NCBI GenBank assembly: GCA_965227295.1
Contig: OZ245742.1
Location: forward strand, 2,240,001-2,304,000
Origin: Leptonemataceae bacterium
GTDB lineage: Bacteria; Spirochaetota; Leptospiria; Leptospirales; Leptonemataceae
Direction of reading: 5' to 3'
Length of the DNA: 64,000 nucleotides
Program-made: the position numbers and the translations under genes
Shown: positions 1-64,000 of the stretch, in pieces
Numbering within the stretch: position 1 is the stretch's first letter
Layout: the number at the start of each line of letters is the position of its first letter
The notes under the pieces: model-generated
What the model was told of the DNA's origin: nothing
What the model saw: the letters and a program-made list of their open reading frames with translations, nothing else
The model's database searches: none

Positions 1-1
1 C

Positions 2-1678
2 TTTGCGTTCGAACTTACGCCGGAGATGTTTCGCGGAGAAAGCCCCGCCGTGGATCGGTTGCGGCGCTTTTTGCCGCGGGAGTTTCGCGGGAGTGACGGC
101 GCGTCCCCCGTGCTGCGGACAACGGAAGCAGCCCTCACTGTGCGCGCGCCGCTGCCGCCCGGCCTGAACGCCGACGTCCTGGATCCGGAGCAGATCTACT
201 TTTTCGCCGAGGCCGAAGGTCTCGCCGCCCACGCCGAAGCGCAAAGCGTTAACCTTTCCGAAACAGAAGTTACGCTCACAATTCCCCTGGACGGCAACGC
301 CGCACTCCAGGCCGAAACGGATCCGAACGAACTCCGCGGCGTGTTGATGTTCGGGGCGACGCCGGGCACGGACGACGTGCTCGCCTGGCGGATCGACGGC
401 GGGAAAAAACGCGGCGGCTTTGCAAACATCTTACTGATGATGCTCTTTGCGTTTGCGGGCGGACTCATTCTGAATCTCATGCCCTGCGTGTTGCCGGTGC
501 TGTCATTGAAAGTCCTGTCGTTGCTCGAACACCGCGGTGACGGCGGCAATCTGCGGAGCGGCCTCTGGTTTACGTTCGGGGTGCTGGTCTCGTTCTGGGC
601 CCTGGCCGGCGTTCTGTTACTGTTGAAGGCCGGCGGCGAGGCCGTGGGCTGGGGCTATCAGTTGCAATCGCCGGGTTTCGTGTTCGGGTTGGGGCTCGTG
701 CTCTTCGGCTTCGCGTTGAATCTGCTCGGCGTCTTCGAAGTCGCCGTGCCCGGGGGCGCGTTTGTAGGAACTCTTACGGACGGTGTGAAAACGAGCGGCG
801 CCGGGCGGCATTTTTTTACCGGGGTGCTTGCGACGATCGTCGCCACGCCGTGCACGGCGCCGTTCATGGGTACGGCCATGGGCTTCGCGTTCACCCAGGG
901 AACGTTTACGGCCCTGGGTATTTTCACGTTTCTCGGCGCGGGCATGGCCACCCCGGTCCTGCTGCTCACGGCGTTTCCGGCGGCGCTGGCCTATCTTCCG
1001 AAACCCGGTCGGTGGATGGAGAGCCTGAAGCAGTTCTTCGGTTTCCTGCTGCTGGCCACGGTCCTCTGGTTGCTCTGGCTGCTTGGCCGCCTGAGCGGGG
1101 CGGATGCCGTCGTTGCGGCCCTGGCCGGATTGCTGCTCGCCGGCGTCGCCGCCTGGATCTTCGGTCGCTGGGCCTCGCCGCTGCAATCATCCGGCACGCG
1201 TCGTCTGGCCGGGGTCCTCGCCGTTGGGCTCGCCGTGGTTTCGCTGCTCGGAACGTACTATTTAATAGAAAGATTCGCCGGAACTCCGGCGCAACGTCCG
1301 GCGGCAGGGGCGAGCTTTCAAAAGTGGGAAGAGTTTTCACCGGGCCGACTCGCCGAACTGCGGGCCGACGGCACACCGGTCTTCATCGATTTCACGGCGG
1401 ATTGGTGTCTGAGCTGCAAGGTCAACGAGGCGCTCACGTTCGAATCGCCGGCGGTCTGGGAGGCCATGGCCGAGCGCGGCCTGGTCGCCCTCAAGGCCGA
1501 CTGGACCCGCCGGGACCCGGAGATCAGCCGGGCGCTGGAATCCTACGGGCGGAGCGGGGTGCCGGTCTACGTCCTCTACCGTGGCGACCCCGGTGCGGAA
1601 CCGCGGTTGTTGCCGGAGGTCTTGACGGAGAGCCTGTTTCTGGCCGCACTGGAACGCCTGCCGGTGCTCGACAAATGA
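2..1678 (+). CDS. dsbD: Thiol:disulfide interchange protein DsbD family (5' end lies outside the window)
   Basis: LNLMPCVLP and ATPCTAPFMG transmembrane cysteine motifs; C-terminal thioredoxin domain DFTADWCLSCK; frame is open from position 2. Confidence 0.9.
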   Translation, partial: FAFELTPEMFRGESPAVDRLRRFLPREFRGSDGASPVLRTTEAALTVRAPLPPGLNADVLDPEQIYFFAEAEGLAAHAEAQSVNLSETEVTLTIPLDGNAALQAETDPNELRGVLMFGATPGTDDVLAWRIDGGKKRGGFANILLMMLFAFAGGLILNLMPCVLPVLSLKVLSLLEHRGDGGNLRSGLWFTFGVLVSFWALAGVLLLLKAGGEAVGWGYQLQSPGFVFGLGLVLFGFALNLLGVFEVAVPGGAFVGTLTDGVKTSGAGRHFFTGVLATIVATPCTAPFMGTAMGFAFTQGTFTALGIFTFLGAGMATPVLLLTAFPAALAYLPKPGRWMESLKQFFGFLLLATVLWLLWLLGRLSGADAVVAALAGLLLAGVAAWIFGRWASPLQSSGTRRLAGVLAVGLAVVSLLGTYYLIERFAGTPAQRPAAGASFQKWEEFSPGRLAELRADGTPVFIDFTADWCLSCKVNEALTFESPAVWEAMAERGLVALKADWTRRDPEISRALESYGRSGVPVYVLYRGDPGAEPRLLPEVLTESLFLAALERLPVLDK

Positions 1679-1727
1679 GGCGTCAGTGCTTAACTTGCAA
1701 GGACACAGGAACCAGGAGAGGAATCTT

Positions 1728-2360
1728 ATGAACTATCGCATTGCTTTCGCCGCGCTGCTCGCCGCCGCCGTGGCCATGACCGGCGCCTGCCGCGACCCCG
1801 AGCTGGACGCGCGTTCCGCCGGACTCGTGGGCGAGGCCGCCCCGGACTTCACGTTGCCTTCCCACGACGGCAAGTCCTACAGCTTCGGCGATCTCAAAGG
1901 CAAGTACGTCGTGCTGGAGTGGATCAACTTCGACTGCCCCTTCGTGCGCAAGCACTACAACAACAGCGACAACATGGTTTCGTTGCAAAAGAAGTTCATC
2001 GAGAAAGGCGTGGTCTGGTTTTCCGTGAACTCCAGCGCGCAGGGCAAGCAGGGTCACTTTGCTCCCGCGGAAATCAACAAACGCATGCAACAGGTGAACT
2101 GGGCCGGTAGCGCGTACCTGCTCGATACCGACGGCAAGGTCGGCCGGGCCTACGGCGCGCAGACGACGCCGCACATGTACATCATCGATCCCGAAGGCAC
2201 GCTCGTCTACGCCGGCGCCATCGATGACAATTCTTCGTCCAGCGCGAGCAGCATCGAAGGCGCGACGAACTATGTGGACGTCGCCCTGGGCGAGGCCATG
2301 AACGGCGAGGCGGTGAGCACGCCGTCGACGAAATCCTACGGCTGTTCGGTGAAATACTGA
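1728..2360 (+). CDS. Redoxin/thioredoxin-family lipoprotein (AhpC/TSA-like)
   Basis: APDFTL...VVLEWINFDCPFV, TTPHMYIID and terminal YGCSVKY; signal peptide with lipobox-like MTGAC; ATG at 1728 after GGAG. Confidence 0.85.
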   Translation: MNYRIAFAALLAAAVAMTGACRDPELDARSAGLVGEAAPDFTLPSHDGKSYSFGDLKGKYVVLEWINFDCPFVRKHYNNSDNMVSLQKKFIEKGVVWFSVNSSAQGKQGHFAPAEINKRMQQVNWAGSAYLLDTDGKVGRAYGAQTTPHMYIIDPEGTLVYAGAIDDNSSSSASSIEGATNYVDVALGEAMNGEAVSTPSTKSYGCSVKY

Positions 2361-2419
2361 GAGCGGTCGCGTCTGGGTGATTTGGCTGGACAGGCCGTGC
2401 TTTCAATCGATGATGCCCC

Positions 2420-3109
2420 ATGTCCATCCTGGGAAGTTTGAATAAGATTATCGAACCTGCGCTGGGCTTCTCGCTCCACGCGCAGGTCGGTAATCCGAAA
2501 GAGCGGGCCGGTCAGCTCACCGAGTCGACGCTGCGCCGCATGCTGCACTTCTATACGCTCGTGCTTCAGGCTCCGGCGGCAGGCACGATTGTCGAGTGCG
2601 GTGTCGGCTGGGGGCGTTCGTTGTTTTATCTTGCGGCCATCCAGCGTACCCTGGGACGCGACGGCACGCTGTACGGTTTCGATTCTTTCGAAGGATTTCC
2701 GGAACCGACCGATGGAGACGCCGGCAGCAGTATCAAGATCGAAAAGGGCCGCTATCGTACGAGTGAAGCGGCTGTACGCGCGCACCTTGTCAATAGCGGC
2801 ATTCCGCAGGACTTTATCGCGGAGAAGATTCGACTCGTACCGGGTTTCTTCGAGGACAGCCTGCAACACTACGACGGCGGCCCGGTGTCACTGTTGCACC
2901 TGGACGTGGACCTCTACGAATCCTACGTGCAAACGCTGGAGTTCTTTTATCCGCGCGTGGCGAGCGGCGGGGTCATCGCCTTCGACGAATACCACGACAA
3001 AAACAAGTTCCCCGGGGCGCGCCGCGCCATTGACGCCTTCCTGGCCGATAAACCCGAGGAAGTTCGTCGTTCCGAATTTCTGGATCGTTACTATCTAATC
3101 AAAGCTTGA
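2420..3109 (+). CDS. TylF/MycF-family O-methyltransferase
   Basis: IVECGVGWG, FDSFEGFP, LLHLDVDLYES and GGVIAFDEY motifs. Confidence 0.85.
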   Translation: MSILGSLNKIIEPALGFSLHAQVGNPKERAGQLTESTLRRMLHFYTLVLQAPAAGTIVECGVGWGRSLFYLAAIQRTLGRDGTLYGFDSFEGFPEPTDGDAGSSIKIEKGRYRTSEAAVRAHLVNSGIPQDFIAEKIRLVPGFFEDSLQHYDGGPVSLLHLDVDLYESYVQTLEFFYPRVASGGVIAFDEYHDKNKFPGARRAIDAFLADKPEEVRRSEFLDRYYLIKA

Positions 3110-3160
3110 TTCGCCGAAAACGGTGGGCGTTTTGTTTTCATACTTTAGATTGTAGCTCAG

Positions 3161-4282
3161 ATGAACGGTGCGGACATTGCGGAACACAACCCTCGCAACA
3201 GCTTTCTGGATCGCGTGCTCTGGAGCACGAAGTACGGGAACTTTACCGTAGAAAACATCCCGTACTTTCTGCTGCACCTCTCGCCCATCGCGGCGCTTTT
3301 CGTTCCGTTCACCTGGGATCTCGTCATGCTGTGCGCCGCTCTCTACTTCGCGCGCATGTTCGCGATTACGGGCTTCTATCATCGTTACTTCAGTCACCGC
3401 GGCTATCGGGTGCCCTCGCGTTTCGTTCAGTTTCTTATGGCGTTCTGGGGTTGCACGGCTCTGCAACAGGGGCCGTTGTGGTGGGCGAATCATCATCGCT
3501 ATCATCATCGCCATTCCGACACGGAGAAGGACCTGCACTCGCCCGCGCGCTCCGGCTTTTTGTACTCGCATACGCTCTGGTTCTTGTTTCTGAAACACCA
3601 CTCCGAATTTGCGGGACACACGCAAGAACACGATGCGCCGAAAGACCTGGCGCGTTTTCCCGAACTACGCTGGCTGGATCGTTTTCACATTGTGCCGCCG
3701 GTGATTCTCGCCGTGGTCCTGTTCTGGATCGGCGGCCGGACGTACGTCGTGTGGGGTTTCGGCATCAGCACGGTCTTGTTGTATCACGGCACGTTTACCA
3801 TCAACTCGTTGTCGCACATGTACGGCCGGCGTCGCTTCGATACGAACGACACCTCGCGCAATAACTTCTGGCTGGCGATGATTACGCTGGGGGAAGGCTG
3901 GCACAACAATCATCACGCCTTCTGCGGCGGGGCTCAGGCCGGTTTTTACGCGCGCGAGCTGGACGTTACGTATCTGGGTCTGCGTCTCCTGGCGTTTTTC
4001 GGCCTGGTCCGCGACCTCGGCGCGCCGCCGAAGCGTCTGCTCGCCAGAGGACGTCGCGCGGATCGTTTGCGCAAACGCCTGCATGGCTACGTGCGCAAGG
4101 GCGTGGCGTCCCGGTTGTCGGTGAGGGAGATTCAGCTTTTGCTCGAAGCCGGGAATTGCTGTGTCGAACGCGCGGTGATGCGGCGCCTCCCGCTCGCGGA
4201 TTTGCGGGATTTGATTGAACGTTACCGCCGCACGAAAGAGCGACTGCTCCGCATCGAAGCGAATGCGCCCGTGATGGGGTAG
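3161..4282 (+). CDS. Delta-9-type acyl-CoA/fatty acid desaturase
   Basis: Three His boxes HRYFSH, HRYHH and GEGWHNNHH. Confidence 0.9.
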   Translation: MNGADIAEHNPRNSFLDRVLWSTKYGNFTVENIPYFLLHLSPIAALFVPFTWDLVMLCAALYFARMFAITGFYHRYFSHRGYRVPSRFVQFLMAFWGCTALQQGPLWWANHHRYHHRHSDTEKDLHSPARSGFLYSHTLWFLFLKHHSEFAGHTQEHDAPKDLARFPELRWLDRFHIVPPVILAVVLFWIGGRTYVVWGFGISTVLLYHGTFTINSLSHMYGRRRFDTNDTSRNNFWLAMITLGEGWHNNHHAFCGGAQAGFYARELDVTYLGLRLLAFFGLVRDLGAPPKRLLARGRRADRLRKRLHGYVRKGVASRLSVREIQLLLEAGNCCVERAVMRRLPLADLRDLIERYRRTKERLLRIEANAPVMG

Positions 4283-4512
4283 AGTTGCCGTGATCCGTGG
4301 GCTCGCTGCGAATGACACGCAGTCAGTGACGCAACGTCAGTCGGACGCGATGAACGGTGTTCGTGCCATCGGATTTTCCCCGGCACCATCCGTTTTTAAT
4401 GGAGATTTGAGGGCGGGCGATTTATTACGGTTTTTTCGTAATTCTGCAACAATCTTCCGCCCGGGCTTTCGTATACTCAAAGCTCCCATTTCCCTTTGGA
4501 GTTCCTTTCATC

Positions 4513-5853
4513 ATGATCGATACGATTCTCTCTGTCATCGAACAGGTCGAATTCGACGGCGACTTCGTCGTTAAGTTTCCCGACGGCCGCACCTATCGCC
4601 GCGGGGTTTCCGAGCCGCTCTTTACGGTGCACATCAAGACCGAACGCGCGCTGCGTGAAATTCTGCGCAACCCGTCCATGGGCCTTGGTGAATCCTATAT
4701 GGCCGAAGAAGTGGACATCGACGGCGACATGCAACAGTTCTGCCGCTTCGGTTTCATTCTCAAAGACTCGCACTTCGATACGTCGTGGCTCGAAAAGATC
4801 CGTTTCGCCATCGGTTATTTTCTTCGTCGCAATACCCTCGAAGGATCGCGCAAGAACATCGCCGCGCACTACGATCTCGGCAACGAATTCTACTCGCTGT
4901 GGCTGGACCGCGAGGCCATGCAGTACACCTGCGCCTACTTCGAAAACGAAACCGACACCATTGAACAGGCGCAGATCCAAAAGATCGACCTCGTTTGCCG
5001 TAAGTTGCGCCTGCAACCCGGCGAGTCCGTCGTCGAGGCCGGCTGCGGCTGGGGCGGTTTCGCGTTGTATGCGGCTCAGAAGTACGGCGTTAAGATGCGT
5101 TCGTTCAACATTTCGAAAGAACAGATCGCCTTCGCCCAGGAAAAGGCCGCGCGCCTCGGCGTTACAAACGTCGAATACGTCCTCGACGATTACCGCAACA
5201 TCGGCAGCGACCGCCGTCAGTACGACAAGTTCGTAAGCATCGGCATGCTCGAGCACGTCGGCGTCGAGAACTACGGCACGCTCTACGACATCATTCACCG
5301 GGCCGTGAAACCCCGGGGCCTGGCCATGGTTCACAGCATCAGCCGCAACGCCCCGCAAAAGACGGACGCCTGGCTGGAAAAGTACATCTTCCCGGGCAGC
5401 CTCATGCCGTCGCTCTCCGAGATGTGCGGTCCCGTGGAACAAAGCGATCGCCCGCTCTTCGTCCAGGACGTCGAGAACCTGCGCTACCACTACGCGCTGA
5501 CTCTCGATCACTGGGTCGGTCGGCTGGAGGATCACGCCGATCTCATTCGTTCGAAGTACGGCGAGGCCTTCTATCGCATGTTCCGTTTTTATCTGCACGC
5601 ATCCGCCGCGGGTTTTCGTTGGGGCGGGATCTTACTCTATCAAATGCTGCTTTCGAACGGCTACGACAATGTCGCGCCGCTTACCCGCCGCCACTTCTTC
5701 GCGGAAAAAAAGGTGACCGGCCTGAACGGCAAGGTCGGTGTGAACGGGCGAGCGCGGAGCAACGGCAAAACGAGTGCTAACGGACGGGCCGCGTCCAACG
5801 GTAAGCGGACTGCAAAGAAAAAGAAAGCGAAAGCCACGGCAAAGCGCCGTTAA
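4513..5853 (+). CDS. cfa: Cyclopropane-fatty-acyl-phospholipid synthase family methyltransferase
   Basis: NIAAHYDLGNEFY, MQYTCAYF, AGCGWGG, SIGMLEHVG, KYIFPG and HYALTL motifs. Confidence 0.9.
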   Translation: MIDTILSVIEQVEFDGDFVVKFPDGRTYRRGVSEPLFTVHIKTERALREILRNPSMGLGESYMAEEVDIDGDMQQFCRFGFILKDSHFDTSWLEKIRFAIGYFLRRNTLEGSRKNIAAHYDLGNEFYSLWLDREAMQYTCAYFENETDTIEQAQIQKIDLVCRKLRLQPGESVVEAGCGWGGFALYAAQKYGVKMRSFNISKEQIAFAQEKAARLGVTNVEYVLDDYRNIGSDRRQYDKFVSIGMLEHVGVENYGTLYDIIHRAVKPRGLAMVHSISRNAPQKTDAWLEKYIFPGSLMPSLSEMCGPVEQSDRPLFVQDVENLRYHYALTLDHWVGRLEDHADLIRSKYGEAFYRMFRFYLHASAAGFRWGGILLYQMLLSNGYDNVAPLTRRHFFAEKKVTGLNGKVGVNGRARSNGKTSANGRAASNGKRTAKKKKAKATAKRR

Positions 5854-5885
5854 GTGCGTTCGCGTAATTATTAACGAGTACATCT

Positions 5886-7004
5886 ATGGAAAACTACGAC
5901 GTAATCATCATCGGCGGGGGGCCCGGCGGCTCCACCGTCGCCTGGAAGCTTGCCCGGTACGGCCTGCGGCCGCTGGTCTTGGACAAGGACGCGTTCCCGC
6001 GGTTGAAGCTCTGCGCCGGCTGGATTACGCCGGAGGTGGTCCGGGATCTGGAGATCGATCCGGCGACGTATCCGCATCGCTTCGTAACATTCAACGGCAT
6101 TAAGGCGCAGTACTTCTCCTCGTTCGGTACGCACAGCCTTACGTTCTCCGATACCCAGCACAGCATCAGCCGTACGGAGTTCGACGCCTGGTTGCTCGAA
6201 CGCAGCGGGGCCGAGGTGCGCAAGCATACGGTGCGCAGCATTCAAAAAGACGGCGACGAGTTCGTCATCGACAACGCGTATCGCGCGAAGTACCTGGTGG
6301 GTGCCGGCGGCACGCATTGCCCGGTTTTTCGCACGCTCTTCGCGGACCTGAATCCGCGCACGAAAGAGTATCAGATCGGCGCGCTGGAACAGGAGTTCGA
6401 GTACAACTACGAAGACGATACGTGCCGGTTGTGGTTCGGGGAGAACGGCATCGTCGGTTATTCCTGGTATGTTCCGAAGGGCAAAAACCTCATCAACGTC
6501 GGCATCGGCGGATTTTCCGAGTACATCGGCAACGGCCAGATCACTCTGCGCGAGCACTGGGATCTGTTCACGCGCCGCCTGGCGGACGAGGGCCTGGTCA
6601 CCGGTCACACCTACAAACCCAAGGGGCACACCTACTTCGTGCGCGAACCGGTGAAGGTCGGCCAGTTCGGTAACGCCTTCATCGTCGGCGACAGCGCGGG
6701 CCTGGCCACCCGGGACCTGGCCGAGGGCATCGGCCCGGCCGTGGAAAGCGCGTTGCGTTGCGCCGAGTCCATCGCCGAGAAGAAACCGTACTCCCTGGAA
6801 GGCCTCACCGAATACAGCGCCTTCCTGAAAGACAGCTTCGGCAATTCCTTCATGGATCGTTTCCTGGATCGGCGGGGCACGTTCTTCCGGGACTGGATCT
6901 ACGGCACCGGCTGGAAACGCAAGGAGGCCCGGGGCAAGAAGAAACTCGCGGACCTGCGCTCGTCGGAAACGGAATCCTCTAAAGAACCGGCGGGCGTAAG
7001 TTAA
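5886..7004 (+). CDS. FAD-dependent oxidoreductase, geranylgeranyl reductase-like
   Basis: IIIGGGPGGS Rossmann motif, FPRLKLCAG, GYSWYVPKG and VGDSAGL...AEGIGPA. Confidence 0.85.
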   Translation: MENYDVIIIGGGPGGSTVAWKLARYGLRPLVLDKDAFPRLKLCAGWITPEVVRDLEIDPATYPHRFVTFNGIKAQYFSSFGTHSLTFSDTQHSISRTEFDAWLLERSGAEVRKHTVRSIQKDGDEFVIDNAYRAKYLVGAGGTHCPVFRTLFADLNPRTKEYQIGALEQEFEYNYEDDTCRLWFGENGIVGYSWYVPKGKNLINVGIGGFSEYIGNGQITLREHWDLFTRRLADEGLVTGHTYKPKGHTYFVREPVKVGQFGNAFIVGDSAGLATRDLAEGIGPAVESALRCAESIAEKKPYSLEGLTEYSAFLKDSFGNSFMDRFLDRRGTFFRDWIYGTGWKRKEARGKKKLADLRSSETESSKEPAGVS

Positions 7005-7019
7005 GCCGGCGCCGTCCCT

Positions 7020-7907
7020 GTGCGTAAGATTCTCTACGCCGTCCTCGGAACCGCGGTCGTCACTGCCGCGGTTCTTTATTATCTGCACGTCGAACGTCTG
7101 CGCGCGCACGACCGTGCGGCCGCCGCCATGATCGCGGAGTACACGCGCTACGCCTACCGCACGGAGCGGCTGTTCATCGAGAGCCTGCCGATTTACGAGG
7201 ACTACAGCACGCCGGCCAGGGAAGCGGAGCTGCGTCGGTATCTGTTGCAGGATCATCTCGCCGCCGCCGCGAAGTACGGAATCGTGCCGCCGGTGGAAAG
7301 CGAGGACGCGATCGAAGGCCTGGCGGAGGCGGGGCGCCTGGTCTCCGTGCCGAATACGGCGGAGACGTCGTTCTTCTATTACAACGTAAAGAGCGAACAT
7401 CGTTATCTTACGCCCGGCGCGAAACTCGGCCTGGAAAAAATCGGCGAGCGATTTAACGCGATCCTGCGCGAGCGCGTGGAACGCAAAGTGAAAGCCGACC
7501 GGAGCGCGGAGCTGCCCCTCGTGAAGTTTGCGGTCTCCTCGGCCCTGCGTCCGGTGAGTTACCAGGCCGGGCTGCGCGGGCGCAACGCCAACGCTTCGTA
7601 TTTATCGTCGCACAGCGCCGGCGTGAGCTTCGATCTTTTCTACGATGAGTACTACGTGAGCCTCGATGATCCGAACATAGACGCACTGCCCGCGGAAATC
7701 GGCTTTGATCCGGCGTCCCAGGCCGAACTGCACAAGAGCAGCGCCGACAAATTGCGCCGCCGATTGGGCTATCTTCAGGGCGCTGCGCTGCGGCGACAGT
7801 TTCGGGCGATTCTCACCGAGACCCTGCTCCAGCTCCAGAACGAGGGCTGGATCTACGCCATCCTCGAACGCAACCAGCGTTGCTATCACGTCACCGTGCT
7901 GCGCTGA
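7020..7907 (+). CDS. Membrane-anchored DUF5715-like protein
   Basis: N-terminal TM helix; VSSALRP...LRGRNANAS...SSHSAGVSFD and ERNQRCYHVTV motifs. Confidence 0.6.
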   Translation: MRKILYAVLGTAVVTAAVLYYLHVERLRAHDRAAAAMIAEYTRYAYRTERLFIESLPIYEDYSTPAREAELRRYLLQDHLAAAAKYGIVPPVESEDAIEGLAEAGRLVSVPNTAETSFFYYNVKSEHRYLTPGAKLGLEKIGERFNAILRERVERKVKADRSAELPLVKFAVSSALRPVSYQAGLRGRNANASYLSSHSAGVSFDLFYDEYYVSLDDPNIDALPAEIGFDPASQAELHKSSADKLRRRLGYLQGAALRRQFRAILTETLLQLQNEGWIYAILERNQRCYHVTVLR

Positions 7908-8021
7908 GCCGGGCCGATCGCTCCCCGGGATCGAAAAAATCGCGAAAGCCGGTTTACCGTCGAACCCTGCTGTCGATATTAGTGTCTAAGTATCGCACTA
8001 ACTTTCTCACAGGAACCCTAC

Positions 8022-8879
8022 ATGAAACTCTCTTCCTCTTTTCGGCGCCGGGCGGCGCGCTACTCCGTCATCCTGGCATTGCCTTTCGTTTTCACATCGT
8101 GCTTTAACATTCTGCATTACATCGACATCGGCAAAGACGGCAGCCTCAGCATTCGCTGGCGCATGGGCGTCAGTGCGGCGCTGGCGGAAATGTCGGAACA
8201 GAACGCCGAGCCGGGCAAAAAAAGCATGACCGAAAGTCTCGCCGAGGCGGAGCAGGAAATCAAAGCGGCCTTCGGCAGCATCGCGCAGAACATCAAGGTC
8301 ATGCAGTTCAAGAACCCGCAGGCCAGCGGTCTCGACGTGCAGTTGAACGTGAAGGACCCGAAGAAGCTCAAGCAGGACGCATTACCCGAGGACGAAATGC
8401 CGATCCTGCCGGCCTACGACGCCGGCAAAAAGAAGCTCACGTTTCGATTCACGCAGAGCAACACGTCTTCGCTCCAGGGCGAAGAAGAGCAGAGCCCCAC
8501 GAAACCCATGGGCCCGAAGGATGACGGCGCGGGCGAGATGGACGACGCGGAAGATTCCGCGGGCGGCGAGGGCGAAGCCGAAGGCGGCATGGCCGAGGAC
8601 GACGGCATCGAAGAAAACCCGTACGGCCCCGGCGCCGAGGACGGCATGGCGGCCATGAGTGAACGCCTGGGAGCGCTCTTCGGATCCATGGCGACGTACG
8701 ACATCTTTTTAGGTCCCGGTGTCAAACCGAAGGCCGTCTACATTCAAACGCTGGCAGGGGAGAAGGTCGACGACCTGGAAATCCTGAAGCTCGGAGAACA
8801 ACACCTGGTGCGCTTCCCGCTCCTGGGCATGATGATGCAGTTCGAGGACGGCTTTGAGTTAGTGGTGGAGATGAAGTAG
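8022..8879 (+). CDS. Hypothetical lipoprotein with acidic low-complexity linker
   Basis: Spirochaete-like lipobox FVFTSC; Asp/Glu/Gly-rich central segment. Confidence 0.65.
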   Translation: MKLSSSFRRRAARYSVILALPFVFTSCFNILHYIDIGKDGSLSIRWRMGVSAALAEMSEQNAEPGKKSMTESLAEAEQEIKAAFGSIAQNIKVMQFKNPQASGLDVQLNVKDPKKLKQDALPEDEMPILPAYDAGKKKLTFRFTQSNTSSLQGEEEQSPTKPMGPKDDGAGEMDDAEDSAGGEGEAEGGMAEDDGIEENPYGPGAEDGMAAMSERLGALFGSMATYDIFLGPGVKPKAVYIQTLAGEKVDDLEILKLGEQHLVRFPLLGMMMQFEDGFELVVEMK

Positions 8880-8888
8880 GCTAATTCC

Positions 8889-8999
8889 ACTCCGAGGACC
8901 GAGACACCGAGTTCAAGCGACGAGGGTTTGCATAACCCGATTGCGTTCAGCTTACGAACGCCTCCACGTGCTTCTCCTCGGCACCTCGGTCCTCGGAGT
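8889..8999. repeat. Intergenic inverted repeat (REP/MITE-like) between convergent genes
   Basis: actccgaggaccgag-aca-ccgag (8889-8911) pairs with ctcgg-cac-ctcggtcctcggagt (8977-8999); a third arm lies at 10162-10185. Confidence 0.7.
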
Positions 9000-9001
9000 T
9001 C

Positions 9002-9976
9002 TTAATTCTTCTCGCTGCCTTTTTTCATTTTGCGAGCCTGCATCAGGAAGCGCAGCGCCTTGTCGGTGTCGCCGTTGAACAGGTGCAGGAAACTCAAATC
9101 CACCATGTCTTTCAAATCGTTCTGAAGATCACCGGCGTCTTCACCGGCCGCGGCTTTGCCCTGCGCCAATCGCGCCTTGCGTTGTTCGATCTTCTTCCGT
9201 AAGCGTGTCGTGCGTTCGCGGATTTTGTTGTCGATGCCTTCGAACATTTCCGCGTACTCGCTTTCGCGTTCCGCGCGCGCCGCTTCTAAGTGTTGCGTAA
9301 ACGAAACGTATTTTTCCGAGGATTGCGTGAGCTTTCGGTACTCGTTCAGCGAGTCCTCGTAGCGATCCAGCTTCAGTAAGAGGCCGGCGCGCAGGTTTTC
9401 CAGGAACGCGTCGCCGCCTTTTTGTGCGCGGGCCTGGTAGCTCTCAATGACCTTCAGCGCTTCTTCGAAACGTTCCTGATCGCTCAGCGAAACGGCGAGG
9501 CCCAGGGCCGCGGGGCGGGAGCCGGCGTCGATCTTGAGCGCGTTCGTGAAGTAGATGGCGGCCTTGTCGTAGCGCTTTTGTTTGTCGTAGACGTAGGCCA
9601 GTAAGATGTGCGCTTTCAGCAGACGTTTGTCCGTCCGCAGCGCGGACTTGAGGTACTGCTCGCACTCCGGCAGCCGGCCGAGTTTGTAACATTCACTGCC
9701 CAGGTTGAAGTACACGGCCGCGTCCTCGCCGAGTTCTAAGGCGCGCCGGAAGAAACCTAACGCCAGGTCCGGCCGCCGCGCGCGGGAATAGATGGCGCCC
9801 AGGTTCACGAAGGCCTGGCGGAAGTTCATGTCCTCCCGGGCCGCCGCCTTGTAGAGTCGCAACGCCTCGGGGATCTTGCCCGCCTGTTCGGCCCGGAGAG
9901 CCGCCGTGTAGTATTCTTTTGCTTTGCCTGCCATTTGATCGATGTTTGCCGGAAGTTCTAACGTCGCCGCGCCCAT
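9002..9976 (-). CDS. Tetratricopeptide repeat protein (start uncertain: 9934, 9976 or 10015)
   Basis: Repeated A..NLG..Y / A...F..AL TPR pattern; coiled-coil C-terminus. Confidence 0.8.
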   Translation of the reverse strand: MGAATLELPANIDQMAGKAKEYYTAALRAEQAGKIPEALRLYKAAAREDMNFRQAFVNLGAIYSRARRPDLALGFFRRALELGEDAAVYFNLGSECYKLGRLPECEQYLKSALRTDKRLLKAHILLAYVYDKQKRYDKAAIYFTNALKIDAGSRPAALGLAVSLSDQERFEEALKVIESYQARAQKGGDAFLENLRAGLLLKLDRYEDSLNEYRKLTQSSEKYVSFTQHLEAARAERESEYAEMFEGIDNKIRERTTRLRKKIEQRKARLAQGKAAAGEDAGDLQNDLKDMVDLSFLHLFNGDTDKALRFLMQARKMKKGSEKN

Positions 9977-10024
9977 GTCACCATTGTCGGCAACAAAAGG
10001 GGAATGCGAAGGCAAAGATCTTTT

Positions 10025-10136
10025 GGGCGTTCCGGACGGCGCCAGGCCCAGGCGCCGTCCGGCGGGCCACTCCGGGCTCCGCTTCGCTTCGGTCCTTCGG
10101 ACTCGCGCTACGCGCGACCCTGCGTGTCCCTAACGC
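10025..10136 (+). repeat. Structured multi-hairpin repeat element, intergenic copy
   Basis: gggcgtt...ccgggctccgcttcgcttcggt...accctgcg...ctaacgc, the same family as the copies at 39754, 42162, 45640 and 49573. Confidence 0.85.
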
Positions 10137-10185
10137 GAAGAAAAATCTTTTCTTCTTCTATCCTCGGTATCTCGGTCCTCGGAGT

Positions 10186-11097
10186 CTATTCATCCATCTC
10201 CAATGACAAATCCAAAAACCGCGTCGTATGCGTGAGATAGCCCATGCTCACACCGAGTTTGCCGAGGCCGTGCAGTTCCGAAAGTTGTTCCGGTTTCCAG
10301 CCGCCGCTGACCTCGATGAACGGCGCGCGTTTGCCCCGGGCGGTGGCCTGTTGCACCAGTTTGACGGCCTCGCCCACCTGCTGCGCGTTCATATTGTCCA
10401 GCAGCACCACCTCCGGTTCCAGTTCCAGCGCTTCTTTGAGTTGCTCCAGTCGATCCACTTCGACGTCCAGCGGCAGGCCGGGTTTGTGTTCGCGAATGCG
10501 CCGGATGGCCGCGCTTACGCTGCCTGCCGCGGCGACGTGATTGTCCTTGATCATGGCCATGTCGCTCAAATGAATGCGATGGTTCGTGCCGCCGCCGCAG
10601 TAGACCGCGTACTTCGCCAGGCGGCGATAACCGGGCAGGGTCTTGCGCGTATCCAGCACGGCAATGTCCGCGCCGGCCCGGGAGACCGCGGCGGCCGTGC
10701 TGGTGCTGATGCCGCTCAAATATTGTAAAAAGTTCAACATGGGCCGTTCGAGGCGCAGGATGGCGCGCAGGGTGCCGGAGAGTTCCAGCAGGGCGTCGCC
10801 TCTGTCAAAGGTCTCGCCGTCGTTCCGGTGTGGTTGGATCTTCGGAGCCTCCGTCCCCGTGGTTTCCGCGTAGACCGCGCAGAGGCTGTCCACGACGGGA
10901 AGACCGCAGAGCACGCCGGACTCTCGCGCGACGATGCGAGCGCTGCGCCGCTCGGACTCCGGAAAGACGGCCTCGGAGGTCGGATCGCCGTCGGGGGTGT
11001 CCTCGGCCAGGGCGAGGCGGACCAGAGGCTCGCAATCGGCCTGGCTCAGGCTGCGAACGGGTTGCGTGTAGTGCGGGCGAGGGTCCTCGGGAATCAT
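10186..11097 (-). CDS. nadC: Nicotinate-nucleotide pyrophosphorylase (carboxylating)
   Basis: ALAED..GD.T, LDTRKTLPG, NHRIHLSD.AMIKDNH, VEVD, LLDNM and EVSGG motifs. Confidence 0.93.
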   Translation of the reverse strand: MIPEDPRPHYTQPVRSLSQADCEPLVRLALAEDTPDGDPTSEAVFPESERRSARIVARESGVLCGLPVVDSLCAVYAETTGTEAPKIQPHRNDGETFDRGDALLELSGTLRAILRLERPMLNFLQYLSGISTSTAAAVSRAGADIAVLDTRKTLPGYRRLAKYAVYCGGGTNHRIHLSDMAMIKDNHVAAAGSVSAAIRRIREHKPGLPLDVEVDRLEQLKEALELEPEVVLLDNMNAQQVGEAVKLVQQATARGKRAPFIEVSGGWKPEQLSELHGLGKLGVSMGYLTHTTRFLDLSLEMDE

Positions 11098-11224
11098 CGT
11101 AAATGTACTATATTTTTTGGTTGTGCGATTCTGCAAATCCTATACGCTTCGTATGAATGGGAGCAGACGCTCTCAGTAAAACACACACACTTGCTATTAC
11201 GCAACGTCAGCGGGGACACACATT

Positions 11225-11926
11225 ATGTCGGGTCGTTCACAGTTAATTCGGGCCAAATACGTGAAGGGCGAGGCAACCCTGGAGAAAATCCGGGAAGCCT
11301 GTCTGGAAGAGATCATCGCCTTCGGGTATCAGCGCACGAGCGTTTGCGAAATCGTACGTCGCGCGAACCTTACGCGGGGAGCCTTCTATAACTACTGGAC
11401 CTCGCTGGACGACTGCCTGGCCGATCTCATCTCCAACATTCGCGAACTTGTGCAAACCGACGAGGACGCTGTCGAGTTCAGCAAAACCATCGCCGACGAT
11501 CCTTCGGCCACCGTGCGAAAAATCCGCCTGGCGTTCTACAGCTTCGAAGAGAAGCAGTCTCGTTTTCTGCTGCTGCCCCTGGCGTTGTTGCAGGAAAAGA
11601 ACATCGCCAACGAAGAACTCAAGAACATTCTCCGCGACTATCTCATGCGCGTAAAGGGCGAATACGTCGAAGTCATCCAGGCGGATCAGGAAGCGGGCAT
11701 CATCGATCCGGAGCTGGAAGCCGACGTCCTGGCCGTAGCGCTCATGAACTTCTTCAAAGGTATCTTTGAAAAGAACGTGCTCGCCTTCGACGAATTTCGG
11801 GTGCCCATCCGCAAGGCCATGATGCTCTTCCTGGAAAGCTCTCTGTCCACGGACTATCTCAAGGACCACCCCATCCAGGACGTCTTCGAGTTGAAGCAGG
11901 ACACGCAGCCGGCCGCTCCGGCCTGA
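11225..11926 (+). CDS. TetR/AcrR-family transcriptional regulator
   Basis: N-terminal HTH GYQRTSVCEIVRRANLTRGAFYNYW. Confidence 0.85.
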   Translation: MSGRSQLIRAKYVKGEATLEKIREACLEEIIAFGYQRTSVCEIVRRANLTRGAFYNYWTSLDDCLADLISNIRELVQTDEDAVEFSKTIADDPSATVRKIRLAFYSFEEKQSRFLLLPLALLQEKNIANEELKNILRDYLMRVKGEYVEVIQADQEAGIIDPELEADVLAVALMNFFKGIFEKNVLAFDEFRVPIRKAMMLFLESSLSTDYLKDHPIQDVFELKQDTQPAAPA

Positions 11927-11930
11927 GCGA

Positions 11931-12368
11931 TCAGTAGCGTAGCGTGCTCGCGCGTTCCTGTGGAAGTTCGTCGAGTTGCGCTTCCACAAAGCGCCGTTGC
12001 CCGTCCGGCCGGCGCACAATCAGCTCCAGGGCATCGCCCGGCCGCATGGATCGGATGCGACGTTGCAGTCCGGTTCCGTCGTAGACCGGCTCACCGCCGG
12101 CCATGGTAATCACGTCGCCCACCTGCAGGCCGGCCCGCTCCGCCGGACTTTGCGGCAGGACTTCAATGACCCGCGCGCCCATGCCCCGGGCGTCACCGCT
12201 GACGTAGAGTATTCCCAGATAAGCCGGTCCGCGGCGCACGGGACTGTGCTCCACCGCAGGTTCGGCCGGCGGAGGCGCGCTCCGGCACGCGCCGGCGCAG
12301 AGCAATGCCGTGAGCAGGGCCGCTGCCAGGCCCGACCAGGGAAGAGATTTGTACGATGAGACGGCCAC
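11931..12368 (-). CDS. PDZ-domain lipoprotein
   Basis: Signal peptide with LCAGAC; YLGI...VIEVLPQSPAERAGLQVGDVI PDZ signature. Confidence 0.8.
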   Translation of the reverse strand: MAVSSYKSLPWSGLAAALLTALLCAGACRSAPPPAEPAVEHSPVRRGPAYLGILYVSGDARGMGARVIEVLPQSPAERAGLQVGDVITMAGGEPVYDGTGLQRRIRSMRPGDALELIVRRPDGQRRFVEAQLDELPQERASTLRY

Positions 12369-12447
12369 GAGTCGATCCTCCGGAAGACCGCGGTGCGTGC
12401 GGCCTGCTGGAGGTAGGATCGTCCGAACGGCCAGGGAGCTTTACGAC

Positions 12448-12702
12448 TCAGCGCCGCTGCGCGCGGGCTTTTTTCTTCTTTTTTGCGGCTTTCTTTTTGG
12501 CCGTTTTCTTTTTCGCGACGGCCGGTTTACGCTTCAGTGGTCGCCGGCGCGGCTTCGGCCAATTCTTGCGGTGGGCCTGGTCGGAAATGGCTTTCGGGGT
12601 AACGCCGTAGCGGGGTGCGATTTCCGCCGGCTCCGACCCGGATCGATAGGCCTTTTCGATCGCCTGTTTTTGTTGCGGGGTAAGATCTGCCCAGTATTTC
12701 AC
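12448..12702 (-). CDS. Small HTH protein with Lys/Ala-rich basic tail
   Basis: AYRSG...AEIAPRYGVTPKAISDQAHRKNW helix-turn-helix, then KKKTAKKKAAKKKKK; GTG start after GGAG. Confidence 0.6.
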   Translation of the reverse strand: MKYWADLTPQQKQAIEKAYRSGSEPAEIAPRYGVTPKAISDQAHRKNWPKPRRRPLKRKPAVAKKKTAKKKAAKKKKKARAQRR

Positions 12703-12893
12703 TTTCGCTTGCTCCGATGGTTCTTGTTTGTCGCTGGACCGCTAAGTTATAGTGCTTTGTGATTAGTTTATGTTGCGCTAACTAAATGTTAACAAAAAGC
12801 AATTCTTGACTGCGGATTTCACTTTCAGTAGACGAAAAATCCCTGCGTTCCCCGCGTTTTCGGCGGCGGAATTCCGCTGGAAATTCTACGGCC

Positions 12894-14435
12894 GTGTCGC
12901 AGCCTGTGTCCGTGCCAGATGCCAGGACCATCCAGACCGTTCTCATTGCAAACCGCGGCGAGATCGCCGTGCGTGTCATCCGTACCTGCCGCAGCCTGGG
13001 CCTGCGTACGGTCGCAGTGTACTCGGACGCCGACCGCGACATGCCCCATGTCCGCCTCGCCGACGAATCCGTACACATCGGCCCCCCGGAGGCGGGGCAG
13101 TCCTATCTCGACGTGGAGCGTATTCTGCAAGCGTGCCGCAGTTCCGGGGCGGATGCGGTGCATCCCGGCTACGGTTTTCTGTCGGAGAACGCCGGTTTCG
13201 CCCGGGCCCTGGACGAGGCCGGCATCGTATTCATTGGTCCGCGGCCGGATACCATCGAACGCATGGGGGACAAGATCCGCGCGCGGCAGATTATGGAGGC
13301 GAGCGGCGTGCCGGTGGTCCCGGGGTATCACGACGGCGCGCAGGACGAGGCCGCCCTGGTGAAGGAAGCCGAGCGTATCGGATATCCGGTGATGATCAAG
13401 GCGTCGGCGGGCGGCGGCGGCCGCGGCATGCGCGTGGTGCAGAACGCCGGCGACTTTGGTGCGGCTCTCGAGAGCGCGCGCCGCGAAGCGCAGAACGCCT
13501 TCGGCGACGACCGGGTCTTCCTGGAAAAGTTCGTCACCGCGCCGCGGCACATCGAGATCCAGGTCTTCGGCGACAGTCACGGGAACATCGTGCATCTCTT
13601 CGAGCGCGAGTGTTCCATCCAGCGGCGGCACCAGAAGGTCATCGAAGAGAGCCCGAGCCCGGCCCTGGACGAGGCCTCGCGTGAGGCGATGGCGAAGGCC
13701 GCGGTGGAAGCGGCCCGGGCCGTGGACTACCTCGGCGCCGGGACGGTGGAGTTCATTTACTCGGACGAAAGCCGCAGCTTTTATTTTCTCGAGATGAATA
13801 CGCGCCTGCAGGTGGAGCATCCCGTTACGGAACTCGTGACCGGTACGGATCTCGTGGCGGAACAGATTCGCGCGGCCGCGGGTCTGCCGCTTTCGTTTAC
13901 GCAAGCGGATCTCAGCCAGAGCGGTCACGCCATCGAAGCGCGGTTGTACGCGGAGGACCCGGCGAAGAACTTCCTGCCCTCCACGGGCCGCGTCCACGTC
14001 TTTGATCCTGCCGCGGGGGAGGGCGTGCGTGTGGACGGCGGTGTGGAGAGCGGGGACGAGATTTCGATTTATTATGATCCCATGGCCGCGAAGATCATCG
14101 CCCACGGCGCGAACCGCGCGGAGGCGATCGATCGTTTGTTGCGGGCGCTGCGCGAGACGGTGTTCTTCGGGCCGGCGAACAACTTAACCTTTCTTCAGGA
14201 AGTGTTAGCGCACCGGGATTTTCGGGCCGGCAAGTTTACCACGGGTTTCCTGGATCAGCACTTCGCCGGCTGGCGCGGCCCGGTGCTCTCGCCGGCGCAA
14301 CGCGAGACGGCGCGACTCGCGGCGGGTTTGTTGTTCTTTGAAGGCGCGGCCAATGAACCGGCGGCGAGTGTGGCGAACACCGGCGGCGACGTGGCGCCGT
14401 GGCACGATCTGGAAGGTTTTGCGTTGTGGTCTTGA
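12894..14435 (+). CDS. Acyl-CoA carboxylase, biotin carboxylase subunit
   Basis: LIANRGEIA, HPGYGFLSEN, KASAGGGGRGM, ERECSIQRRHQK and EMNTRLQVEHPVTE. Confidence 0.95.
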   Translation: MSQPVSVPDARTIQTVLIANRGEIAVRVIRTCRSLGLRTVAVYSDADRDMPHVRLADESVHIGPPEAGQSYLDVERILQACRSSGADAVHPGYGFLSENAGFARALDEAGIVFIGPRPDTIERMGDKIRARQIMEASGVPVVPGYHDGAQDEAALVKEAERIGYPVMIKASAGGGGRGMRVVQNAGDFGAALESARREAQNAFGDDRVFLEKFVTAPRHIEIQVFGDSHGNIVHLFERECSIQRRHQKVIEESPSPALDEASREAMAKAAVEAARAVDYLGAGTVEFIYSDESRSFYFLEMNTRLQVEHPVTELVTGTDLVAEQIRAAAGLPLSFTQADLSQSGHAIEARLYAEDPAKNFLPSTGRVHVFDPAAGEGVRVDGGVESGDEISIYYDPMAAKIIAHGANRAEAIDRLLRALRETVFFGPANNLTFLQEVLAHRDFRAGKFTTGFLDQHFAGWRGPVLSPAQRETARLAAGLLFFEGAANEPAASVANTGGDVAPWHDLEGFALWS

Positions 14436-14466
14436 TGTTTGTCTTCGGCACTGCCTGAGTGCGAAG

Positions 14467-17109
14467 TTACCCGCGTGTTTCTTCGCAAAGATCGCGGAGG
14501 CGGCGCAGGTTTTCGTTGAGGGGATGAACAGACAGGCCGTACTCAAGGAGAGCGACGGCCCGGTCCGTGTTGCCCTGGAGTCGATACGCATCCGCCAGGT
14601 TCAGTAAATTGCGCAGATCATCCGGTTGTCGCAGGCGGAGGCGTTCGCCCTGGTCCACAGCCTCTGCGAACTTGTGCGTATGCTTCAGGGCCCGGGACAG
14701 GGCGTAGAGACTCCGGTTGTCGGCGGGGGCCGCGGTGATGCGACGCAGCAGTACCGGCACGGCTTCCTCGTAACGCTTGAGTCGCAGTAGCAAGCGACCG
14801 TAGAGACCGTCGGTTTCGCCGCCCGACGCGATATTTTTTACTTCCTTGCGGATCAGCTCCGCGGCTTCGGCCGTGCGGCCGGCGTCCAGGTATTCCTTCG
14901 CCTGACGGCGGAGTTCGCCTTCCCGGTCGGGCACGGAATCAGGACCCATTGGCTTTTCTTGCGTGTACTCCAGTCGCAGGAGTGACAGATCGTCCGTAAG
15001 TTCACCGGCCTTATGCAGGGCCTCCCGGACGGCGTGCAGGGAGGCCCCGGAGGCTTCGACGTGACGGAGGAAGGCCTGTTCATCTTCGTTCATGATTCGA
15101 AGGCCGGCGTCGTCGTGGCCGAGCGCGAGGTCGTCCCGGCCGTCCGAGCCGGCGATCAGTACATCCCCGCTGTGCAGGGCGCAGAGGTTTACGCAGCATA
15201 CGAAGGATTGCAGGCCCTCGGCCATGCCGACCTTCCAGAGGATGCGTTCCTCCGGGAGGAAGCTCGCGTGTCCCTCGCGATACAAAACGAGGCGCGGGTG
15301 CTCAGAATTTACGTAGTACGTAAGACCGGTCGAGTGTTCCGCGAGGCCGAAGAGCATCGAGACCATCATATGTCCGTCGAAGGAAGTGAACACGCTCTGT
15401 AGTTCGGTGTAGCAGTCGCGCAGCCACTGTTCGGGATAGCGATCCCTGGCCGCTGCGGATAGTTGCGTGCGGGTGACGACGGCCTTAAAGACCGTACCCA
15501 GGACCAGCGCCCCGCCCGCGCCCTGCACGGATTTTCCCATGGCGTCGCCGTTCAGGAAGACCGTATACGCGCGATCCTTGAGATGGATCGTGTAGACCGC
15601 GCAGAGATCGCCGCCCAGCTCGGACTTCCACTTCCGAAAGCGGAACTTCTTTTTTTGCTCTGTGAGCAGATCGATGCGCACGGAGGACGTCGTGTTGCGC
15701 GCGTGATTGCCACCGAGCGGTTGCACGAGGAGCGATGTGAGAAAGTAGTCCCCGTCCTGCTGAACCTTAAGCGTGCGAATCTCCTCCAGGGAGTCGTTCA
15801 GACGGCGAGTGCGTTCCTCGACCTTCTCTTCGAGATTCTGGTTCAGGTCCTCCACGGTTTCATGGAGACGGACGAAACGATTCGCCAGGATGCTCGCCAA
15901 CGAGATGAAGAACCCCAGGAAAAAGTAGCTCATCAGATCCGGCAAATTCAGTACGCCGTGAGACGTTAAGTTTTCCAGAACAAAACCTACGACGATCAAC
16001 AAAAATCCGCCGAGCATGTAAAGGGCGTCGCGGTCCCCCTGGAAAGCCCGGCGGAGCAGGATCGCCGCGATACCGCTGAGATAGAGGAGCCACAGAGGCA
16101 GGATGAAGCGGGATTGCAGCAGCCACCACGTCGCCGCGGATTCACTGATGTACAGCACGGCGGTGAATATCGCGATCAGTGCCGTCACAGCCAGGATGAA
16201 ACGGTCCCAGACGCGAACGTCCCGGCTTGCACGTAAGCGAAAAAAGAAGCGTACGAAATAATAAAAGAGCGGAACGAGTGAGAAGAGCAGCGTGTATTCC
16301 AGGCGCTTGGAAGTCGCAAAGTCCAGGCCGATCTCGTACTTGATCTGGGTACGTAAAAGTTGGTAGCATGCGTAGGCCAGGGTGAAGCCGCCGAAAAACA
16401 GATTTTCTCGACCCCGCCGCCGACGCAAAAAGAGAAAGAGAAAGTAACCGCCCGCGGTGAGGTATACGGCCTGGAGGACGAGGGCAGTAAAGTCCTCCCG
16501 TGTTTGCGAACGATGCAGCACGGACGTCGGACCGATACCGGTGGTGTCATGGATAATACCCGCCTGCCGGCGAGTGTAGGCGCGGACGTGGACGAGCAGT
16601 ATGTTCACGTCCGCGCGCAGAAGTTCCTGCGGGGGATCGTAGACGCGCCGGCGATCGTAAGCTTCGGCGGTACTCGCATCCCATCGCCCGGTACTTCCTA
16701 TCAGCCGGCCGTTGAGATAGGTGCGATCCCGGTCGTCGATCTCACCGAGGCGAATGGACACCGGTCGCCGCGGATTGGACGTGAGTCGAAAGAGCTTCAG
16801 ATACCAGAATTCCCGCCGGGTTCCCAGGTCCACCGGGGCAGGGACAGACACGCGTTCCCATCCCGGCCCGGGAGTCTTGCCGGTTCTCAGTCGTTCGCGG
16901 ATTGCGGCGGAGAGTTTTGCGGCGTCGGTGTCCGCGGCCAGGTCGCGGTGATACCACCAGGTATGCGGCGGGGCGTTGAACGAAACCATGGATGATTCCA
17001 CTCGCTCGTCCACGACCTGGACGGCCGTCGCTTCCTGGGCCGCGATGTTTGTCGACGGGATGGCGATGCCGAGCATTGCCGGCAGCAGGATTTGCAAGTG
17101 TGTCTTCAA
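14467..17109 (-). CDS. Membrane sensor with SpoIIE/PP2C phosphatase domain and C-terminal TPRs
   Basis: Sugar-binding-like N-terminal domain (LGEIDDRDRTYLNG), about 7 TM helices, QQDGDYFLTSLL, LGGDLC, GDAMGKS, GSDGRDD and DDLSL. Confidence 0.85.
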   Translation of the reverse strand: MKTHLQILLPAMLGIAIPSTNIAAQEATAVQVVDERVESSMVSFNAPPHTWWYHRDLAADTDAAKLSAAIRERLRTGKTPGPGWERVSVPAPVDLGTRREFWYLKLFRLTSNPRRPVSIRLGEIDDRDRTYLNGRLIGSTGRWDASTAEAYDRRRVYDPPQELLRADVNILLVHVRAYTRRQAGIIHDTTGIGPTSVLHRSQTREDFTALVLQAVYLTAGGYFLFLFLRRRRGRENLFFGGFTLAYACYQLLRTQIKYEIGLDFATSKRLEYTLLFSLVPLFYYFVRFFFRLRASRDVRVWDRFILAVTALIAIFTAVLYISESAATWWLLQSRFILPLWLLYLSGIAAILLRRAFQGDRDALYMLGGFLLIVVGFVLENLTSHGVLNLPDLMSYFFLGFFISLASILANRFVRLHETVEDLNQNLEEKVEERTRRLNDSLEEIRTLKVQQDGDYFLTSLLVQPLGGNHARNTTSSVRIDLLTEQKKKFRFRKWKSELGGDLCAVYTIHLKDRAYTVFLNGDAMGKSVQGAGGALVLGTVFKAVVTRTQLSAAARDRYPEQWLRDCYTELQSVFTSFDGHMMVSMLFGLAEHSTGLTYYVNSEHPRLVLYREGHASFLPEERILWKVGMAEGLQSFVCCVNLCALHSGDVLIAGSDGRDDLALGHDDAGLRIMNEDEQAFLRHVEASGASLHAVREALHKAGELTDDLSLLRLEYTQEKPMGPDSVPDREGELRRQAKEYLDAGRTAEAAELIRKEVKNIASGGETDGLYGRLLLRLKRYEEAVPVLLRRITAAPADNRSLYALSRALKHTHKFAEAVDQGERLRLRQPDDLRNLLNLADAYRLQGNTDRAVALLEYGLSVHPLNENLRRLRDLCEETRG

Positions 17110-19253
17110 CTGAAGTACTTCACCAGCGTAACCTGATTCCCTTTATCGTTGTAGCGCACCACGTCGAAGATGTTGCGCGTCATGGTTACGCCGCGGCCGT
17201 GGGCGAGGCCTTCTTTGTTGGGATCGTCGGGGCTCTTGTGAAACAGGCCCTGGTGATCGAAGCCGTCGCCCTCGTCGGTGATGCGATAAAACACGCGTCG
17301 CCGATTTAACGAGTAGAGCACCGTGATCTTACGATCGCGGAAGCGCGGGTCCTTCTGCCGTTCCAGCAAGAACTTCACGTACTGCTCGCGATCCGTAAGG
17401 GCCGTCTTCTCTTCGTACGAAACGGCGAGGTTGCCGTGTTCGACGGCGTTGATGAGCATCTCGCGCAGGCAGATGTGCACGCCCATGATGTTCGAGCCGT
17501 CGGTGTACTTCGAAAGGTTTTTGGTGAGACGTTCACTGAGCAGGTCGACGATGTTCAGGAAGTTGCCGATGACGTGCTGCTGCCGTTCGGCTTCGATGAA
17601 ACGTATGAGACTATCGTCCAGGATCGTGCCGGCCTTGCCGAAGACCACGGTACTGCCGTCGGATTCTCCGGCGTCGACGCGTTCCAGACGCACCTCCAGT
17701 TGTCGCGGTTCGCCCAGGTGCGTCGCGAACTCGGCCTTGAAGTTCGCGCTCTTGCCGGAGCGCCGCACGTTTTCAAATTCCTGGCGAATGAGATCGCGCT
17801 GAAAATCGGTGCCGGGCAGGATCTCCTCCAGCTCCGGCGATCGATACAGTAAATCGAAGAACGGCCGGCCGATGAGGTCCGCGGGTTTGATGCCCAGTTG
17901 CGTGCGGATGGCGCGGTTCGCCGTAAGAAAGAGGCCGTCGCCGTTGAGTGAAAATATGATGTCGCCGGTGGACTCGACCAGGTGTTTGTACTTGCGTTCG
18001 GAACGACGAACGTCCTGGCCGGCGTGGCGCAGATCTTCCAGGCGTTTCTTAAGATCCAGGCGGAGTACGTTAATGCGGTCGGCGATGCCCAGGGAGAGCA
18101 GCACGATCTGCGCCAGCACGCCGATGTGCATGCCCCAGGTACTCAAGAATCCGTCCGGCAGTAGCGCGAAGGTCTTGAGGCTGTAGAGCAGGATGCCCGT
18201 GAGCAGGGCGAACCAGGAAATCGTATAAAAGATCGCCGTTCGCCGGCGATGATAGACGTTCACGAGGGCCGCCGCGAGGATCGCCATGGCTCCGAATACC
18301 GCGAGGGCCGTGGACGCGATGATGCTCCAGGCGTACGGCACGAACAACGAAACGGGAGCGGCCACGAGGGTTATGCGCCACAACCAGAGGATCAGCGTGT
18401 TCAAACGCGGCGTGCGCCGGAGCCGTTCGAGGTACGTCCACGCAAACAGCAGGCCGGTGACGTAACCCAGGTGAATGAAAAACGGCAACGAACGATTGGC
18501 CCAGACGACCCAGTCCGGCCAGAGATACTGAAACGCGAGGCCGTCCAGCGTGAAGAGAAACAGATAGATCGCCGCCAGGTACAGGACGTAGTAAATGATC
18601 GCGCGTTCGCGGACCGAAAGAAACAGCAGCAGATTGAAGACGAACATGACCAGGATGATCGAATAAAACGTCGTGAAGAAGCGGTTCTCGCGTTCCGCGT
18701 GCCGGCGAAAGCCGTCCTCGCTCCACAGTCGCAGCGGTAGCAGGACCGCGCTGTCCGTACTCACACGGACGTAGTACTCCGCCGATGCGCCGGCCGGAAT
18801 CCGCAGAGGAAAGACCACGTTGCGATGCTGCACCGAACGTTCGCGAAACGGCAGCAGGTCGCCGCCGCGTTGCACGGAACCGTCCGGGGCGTGGAGTTCG
18901 ATGCTGTCGAGCATGGGATACGCGAACTCCAGGAGCAGGCGTCGTTCCACATTCGGCGCGGGGTTTTGAATCGTGAAGCGCGCCCAGTACGGCGACGTGC
19001 TGAATCCGAAGGACGGCCGTTTTTCTTGCGGCCGGCGAAACCACTGCGACGGCGGGAGGTTTTGCACGTCCGCGAGAGTTGCCGTGCCGCGGACGTCCTC
19101 GTGGATTTCCAGGTGCGGGCCGAGGATCAGCGGGTTTTGCTGCTCCGCCGACGGGGCGGTGAGGGCCTGCGCGAAAACGCCGCCGCTCGATACACTGCTG
19201 CATGCAAGAACTGCGAAAAAGAGCGTGCTTCCTGTAAGGTTCCGGCGTCTCAT
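17106..19253 (-). CDS. 7TM-DISM sensor with PAS and RsbW-like HATPase (anti-sigma-factor kinase) domain
   Basis: SFGFSTSPYWARF / YPMLDSIEL (7TMR-DISMED2), 7TM region, PAS (LVESTGDIIFSL), EMLINAVEHGN, ITDEGDGFD and HGRG. Confidence 0.85.
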   Translation of the reverse strand: MRRRNLTGSTLFFAVLACSSVSSGGVFAQALTAPSAEQQNPLILGPHLEIHEDVRGTATLADVQNLPPSQWFRRPQEKRPSFGFSTSPYWARFTIQNPAPNVERRLLLEFAYPMLDSIELHAPDGSVQRGGDLLPFRERSVQHRNVVFPLRIPAGASAEYYVRVSTDSAVLLPLRLWSEDGFRRHAERENRFFTTFYSIILVMFVFNLLLFLSVRERAIIYYVLYLAAIYLFLFTLDGLAFQYLWPDWVVWANRSLPFFIHLGYVTGLLFAWTYLERLRRTPRLNTLILWLWRITLVAAPVSLFVPYAWSIIASTALAVFGAMAILAAALVNVYHRRRTAIFYTISWFALLTGILLYSLKTFALLPDGFLSTWGMHIGVLAQIVLLSLGIADRINVLRLDLKKRLEDLRHAGQDVRRSERKYKHLVESTGDIIFSLNGDGLFLTANRAIRTQLGIKPADLIGRPFFDLLYRSPELEEILPGTDFQRDLIRQEFENVRRSGKSANFKAEFATHLGEPRQLEVRLERVDAGESDGSTVVFGKAGTILDDSLIRFIEAERQQHVIGNFLNIVDLLSERLTKNLSKYTDGSNIMGVHICLREMLINAVEHGNLAVSYEEKTALTDREQYVKFLLERQKDPRFRDRKITVLYSLNRRRVFYRITDEGDGFDHQGLFHKSPDDPNKEGLAHGRGVTMTRNIFDVVRYNDKGNQVTLVKYFS

Positions 19254-19320
19254 TGGCGGCGGTGGGTGCGAGTTGTAACGGCCGGCAAATCATCCTACAA
19301 GATATTTTTCCGCGCCGCGG

Positions 19321-20478
19321 ATGATTTTCCCGTCGATATTGGGAGTATCGGTGAGTGGTCTGAAGAATGTATTACTCATCGGCGGTGCGCTGGCATTGAA
19401 TGCCTGTCTCGCAGCCGCCTCCGTGCCCTGCGGAGAAACCAACGCCTGCGATAATCTTTCTTTCGCGGCGGCCTACTACATCGCCGCCACCGCGCCCTAC
19501 GAAACGCCGGACTGCGGTACTTACGATCCCGCCGAACAACTGCAAAGCGGGGAGATTCTGAACTCCGCCCTGGAACAGGCCGGCATCGACTCCCGGCGGC
19601 TCGCTTCCAGTCTGGACGACTCCGTGCTGATGCGACCGCTGCATCTTGTCGGTTGCCGGGCGCTTACGTCCACGCGCAATACCGTCATCAACGGCGTCGC
19701 CCAGAGTGAGATCGTACACCGCCGAACCTTTCACGCGAACGGACTGACCGAAACACTGTCACAGTTTACGAACGGCAGCACGGATCAGATTGACGACGTG
19801 GTGGTGATTGATCCGGCGACGGGATTGATGACCTACCGAACGACGAGCTGCCCGAATACGAACGTCGGTCATGTGATTGTTGAGATCCGTTACGATTCGC
19901 GCCGGCGCGTTTCGATCTTTCGCACCGTGCAGCCCGAGTTTTGCTTTAACGCCGCGACGACTTCCACTTCGACGTACGTTACGACGGAGTACCGGGACAG
20001 CGACGCCCTGCCGGATCGGATTACGTTTGCGTCGCGGGTGGTGGACAGCGACGTTTCGGACATCACCGTCAACGCGACGGTGGACTTCGCCTACACGCGG
20101 GACGCCTGGAATCGCGTTACGGCCTCGGCGAAACAGAACTCCTTCGACGTGTCGATCTTCGTGGTGTCTACGTCGAGCACCGTCGCGAGCAGTGACAGCG
20201 AATCCTGGAATTTCGCTTACAGCTATGAGGATTCCGGTCTCCTCGCGTCGCAGTCGATTTCCAGGTTCGTGAATTCCACGGGGATCACCACCACGGGGGA
20301 TGTGGTCTTTGAGTATGCGGACGGCGGGCGGGTGAAGAAGATCTCGGCGGTTTCCTCGAACGGGACGAGCCTTACGGATTCCTACACTTACAACAGCGAC
20401 GGTAACGTTACGCGGCGCGATGTTTCCGGGGAAAGCACGGGCACCGTCTCCTCGGCCACGGTCACGTATACGTACTGA
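19321..20478 (+). CDS. Secreted Ser/Thr-rich hypothetical protein with YD-repeat-like strands (start uncertain)
   Basis: Hydrophobic N-terminus with Cys residues; motifs such as RYDSRRRV, YTRDAWNRV, YADGGRV and YNSDGNV. Confidence 0.6.
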   Translation: MIFPSILGVSVSGLKNVLLIGGALALNACLAAASVPCGETNACDNLSFAAAYYIAATAPYETPDCGTYDPAEQLQSGEILNSALEQAGIDSRRLASSLDDSVLMRPLHLVGCRALTSTRNTVINGVAQSEIVHRRTFHANGLTETLSQFTNGSTDQIDDVVVIDPATGLMTYRTTSCPNTNVGHVIVEIRYDSRRRVSIFRTVQPEFCFNAATTSTSTYVTTEYRDSDALPDRITFASRVVDSDVSDITVNATVDFAYTRDAWNRVTASAKQNSFDVSIFVVSTSSTVASSDSESWNFAYSYEDSGLLASQSISRFVNSTGITTTGDVVFEYADGGRVKKISAVSSNGTSLTDSYTYNSDGNVTRRDVSGESTGTVSSATVTYTY

Positions 20479-20488
20479 TTCATTTATT

Positions 20489-21835
20489 TTACTGAAAACG
20501 CCCGGCGTCGAGGTACAAAAAGCGCCGGTAGTAACTTTTCCCCGTACCATCTTTAAGGCGCAATTCACCGGGCAGATAGCCCCGCCCGGATGTGCGCAGC
20601 ACGTTTTGTTCGACGACACCGCGATAGACGTCCCCCTGTTGTTCCAGGCGCACGGTGTTGCCGTTCAGTTTGAGGTGTACACTTTCCCCGCGGGCCTCCG
20701 GTAGATACAGGATCAACGACTGACCGGCCCGGACGTGAGAGCCGTCGGCGGGTTGCAGGGTCATCTTATGCGGCCCGCGCAGCTTCAGGTGCGCGGCGAA
20801 GCGGGCCGGGGTGTGACTGCGCACGACCATGTAGCGGTTCAGCGCCAGGGGATCGTCGCCGGGTTGCACGACACCGGTGTTGATGGTGAAGGCCGTGGTA
20901 AAACCGCTGCGCCGCACGGCCTCCATGACCCGCCGATCGTAGACGCCGAAGGGATAGGCGAAGGCCGTAATGCGCACGTCGAACTTGCGTTCTAATATGC
21001 TTTTAGATGATGTTAACCGGCGCTCCAGTTCGCTGTCACCGAGGCGGGGCAGGTAGTCGTGGTACACGCCGTGGGCGCCGAGTTCCACGAGACCGGAGCG
21101 CAACAGTTCGCGAACCTGGTCTTCGTTCATGTAATGCTCCGACGTGCCGCGCAGGACGACGGGATACAGAAACAATACCGCGCGAAAGCCGTAACGTTCG
21201 AGCAGGGGGCGGACGATCGTGTAGTTCGAGAGCAGGCCGTCGTCGAAGGTGAGCAGCACCGGTTTTTTCGGCAGGCCGCGGCGGTCGCCGGTGAGGGCCC
21301 GCTGAAACTCGGCCAGGCTGATGGATGCGTAGCCGTTGGTTTTAAGATAGGCGAGTTGCTGCTCGAAGGCCTTCGGGGGGACGTTGTATCCGGCGAAGGC
21401 TCCGGGCGGGGCGTCGAAATTTTGATGATAGCAGAGCACGGGAATCGCGAAGTCCGTGGGTTCGGCCGTTTCCGTTTTCGCTGTTTGTTGATTCGTGGCG
21501 GCCGGTTGTCCGTGCCAGCGCGGGTCCTCCCACACCGAAGCGCCGATGTCCCGGCTGGTTTCGGTTCGGTTGTCGGCCGGTGTCGGCTCCGCGCCCGTGT
21601 CCGTGCCGGCCTCGGGATGATACGTCGATAGTCCCAGGGCAAGACTGTCCGCTTCAAAGTTTTGTTCGCCACTCCGATCTTCCAGGGCGTCGATCTTCAG
21701 GGGCGGCGTCCGGCGTTCCGTCGTGCCGCCGTCCGTTACCGGACGCGAGGCGTTCGTCGAACATGTGATTCCCGCCACGGCGAGCAGGAGGAGCGCCGCC
21801 GGCGGGAGGAGCCGGGTTGCTGATTTTCCAGGCAT
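20489..21835 (-). CDS. Polysaccharide deacetylase family lipoprotein
   Basis: IPVLCYH, LLTFDDG, ELGAHG..H and FAYPFG motifs; lipobox-like AGITC. Confidence 0.88.
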   Translation of the reverse strand: MPGKSATRLLPPAALLLLAVAGITCSTNASRPVTDGGTTERRTPPLKIDALEDRSGEQNFEADSLALGLSTYHPEAGTDTGAEPTPADNRTETSRDIGASVWEDPRWHGQPAATNQQTAKTETAEPTDFAIPVLCYHQNFDAPPGAFAGYNVPPKAFEQQLAYLKTNGYASISLAEFQRALTGDRRGLPKKPVLLTFDDGLLSNYTIVRPLLERYGFRAVLFLYPVVLRGTSEHYMNEDQVRELLRSGLVELGAHGVYHDYLPRLGDSELERRLTSSKSILERKFDVRITAFAYPFGVYDRRVMEAVRRSGFTTAFTINTGVVQPGDDPLALNRYMVVRSHTPARFAAHLKLRGPHKMTLQPADGSHVRAGQSLILYLPEARGESVHLKLNGNTVRLEQQGDVYRGVVEQNVLRTSGRGYLPGELRLKDGTGKSYYRRFLYLDAGRFQ

Positions 21836-21932
21836 GTTCTTATGATTGTCGGAAGCCCGAGGCCCTGCGCTGAAGACGCGAATGCCTTGACCGCGGATTC
21901 CGGAGCGGCTGTGTTGACTTCGCATTGTAATT

Positions 21933-23555
21933 ATGAAGCAACCGCACGATTCTTCTTCGCCGGCGCCGGTTCAGCGGGAACGCTGGGGCTCGCGCATCGG
22001 CGTGATCTTCGCGGTGATGGGCAGCGCCATCGGCCTCGGAAACTTCATCCGTTTTCCCGGCCTCGCGGCGCAGTTCGGCGGCGGTCATTTTATGATCCCG
22101 TATGTCATCGCCTTTCTCCTGCTGGGCCTGCCCATCGCCTGGGCGGAGTGGTCCATGGGCCGGCTGGGCGGTCGCCGCGGTCACTCGTCGTCGCCGGGCA
22201 TCTTCTACGTACTCTGGGAAAACCGAGCGTCCCCGTACTTCGGCGTGCTGGGTTTGATCATTCCCATCGGCATCTACATGTACTACGTCTACATCGAGGC
22301 GTGGTGTCTCTACTACGCCTACAAGTACTTAACGGGCGGCATCTCCCTCGGTCAGGATCCGGACGCTTACGTGCAGTTCTTCGCGAACTTTACGGGCATG
22401 GCCCAGGACGGCGCCATCTTCGCCCTGCAAGACGGTTCGCCGGCGCCGGCGCTGGTCTTTCTCGCGATTTGTTTTACGTTGAACTTCATCGTCATTTACC
22501 TGGGGCTCAGTCGCGGCATTGAACTCGTTTCGAAGATCGCCATTCCGGTTTTGTTCGTGTGCGCCATCGGCGTGTTGATTCGTGTTTTGACCCTGGGAAC
22601 GCCGGACCCGGCGCTGCCGGAACGCGACGTACTGAACGGCCTGGGCTACATGTGGAATCCCACCCTGGATTGGGCGACGTTGAGTCCGGTGAGTAACTCC
22701 GGCATGTGGCTCGCCGCGGCGGGGCAGATCTTCTTTTCGTTGTCGGTGGGCTTCGGCATCATCATCACTTACGCGAGCTACGTCGACCAGCGTGAGGACG
22801 TGATCCTGTCCGGCACCACTTCGGCGGCCGGCAACATCTTCGCGGAAGTGGCCCTGGGCGGCATGATCACCATTCCCGCCGCGTTCATCTTTCTCGGCCC
22901 CGGCTTCGGTACCGGCACGTTTTCGCTGGGCTTCTTTACGTTGCCGAACGTTTTCGCGAACATGCAGTTCGGCGCGGTGGCCGGCTTTCTGTGGTTCTTT
23001 TTACTCTTCGTGGCGGCTCTTACCTCGTCGCTGTCCATGCTGCAACCGGCCATCGCCTTTCTGGAAGAGGGCCTGGGGCTGCACCGCAAGGCCTCGGTCA
23101 CCTTCCTCGGGCTCTTAACCTTGTGCGGTACCATGTTTATCGCCTACTTCTCGCAGGACGTCAAAGCCCTGGACCTCATGGACTTCTGGATCGGCCAGTT
23201 CTTGATCTACATCCTGGCCACGGTGTTGATCATCCTTTTCGGTTGGGGCGTGGGGGTGGACCGCGGCCTGGCGGAGGCCCACAAGGGTTCGCTCATGACG
23301 GTGCCGCGCATCTTTCGTTTTATTATTAAGTACGTCTCGCCGGTGTACCTGATCCTCGTGTTCATCTTCTTTATGCTCGACAAAGAGAACGGGATTCGCA
23401 AGTACATCGGCGAGATGCAGACGAACGCGGCGGCTTTCTTTACCGTGGTATTCATCGTCGTAATGTCGATCTTTTTGACATTACTGGTAAGCGCGGCGGT
23501 GCGCCGCTGGCAGCGCATGAATGTTCAACGCGGTCTGGACGGAGGCGAAGAATGA
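21933..23555 (+). CDS. Sodium-dependent transporter, NSS/SNF family
   Basis: RERWGSRIG..GSAIGLGNFIRFP, AAAGQIFFSLSVG and AALTSSLS. Confidence 0.93.
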   Translation: MKQPHDSSSPAPVQRERWGSRIGVIFAVMGSAIGLGNFIRFPGLAAQFGGGHFMIPYVIAFLLLGLPIAWAEWSMGRLGGRRGHSSSPGIFYVLWENRASPYFGVLGLIIPIGIYMYYVYIEAWCLYYAYKYLTGGISLGQDPDAYVQFFANFTGMAQDGAIFALQDGSPAPALVFLAICFTLNFIVIYLGLSRGIELVSKIAIPVLFVCAIGVLIRVLTLGTPDPALPERDVLNGLGYMWNPTLDWATLSPVSNSGMWLAAAGQIFFSLSVGFGIIITYASYVDQREDVILSGTTSAAGNIFAEVALGGMITIPAAFIFLGPGFGTGTFSLGFFTLPNVFANMQFGAVAGFLWFFLLFVAALTSSLSMLQPAIAFLEEGLGLHRKASVTFLGLLTLCGTMFIAYFSQDVKALDLMDFWIGQFLIYILATVLIILFGWGVGVDRGLAEAHKGSLMTVPRIFRFIIKYVSPVYLILVFIFFMLDKENGIRKYIGEMQTNAAAFFTVVFIVVMSIFLTLLVSAAVRRWQRMNVQRGLDGGEE

Positions 23556-23704
23556 CGATCGGTGGTTGGGTGATCATGACGGTTTGCGTCGGTGGCGTGA
23601 GCGTCTTTTTCGTGTGGACGTTGGCCATGGTCCTTTCAAAACAGGAAGATCGCGGACTGCATTCCACCCGGGATGAGACCCCGGACGTCCACGACAGAGG
23701 CTGA
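23552..23704 (+). CDS. 50-aa single-TM protein, probable NSS transporter small subunit (MetS-like); absent from the ORF track
   Basis: MTIGGWVIMTVCVGGVSVFFVWTLAMVLSKQEDRGLHSTRDETPDVHDRG; ATGA overlap with the transporter stop, TGATG overlap with the next gene, GGAGG upstream. Confidence 0.75.
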   Translation: MTIGGWVIMTVCVGGVSVFFVWTLAMVLSKQEDRGLHSTRDETPDVHDRG

Positions 23705-24561
23705 TGAACGCAGGCATTCCCGACAACGAGTCCGGTGGGCCGGACGGCAACGGCGGCGATCGCGGCCGCAAGAACATTCACGTGGAGATGCGCAATGCCG
23801 CGGCGGGCGGTCGCATTGCCGTGCTCTCCCTCGATAACGCGGCGACGCGAAACTCCATGACCCTCGAAATGGGCATGGCCTTTCACGGCGAGATCCATCG
23901 TCTGGCCGCCGAAGATCCGCTGCTGCGTGCACTTATCATCACCGGTAAGAACGGTGTGTTCTCCAGCGGCGGCGACTTTGCGTTGCTCAAGAGTTTCTCG
24001 GAGAAGGACCCCGAGGAAAACCAGGCCTACATGGGTTCGTTCTACCGGCTCTTCCTGGACGTGCGCAGCCTGCCGTTCCCGGTGATCGCCGCGGTAAACG
24101 GCCACGCGGTGGGCGCGTCGTTGGCGCTGGCCCTGGCGTGCGACCTGCGTTACTTCGTACCGGACGGCAAGTACGCTTTTAACTTCGTGAAGATCGGCAT
24201 TCATCCCGGCATGGGTTCTTCGTTTCTCGTGAAAGAAGTCGCCGGTTTGCCCCAGGCCCAGGATTTATTGTTAACCGGGCGGTTTATCTCCGGCGAAGAC
24301 GCCCTGCGGCGCGGTCTCTGTCATGCGGTGTATCCGCGCGAAGAGATTCTCGACCGCGCGCTGGAGCTGGCCGAAGAGATCGCGGCGGCGGCGCCCCTCG
24401 CCGTGCGCCTTACGAAACAGGGCCTGTATCGCAATCATACTCTCGACGACGCCCTGGCCTACGAGGCCGAAAGCCAGGCGCGCAACTACGCCACCGCCGA
24501 CTTTCGCGAGGCGTTGCAGGCCATCGAAGAGAAGCGCAAGCCTTCTTTTCGCGATGAATAA
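23704..24561 (+). CDS. Enoyl-CoA hydratase/isomerase family protein
   Basis: FSSGGD, PVIAAVNGHAVG, LALACDLR, FVKIGIHPGMG and EKRKPSF. Confidence 0.92.
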   Translation: MNAGIPDNESGGPDGNGGDRGRKNIHVEMRNAAAGGRIAVLSLDNAATRNSMTLEMGMAFHGEIHRLAAEDPLLRALIITGKNGVFSSGGDFALLKSFSEKDPEENQAYMGSFYRLFLDVRSLPFPVIAAVNGHAVGASLALALACDLRYFVPDGKYAFNFVKIGIHPGMGSSFLVKEVAGLPQAQDLLLTGRFISGEDALRRGLCHAVYPREEILDRALELAEEIAAAAPLAVRLTKQGLYRNHTLDDALAYEAESQARNYATADFREALQAIEEKRKPSFRDE

Positions 24562-24594
24562 AAGAGAAGCGCAAGCCTTCATTTCGCGATGAAT
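24527..24594 (+). repeat. Tandem 33-bp duplication of the enoyl-CoA hydratase 3' end
   Basis: aagagaagcgcaagccttc[t/a]tttcgcgatgaat at 24527-24559 and 24562-24594, one mismatch. Confidence 0.9.
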
Positions 24595-24598
24595 GATT

Positions 24599-25609
24599 CT
24601 ACAGCCAGCCGAAGCCGGCGTAGAGATAGACCTTCGTTTCGATGATGTTAGCCGCACCGTTTCGAATTTCGAACACGCACTTGATGTGACTGATGCGCCG
24701 TACCAGCAGCGGGCGACGATCGTCCTCCGGTACGCGCAGGGAGATACCCGCGGGCACGCCGCCGGAAAACTCCGGACTCGCGCCCGGCCACTGGGCCCAA
24801 TCGCGGGCACGCCGGGTGTTGATGATGCCCGCGGACGCCAGGGCTTCGAGGCACGGCCACCATTCATTCTGTCGCCCTGCCTGAAGCTCCAGGCCGAAGC
24901 GCCGGTTGTCACCGACATCCGTATTCCAGGTCAGTGCGGCCCGGAACTCATCGGCGATTTTCATGAGCGCGGTGAGGATGGGACCGGGCCGGGCGTCGGC
25001 CGCGCGCATGAACGCGGGAAGTTCCGGCAGCGTTACGGAAAAGGTGATGCGGGGCGTCGCAATGTCGCGGGCGTAGCGGTAACCGATCCAGTGCAGCCGT
25101 CCCGCGGGTATGCTCCGGAGCGTGCTCCGGATGGCGGTTTCCGTACACACCGTCGCCGGCCGGCCGGCCAGCAGCGAGTCGATCTTTAAGATCATCTCAA
25201 GTGAACTTTGTGAAAAACGACGTGCGTTCACGAATACCAGCGGCGGGGGCGTCGCAATGCCGTAGACGGCGGCGTCGAACTCCAGCCACAGGTTCTCGAT
25301 GCCCGCGTACTCCGTATTTTCGTTCGCGCCAATCCAGCGTTCGAGCAAGGTCGATACGCCGCGCCAGAGTGGGTGCTGATCGAAGCTATGCTCTCGAATG
25401 TGCTCCAGCCAGCGCTCCGGTTCGCCGTGTTCTCTTAAGATACGCAGACTGAGATCTAAGGGGCCGCCGGAAGAGCGGCCCTCGAAGATAAGGCCGGAGA
25501 CGGGAGGAAAGACCCGGGCCGCGTCCGTAAGTTGTTGCAGATCGGCGTTGCTGACGAGGCCCGGGAGAAGATGTTCCGCGCATGCACGGACGAGTTCTGC
25601 CGCCGTCAT
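24599..25609 (-). CDS. Hypothetical enzyme, putative peptide prenyltransferase-like maturase
   Basis: HPLWRG..., ENLWLEFD and RRISHIK...ETKVYL motifs; lies directly after a Nif11-like peptide. The ORF is solid, the function is tentative. Confidence 0.45.
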   Translation of the reverse strand: MTAAELVRACAEHLLPGLVSNADLQQLTDAARVFPPVSGLIFEGRSSGGPLDLSLRILREHGEPERWLEHIREHSFDQHPLWRGVSTLLERWIGANENTEYAGIENLWLEFDAAVYGIATPPPLVFVNARRFSQSSLEMILKIDSLLAGRPATVCTETAIRSTLRSIPAGRLHWIGYRYARDIATPRITFSVTLPELPAFMRAADARPGPILTALMKIADEFRAALTWNTDVGDNRRFGLELQAGRQNEWWPCLEALASAGIINTRRARDWAQWPGASPEFSGGVPAGISLRVPEDDRRPLLVRRISHIKCVFEIRNGAANIIETKVYLYAGFGWL

Positions 25610-25621
25610 GCGCGGACGCTC

Positions 25622-25837
25622 TCAATCGTCTTTGTTCCAGCCCAGGTCCGGCAGGGCGCCGCGGCCCTTAAAGAAACCTTCCGGCACGGCCTTCTTGAGG
25701 CTGTCGACATCGATGTCGTGGCCCAGGGACTTCGCCACGTCCACGACCTGGTCCCAGGCGCCCTCGGCGACTTCGGTGAGTTTCTGTCGCGCCTCTTCGC
25801 TCTGCTTTAACTTCTCGAAAAATGATTCTACGCTCAT
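25622..25837 (-). CDS. Nif11-like leader-peptide family protein (71 aa)
   Basis: MS.ESFFEKLKQSEEARQKL...DQVVDVAKSLGHDI..DSL matches the Nif11 leader pattern; strong RBS (AGGAGG); tail GFFKGRGALPDLGWNKDD. Confidence 0.7.
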   Translation of the reverse strand: MSVESFFEKLKQSEEARQKLTEVAEGAWDQVVDVAKSLGHDIDVDSLKKAVPEGFFKGRGALPDLGWNKDD

Positions 25838-25849
25838 GTGTTGGTCCTC

Positions 25850-26071
25850 CTACCATTTCGACGGGTTGAATGTATCGGCGACTTTGTCGGCCGCCTTCTT
25901 TGCGCCGTCCGCCACGTCGCCCGCGGCTCCACCGGCCCAGTCACCGACGTCGTTCGCGGCCCCGCTGGTCCAGTCACCGACATCGCCGGCGGCGCCGGTG
26001 GTCCAGTTGCCCACGTCATTCGCCGCGCCGGTGGTCCAGCCGGCCACGTCGTTCCCCGCTCCGATGCTCCA
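25850..26071 (-). repeat. Coding 33-bp tandem repeat (11-aa Trp repeats), copy 1
   Basis: WSIGAGNDVAG WTTGAANDVGN WTTGAAGDVGD WTSGAANDVGD WAGGAAGDVAD. Confidence 0.9.
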
Positions 26072-26530
26072 GGTAATGGGTGCGGTCCAGGCGGGTGGCG
26101 TGGGTTGGGCCGGCGGTTTGATTTTGCCTTCGGGGTCCACGACGGAGCGCAACTCCGCGCCGCTGAATTGAAACGGGGCGTTGTTTTCTTTGAGCAGGCG
26201 GGCGATGTCGTCCCACTGGGCCTGGCTCATCATCTTTTCCATGTTCGTTTTCAATTCGGCCGGGCACTTCGGATTCTCTTTCAGAAAGATGAGAAAGCGC
26301 CACACCTGTCGCACGCCGTCGCTCATGGCGAAGACGGCTTCGAGGGCGGAGGCTTTCACGTCTTTGAACGGACTCTGGCTGAGGAAACTCACCAGACCGT
26401 TCCAGTCTTTTTTGGCGGCCAGTTCCCGGCAGCGATCGGCGACGGCCTTGTTCGGTTTGTCCTCCGCGATGACGCTGACAAACTGCAGGGCGAACTTCTG
26501 ATCGGCCGGCATATCCGGTATTATGCTCAT
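25850..26530 (-). CDS. Protein with two Nif11-like helical modules and an 11-aa Trp-repeat tail
   Basis: RBS AGGAG; two F...W[DN]...L..V modules; Pro-rich linker; five WxxGAxxDV repeats; ends FNPSKW. Confidence 0.7.
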   Translation of the reverse strand: MSIIPDMPADQKFALQFVSVIAEDKPNKAVADRCRELAAKKDWNGLVSFLSQSPFKDVKASALEAVFAMSDGVRQVWRFLIFLKENPKCPAELKTNMEKMMSQAQWDDIARLLKENNAPFQFSGAELRSVVDPEGKIKPPAQPTPPAWTAPITWSIGAGNDVAGWTTGAANDVGNWTTGAAGDVGDWTSGAANDVGDWAGGAAGDVADGAKKAADKVADTFNPSKW

Positions 26531-26554
26531 GTTATTTCTCCTAATATTTAGTGC

Positions 26555-26761
26555 TTACCACTTAGTGGGATTGTACGTGTCCGGATTGCTGACGGCGTCG
26601 GCGACGTCTTCGGCGGCGCCGCTGGTCCAGTCGGCCACGTCGTTCGCGGCGCCGGTGGTCCAGCCGGCGACATCGTCGGCGGCGCCGGTGGTCCAGTCGG
26701 CCGTGTCGCCGGCGGCGCCGGTGGTCCAATCGGCGACGTCGTTGCCGGCCCCTTCCATCCA
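26555..26761 (-). repeat. Coding 33-bp tandem repeat (11-aa Trp repeats), copy 2
   Basis: WMEGAGNDVAD WTTGAAGDTAD WTTGAADDVAG WTTGAANDVAD WTSGAAEDVAD. Confidence 0.9.
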
Positions 26762-29700
26762 GTCGACGGCCACGCCGGCCGAGCGAAACGTGCTGCGCAC
26801 CTGGTCCTTCGAGAAGCCGTAGACTTCTTCGACGGCCGCGCCGATTTTTTCCGGGACGTAGCCGGCCTGGTGCATCAGCTCTACGACCCGGGCGGCGTCT
26901 TGTTCCAGGTCGCGGAGGATGTGCGCGGCCTCTTTCTCCGCGAGGGCGTAGCCGTTTTTCAGGACCCGCGCCGTGTTTTCGATGCCGGTAAGTACGCCGG
27001 CTTTGACCAGGTCGGCCCAGGCCTCCGCCGCATCCAGGAGCGGGCGGAAGAGGTCGGCGGCGTTGTCCTCGATGAGACGCAGGAGTTCCGCGCCGAGATC
27101 CTCCAGCTTTTCCGGCGGGACGCTTGCGCGCAGCGTCGGAACTTTGAAGTGCATGGATTGAAAATCGAAGCTTGCGTTAATGTTCGCTGAAAAACGATTA
27201 GCGGATATGTGTAACCGCACCTCGCCGTTCAGCAGGGCCTTGAGGCGCAGCGTACCGAAGTTCACGCCGAGGATTTTGATGGGCCCCACGTTCAGATCCA
27301 GGCCCATACGCAGGCTGCCGCTCGCGTTGAAGCCCGAGGAAAGCAGCGTGCAGGCCAGGTCGAGTTCGGCGATGAGCGTGAGGCGGGTAATCAAACGAAA
27401 CGTGAGGCCGGAGGTACCCAGACTCACGTCCACTTTCTGCAAACGCACTTCAAAGAGTGCGATATCCCAGGCGGCCCGGAAAAACGGGCTGCCCGTGGTG
27501 TTTACGAGAAAGACCGGGCCGCCGGGAGAAACCACGTAGACCTCGCGGCTTTCCACTTCGCTTTCGTTTCGGCTGATGTCCCGGTTGTCCACGCGGACCC
27601 ACTTGCCGTTGCGTTTCTCTTCGCGGCGCTGAACGCCCCGGCCGTCCCCGCTGACTTCCAGAACACCACGCAGCCGGATCGCTTCCATCTCCGCGTGACC
27701 GTGGATGCCGCTCGTGGGATCGACGCGAAAGTCGCCGTGGGCGCCGAAGCCGAACAGGTCCAGGGTCGAACTGAAACCCAGACCGGGTTGCGCGGCGGTT
27801 CCGTCGGGCAGTACGACGGGGCTGTCGGCCCAGTAGAAAGAAACTTTGCCTGTATCTATTAACTGTAACTCACGAGATATTTGCGTCGCATCGACATCGG
27901 TGAAGAGCGCCAGGATTTCCGGGAGCGTGATCTGCCGCATGTAGAACGACAGCAGCATAGGGCGCGGTACGCTCTGGACGATCTGCAACACCAGCGCGAA
28001 ACGATCATCCTCTTCGCGACGATCGCCGATGGAGTAGCGGCCCTGGAGGCCGAGGTCCAGGGCGGGCGGTGCGAAGCGAACGCCCATGAGCATGCCGATC
28101 TCGCGCAGGTGCAGGCCGCGGATTCCGGGCGGAGGCGGTAGAGTTCCGTCGTTGCCCTTGAGCACGGCCGTGACCGCCGCGCCGGTTGTGGAAAGGATCA
28201 ACCGGAGCATGGCGTCGAAGTCTTTGCCGTTGACGGTGAAGTTCATTTCGGTTCCGAGTTCGAAGAGCGGTTGCGGCAGTACGGTAATTTTCAGCGAAGG
28301 ATTTTCGAGTTGCAGCCAGGGATCGCGGACCGAGGGAATCGCCAGGGTGCCGTTCAGTCGCGTGAAGGCGTACAGGGAATTGCGCGCGAAGGAGAGCTGG
28401 ACCGTTAACCGCGCCGCGGGCAACATTGCCGCCAGGTTCTTCGCGCGCGCATCACCTTCGGCGAGATCGACGACCGCGGCCAGTGAGAGACCGGGGCTCA
28501 GTTCCAGGTTCGCGCCGCCGCCCACGGGTTGCACCGGACGGGTGCCGCCGGTACTGCTCGCGGTTTCATCCACGGTGAGCGGCGGGAGTTGCGGCACGCG
28601 ATAGTTGCTAAAGTTTCCCCCGCTGATCATTAAGGCCGCACGCTGAAAGTTCAGAAAGTTCGCCGCGCGAAAGTGGCGACCCACGACGGGGAGATCGGAC
28701 AGACGGCTGTTCGGCGGAAAGTCCAGGCCGAAGACGAAGGCCGTACGACCCGCATCGTCGGTGCCGACCGTGAGAAAGGCGTCGCCGTAGCTCCGCGATG
28801 CCGCCGAGAATGTGAAGCGTCGGTGCGCGGGTTCGTATTCGAAGCCGGCTCGAATGAGTTGCACGTCCAGTTCTTCGGGAACGTCCAGGCCGTCGCGGAT
28901 GCCGAGGGCCCGGAGGACGTCCAGGGGAGAGAGGCTTTCGTCGCCGACGGTGCGCCACTCGCCGCGATACAACTTCGCCTGCGGGCCGAATTCATAGCGC
29001 ACCAGGAACAGGGCGTCGCCGATGTTCAGATCCGATTCGAAGTGCCCGCTGAGTTGTTTGCGTCGACTCTGCGGATCGCGACGGCTGTCGAGATAGATGC
29101 GGGTCTTCGATTCGGCATCGCCTCCGAACGGAAGTTTCGCGGCGTTGACGGTGGCGCGCAGGGATAACTCGCGGCTCTTCGTGTTGAAGTTGATCTCCAC
29201 GGATTCGGCGCTGATGTCGGGCAGGGCGTCGGGGAGATCTACGCCGAAGAGTTCGGCAAACTCTCGCACAATGGAAGTTAGTCGGATGTCGCCCTGTAGC
29301 GTGGCGGCCTCGAGGTCCCAGCCCTGGTCGCGGCCGGCGGATTGTCCGGAAATGAAAAACGCCGTGCCGCCGGACTCGAACCGTCCGTAGATGCGGCCGC
29401 GAGAGCCCAGGCCGTTCTGCGCGCGGAGCTCCAGATTGGTGAGGGTGAGGGAGCCCACCCCGCAATCGATGGTCCAGTCCGTCTGAAATCGACAGGCGAG
29501 GGAGAATGTGCGACGACGCAGATCCGCGTTTAATATAAACTGAGTACAGGTTAGATCGGGGAGATCGATGTCCGTATCGAGAATCTCTTCGAGGATGCCG
29601 GCGACGTCGATGACGTCCTCCGGGCCCAACACAACGCTCAGGTTCAGATCCGGCAGGCTGACGAAAACGTCGAAGTCCGTGCCGGCCACGCTGGTACGTC

Positions 29701-30898
29701 CGGTTACGCTTGCTCCGAGAAAGCGATTTTGATCGAGGGGATTGCCGGTAAAAAATCGCAGCTTGAGCCGGGATATGACCAGGCCGCTCTTGCCGAAGAC
29801 GTCGGCGAGCACCGGCCACTCCCCGGGGATTGCGAGCACGGCGTAACAGCCGGTGAGTTTGCGCCGGAACGGTTGAATATCGAAGCCGATGCGTTCCAGC
29901 TCCACGGTGTTGAGGATCGGCAGATCGTTTGGTAATAGTTCACCGCCGTCAGTTAAGCCGATGAGTTCCGCGAGATCGCCGAGAGATGCACCGGCACTGC
30001 GTGCATTCGCCGTGGCGCTTTCGATTTGCCGGAACATGGCGGAGAAATCCATGAAGACCATGGCGCTGTTGTAAAACTCACCGCTGAACGTAACCGTGAG
30101 CGGGCCGTCGCTGAGATCGCGCGTGGAGCGGGATACGATGCGGCCGAAGGTCCGCGGTCGCACGCGGCGATCGGCTTCCCGGGGGACGTCGAGGATCGAG
30201 GCAAACTCCAGTTCCAGGGGGAGCGTCTTGCCGATCAGTTCAAAGTCGGCGACGGGCGCGGCGCTGCGAAACCAGAGCTTCGGCAAGAACGTGTCGGTCC
30301 CGGGCTGACGCCGCAGCTCAATGGGGCCGGCCACTTCCACGGTTTCACCGGCGGAGTTGTAGAACCAGGCGAGGGCCGGTGGTAGCTCGCGGATGAGCAG
30401 TTGGCCGCGAAAGTGCAGGCCGCCGTGGAGTTCGTCGTCCTGTACGGGGAGATCCGGAAAGTAACCGAAGTCCAACTGGAAGTCCCGGCGCAGGGCCAGG
30501 CGTCGTTCGGAGTCCAGGGTAACTTCCGGCAAATGCCAGTTAAGTTCGTCCAGAATCGTGCCGCGCAGGGGTTCCAGGCCGTCGGAGAATTTCCAGCCGT
30601 CAAGAAAGTTCGTGAATTGCAAGTGCAGGGCCGGCACGCCTCCTTCCAGGCGGAGCGTGAGAACGGTCTTCAGGTTCGTGCGTCCGAAGAACTCGGTGCG
30701 GAGGTAGCCCGTCACGACGGCCGCGGCCTCTTCGCTCCCGTCCAGGATTTCGGCGCCGCTGAGTTCGATGCGCCCGTCCGGAAAGAAATCCTTGAACAGG
30801 CGGCGCAGATTCGGCGCCGGCCAGTCGGCCTCTCTTAAGTAAAACTCGCGACCGGTTAAGGACCATGCGACCAGAGACTGCAGTTCCGTGAGGATCAT
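26555..30898 (-). CDS. Large (1447 aa) beta-strand-rich hypothetical protein with helical C-terminus and Trp-repeat tail
   Basis: Long ORF with alternating hydrophobic/polar pattern and no obvious signal peptide; ends YNPTKW; ATGA overlap with the upstream gene. Confidence 0.8.
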   Translation of the reverse strand: MILTELQSLVAWSLTGREFYLREADWPAPNLRRLFKDFFPDGRIELSGAEILDGSEEAAAVVTGYLRTEFFGRTNLKTVLTLRLEGGVPALHLQFTNFLDGWKFSDGLEPLRGTILDELNWHLPEVTLDSERRLALRRDFQLDFGYFPDLPVQDDELHGGLHFRGQLLIRELPPALAWFYNSAGETVEVAGPIELRRQPGTDTFLPKLWFRSAAPVADFELIGKTLPLELEFASILDVPREADRRVRPRTFGRIVSRSTRDLSDGPLTVTFSGEFYNSAMVFMDFSAMFRQIESATANARSAGASLGDLAELIGLTDGGELLPNDLPILNTVELERIGFDIQPFRRKLTGCYAVLAIPGEWPVLADVFGKSGLVISRLKLRFFTGNPLDQNRFLGASVTGRTSVAGTDFDVFVSLPDLNLSVVLGPEDVIDVAGILEEILDTDIDLPDLTCTQFILNADLRRRTFSLACRFQTDWTIDCGVGSLTLTNLELRAQNGLGSRGRIYGRFESGGTAFFISGQSAGRDQGWDLEAATLQGDIRLTSIVREFAELFGVDLPDALPDISAESVEINFNTKSRELSLRATVNAAKLPFGGDAESKTRIYLDSRRDPQSRRKQLSGHFESDLNIGDALFLVRYEFGPQAKLYRGEWRTVGDESLSPLDVLRALGIRDGLDVPEELDVQLIRAGFEYEPAHRRFTFSAASRSYGDAFLTVGTDDAGRTAFVFGLDFPPNSRLSDLPVVGRHFRAANFLNFQRAALMISGGNFSNYRVPQLPPLTVDETASSTGGTRPVQPVGGGANLELSPGLSLAAVVDLAEGDARAKNLAAMLPAARLTVQLSFARNSLYAFTRLNGTLAIPSVRDPWLQLENPSLKITVLPQPLFELGTEMNFTVNGKDFDAMLRLILSTTGAAVTAVLKGNDGTLPPPPGIRGLHLREIGMLMGVRFAPPALDLGLQGRYSIGDRREEDDRFALVLQIVQSVPRPMLLSFYMRQITLPEILALFTDVDATQISRELQLIDTGKVSFYWADSPVVLPDGTAAQPGLGFSSTLDLFGFGAHGDFRVDPTSGIHGHAEMEAIRLRGVLEVSGDGRGVQRREEKRNGKWVRVDNRDISRNESEVESREVYVVSPGGPVFLVNTTGSPFFRAAWDIALFEVRLQKVDVSLGTSGLTFRLITRLTLIAELDLACTLLSSGFNASGSLRMGLDLNVGPIKILGVNFGTLRLKALLNGEVRLHISANRFSANINASFDFQSMHFKVPTLRASVPPEKLEDLGAELLRLIEDNAADLFRPLLDAAEAWADLVKAGVLTGIENTARVLKNGYALAEKEAAHILRDLEQDAARVVELMHQAGYVPEKIGAAVEEVYGFSKDQVRSTFRSAGVAVDWMEGAGNDVADWTTGAAGDTADWTTGAADDVAGWTTGAANDVADWTSGAAEDVADAVSNPDTYNPTKW

Positions 30899-32229
30899 TT
30901 GGCATCCTCATCGGCGGCCGGCTTTAACTTTTTGCCGGCGCTGCCACCGTCAGCGGCCGCGCCGGACTCTCCGATCTCTCCGATGTTGAAGGCGATGGGA
31001 AAGTGATCGCTGATGCTGTACTCGAAGAGGATGCGGCGGAGTTCGGCATCACCGAAGTCGCCGCCAGTCTTTGCCTGGATGTATTGGATGGCCGCAATGA
31101 CGGAGAAACGGGCTTTGCGGGCGTAGTCCCGGACGTCATCCAGCGTGCCTTGCGTCATCTGACAGTCGCTTGCAATCCACGCTGTCATTGTTTCGGCGAA
31201 GCCTTTCAGTTGAGAGACGAGACGGGCCCAAATCCGGGCGCCGTCTACGGGGCTGCGTTCCAGGTCGTCTTTCGAGGCAGCGCAAATGTTGAGAAGATCT
31301 ACCACGGCAATCGCCATGGCATCGTCCGGTGTTACCGGGATCGTGCGGCGCGCGCTCTGGCGCCGGGCCTGTGACCAGCGCTCGTCGAGTTCGCGGGTAC
31401 AGGTTTGCAGGGAGTCGGTGATGGACGCTGCAAAGGAAGCCTCGACGACCGGCGGGGCGGTAACGTTGTCCAGGACGGCGCAGAGTTCAACGCTTACGTT
31501 CCGGGTCCAGCATTGATCGTACGGTTGGCTGTCGTCCTGGTTCGTACCCAGGGCCTGAAGATACGTGGTATATCGGCGCAGTGAAGTATCCATGCGACCG
31601 GCGGTGCCGGAAGGGCCGGCATGGACGAAGCCTTGTTCCGTGCAGGCCTCGTCCAGGTGATCCTGCTCCAATCGTTTGAAGTTCAGGTCGCCGCAGAATA
31701 CGATGGGCGCGTCGTGCGGGAGTGCCGCATTCGCAAGTACTCCTGCCAGTGCCGCCTGGCGTGTATCGACGGCGGCCGAGGGGGACGGCGCATGGAATAC
31801 CAGAAAGTGGATGATACGGTCCGCGATTTGAAGGGGAAGATACCAGGCGCTTCGGTACGGACGTACGGAAGGAATCAGGGCCGGGGCCCCGGCCGGTCCG
31901 GCCGAGCCGTCCTCGATTATCAGAATGTATTTTTCTCTGCCGGCATCGTCGGACGGCAAGACTGAATAGCTGTGCTCGCCGCCGTTCAGTCTCGTCTTCA
32001 GCATGAGACAACGGGACTCATCGGTGTCCGGGCCCACTTCCAGCAAGAAGGCCGCTTTCGGCCGGTATGTTCGGATCATTTCGGCAACCGCGCTCAGACG
32101 TATTTCGTACGGGGTATCGCGGCCGTACACTCCCCGACGGTACCAGGACGCGCTGAGGTTGCGCACGTTCCAGCACATGACGTCGTAACGTTCCCGAATT
32201 CTACGTTTGCTGCTTCCCGGATGTGCCAA
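30895..32229 (-). CDS. Endonuclease/exonuclease/phosphatase (EEP) family protein with large helical insertion
   Basis: MCWNV, FLLEV, FHAP, CGDLN, YDQ and SDHFP catalytic motifs. Confidence 0.75.
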   Translation of the reverse strand: MAHPGSSKRRIRERYDVMCWNVRNLSASWYRRGVYGRDTPYEIRLSAVAEMIRTYRPKAAFLLEVGPDTDESRCLMLKTRLNGGEHSYSVLPSDDAGREKYILIIEDGSAGPAGAPALIPSVRPYRSAWYLPLQIADRIIHFLVFHAPSPSAAVDTRQAALAGVLANAALPHDAPIVFCGDLNFKRLEQDHLDEACTEQGFVHAGPSGTAGRMDTSLRRYTTYLQALGTNQDDSQPYDQCWTRNVSVELCAVLDNVTAPPVVEASFAASITDSLQTCTRELDERWSQARRQSARRTIPVTPDDAMAIAVVDLLNICAASKDDLERSPVDGARIWARLVSQLKGFAETMTAWIASDCQMTQGTLDDVRDYARKARFSVIAAIQYIQAKTGGDFGDAELRRILFEYSISDHFPIAFNIGEIGESGAAADGGSAGKKLKPAADEDAK

Positions 32230-32398
32230 TGCCGAATCTCACCGGCCTGGGCCGTTCCGGGATTGTGCTCCGTTTTAATGGACTGCCAATCGTAAATTAC
32301 TGACGAGGCGAAGTGATTGATTTTAATTGATGCTTTGCGTAAATTTTTGCAAAGGATCGGGGTGGTGTTTCAGTAAGTGAAGGGTCCTGCGCCGGCCG

Positions 32399-32827
32399 TC
32401 ACACAACTCCCGTAAACACCAGCCAGTCCCCGCCCGCGGCGATGCCGTTCACGGCGACAGCGCAGTCGTAGCCGCGCCTGCGATAAAACTCGCTATCGTG
32501 AAACGAAGTCGTGCTAATAATTACTCGGTGGATGTTACGTTTGCGCGCTTCGGCCTCCGCGCGATCCAGGAGCTGGCGGCCGTAGCCCCGGCCGCGAACG
32601 TCGTCGTGCAACCAGAGCGTGCGCACGAAGAGCGCGCCGTAGCCGAAGTCGCCGAGCAAACCGCCGCGCGGGAAGCCGCGCGCGTCGACGACGTAGATTC
32701 GCAACGGTTCCGTTTCGGCGAACGGTGCGGGGACGCGGCGAGCGTCGAAGTCGCGCAGCCCGCGTTCGATGTACGTGTCCAGGTCCGGACGATCGGCCAC
32801 TTTCAGCAGCAGAGATTCTCCGGTCAT
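32399..32827 (-). CDS. GNAT-family N-acetyltransferase
   Basis: LFVRTLWLHDDVRGRGYGRQLL and FYRRRGY. Confidence 0.85.
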   Translation of the reverse strand: MTGESLLLKVADRPDLDTYIERGLRDFDARRVPAPFAETEPLRIYVVDARGFPRGGLLGDFGYGALFVRTLWLHDDVRGRGYGRQLLDRAEAEARKRNIHRVIISTTSFHDSEFYRRRGYDCAVAVNGIAAGGDWLVFTGVV

Positions 32828-32959
32828 GCCGGGAGCCTCAAGGCCGAACGGCGAAAATCAAGCGGGAAGGCCGGGAGCGCGACGACGCTCCCGCAAAAAT
32901 TCCAGAGAATGTAAGATACTGAACGCGCCGCCGGCCGGCGTTGTCGCTGATACTAAGAC

Positions 32960-34333
32960 TCAGCGGCGGTTGCCGGGGGCGCCGCCGCTAACTTGCTTCT
33001 TTGAAGACTTAGCGTTGTGACGGCCGTTGCGCCGCGGTTCCCGGTTGCCGCCGCCGGTGCGGGCTCCGCCGGGCCGCGCGCCGCCGTTCGGGCGCGATCC
33101 GCCAGAGCGAGCATTGCCGCGGGCCCCGCCGCCTTTGCCGGGCTCCGGCCGGTTCAACTCCGGCGCGTCGAAGCCTTCGATCTTTTGCGTGGGCAGGGAA
33201 CGACGAATCAAACGTTCGATACCGATCAGTAACTTCTTCTCATCGGCACTTACGAGTGAAATGGCGTGCCCCGCGGCGCCGGCCCGACCGGTGCGGCCGA
33301 TGCGGTGCACGTAGTCTTCGGCGACGTGGGGCAGTTCGTAGTTCACCACCTGCGGCAACTGTTCAATGTCGAGGCCCCGCGCGGCGATGTCCGTGGCGAC
33401 CAGGACCTGCACGCGCCCGCGTTTAAAATCGGCGAGGGCTTTGGTGCGAGCGTTCTGGGATTTGTTGCCGTGGATGGCGGTGCTCTTGATGCCGTCGCGC
33501 TCCAGCTTGCGGGCCAGGGCGTTGGCGCGATGTTTCGTGCGGGTGAATACGAGCACCTGGTACCACTTGTGATCGCGAATGAGATGGGCGAGGAGTTTGG
33601 CCTTGTGATCGGATTGTACCGGATGCACGAGCTGTTCCACGGTGGCCGCCGCCGGTTTTTCCCGGGCGATTTCGACTTCGAGCGGATCCTTCAAGATTTC
33701 ACTGGTGAGTTCGCGAATTTCCGGGGCGAAGGTCGCCGAGAACATCAGGTTCTGACGATCTTTCGGCAGCAGTTTCACGATGCGACGGATGTCCGGGATG
33801 AAGCCCATATCCATCATGCGATCGGCTTCGTCGAGGATCAGAATTTCCACGTGGGAAAGATCGGCGGCGCCGCGAGCCTGGAGGTCCAGGAGGCGGCCCG
33901 GGGTGGCGATGAGAATGTCGACGCCGGCCTTGAGCCTGGAGATTTGCGGGTTGATGTTTACGCCGCCGAAGACCACCGTAGATTTCAGTGAAAGAAACTT
34001 ACCGTAAACGGCGACGCTCTCGGCCACCTGGGCGGCGAGTTCGCGGGTGGGCACGAGGATGAGCGCGCGCACGTGGCGGCGCGGTTTGCGCGGGCCGCGT
34101 TGATTTTGCGAGCCGCGAGGTTGAGGGGCCGCGGCATCCGAAAGGATGTGCAGCGTCGGTAACGTAAAGCCGGCGGTTTTGCCGGTGCCGGTTTGGGCGG
34201 CGGCGAGCAGATCGCGGCCGGTGAGCACGGCCGGAATGGCCTGTGCCTGGATGGGTGTGGGGTTGGTATAGCCTTGTGCGTCGATCGCGCGGAGAAGCGG
34301 ATCGGACAGGCCGAGTTCGGAAAAAGCGGACAT
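32960..34333 (-). CDS. rhlE: DEAD-box ATP-dependent RNA helicase
   Basis: [31 protein letters not shown] and HRIGRTGR; Gly/Arg-rich tail. Confidence 0.92.
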
Positions 34334-34470
34334 GGATTCCTGGCGAACGTTCGCGTCAGCGCCAGGCGATCGTTCTAAAAGTTAAAATCGTTTCGGGAGA
34401 AACGCACGAACCGGGGTGGCGTGTTGGTTCGTGTTACCACGATTTTGCAGATGGGGTTTCCCGGCGAGTG

Positions 34471-35067
34471 TTATTTTGTGACGCGCGACGAGCCGTAGAG
34501 CTGCCGGGCGTCTACCGTAAAACCGGGAAGGATGTCGCTTTCGATGGCGCCGTTCGGGGATTTCACCCGCGCGTTTTGCCAGGCCCGGCCGGTGTTCGCG
34601 CGCTTTTCGAAAGCACGCTGCGCGGGATCGAGAATCCAGTACTCGCGCACGCCGTGCTGTAAGTACAGTTCCGCCTTGCGGCCGCGATCGTACTGTGCCG
34701 TGGAGGGCGACAGTACCTCGCAGACGAGATCCGGGGCGCCGTAGATGTAGTCGCCGACGATGCCCAGACGTTCGTTGGCGATGAAGCTAACATCCGGCCG
34801 AAGTATATTAAGGCCGTCGTTGAGGTGGACGTCGACCTCGGGCACCGCCTGACCGACGGGATGAACGTCGAGGTAGTTCATGAGCAACTGGCTGAACCGA
34901 ATCTCGGCCTGGCCGTGTCGGTAGACGAAACTGGCGCTCACTCGCATGACCCCGTCGATGAGTTCGTACTGGAACCCGTCGTCGGGGAGCCGGAGGTACT
35001 CCTGCGGTGGGCATGCCTGGCCGTCGTACCGCGGCCGGGCATGTGTCTTGCGCACGGTGGCGAGCAT
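34471..35067 (-). CDS. Uma2-family endonuclease
   Basis: YELIDG, LRPDVSF, GAPDLVCEVLSPST, GVREYWILDP and SDILPGF. Confidence 0.9.
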   Translation of the reverse strand: MLATVRKTHARPRYDGQACPPQEYLRLPDDGFQYELIDGVMRVSASFVYRHGQAEIRFSQLLMNYLDVHPVGQAVPEVDVHLNDGLNILRPDVSFIANERLGIVGDYIYGAPDLVCEVLSPSTAQYDRGRKAELYLQHGVREYWILDPAQRAFEKRANTGRAWQNARVKSPNGAIESDILPGFTVDARQLYGSSRVTK

Positions 35068-35268
35068 AGAGAATCCTACCGTTTTTCCCGACGATGGTCA
35101 AGCAAGATGGTTCCGAAAGCCGCGTTCGTTCCGCGTTTTTTTCGGTATCGGGAAGAAAGTGTCGGTGTTTCGGAGGACGTTCCGGTCACGAAGACCGCAC
35201 AGGAGAGGACGAGAGCCGTGATTGATTGCATGACTCCCGTCCTCTCGCAATTCAGAAGCAAGTGCGGA

Positions 35269-35688
35269 TCAATATCCGCCCTTGTTTTTGTTGCCTTTGT
35301 TTTCTTTGCGCTTCTCGCGCATCTCTTTCATCGCCGCCTTACAGGTGTTCGAGAGCTTATCCTTGTTCTCTTTGAAACACGCGCGCAGGCCCTTGCCCGG
35401 TTCGGCGTCGGGGCAGAGCTTTGCTTTGTCCGCCTGGCAAGCCTCGCGAACTTTCATCATCATCTCGTGATGTTTTTTCATCTTTGCCTGGCATTCCGGA
35501 GAGAACTTGTCCTTGTTCTCTTTGATGCACTCGCGCAGACGGCCGTCGCCCGGCTTGATGCCTTCGCAGATCGTCTCCACTTCTTCGAAGCACGGGCCCT
35601 TCGGACCTTTGCGATCTTCGGCAAGCAGCGGCAGTGCTACAGCGGCACTGAGAATGGCGGTGAGTAAAATCGATTTCCAGTGATTCAT
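35269..35688 (-). CDS. Secreted cysteine-rich repeat protein (two C-x7-C...C...C units)
   Basis: Signal peptide; CFEEVETICEGIKPGDGRLRECIKENKDKFSPEC and CQADKAKLCPDAEPGKGLRACFKENKDKLSNTC; RBS AAGGAG. Confidence 0.8.
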   Translation of the reverse strand: MNHWKSILLTAILSAAVALPLLAEDRKGPKGPCFEEVETICEGIKPGDGRLRECIKENKDKFSPECQAKMKKHHEMMMKVREACQADKAKLCPDAEPGKGLRACFKENKDKLSNTCKAAMKEMREKRKENKGNKNKGGY

Positions 35689-35788
35689 GCGAATCTCCTT
35701 ATTCGTCATTGTTGTATAGAGAGACGGCTCTCGTCGCACGGATGTGCTGATATTTCCCGGGCGTTGTGTAAAGTAATGTAAAAACGAC

Positions 35789-38700
35789 TCATTTCGCCGC
35801 GGTGATTTTCCCGGGCCCGCCGGCGGCACCCACGATTTCCATATCCTGACGCATCTCCTCGACGGACTTGCCCGCGACCTTGCGACCGAGGTACTCTTTC
35901 ACGTCGAGGGCCATGCTGTACATGATCGGGACCATGCCCAGAGTCAGCACCGTGGAAAACGCGAGGCCCCAGGCAAACGACAGCGCCATGGGCACGAGAA
36001 ACGGATCGAAGCCGCCCAGGCCGTAAGCCGTGGGCAACAGGCCGAGGACAGTGGTGAGTGTCGTCAGCAACACCGCACGGAAACGCAGGCTCGAAGCTTC
36101 CAGCGCCACTTCGATGTTGGAAAGCTCCGGTTGTTCCACGCGAATGCGGTTCGCGAAGTCGACGAGTACGATGGAGTCGTTCACCACGACGCCGGCGAGA
36201 CCGATGATGCCCATCAACGCCAGGAACGAAAACGGTTCGCCGTGAGCCGCGAAGGCGAAGATCACGCCGATCATCGCGAAGGGCACGGCGGCCAGTACCA
36301 CGAAAGGCTGCGTTAGCGAACGGAAGAGGGAAGCGAGAATCATGAAGATGACGATGACGCCCACCGCCGCCGCCCGGCCCAGGCTGCCCAGGGACTCCTC
36401 GGTATCCTTGTTCTCGCCGCCGAACTGCACCTGGTAGGACGGATACTGGTCCGGAATATCTTTTGCGGCCTCGCGGATTTTTTCCGTAGCTTCTGCTGAG
36501 GTGATCTTATTCTCGTCCACGTTCGCGGTGACGCTGATCAACCGACGACCGTCCAGGTGCAGGATGGCCGTGATGCCTTTCGTGCGTTCGAAGGCCGCCA
36601 TGCTCGAAACCGGAATGAGATTACCGAGCTGGTTCTGAACGTAGATTTTGTTCAGCGAGTTCAGATCGTTGCGGTTTTTTTCGGCGAAGCGCACGCGAAT
36701 GTCGACTTCCTCCTCCGGCGTTTTGATCGACGTCGCCACCGTACCTTCGAAGGCCGTGTTCACCGCCGAGGCGATCTGCGCCACCGAAAGATTCGTGCGC
36801 GCCGCGACGGCCTCGTCGATCTTCAAACGGATTTCGTCTTTGCCCGCCTGGTTCGAGTCGTCGATGTCCACGATGCCGTCGATGGAAGCGAGGACTTCTT
36901 TGTACCTGTCGGCGATCTCATCGAGCACTTCCATGTTGTCGCCCATGATCTCGATGGCCACGGGTTTACCCACCGGCGGACCGCCCTGCATCTTTTCGAA
37001 CTCGATGTTCTCCACGCGGCCGCGCAGGTCGGCGAACTGCGAGGGGATGTCGTATGCGAGCGGGAGCTGCGTGATGGCCTGGGCGACCTTGCCTTCGTCG
37101 AGCATACGCTTTATGTTCTCGAGGTCGCGGGCTTTTTTATCGCGCAGGGCCTCGGGCGTGAGCATCCACTCGGTTTGATTGCGCAGGTGATCGATGATGA
37201 TCTGCGCCGGCAGGTCCCGATCCAGTTCCGCTTCGAGGTAGATCTTGAGCATGCCGTAGTTCGAGCCGCGCTTCGTAAACGGATCGTTGGCTTCTTTTTG
37301 CTGAATGCCGGAACGGGCGAGGAAGGTATCCAGCTCGCTTTCCGGTAGCTTCTCGATCTCGATGCCGACGGCGTGCAGAAAACGTTGCGTTTCTTCTTTG
37401 GTGGTGCCCGAGGGCAGAGTGACTTTGACGTAGAGCTGATCCACCGCGGCCGGGAACAACTTGAACTTACCGAACACGGCCTGCACGAAGATGGCGAAGA
37501 TGAACAGCATGAACATGCCGGCAATGACCAGGCCGCGGTGCCGCAGCATCCACCACAGCGAACTGCGATAGAAACCGTCGCGCAAACGTTCGAAGGCGTT
37601 GCGCACGAAGTCCAGGCTGCCCAGGATGGAGCCCAGCACCGAACGTTTGCCGGAGTTCTGCTTCCCGGGATCCTGGGCCTGGCCGTCGCCGCCGTAAGCC
37701 GGGCTGTACTTGTTCATGTCGTAGACGTGCGAGGGCAGAATCAAAAAGCACTCGAGGAGCGAAGCGATCAGCGCCAGGATCACCACGAGGGGAATCGTAT
37801 AGACGAACTTACCGAAGATGCCGGTCATGAACATCATGGGCGCGAAGGCCGCGCACGTCGTGGCGATGGTGGCCATTACGGGAGAAACAACTTCCGCGCT
37901 GCCCTTTGAGCAGGCCTCCCACAACGGATAACCTTCTTCCATGTAACGATAGATGTTTTCGCTGACGATGATGGCGTCATCGACGACGATCCCGATCACG
38001 AGCACCAGGCCGAACATGGAGATGAGGTTCATGGTCACGCCCAGATACTGCATGGCGATGAAGGTCATGCCGAAGGCGATGGGAATGCCCAACGCGACCA
38101 TGACCGAGGTGCGCCAGCCCATGAAGAAAAACAGCGACAGGATGACCAGGGCGAGACCGACGATGCCGTTGGAGATGAGAACACCCAGGCGTCGTTTTAC
38201 GAAGTACGAGATGTCGTTGACGGCGACGAGCTCAATGCCCTCGGGCACGTTCTTGCGGAAGCGTTCGACGATGTCGTTGGTTTTGTCGACAACGTTGATG
38301 ATGTCCCCGGCCTCGCGTTTGACGACGACCAGGCTGATGGACGGATGATTCAGCGTGGTTTCTAAGTAGTCCGGTTCTTCGAAGTCGTCGCGAACCTGCG
38401 CGACGTCGGCAACCTTAACGTCGTAGCCGACCTCGTTCGAGCGAACGTAGGTGCGTCGAATCTCTTCGGCGTTTTCGTACTCGCCCACGGTGCGCACGAT
38501 CACCTCGCGTTTGCCCAGGTTGATCTCACCGCCCGGCAGACTGACGTTGCGCGCCTTCAGTGCGTTGTTGATGGCGCCGGTGCCGAGGTAATACCGTTGC
38601 AAAAGATCCGGATCGGTTTCGACGAAGATTTCGCGGTCGCGCCAGCCCTTGCGTTCCACCCGGGCGACCTCGTCGAGTTCGAGGAAGCGGTTCTCCAGGC

Positions 38701-39196
38701 GCCGCGCCAGTTCGCGCAGTTCGCCGTAGCTGAGCGGATACACGCCGTTCACCGGCTTCATCACCAGCGACCATTCAATCACCGGCGTGCGCGACGTGCC
38801 GATCTCGATGATGAGCGGGTCCTCGGCGTCTTCGGGCAGATCTTCCGTGCGATCGACGGCACTGCGAATGTCGTCGATGACCTTCTGCGTATCCTTTTCG
38901 TCGGGATCGATCTGGATGACGATGCCGGAGCGGCTTTCGATGGAACTGGAACGATACTCCTCCAGTCCGTCGACTTCTTTGATGGATTCTTCGAGGGGAA
39001 TCGTGACGAGCTTTTCGACTTCCTGCGGCGACGCGCCCGGATAGATCGTGTTTACCGAGACGATGTCGAAGTCGATGTTCGGAAAGGCCTCCCGGTTCAT
39101 GGTGAGGGCGATGAAACCGCCCACGCCGATCAGGATAACCGTCAGCAAGTTGACGAAGATGCTTCTATTTAAGAAATAATCAATCAGTCCCTGCAT
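35789..39196 (-). CDS. Efflux RND transporter permease subunit (AcrB/AcrD/AcrF family)
   Basis: REAFP, YPGASPQEVE, GIVVDDAIIVSEN, GVVVNDSIVLVD and RFRAVLLTTLTT. Confidence 0.93.
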   Translation of the reverse strand: MQGLIDYFLNRSIFVNLLTVILIGVGGFIALTMNREAFPNIDFDIVSVNTIYPGASPQEVEKLVTIPLEESIKEVDGLEEYRSSSIESRSGIVIQIDPDEKDTQKVIDDIRSAVDRTEDLPEDAEDPLIIEIGTSRTPVIEWSLVMKPVNGVYPLSYGELRELARRLENRFLELDEVARVERKGWRDREIFVETDPDLLQRYYLGTGAINNALKARNVSLPGGEINLGKREVIVRTVGEYENAEEIRRTYVRSNEVGYDVKVADVAQVRDDFEEPDYLETTLNHPSISLVVVKREAGDIINVVDKTNDIVERFRKNVPEGIELVAVNDISYFVKRRLGVLISNGIVGLALVILSLFFFMGWRTSVMVALGIPIAFGMTFIAMQYLGVTMNLISMFGLVLVIGIVVDDAIIVSENIYRYMEEGYPLWEACSKGSAEVVSPVMATIATTCAAFAPMMFMTGIFGKFVYTIPLVVILALIASLLECFLILPSHVYDMNKYSPAYGGDGQAQDPGKQNSGKRSVLGSILGSLDFVRNAFERLRDGFYRSSLWWMLRHRGLVIAGMFMLFIFAIFVQAVFGKFKLFPAAVDQLYVKVTLPSGTTKEETQRFLHAVGIEIEKLPESELDTFLARSGIQQKEANDPFTKRGSNYGMLKIYLEAELDRDLPAQIIIDHLRNQTEWMLTPEALRDKKARDLENIKRMLDEGKVAQAITQLPLAYDIPSQFADLRGRVENIEFEKMQGGPPVGKPVAIEIMGDNMEVLDEIADRYKEVLASIDGIVDIDDSNQAGKDEIRLKIDEAVAARTNLSVAQIASAVNTAFEGTVATSIKTPEEEVDIRVRFAEKNRNDLNSLNKIYVQNQLGNLIPVSSMAAFERTKGITAILHLDGRRLISVTANVDENKITSAEATEKIREAAKDIPDQYPSYQVQFGGENKDTEESLGSLGRAAAVGVIVIFMILASLFRSLTQPFVVLAAVPFAMIGVIFAFAAHGEPFSFLALMGIIGLAGVVVNDSIVLVDFANRIRVEQPELSNIEVALEASSLRFRAVLLTTLTTVLGLLPTAYGLGGFDPFLVPMALSFAWGLAFSTVLTLGMVPIMYSMALDVKEYLGRKVAGKSVEEMRQDMEIVGAAGGPGKITAAK

Positions 39197-39299
39197 GATC
39201 TTCGTTCTCCTGCCGAGCGAACCGCTGTATTATCCGTACACCGCAGCAGGTTTCGGATGTCAATTGGTTCAATGAGGGGGAATCTTACGGCGTCTGCTG

Positions 39300-39325
39300 A
39301 ATTCCGCCACCGCGGTGGCGGAATT
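39300..39325. repeat. Perfect 26-bp palindrome at the distal end of the toxin array
   Basis: aattccgccaccgcggtggcggaatt is its own reverse complement. Confidence 0.8.
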
Positions 39326-39489
39326 GGGCGCGGGTCATGCTCCGACGCGCTAAGGCGCGAATCCAGGCGGGGGGCGCTGGAGTCACGGTCACTCAGGGTG
39401 GGGAAGGGCTATGTTGGCGAAGCGGCGGAGATTTTCGCAAGGAGATTTTCGGTCGGTGATGCGGGTTTGCGGGAGCGATGTGGCTGGAA

Positions 39490-39747
39490 TGCCGACACCG
39501 GTCCCGATGCCGTGAAAGCCGCCCTGCGTAATATCACTTATGCCGACGCTCTGTTGAAACGAAAGATCCCAGGTATCGTTCGCGTTGTACGTCAGACCCG
39601 TGCCGACGCTGTGACCGTAACTGTACTGACCCTCGCGGCCATCCCACGCCGTACTCACGCCGCCGGTAAAACTCAGGTCGCTGCCGGTCGGTCCGAAACC
39701 CACGCCCACGTTCCACGAGGCCTGGCCCAGATTATTGTGAATGTTGC
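39490..39747 (-). pseudogene. Truncated cassette 4: pre-HINT fragment of the toxin gene only
   Basis: Near-identical to about 52645-52900 of the main gene (NIHNNLG...GFHGIGTGVG), then homology stops; no HINT or toxin follows. Confidence 0.85.
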
Positions 39748-39753
39748 CTATTT

Positions 39754-39892
39754 GGGCGTGCCGGCCCGCCGCGCCGCGGAGGCGGCGGGCCGTCGCGCTG
39801 CTCCGGGCTCCGCTTCGCTTCGGTCTCGCGAAGACGCGAGACTCGCGCTATCGCGCGACCCTGCGCATCGCTCACGCTTGTGGTTCGGGGCG
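39754..39892 (+). repeat. 139-bp structured repeat at cassette boundary
   Basis: Identical by eye to 42162-42300 and 49573-49711. Confidence 0.92.
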
Positions 39893-39980
39893 TTGATTTT
39901 TTGCGGAGAATAGAACTCGTGACTTTGTGCCAGATGGATCTTGACTATTATATTCAATCACTCGGCGTGTAACAGAGCCA

Positions 39981-40466
39981 CTATTCGTGAAGGCTTAAGT
40001 CGAAATAATAGCAATCGAGACAATTGTCTCCGTAGCGCTCCCAGAATACCCTGAAAACCGCTTCCGCGCGAGAATACCCGGCATCTGCACGTTCTTCCCT
40101 CGAGGGAGAGGCATGAAGATCAATTTGTGGACCGTGAGTCGGATACTGAGCGAACGTCTGGGAGCATATAACTTCTCTATCATGCGCAAATACGATTCGG
40201 CGCTCCCCGTCCTGTAAGGCTTCGGAAATATCCAGGTCCCGGGTTTGCTGAATATTCCATGGCGTATCAGGACCATATAGCATTAGTACCCGATCCCATT
40301 TCCCGGATACGACATCGGATAGCTTTATGATGCATTCTCCACTTGAGGTTCCAGACTCTACACATTTTGCATAGAGCTTTGAACCCAGACCACAGTCATT
40401 AGAGCCCTTGCAATACGGCTGAGCCAGAGTACAGGCAAGAACAATAAATAAGCCAAGTTTTCGCAT
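39981..40466 (-). CDS. Putative immunity protein for cassette 3 (exported, Cys-containing)
   Basis: Starts 12 nt after the toxin stop; signal peptide; WD...GP and C..CY.F.L pattern shared with 50537-51001; low GC. Confidence 0.7.
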   Translation of the reverse strand: MRKLGLFIVLACTLAQPYCKGSNDCGLGSKLYAKCVESGTSSGECIIKLSDVVSGKWDRVLMLYGPDTPWNIQQTRDLDISEALQDGERRIVFAHDREVICSQTFAQYPTHGPQIDLHASPSREERADAGYSRAEAVFRVFWERYGDNCLDCYYFDLSLHE

Positions 40467-40478
40467 CTGTTTACTATC

Positions 40479-42152
40479 CTAACCTTTGCCGGCGAAAGCT
40501 CGTTTTCGGTCAAGCCAATCCTGTTCCGCTTTGGTTCGCCCTGTTTCGTTGCGATTTAGAATTTCCGAGCGTGCTTGATCATATTCAGCCTCTGAAAGCC
40601 TGATCCGCTCAATCTTGTAGACATTGTCTGCTGCCCCGGGGGCCTGTTCATTCACAAGAACGATTTGCCACAAGCCATTTGTCCTATACTCTTCGAGCAC
40701 TTTGAGAGACATCTCTCGCATTCCGATTCCGGGATTATCCGCGCCGATTCTTCTGCCAATTTCATTGTTTTTCAAGTCTACAACAGAATCGGCGTCCCTG
40801 CGGCCTCCGTCTCGAAGTCCAATAAACTCATGATCGTCAGCGTAAGTATCTGCGACTTTCGGATTCGGCTCATGGGCATCGCCTACTTCTTGAGCGATGT
40901 CTTCACCCAAGCGCTCGGCGATAGTAGCTTGCCAGAGAGTATGCCTGAAAGCATTTCTCTGTGTGCCTTCCCCGCCCATAAAGCTGGGTTCTTTGAGGCC
41001 ACTGCCGGTGGTGAATCTGACGGCAGTGCTCGTAATGTTGTCGGTACCTGCAACGTTGAGTCCGATGATGGCGGCCTCCACGGGATTCTCCAGCGCAAAC
41101 CTCTGTGTCCGACTGAGCAAGCTCCATGTTGTATCCAAAAGCGCTGAGAGTTCTCTTTCGATGTAATCGGGTATGGAAAAATAGTCGGCCGGATCTTGAT
41201 TGTGAACAAGGACTGAAATCTCGGAAACAAAAAAATTATGCTCATTGGCTACACTCAGGTTATAAACGTTACCCGAATAGCTCAGCCTCTTGATTTCCTT
41301 TATTCCGACCCTTTTTTCACTTGCCGTGATTGCTAAATCACCTGGCTGAAGTGATCGAGCCGGGACCCATCCCCTGCCTTCTATATAGAACGGATGGGAC
41401 CATGTTGTTTCAATGACCGTATCTTCGGTTTCAAAGGTAATCTTATATATAGAGGAAGTAGTGCGAACGAAAGTGTGAGTGATCGGTTTAAACACGGGCC
41501 TCGACTCCGCCAGATTCTTGCTGAGCACAAAATCGCCAACCTGAATTTCCTCGATGCTTTTGTACCATTTCCCATTGTGGAGGAAGGCTTCAGAGGTATC
41601 CGGATGCACACGCACAAGCGTTCCCGCAACAAAACAAGTCTTAAACTCAAATTCCCCATTCTCATCAATCCAGCCGTTCACGTTACTCGCATCGCCACCG
41701 AACAAGAACGCCAGTTCATCCCCGATGCCACCGATCAACTCTGACAACCAACTATCGCCACGCGAACCGCCGATGAACCCCGCATCCATCAACGCATCCC
41801 GAATCGGTCCTTCTTCATGCGCAAGTTCCGGATTCTCGCGCAGCTTCTCCGCCTGCTCCGGCGTAAGCTTGTCGTCTTTCACGAGCTCATCAATCTTCGC
41901 GAGCCGCTGCTCTTCCCACGCCGTCACATTCCCTAACTGCTTGTCAAGTTCACTTAACTCATCGCGAATCGCATCCAACCGCTCCGGTGACGTATTCGGA
42001 TTCGCCGCTTCCAGCTCCAGTTCCGCTTTTAGCGTGTGAATCCCGAGCGCCGCCGCGTCCAGCGATTGAATCTCGAAGTCCGTCGTAATCCCCTGCGACG
42101 CCGTAACATGCCCGTCGCCGAAGTTAAACGTGGTGCCGACGCCCGTCCCGAC
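40479..42152 (-). pseudogene. Silent toxin cassette 3: pre-HINT homology + HINT (41199-41636) + NAFRH-type toxin tip
   Basis: CFVAGT...TTWSHPF...VYNLSV...LVHNQ; NAFRHTLW...DAHE...DLKNNEIGR; in-frame TAA TGA just upstream; no signal peptide or N-terminal body. Confidence 0.85.
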
Positions 42153-42161
42153 GCTTCATTA

Positions 42162-42300
42162 GGGCGTGCCGGCCCGCCGCGCCGCGGAGGCGGCGGGCCG
42201 TCGCGCTGCTCCGGGCTCCGCTTCGCTTCGGTCTCGCGAAGACGCGAGACTCGCGCTATCGCGCGACCCTGCGCATCGCTCACGCTTGTGGTTCGGGGCG
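42162..42300 (+). repeat. 139-bp structured repeat at cassette boundary
   Basis: Identical by eye to 39754-39892 and 49573-49711. Confidence 0.92.
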
Positions 42301-42364
42301 GGTCATCTTCACTTGCGCATAGCGCCGTGATTTCGGGCACATTAATCACGCATGAACACTTCTT

Positions 42365-42838
42365 TTAATGGTCCGCGTTGTCGAGATCATCAAGAAATTT
42401 CTGAGGGTTTCTGACAAATTTCGCGGCAGGAGAGGACTTCATTTCACGGAGAATTAACTTATAGTTTGCAGGAATCAACCTGCCGGACTCGGAGATAAAG
42501 ACTAGTTCGAATGTCTTTGCCAGTTCTACAATTTTGATCAAGAGAGTGTTGTCTTTTCGAAGATCAAACCTCAAACGTATCTCACTCAGATAGCCATTCT
42601 TGAAATAGCACGTTAGATCCTCGCTTTCGACGTCGCCCCAGATTTTGATGTTGGGAGACCATGAAGAAGCAGAAGGCAGAAAATCAATGGCTTTGAGCAG
42701 ATTTTCTACTTTCCCATTTTCAGCCCACCACGCTATCGAATGAAACGTGTCTTGATCAATGACCATGGGCCATTCGGTGAGATTTGATTCCACAGATTCG
42801 CGAGGAACGAGATAGAATGTAGTTTGCCATGTCGCCAT
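42365..42838 (-). CDS. Orphan immunity-like protein
   Basis: 157-aa low-GC ORF (MATWQ...SWS...WG...S.AAKFVRNP.KFL) inside the toxin array, RBS GGAG. Confidence 0.6.
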   Translation of the reverse strand: MATWQTTFYLVPRESVESNLTEWPMVIDQDTFHSIAWWAENGKVENLLKAIDFLPSASSWSPNIKIWGDVESEDLTCYFKNGYLSEIRLRFDLRKDNTLLIKIVELAKTFELVFISESGRLIPANYKLILREMKSSPAAKFVRNPQKFLDDLDNADH

Positions 42839-42867
42839 GCGACTACTTCTCTCCAGCCTGGACCCGG

Positions 42868-43272
42868 CTACTTTTTTTGGATATCCTTTGTAGCTCGCTT
42901 AAGAAACCGCATTATCTCGAAAAGGTCGGACGTGGATCCGTCTTTGCCCCGGTGCACTGGAAGCAAGCGTTGCGAAGAGTTGGGCAGGTCGATCGTAAGG
43001 TATTCCGCAGTTGATTTTGACTCCGGGAACTGTATGTCCTTAATGTCCTCGTATCGAATCAATTGCCAGTGCAGGTCGGTCCGAATATGGACCCCAATCG
43101 TCGTAATCAATAAGGCGGAATCCAGAGTGTCCTCATGATTTCTAAAAATGCCGACGATTTTTTCTCCCTCTGTACACTCCGGCAAGGCGGACTGATCTAT
43201 GCGGATTCTCTCCGCCGGAGTATAACGCGACATGGGCCGGAGAATTCTGTGTGCACGTGATTCAACGTTCAT
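42868..43272 (-). CDS. Orphan immunity-like protein
   Basis: Low-GC ORF; ATG at 43272 lies 7 nt after the stop of a short upstream frame. Confidence 0.55.
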   Translation of the reverse strand: MNVESRAHRILRPMSRYTPAERIRIDQSALPECTEGEKIVGIFRNHEDTLDSALLITTIGVHIRTDLHWQLIRYEDIKDIQFPESKSTAEYLTIDLPNSSQRLLPVHRGKDGSTSDLFEIMRFLKRATKDIQKK

Positions 43273-43391
43273 ATGGTCCCTATAGCGGAATTTCGATCTT
43301 TTCTTTGTTCTGAGACTGAGAGAATTCTGCCTCAATACCCTTGCGCTTGAGCATTTCTTTAAGCAATCGACGTGGTTGTTAATTTGCGATC

Positions 43392-43793
43392 TCAGGCTGA
43401 TACAAAGTACTGACCACGATCCATGGCATCGGAGTCCATTTCTATGATCGTTTGACCGCCAGAAGGATCATATCGGATCCATTGGGTGTCATTCGTCGAA
43501 TTTTCGTCCGGGGCAGCAACCTGGGTCTGAAGAAGGCTTGCAATCTGTCCGTAGAGTGCTGTGGGCGTTTTTGAACGAAGTATATTGTTGTCAAAAAAGA
43601 GATCAATGAATGTGCGGAAATCGCCGGCAATCGGATAAAAAACGAACCAAACCGGAGACTCTCGATGTTCGGATATCTCTTCGATATTTCTCACAGCAAG
43701 GACTTGATTCGCAGGCGTATTCGTGATTGTGGATATGCACTGCCTGAGTTCAGTTGCTTCGAATGTTCCTTCGAGGATAAAGTTCAAATTCAT
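43392..43793 (-). CDS. Putative immunity protein for cassette 2
   Basis: ATGA overlap with the toxin stop at 43790-43792; acidic, cytoplasmic-looking, low GC. Confidence 0.7.
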   Translation of the reverse strand: MNLNFILEGTFEATELRQCISTITNTPANQVLAVRNIEEISEHRESPVWFVFYPIAGDFRTFIDLFFDNNILRSKTPTALYGQIASLLQTQVAAPDENSTNDTQWIRYDPSGGQTIIEMDSDAMDRGQYFVSA

Positions 43794-45632
43794 TTTTTTG
43801 CCAACTTCCAAACTTCTCGCGCTCTGTTGATATCTTCAAGGGGAATCTTCATTCTATCCAATATGTCACGCGAATATGGTGTGTCACCGAGCTGGTTGAG
43901 CACTCCGAGTGCCTTAAACTGAGCACGGTTGAGAAAGTGGAAGCCATCACCGGCAACGGGGAAAAGCGTACCGTTCGGCTTGATGCCGTATATTCTTCCA
44001 TTAATGATAAAATGGTCATTTAGGAGAATACCATTCCCTGCGTTAATTTCCGCGACGTCTGCATCAACGTCAACCCACGACTCGATTACGGTGTTTTTAT
44101 CCTTGGCTACTGTTCTCTGATTGACCCGATCTAGTGAGTGGCGGGATGCTGGTTTTCGAAATTCCTCACCACGTCTCTCCGGGTCTTCCGTGTAGTTGTC
44201 ACCCTGACGATCGCGTTCATTGCGTTCCTCCTGGCTCTCATCCGAATAGCGCGCTGGTGGAGGTTTCACTTCCTCTCCGGAATCGGGTACGCTTCCATCG
44301 CCCGGACGCCCGTCTTCAGGGTCGCCACTTATTAGCTCCGGCGGTTTATCATCCGCCGTGCACCACATTACACAAGCAGTACCGGCCCGGATAAGTCCCA
44401 GGGCTACCAGAGCATTAACTCCTGCTGTCCAAATCCAGTTGGCGTAATTGTGAACGAGAATGGAAGAATCCGAAACGAAATAGGTATGGCTTCCGGCAAC
44501 TTCGAAATTGTAGACCGTGGCCCGGCCCGGCTCAATAGTAATTCTGACAATCTCAAGGGAGGCTCCGGATCCAAGGAGAGAGAGCTGTCCCTCACGAAGC
44601 TTCTCCGCTTTTACCCAGCCTGCTCCAACGATATAAAATGGGTGGTTCCAGGTAGTTTTAACTTCGACTCCGTTGGAATAAAGAATTCTATAAATCTGAT
44701 CCGCTTCTCTGGCATATGTCTTCGTAACGGGAGCGTAGAGAGTCTTGCCGGCAACTTCATCGAAGCTGAGGACACGATCGCCGGCCTCAATGTTTTCGAT
44801 GAGTTTATAGGACTCTGCGTTTCGTTTGAAAGCTCCCGCGGTTTCTGGATGTACTTGCACAAGCGTACCGGCCACGAAACACGTCCGAAACTGGAACTCC
44901 CCATTCTCATCGATCCAGCCGTTCACGTTACTCGCATCGCCACCGAACAAGAACGCCAGCTCATCCCCGATGCCACCGAGCAACTCCGACAACCAACCTT
45001 CCCGCGAACCGCCGATAAACCCCGCATCAATCAACGCATCCCGAATCGGCCCTTCTTCATGTGCCAGTTCCGGATTTTCGCGTAGCTTCTCCGCCTGCTC
45101 CGGCGTAAGCTTGCCGTCTTCCAGGAGTTCATCAATCTTCGCGAGTCGCTGTTCCTCCCACGCCGTTACATTCCCTAACTGCTTATCAAGATCACGTAAC
45201 TCATCGCGGATTTGCTCCAGCCGCTCCGGCGACGTATTCGGATTCGCCGCTTCCAGCTCCAGTTCCGCTTTTAGCGTGTGAATCCCGAGCGCTGCCTTTT
45301 CCAGCGATTGAATCTCGAAGTCCGTCGTAATTCCCTGCGACGCCGTAACATGTCCGTCTCCGAAGTTAAACGTTGTGCCGACACCCGTCCCGATGCCGTG
45401 AAAGCCGGCCTGCGTAATGTCGCTCACACCGACGCTCTGCTGAAACGAAAGATCCCACGTATCGTTCGCATTGTACGTCAGCCCCGTGCCGACGCTGTGA
45501 CCGTAACTGTATTGACCCTCGCGTCCATCCCACGCCGTACTCACGCCGCCGGTAAAGCTCAGGTCGCTGCCCGTCGGTCCGAAACCCATGCCCACGTTCC
45601 ACGAGGCCTGGCCCAGGTTATTGTGAATGTTG
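43790..45632 (-). pseudogene. Toxin cassette 2: pre-HINT homology + HINT (44447-44881) + uncharacterised toxin tip
   Basis: About 750 bp near-identical to 52143-52900; CFVAGT...TTWNHPF...VYNFEV...LVHNY; distinct C-terminus (INGRIYG...GTLFPVAGDGF). Confidence 0.85.
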
Positions 45633-45639
45633 CTTATTT

Positions 45640-45760
45640 GGGCGTTCCGGCCGGCGCCAGGCCCAGGCGCCGGCCGTCGTGCTGCTCCGGGCTCCGCTTC
45701 GCTGCGGTCTCGCGAAGACGCGAGACTGGCGCTGCGCGCCACCCTGCGCATCACTAACGC
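45640..45760 (+). repeat. Variant structured repeat at cassette boundary
   Basis: gggcgtt...ctaacgc; same core, with a first hairpin resembling the 10025 copy. Confidence 0.88.
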
Positions 45761-46119
45761 TTGCGAATCCAACGTTAGTCGCGAAGAACCGAACGACCCC
45801 GTGGGTCGCGGTGCGAATTCCGCACACGTGTGCGAAATTCAGCATATCACTTCGGCAGAGGCGGACCTCTGCTAACCTATCTCGCCGCAATGTGTCCGTT
45901 CAGACTCCCTGCGCGCCTGTTAAAGATCCCCTGATCTCATCCGAAACACGGCCCTCACAGCAGTTATTTCGGCGTGCCTGTTGAGCACATTTCGTCAATA
46001 ATGCTACATGCAATATACGTTTGCAACTCTAATCGTACCGCTTGAAAGACAATCCTGCCTGGGGACCGCACGAAATTCAGCGAGAAATGATTGCGCTGGG
46101 TTTTCTCGAACGCCATCCT

Positions 46120-46590
46120 GCACAGACGTTTCTCAATCTGCATCGCGACCGCATTGCGGCAATGGATTTCTTTGTGGTGTATCTCTGAAACTTCGTACCC
46201 GTGTATGTTTTTTTTAGTCATCGGCCATGCTATGGCAGGCATAATGTTCTGCACGTGAATGTTACGAGGCATCCCACGTTCGCACGGGTGAAGCAGCAGT
46301 TGCGCGCGGCGTTTCCGGGCGATCACGATGCACGGTTTCTCGTTCACGACAACGAGCCCGTGTTTCAGGCGTGCCGGAGATTTATGGAAACCTGCCTGGA
46401 TATTGCGCCGCTGCGAACTGCGCTGTGCTCGCCGTGGCAAAATGGAATCGCGGAACGTTTCGTGAAGATTGCACGGAACATGTGTACGGATCACATTGTG
46501 CCGTTGAGTGAGCGGCACTTGTTGAAAGTCATGCGCGAGTTTGCGCAGTACTACAACGATGACCGTGGTCATTCACTTTCAAACTCGGAC
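46120..46590 (+). mobile_element. Degenerate integrase-core (rve/DDE) transposase fragment
   Basis: FLNLHRDRIAAMDFF (frameshifted, with stop), HVNVTRHPT, FLVHDN, SPWQNGIAERF and YYN..RGHSL. Confidence 0.8.
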
Positions 46591-46610
46591 ATTCTCGGCT
46601 CTCATCTTAT

Positions 46611-46955
46611 CTAAGTTGTGATCAGGGTCCATTCGCAGTAGGGTAAAGGTAAAAGATGGAGTGTTGCCTGAGCGGCGAAGCCTTCGATTTGGAAGAGAAT
46701 CTTGAGAAAAGGGCCATGGTGCCCTTCCAGGATTTCGATCTCCTCCGCCTTTTCAGAGGAAATCAAAGCTATGGTCCTTCCTCCGGTTCTGAGAATTACC
46801 TGAAAGGAGTCTTCCACTCCACTGAAGGAAAATTCCAACTCCGTATTTTCCTTCTCGTAGGAGAGTAAGAAGCGGTAAAATGATTCTTCTACGTTCTTTT
46901 CTATTGGCTCAATATCCAGCGCCTCAAGAAACTCTAATTCCGTGGGATGTTTCAT
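46611..46955 (-). CDS. Orphan immunity-like protein
   Basis: 114-aa acidic low-GC ORF (P.ELEFLE...EP...LEFSFS..E.SFQ) starting 3 nt after the stop of a short remnant frame. Confidence 0.6.
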   Translation of the reverse strand: MKHPTELEFLEALDIEPIEKNVEESFYRFLLSYEKENTELEFSFSGVEDSFQVILRTGGRTIALISSEKAEEIEILEGHHGPFLKILFQIEGFAAQATLHLLPLPYCEWTLITT

Positions 46956-47371
46956 CCTTTATGGTGCTCCTCTAAACGGTATCGTTGTGGAAAGCTTGCG
47001 TGTCCCGTCATCTTCAGCATGTCCTAATTTCTTGGCCAGTGCACGGGCTCCCTCGTGAATACGCGGATCGAGACTGTGCAGTGCTGGCCAGAACTCGGCT
47101 TAGCATCCGTTGAGCGTATGCAGCCGATCCTGCGCCGCCGCCAATCCCAAGTCCTACCAGCCATTGGCCGGGGCCGGTAGACGTTAACCATAAAGAGGCA
47201 GGACCGCAAAACGCCCAACACCCAATGGTGGTTCCCGCCAGTCCGGCTCCGATGAACTCTTATAGAACCTTGAATTCCGGTCATAGCCGCTTCGCTTGCT
47301 GCTACTTTCAAGACCGCAATCTCGGGGCCCTTACTTCCACCTTGCGAATCGTACCTGCTACCATGTTTTGT

Positions 47372-47785
47372 TTATTGATCGGAAAGAAAGAACAGATGCG
47401 AGTCGGGGAGGCGCTTTACTATAGCGGCTTTTTCCAGGCATGCGAGAGCATCGGCAACAAGCTTATGATTCTGCCATTCTGGAAAGTGTGCTACATGATT
47501 CGAAGCAAATCGGTAGAGGCGCCATGCGTCAAACCCGTCAACTCGACCATTGGGACCAAAGTCGAAATCAACTATTTCGCCTCCCTTAAGGTCTTCAATC
47601 GTACAACCCATTCCATGGAAAGTTATCGTCCAATGTTTCCCTGGAACCTCCTCACCCGAGCGTATCAGGCGCTTTCTATGTGCTCGCAATAAATCACTTT
47701 CAGAAAACGCATCCGTCAATTCCTGAAATACAGATGTTGTCGTACGTACATATTCATTTATGAGCGGAATCAGATCTAAATTCAT
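47372..47785 (-). CDS. Putative immunity protein for cassette 1 (DUF6896-like)
   Basis: Starts 2 nt after the toxin stop; FHGMGC...VDFDFGPNGRVDGFDAWRL motif. Confidence 0.7.
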   Translation of the reverse strand: MNLDLIPLINEYVRTTTSVFQELTDAFSESDLLRAHRKRLIRSGEEVPGKHWTITFHGMGCTIEDLKGGEIVDFDFGPNGRVDGFDAWRLYRFASNHVAHFPEWQNHKLVADALACLEKAAIVKRLPDSHLFFLSDQ

Positions 47786-47787
47786 TT

Positions 47788-49563
47788 CTACCTCAGCTTG
47801 TCGGGGCCGGCTTCGACGGCGTGCCAGAGAATTTCATCAAGTGACCCGTACTTGTACTTCGTCAAAGCCTCAGCCTCATCGAGGACTTTGTAATGTACAT
47901 CAATTTTCGCACGTGCTGCTGCGGCAACGCGGTGATGGCCATCAAGAACATACTTACGGCCGTGGATGATGACTACTTCGATTGGATCCCCAATCCAGCC
48001 ATCTTGACGCATGCTTGCTGCCAGCTTCCTGACTGTATCCGAAGAAGCATTACCTCCAATGGAATGAGTCTTAAAGAACTCAGACGGTCCGGCTGTTCGT
48101 ATGGCGGGAACGATGCCCTGCCGCCCGGCAAACAACCTCGCGGCCCCGGCAGTCGTCAGCCTGAATCCAGTCCGTAGCGCCGAACCGATACCCCACACGG
48201 TCAGATAGTAATCGACCATACTCGGCACTTCGTCAATCGCACTACCGCCGAGAACCACGCCGTCTTTGCTCACGAATTCGAACGAATCACCGAAGTCATA
48301 CACCGCGCCGATCGAATCCCAGAGTTCCATCGGTACATTGTTAGCGTGCAGAAATTCTCTGCGTTCGATCTCGGTCAGCGCGGCTTCGATTTCTTCCTCC
48401 GGAACATTGACCGACTCAAGGAACATGCGCGTATTAGCAGCCACGTCGCCGTCACCATCGAGGATGCCGTTGTCGGCCATATGCAGGGCCTGCTGGACGA
48501 GATTGCGTTCGAGCAGGTCCGGATCGGGAGCGTCCGGGAAAGCGTGCTTCGGCGCCGTGCGGACCTGGCCGCTGTCAATCTTCTGTTGCACCCATCGATC
48601 GTAAGCATCGCCCGGGGCGTTGTGGACGAGCAGGTCCGACGTCGTCACATGATAGCTATGAGCGTTTGCTACTTCGAAGTTGTAGACGGTTTCGTTACCT
48701 TGCCCAATCTCGATCCCGACGATTTGATTCGTGCCGGTACTCGTCTGCGAGCGATCACCGACAGTGAGCCGTTCCGCCTGAGTCCAGCCTTTCCCCGCGA
48801 TCCAGAACGGGTGGTCATGCGTCGCCTGCACGGTCATTCCGTCTTCATAGGAAATCGTAAAGATACGATCAGAAGATCTTACGAACGTTCGCAGCACCCG
48901 GTTCCACTCAAGTCGGCCGGTCCTTTCGTCCCACGAAAGGACCACGTCGCCTCGAACGACCTCTTCGATCTTCTTGTAATACCTGCCCTGGATTTCGATC
49001 GCCGCATATGTTGCCGGAGCGACCCGCACGAGTGTGCCGGCCACAAAACAGGTGTTAAATTCAAACTCCCCGTTCTCATCAATCCAGCCGTTCACGTTGC
49101 TTGCATCGCCACCAAACAAGAACGCCAGCTCATCCCCGATGCCACCGAGCAACTCCGACAACCAGCCTTCCCGCGAACCGCCGATAAACCCCGCATCAAT
49201 CAACGCATCCCGAATCGGTCCTTCTTCATGCGCAAGTTCCGGATTCTCGCGCAGCTTCTCCGCCTGCTCCGGCGTAAGCTTGTCGTCTTTCACGAGCTCA
49301 TCAATCTTCGCGAGTCGCTGCTCTTCCCACGCCGTTACATTTCCTAACTGCTTATCAAGATCACTTAACTCATCGCGAATCTCATCCAACCGCTCCAGCG
49401 ACGTATTCGGATTGGCCGCTTCCAGCTCCAGTTCCGCTTTTAGCGTATGAATCCCGAGCGCCGCCTTTTCCAGCGATTGAACCTCGAAGTCCGTTGTAAT
49501 TCCCTGCGACGCCGTAACATGTCCGTCTCCGAAGTTAAACGTGGTCCCGACACCGGTCCCGAC
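47788..49563 (-). pseudogene. Silent toxin cassette 1: pre-HINT homology + HINT (48619-49050) + ParB/Srx-like toxin tip
   Basis: CFVAGT...ATHDHPF...VYNFEV...LVHNA; LAASMRQDGW...PIEV...VLDGHHRVAAA; in-frame TAA TGA just upstream. Confidence 0.85.
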
Positions 49564-49572
49564 GCTTCATTA

Positions 49573-49711
49573 GGGCGTGCCGGCCCGCCGCGCCGCGGAG
49601 GCGGCGGGCCGTCGCGCTGCTCCGGGCTCCGCTTCGCTTCGGTCTCGCGAAGACGCGAGACTCGCGCTATCGCGCGACCCTGCGCATCGCTCACGCTTGT
49701 GGTTCGGGGCG
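49573..49711 (+). repeat. 139-bp structured repeat at cassette boundary
   Basis: Identical by eye to 39754-39892 and 42162-42300. Confidence 0.92.
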
Positions 49712-49817
49712 CTTTCTCACAAGAACTGGTGGATTGCCGTCGCCTGGGGAGGAAGCGAAGAAAAGACGCGGAAGCAGAGTGGATTGGACCTCGTCTTTAT
49801 GGAGTCAGGACGAGTCT

Positions 49818-64000: not shown

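Follow-up and report, generated by a model that had tools for sequence, protein, structure and literature searches.

Orphan modules of the cdiA-CT/cdiI and rhs-CT/rhsI type (PMC3150448, PMC3967940) and of the silent mafB-CT type (PMC4287609) are presented, in the available portions of these sources, as 5'-truncated gene fragments with a toxin tip and an immunity gene, situated downstream of a full-length gene and sharing enough homology with it for tips to be exchanged by homologous recombination. In CDI, Rhs, Maf and similar systems, the origin and turnover of such orphan toxin-immunity arrays are usually attributed to illegitimate recombination of an unspecified kind and subsequent homologous exchange. 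The arrays described here share this arrangement and the common homology that permits exchange, but belong to toxin families other than those of CDI, Rhs and Maf (TIGR04388/PT-HINT and a family of ~4300 aa). Their structure suggests that a folding repeat, hereafter E, is the joint at which toxin cassette arrays are built and reshuffled.

The window, meaning the whole 64-kb stretch of DNA that was analysed, has housekeeping genes in its flanks, and every feature of the toxin locus given below lies on its (-) strand. The main polymorphic toxin gene (51012..56555) encodes 1847 aa, with a TIGR04388 ('Lepto_longest') N-terminal region at aa 36-943 (245.6 bits against a curated cut-off of 45), a PT-HINT pretoxin domain at aa 1496-1615 and a DUF6973 tip. 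At its 3' side are two small ORFs (49818..51061), of 174 aa (51061->50537) and 180 aa (50360->49818), which match no family and are presumed to be immunity or accessory genes. These are followed by orphan modules, i.e., 5'-truncated fragments whose homology with the main gene (83-96%) sets in at nt 52902 or 52663; PT-HINT was found in cassettes A, B and C. Cassette A combines a toxin fragment (47788..49565; homology from nt 52663), whose tip has no assigned family, with small ORFs (45964..47785): an immunity-type gene of the DUF6896 family (47785->47372) and three others encoding 95, 114 and 202 aa. The longest of these three stands before the linker that carries E copy c3, and its homologue (61.5%) precedes an E copy in another toxin array; a large protein search returned only the ORF itself, and Pfam assigned it no family. 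Cassette B contains a toxin fragment with tip (43790..45635; homology from nt 52902) and ORFs of 139, 155 and 157 aa (42365..43811), of which the last was considered immunity-like because it is 35.5% identical to an ORF after another main toxin gene. Cassette C (39981..42154) joins a toxin fragment, whose DUF6973 tip is 48% identical to the main-gene tip, to a 161-aa ORF. DUF6896 in cassette A was the only recognised immunity-type family among the cassettes, the remaining small ORFs matching no family. The array closes with stub D (39490..39747), 258 nt that are 95.7% identical to main-gene nt 52900-52643; downstream of it there is unrelated DNA and then an AcrB-family gene (39196->35789).

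All four units are headed by a copy of E: c4 (49569..49711) stands before cassette A, c3 (45632..45763) before B, c2 (42158..42300) before C and c1 (39750..39892) before stub D. The sequence-only reading had placed a multi-hairpin element within about 10 bp of the start of homology in all four cassettes, always in one orientation and with three copies identical over 139 bp, and in these respects it was accurate: the distance is 4-7 nt, c1-c4 are all co-oriented with the toxin genes, and c1, c2 and c4 agree exactly over 139 nt. In units A to D respectively, homology to the main gene begins 7, 4, 7 and 6 nt past the terminal ACGCCC of E; the joints are blunt, without microhomology, and the offset after ACGCCC is variable. 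Identity between c2 and c4 extends over 156 nt, and c3 is ~86% identical to the other copies. Directly 5' of c3 there is a conserved structured module of ~275 nt (45764..46052) with a perfect 26-nt palindrome. Numbering the main gene in its stop-to-stop frame, units A and C begin from aa ~1313 and units B and D from aa ~1233; only two junctions were formed in the window, therefore, each being present twice in the order I, II, I, II. The type II junction places TAA and TGA stops directly ahead of the cassette frame. In contrast to this complete identity over 139 nt, the cassette DNA adjoining c1, c2 and c4 is ~91% identical. Copy c1 is a mosaic: its body is of the type seen in c2 and c4, its 3' tail and junction of that seen in c3.

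E itself is a gene-less, intergenic, multi-hairpin repeat of ~125-130 nt. In one respect the sequence-only reading needs correction, as E also occurs well beyond the toxin locus: the family has ~214 genomic copies, dispersed over both chromosome strands. The fold is branched, with 4-6 helices and loops that are frequently GAA or GCA triloops, resembling the C(GNA)G mini-hairpins covered in the available part of a review (PMC13037366). When the toxin-sense strand was folded as ssDNA, z was -3.5 for c4 and -4.8 for c3, with 0/200 shuffles as good, and this strand folds better than its complement. Across 36 genomic copies, 97.4% of cells pair compared to 80.7% in shuffles (0/500), and 19 of 28 pairs display compensatory changes. 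Just 1 one-sided change was counted in 988 cells; such strict Watson-Crick variation is what would be expected of DNA, or of both strands. Rfam covariance models produced no match at E<=1 on either strand of window positions 39000-51500. Generic copies have an outer stem GCGT...ACGC and flanks TCTT...AAGA that could be terminal inverted repeats (TIRs), and some occur as inverted pairs (e.g., 4334910/4335089). A blastn search with a generic copy gave no match among phages and one weak, partial match among plasmids; full-length relatives are present in public genomes labelled as other phyla. Two identical copies of a group II intron, with RT present, sit inside E at the same base of the 3' motif, just after the terminal GC-rich hairpin, which identifies the 3' edge of E as an accessible target. 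A Cre-like island lies within a different repeat family (251 blastn matches) and not within E.

These structural data bear on the possibility that E functions as RNA. Transcribed with or without the ~275-nt module, E might act as an insulator or leader, or as a site of processing or stabilisation, such that silent cassettes express their immunity genes but not their toxin fragments, and selection would then keep E at the head of each cassette. The better fold of the toxin-sense strand, the constant agreement in orientation with toxin genes and the stops at the type II junction are all compatible with this, as is the pattern of variation in the ~275-nt module. Six further copies of that module were found, all within arrays of the ~4300-aa toxin family, and among the seven, 22 pairs changed on one side and three on both, mostly in ways that G-U pairing on the toxin-sense strand would tolerate; 155 other genomes of the order contained no match to it. 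Against this, E itself varies in a strictly Watson-Crick manner, and generic copies are not strictly oriented with respect to neighbouring genes: in a count based on crude gene calls, 58 were same-sense and 38 opposite within co-directional gaps, with another 37 in convergent and 23 in divergent gaps. (No orientation bias by replichore was detected either: 48/49 vs 53/64, p = 0.58.) A scan of positions 39400-51200 identified eight promoter-like sites (8.7 expected) and five terminator-like sites (11.8 expected), none of them at E on the toxin strand, and so nothing beyond chance was seen near E. An RNA function would also leave unexplained why toxin homology starts a few bases from E at many different gene positions. 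We consider it a doubtful reason for the association; the insulator or RNA-processing role offered in the sequence-only reading likewise finds little backing in the sequence.

A genome-wide census, comprising 13 orphan fragments at >=45% identity to 18 large toxin-family frames and one diverged fragment, showed that the association extends to six loci and to both of the unrelated toxin families. A co-oriented E heads 13 of the 14 orphans and ends 3-38 nt before the start of homology; this start was set by weak or protein-level matches for two diverged orphans of locus p, while one of the 13 qualifies only when a group II intron inside its E is discounted. The orientation of E relative to the toxin is constant in 14/14. 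Our own arithmetic from the copy count (~107 copies per orientation in 5.94 Mb) puts the chance of a co-oriented E ending within 30 nt at ~5e-4 per site, and the link between E and orphan cassettes is far from random. At least nine distinct junctions between E and toxin sequence exist in the genome, at aa 1220, 632, 900, 1233/1234, 1313, 2774, 3265/3267, 3358 and ~3474. Of 203 E copies, only those at seven toxin junctions and in one UPF0047 tandem pair had downstream DNA (within 30 nt) repeating the DNA upstream. With ~190 other copies lacking adjacent duplications, bar that one, it follows that E alone rarely makes joints, or else that joints survive only under selection at toxin loci.

The fourteenth orphan, at genome position 2363067, has the linker module and only the first ~10 nt of E. 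A site with the linker but without E is what would be anticipated if E were a mobile MITE that had been inserted before each orphan after the cassettes had formed, and the sharp limits of the 139-nt identity block at both ends, as well as the dispersal of the family, agree with such secondary insertion. The residual ~10 nt give this site the appearance of a deletion, however, rather than of an empty site. The outermost terminal bases seen in generic copies are missing from junction copies, E boundaries contain no conserved target sequence, no target-site duplication was recognised, and a non-exhaustive search found no parent transposase or IS. Secondary insertion is judged highly improbable on these grounds.

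Arrays were checked in 11 relatives. The expectation that E would recur at cassette junctions in other genomes held for four of them (G139, G129, G026 and G014) and failed for seven of the ten sampled first, where the arrays examined had no E-family match; one of the latter, G040, has a different repeated linker in its array. With orphan homology measured against the main gene of each genome, the E-family match lies 20 nt ahead of the start of homology in G139, 48 and 28 nt ahead in G129, and 10 nt ahead in G026, while in G014 E is upstream of two cassettes. Applied to the loci of 29 further relatives, R1 gave just one match, in the genome that it had matched already, and a pretoxin-alignment search of genome contigs returned 182 pattern matches, none of which was confirmed.

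Another possible history would make E a passive passenger, an ordinary repeat at the 3' end of toxin-immunity operons that was copied along with the cassettes, the intervening DNA being trimmed later, and that had no causal role. The alternation of junction types in the window fits block duplication; the G129 orphan is 92.7% identical to the last 2 kb of its main gene, as after plain tandem duplication; and 2.2 kb downstream of one toxin gene there is a co-oriented E, although this gene has no orphans. Yet for eight of the 18 large frames the next 12 kb downstream contain no E, and these frames likewise have no orphans. The junction copies derive from at least three generic sub-lineages, and the nine or more junctions here are joined by at least four in G026, G129 and G139, and each lies between a few and ~50 bases from one and the same edge of E. 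Many of these junctions are independent, and a single insertion followed by tandem duplication, which the sequence-only reading had offered as an account of the copies, therefore cannot explain an association spread over six loci, two families and four related genomes. A passive role for E in general seems quite improbable.

Besides being independent in position, the junctions have E copies that are homogenised. The nearest neighbour of a junction copy is another junction copy in 11 of 12 cases, and copies from three arrays reach 94-98% similarity, whereas the family as a whole averages 69%. One E lineage spans arrays of unrelated toxins, and the linker formed by the ~275-nt module and E is common to the arrays of both families. 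Taken with the blunt joints at a fixed E edge and the mosaic copies, these features are best accommodated by a recombination-site role, which had been among the functions proposed initially; no enzyme, circle or rearranged form was seen. In this explanation, to which we give about even weight, breakage is favoured at the 3' edge of E, where 5'-truncated toxin-immunity units become joined, and E thereafter supplies portable homology for cassette exchange. The process would begin with E as a dispersed, gene-less and strongly folding repeat of REP/MITE-like habit. The 3' part of a toxin gene, truncated at its 5' end and accompanied by its tip and immunity genes, would be joined a few bases past E, with a starting point that varies within the toxin gene, creating an orphan cassette headed by E. 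Near-identical E copies on one side and pretoxin homology on the other would then provide two arms for homologous recombination, allowing exchange, conversion or excision of cassettes or their transfer from one array to another. We infer that E causes the joints, for instance through fork stalling or strand dissociation at very stable hairpins, or through a nick at its edge, and that E copies are used as recombination arms today.

Several observations go against this explanation. Simple replication slippage does not usually leave blunt joints, and no nuclease, recombinase or transposase is tied to E. Duplication nor selection at toxin loci aside, the ~190 E copies that, but for one, have no duplication beside them count against it, as do the related genomes without an E-family match in the arrays examined. 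Under tandem duplication one would expect a further E behind the final unit, and most arrays lack it; a short stub ends three of five arrays, and may mark a later loss. Short-read contigs of two runs (X1 and X2) contained no circular or rearranged forms over positions 39000-57000, where they break at repeats; the few contig 'joints' extend for 20-43 nt on their sides, all within repeat copies, and say nothing about rearrangement. A third run, X3, contributed no contig to this region.

A more elaborate mechanism, a dedicated cassette system, would have a putative enzyme acting at the 3' edge of E, with E-to-E units mobile in the manner of attC cassettes. A site-specific nickase or relaxase could fill this role, as could a recombinase or an RT that copies E-terminated transcripts with end-to-end template switching. 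A fixed edge on the E side, a variable toxin start and blunt joints with 3-28 extra bases together form the pattern of a one-ended, 5'-truncating mobile process, and the constant orientation, the linker shared by unrelated toxin families and the homing of an RT-bearing group II intron to exactly the 3' edge of E are also in its favour. The available text on rAID-1 immunity arrays (bioRxiv 10.1101/471110) likewise reports repetitive intergenic sequences with an XerD-like recombinase. Against this, Y1/RAYT (PF01797), the HUH Y1 transposase, had no match in this genome, with matches in 6/14 reference genomes as a positive control; TnpB (PF07282) had none in the genome; and the best match to integron integrase TIGR02249 reached 85.6 bits against a cut-off of 265, none being at any toxin array. 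No recombinase was found beside the examined arrays or in the flanks of the window. Furthermore, the offset past ACGCCC is inconstant, E is scattered ~200-fold on both strands without clustering, and a search for the same cassette at two places found no identical pair. It is unlikely that leptospire-related bacteria make and move toxin-immunity cassettes by a dedicated process, in which a folded ssDNA (or RNA-end) element would mark the boundary and a putative activity would join 5'-truncated toxin segments to it; such an activity might nick the edge of E, or might reverse-transcribe RNAs that end in E and switch templates end to end. A separate idea, that E and the first bases of the cassette formed an omega-RNA-like guide, was dropped as there were no TnpB or IscB-type genes.

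Under the preferred explanation, in which E provides a breakpoint and then portable homology, the illegitimate step in the origin of orphan arrays acquires a visible and repeatable landmark, in that many independent joints, from two toxin families and several genera, share the same E edge, and is thereby made testable. The dispersed repeat family is likewise tied to a tangible effect on the genome. Should E prove causal, the places where new gene cassettes form would be set by small structured repeats; were the dedicated system true, polymorphic toxins would have a counterpart of integrons that works without a recombinase.

Among known repeats, E is most readily compared with REP/BIME, ERIC/IRU, Correia (CREE) elements and MITEs, sharing with these, as far as the available text of PMC3184786 and PMC10210955 describes them, a gene-less, intergenic unit (~125 nt) that forms hairpins and occurs in hundreds of copies on both strands. 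REPs are also the target of mobile elements, ISPpu9 of the IS110 family in the portion of PMC12288879 available, as E is of a group II intron. REP and REPIN sequences are short (20-40 nt), imperfect palindromes, often in inverted pairs, whereas E is branched and ~125 nt long, and falls outside that definition; it differs also in its multi-branch fold, its GNA triloops, the absence of RAYT/Y1 from the genome and its systematic occurrence where orphan toxin cassettes begin. Shyamala et al. in 1990 reportedly observed REP sequences at the join-points of tandem duplications in Salmonella. In bacteria, class C group II introns insert after stem-loops such as terminators or attC; the introns here also sit after a hairpin, but one that belongs to a dispersed repeat and not to a terminator. 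Borrelia vls and Neisseria pilS each have one expressed gene with silent partial copies, whose conserved flanks guide gene conversion. The toxin arrays resemble them in placing an expressed gene beside silent partial copies; however, the vls and pilS repeats are short, locus-specific direct repeats and vary surface antigens rather than toxin-immunity pairs, while E is a dispersed, structured family. Integron attC arrays and rAID-1 have in common with the present arrays, according to the available text of bioRxiv 10.1101/471110, promoterless units in one orientation that are bounded by a folding repeat, of a sort expected to function as ssDNA. They differ in that no integron/Xer-type recombinase adjoins the arrays here or exceeds its cut-off in the genome, in that the units are fragments of neighbouring genes, and in that the joint is not at a constant base. 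The attC repeats are confined to one array, each being a single imperfect hairpin with R/L boxes, while E is branched, has ~214 copies dispersed genome-wide and does not conform to this type. A literature search found no published description of E-headed toxin cassettes. The cdiA-CT, rhs-CT and mafB-CT orphans are not described, in the available portions of their sources, as delimited by a structured repeat, whereas 13 of the 14 orphans in this genome start at one.

The toxin locus lay on the minus strand, where the main polymorphic toxin gene (56555 to 51012, 1847 aa; TIGR04388 'Lepto_longest', PT-HINT and DUF6973) was followed by two small ORFs and then by four units, as delimited by ORF and GC3 heuristics made for this analysis. 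Residues 36–943 of the main protein matched TIGR04388 'Lepto_longest' with 245.6 bits (cut-off 45), the PT-HINT pretoxin domain occupied aa 1496–1615 and the tip was DUF6973. All four units began with one copy of the structured multi-hairpin element, followed by DNA homologous to the main gene. On the minus strand, copy c4 (49711 to 49569) headed cassette A, with a toxin fragment from 49565 that matched the main gene from nt 52663; c3 (45763 to 45632) headed cassette B (fragment from 45635, match from nt 52902/52900); c2 (42300 to 42158) headed cassette C (fragment from 42154, match from nt 52663); and c1 (39892 to 39750) headed stub D, 258 nt (39747–39490) with 95.7% identity to the main gene from nt 52902/52900. 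PT-HINT, a tip and small ORFs were present in each of cassettes A, B and C, one of the small ORFs being a DUF6896 immunity-type gene; unrelated DNA and an AcrB-family gene lay downstream of stub D. The sequence-only reading had described the element as adjoining the start of main-gene homology in every cassette, in one orientation, with three copies identical over 139 bp, and was accurate in all these respects. The distance from the element's terminal ACGCCC to homology was 7 nt in A, 4 nt in B, 7 nt in C and 6 nt in D; all four copies pointed as the toxin genes do; and c1, c2 and c4 were identical across exactly 139 nt (c2 and c4 across 156 nt), with c3 approximately 86% identical to the other three. 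Two more generic copies occurred in the window outside the toxin locus, at 10022–10141 (minus strand) and 60843–60967 (plus strand).

The element belongs to a dispersed family found beyond the toxin locus. There were 141 blastn HSPs in the 5.94-Mb genome, 214 matches to an HMM built from 36 copies (101 on the plus strand and 113 on the minus), and full-length matches to a covariance model of the element in 150 of 150 candidates scored. Copies were mostly intergenic, lacking strict orientation to their neighbours according to crude gene calls of our own, and showed no replichore bias. The predicted fold comprised a three-hairpin junction enclosed by an outer stem, plus a long GC-rich hairpin. 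Of the cells in the 36 copies, 97.4% paired, whereas shuffling lowered this to 80.7% and none of 500 shuffles equalled the observed value; changes were two-sided at 19 of 28 pairs and one-sided in a single cell of 988. Triloops of sequence GAA or GCA with a C-G closing pair were frequent; they are the mini-hairpin motif covered in a review (PMC13037366). Strictly Watson-Crick variation and these triloops together fit a structure that would matter as DNA, or on both strands. Folding z-scores as ssDNA were -3.5 and -4.8 for the toxin-sense strand and -2.1 and -3.3 for its complement. Rfam contained no match to the element, and no Y1/RAYT transposase, TnpB or integron integrase was found in the genome. 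The family was present in at least 18 of 25 genomes, the window's own and related ones (E<=1e-4; only 136 candidates scored per genome). Its exact 25-nt core occurred in eight public contigs labelled Spirochaetota, Treponemataceae, 'Bacteroidetes' or Methylococcaceae, all eight giving full-length model matches. With a generic copy as query, blastn returned nothing from phages and one weak partial hit from plasmids.

A genome-wide census was made with 18 large toxin-family frames as query, orphans being outside fragments at 45% protein identity or more, a detection that depends on similarity thresholds. The frames formed two unrelated families, TIGR04388/PT-HINT proteins (~1850–2650 aa) and ~4300-aa proteins, one of the latter with an Ntox30 tip. 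Thirteen orphan starts, spread over five loci, reached the threshold. A co-oriented element ended 3–28 nt ahead of homology in 11 of the 13, two diverged orphans of one locus (p) being less sure; in these, the first DNA match to the main gene was weak (26 nt) or distant (226 nt), and protein-level homology began ~115 and 7 nt past the element. For one orphan, homology began 25 nt past the element once an 1891-nt group II intron in the element's 3' motif was discounted. The orphan at 2363067 of the window's own genome (G000:C1) had no element; a 275-nt linker module and the element's first ~10 nt abutted its homology. A fourteenth, diverged orphan (29% identity) began 38 nt after the element copy at 768286. 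In total, the element headed 13 of 14 orphans, in toxin orientation every time.

The intron exists as two 100%-identical copies outside the window (G000:C1:2367836–2369726 and 2020594–2022484), with a 472-aa RVT_1 + GIIM ORF. Each interrupts the 3' motif of an element copy at an identical position, with ACG on one side and CCC on the other, and one of them splits an element-orphan junction in a ~4300-aa toxin array.

Junctions fell at different positions in the parent genes (aa 1220; 632; 900; 1233/1234; 1313; 2774; 3265/3267; 3358; ~3474), and therefore represent at least nine independent joints, none with visible microhomology. This number contradicts the suggestion, raised in the sequence-only reading, that the element is a pure passenger copied during cassette duplication. 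When the 500 nt downstream of 203 copies with a defined 3' end were compared with 15 kb upstream, repeated sequence that began no more than 30 nt past the element was found only at seven toxin junctions and one UPF0047 tandem pair. Eight of the 18 toxin-family frames had no element within 12 kb downstream, and these eight had no orphans; the downstream element was co-oriented with the toxin frame in all ten frames having one. That arrays were built by simple tandem duplication is opposed by the absence of a trailing element from most of them. A short stub terminated three of five arrays (258, 99 and 168 nt), which may reflect later loss or aborted copying.

The UPF0047 pair (G000:C1:4962800–4965710), the sole non-toxin duplication abutting the element in that scan, consisted of two 146-aa paralogues (87% DNA identity) with one copy between them and a second 2.3 kb upstream with the same 5' flank. 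Beside the copy of the first toxin array (G000:C1:39404–39582, plus strand), a gene of a multi-copy family started 50 nt later; the family has at least ten paralogues (56–63% identity), several in tandem at 34273–37899. Three different toxin arrays carried an IS with a 356-aa transposase (L050:8721–9791, L052:15324–16394 and L054:6234–7304), assigned as rve-type by a Pfam scan of the first copy, the others being equal-length ORFs. Within G000:C1:2989100–3001900, an integrase island had as its landing site a member of another dispersed repeat family, unrelated to the element (251 blastn hits), and a full PT-HINT toxin gene (2993199–2998730) lay right of the island junction.

Element copies also bore signs of mutual recombination. 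Cassettes A and C were only ~91% identical beside identical elements; at that divergence a stretch of 156 nt should contain ~14 differences, by our own arithmetic. Copy c1 combined a body of c2/c4 type with a 3' tail and junction as in c3 and cassette B, and is a mosaic whose crossover lies at the element's very 3' end. When 176 copies were aligned, the nearest neighbour of 11 of 12 junction copies (those at orphan starts) was another junction copy. Window copies were 94% identical to those of an array at 2.37 Mb (generic average 69%), which were 98% identical to one copy of an array at 5.01 Mb. The junction copies 523463/529858, 768286/5007917 and 42588 were each closest to different generic copies, so the general pool supplied the element on several separate occasions.

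Directly 5' of c3 lay the conserved, highly structured module of ~275 nt (window 45764–46052, minus strand), which contains a perfect 26-nt palindrome, GAATTCCGCACACGTGTGCGGAATTC. Its six other sites (G000:C1:768011, 2362784, 2367438, 2377203, 2381103 and 5008039) were all in ~4300-aa-family arrays, and no match was found in 155 other genomes of the order. Changes in its predicted fold were mainly one-sided and G-U-compatible on the toxin-sense strand (seven related sequences; weak statistics), a pattern that would suit an RNA. The palindrome also preceded element copies at 523402 and 529796. A 202-aa ORF (45964–46572, minus strand) was the last ahead of the c3 linker; its homologue (61.5%) at G000:C1:5012062–5012640 (minus strand) likewise lay just before an element, in a 4367-aa toxin array, and a large protein search gave no further relatives.

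The pretoxin alignment detected relatives in 80 of 156 genomes from the order (the window's genome counts among them); these were sampled rather than surveyed, with 12 array stretches from ten genomes fetched first. Three of the ten matched the covariance model (E<=0.01). In G139, orphan homology to its own main gene began 20 nt past the element; in G129, two units began 48 and 28 nt past it, the second a 600-nt stub; in G014, two copies preceded cassettes, with no offset as the main gene was off the contig. A fourth genome, G026, had the element 10 nt ahead of orphan homology, and 29 further loci gave one match, again in G014. Homologous arrays thus do not lack the element; yet it is not universal at their cassette junctions, the stretches fetched from the remaining seven of the ten genomes having no match. 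In G040 (38% G+C), one of the genomes without a match, a repeated linker of another kind lay between the nine cassettes. That PT-HINT array (G040:C2:311001–330000) has a short hairpin, CAGCAC...GTGCTG, in its linker, which ends in CCGCCCAAG. In three genomes, the element occurred as truncated 5' stubs (its first 10–30 nt) fused to unrelated DNA (L100 13846–13870; L101 12800–12829; G000:C1:2363038–2363047), which places breakpoints also just inside its 5' side.

Literature on orphan toxin cassettes and their repeats, Leptospira repeats and mini-hairpin families, a coverage that is incomplete and leaves absence unproven, yielded no account of a structured repeat that marks the boundary of such cassettes; none appeared in the portions consulted of PMC10210955, PMC4287609, PMC3150448, PMC3482391 and bioRxiv 10.1101/471110.

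The data require that orphan units join at the 3' edge of the element, repeatedly and independently, and that element copies recombine with one another. These two properties favour a reading in which the element provides both a fixed breakpoint and portable homology, about as likely to be right as wrong. A regulatory RNA role is conceivable, but leaves the tight abutment of element and toxin homology unexplained. Joints may form where synthesis dissociates or stalls at the element's very stable fold. Alternatively, they could arise from a nick at its edge, or from reverse transcription of element-terminated transcripts with end-to-end template switching; blunt joints with 3–28 extra bases and variable 5' truncation would suit both routes, which are kept as rivals because there is no candidate enzyme besides the reverse transcriptase of the group II intron. 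Known systems open to comparison are REP sequences at the joints of duplications, the silent cassettes of Borrelia vls and Neisseria pilS and, for the group II intron, class C introns.
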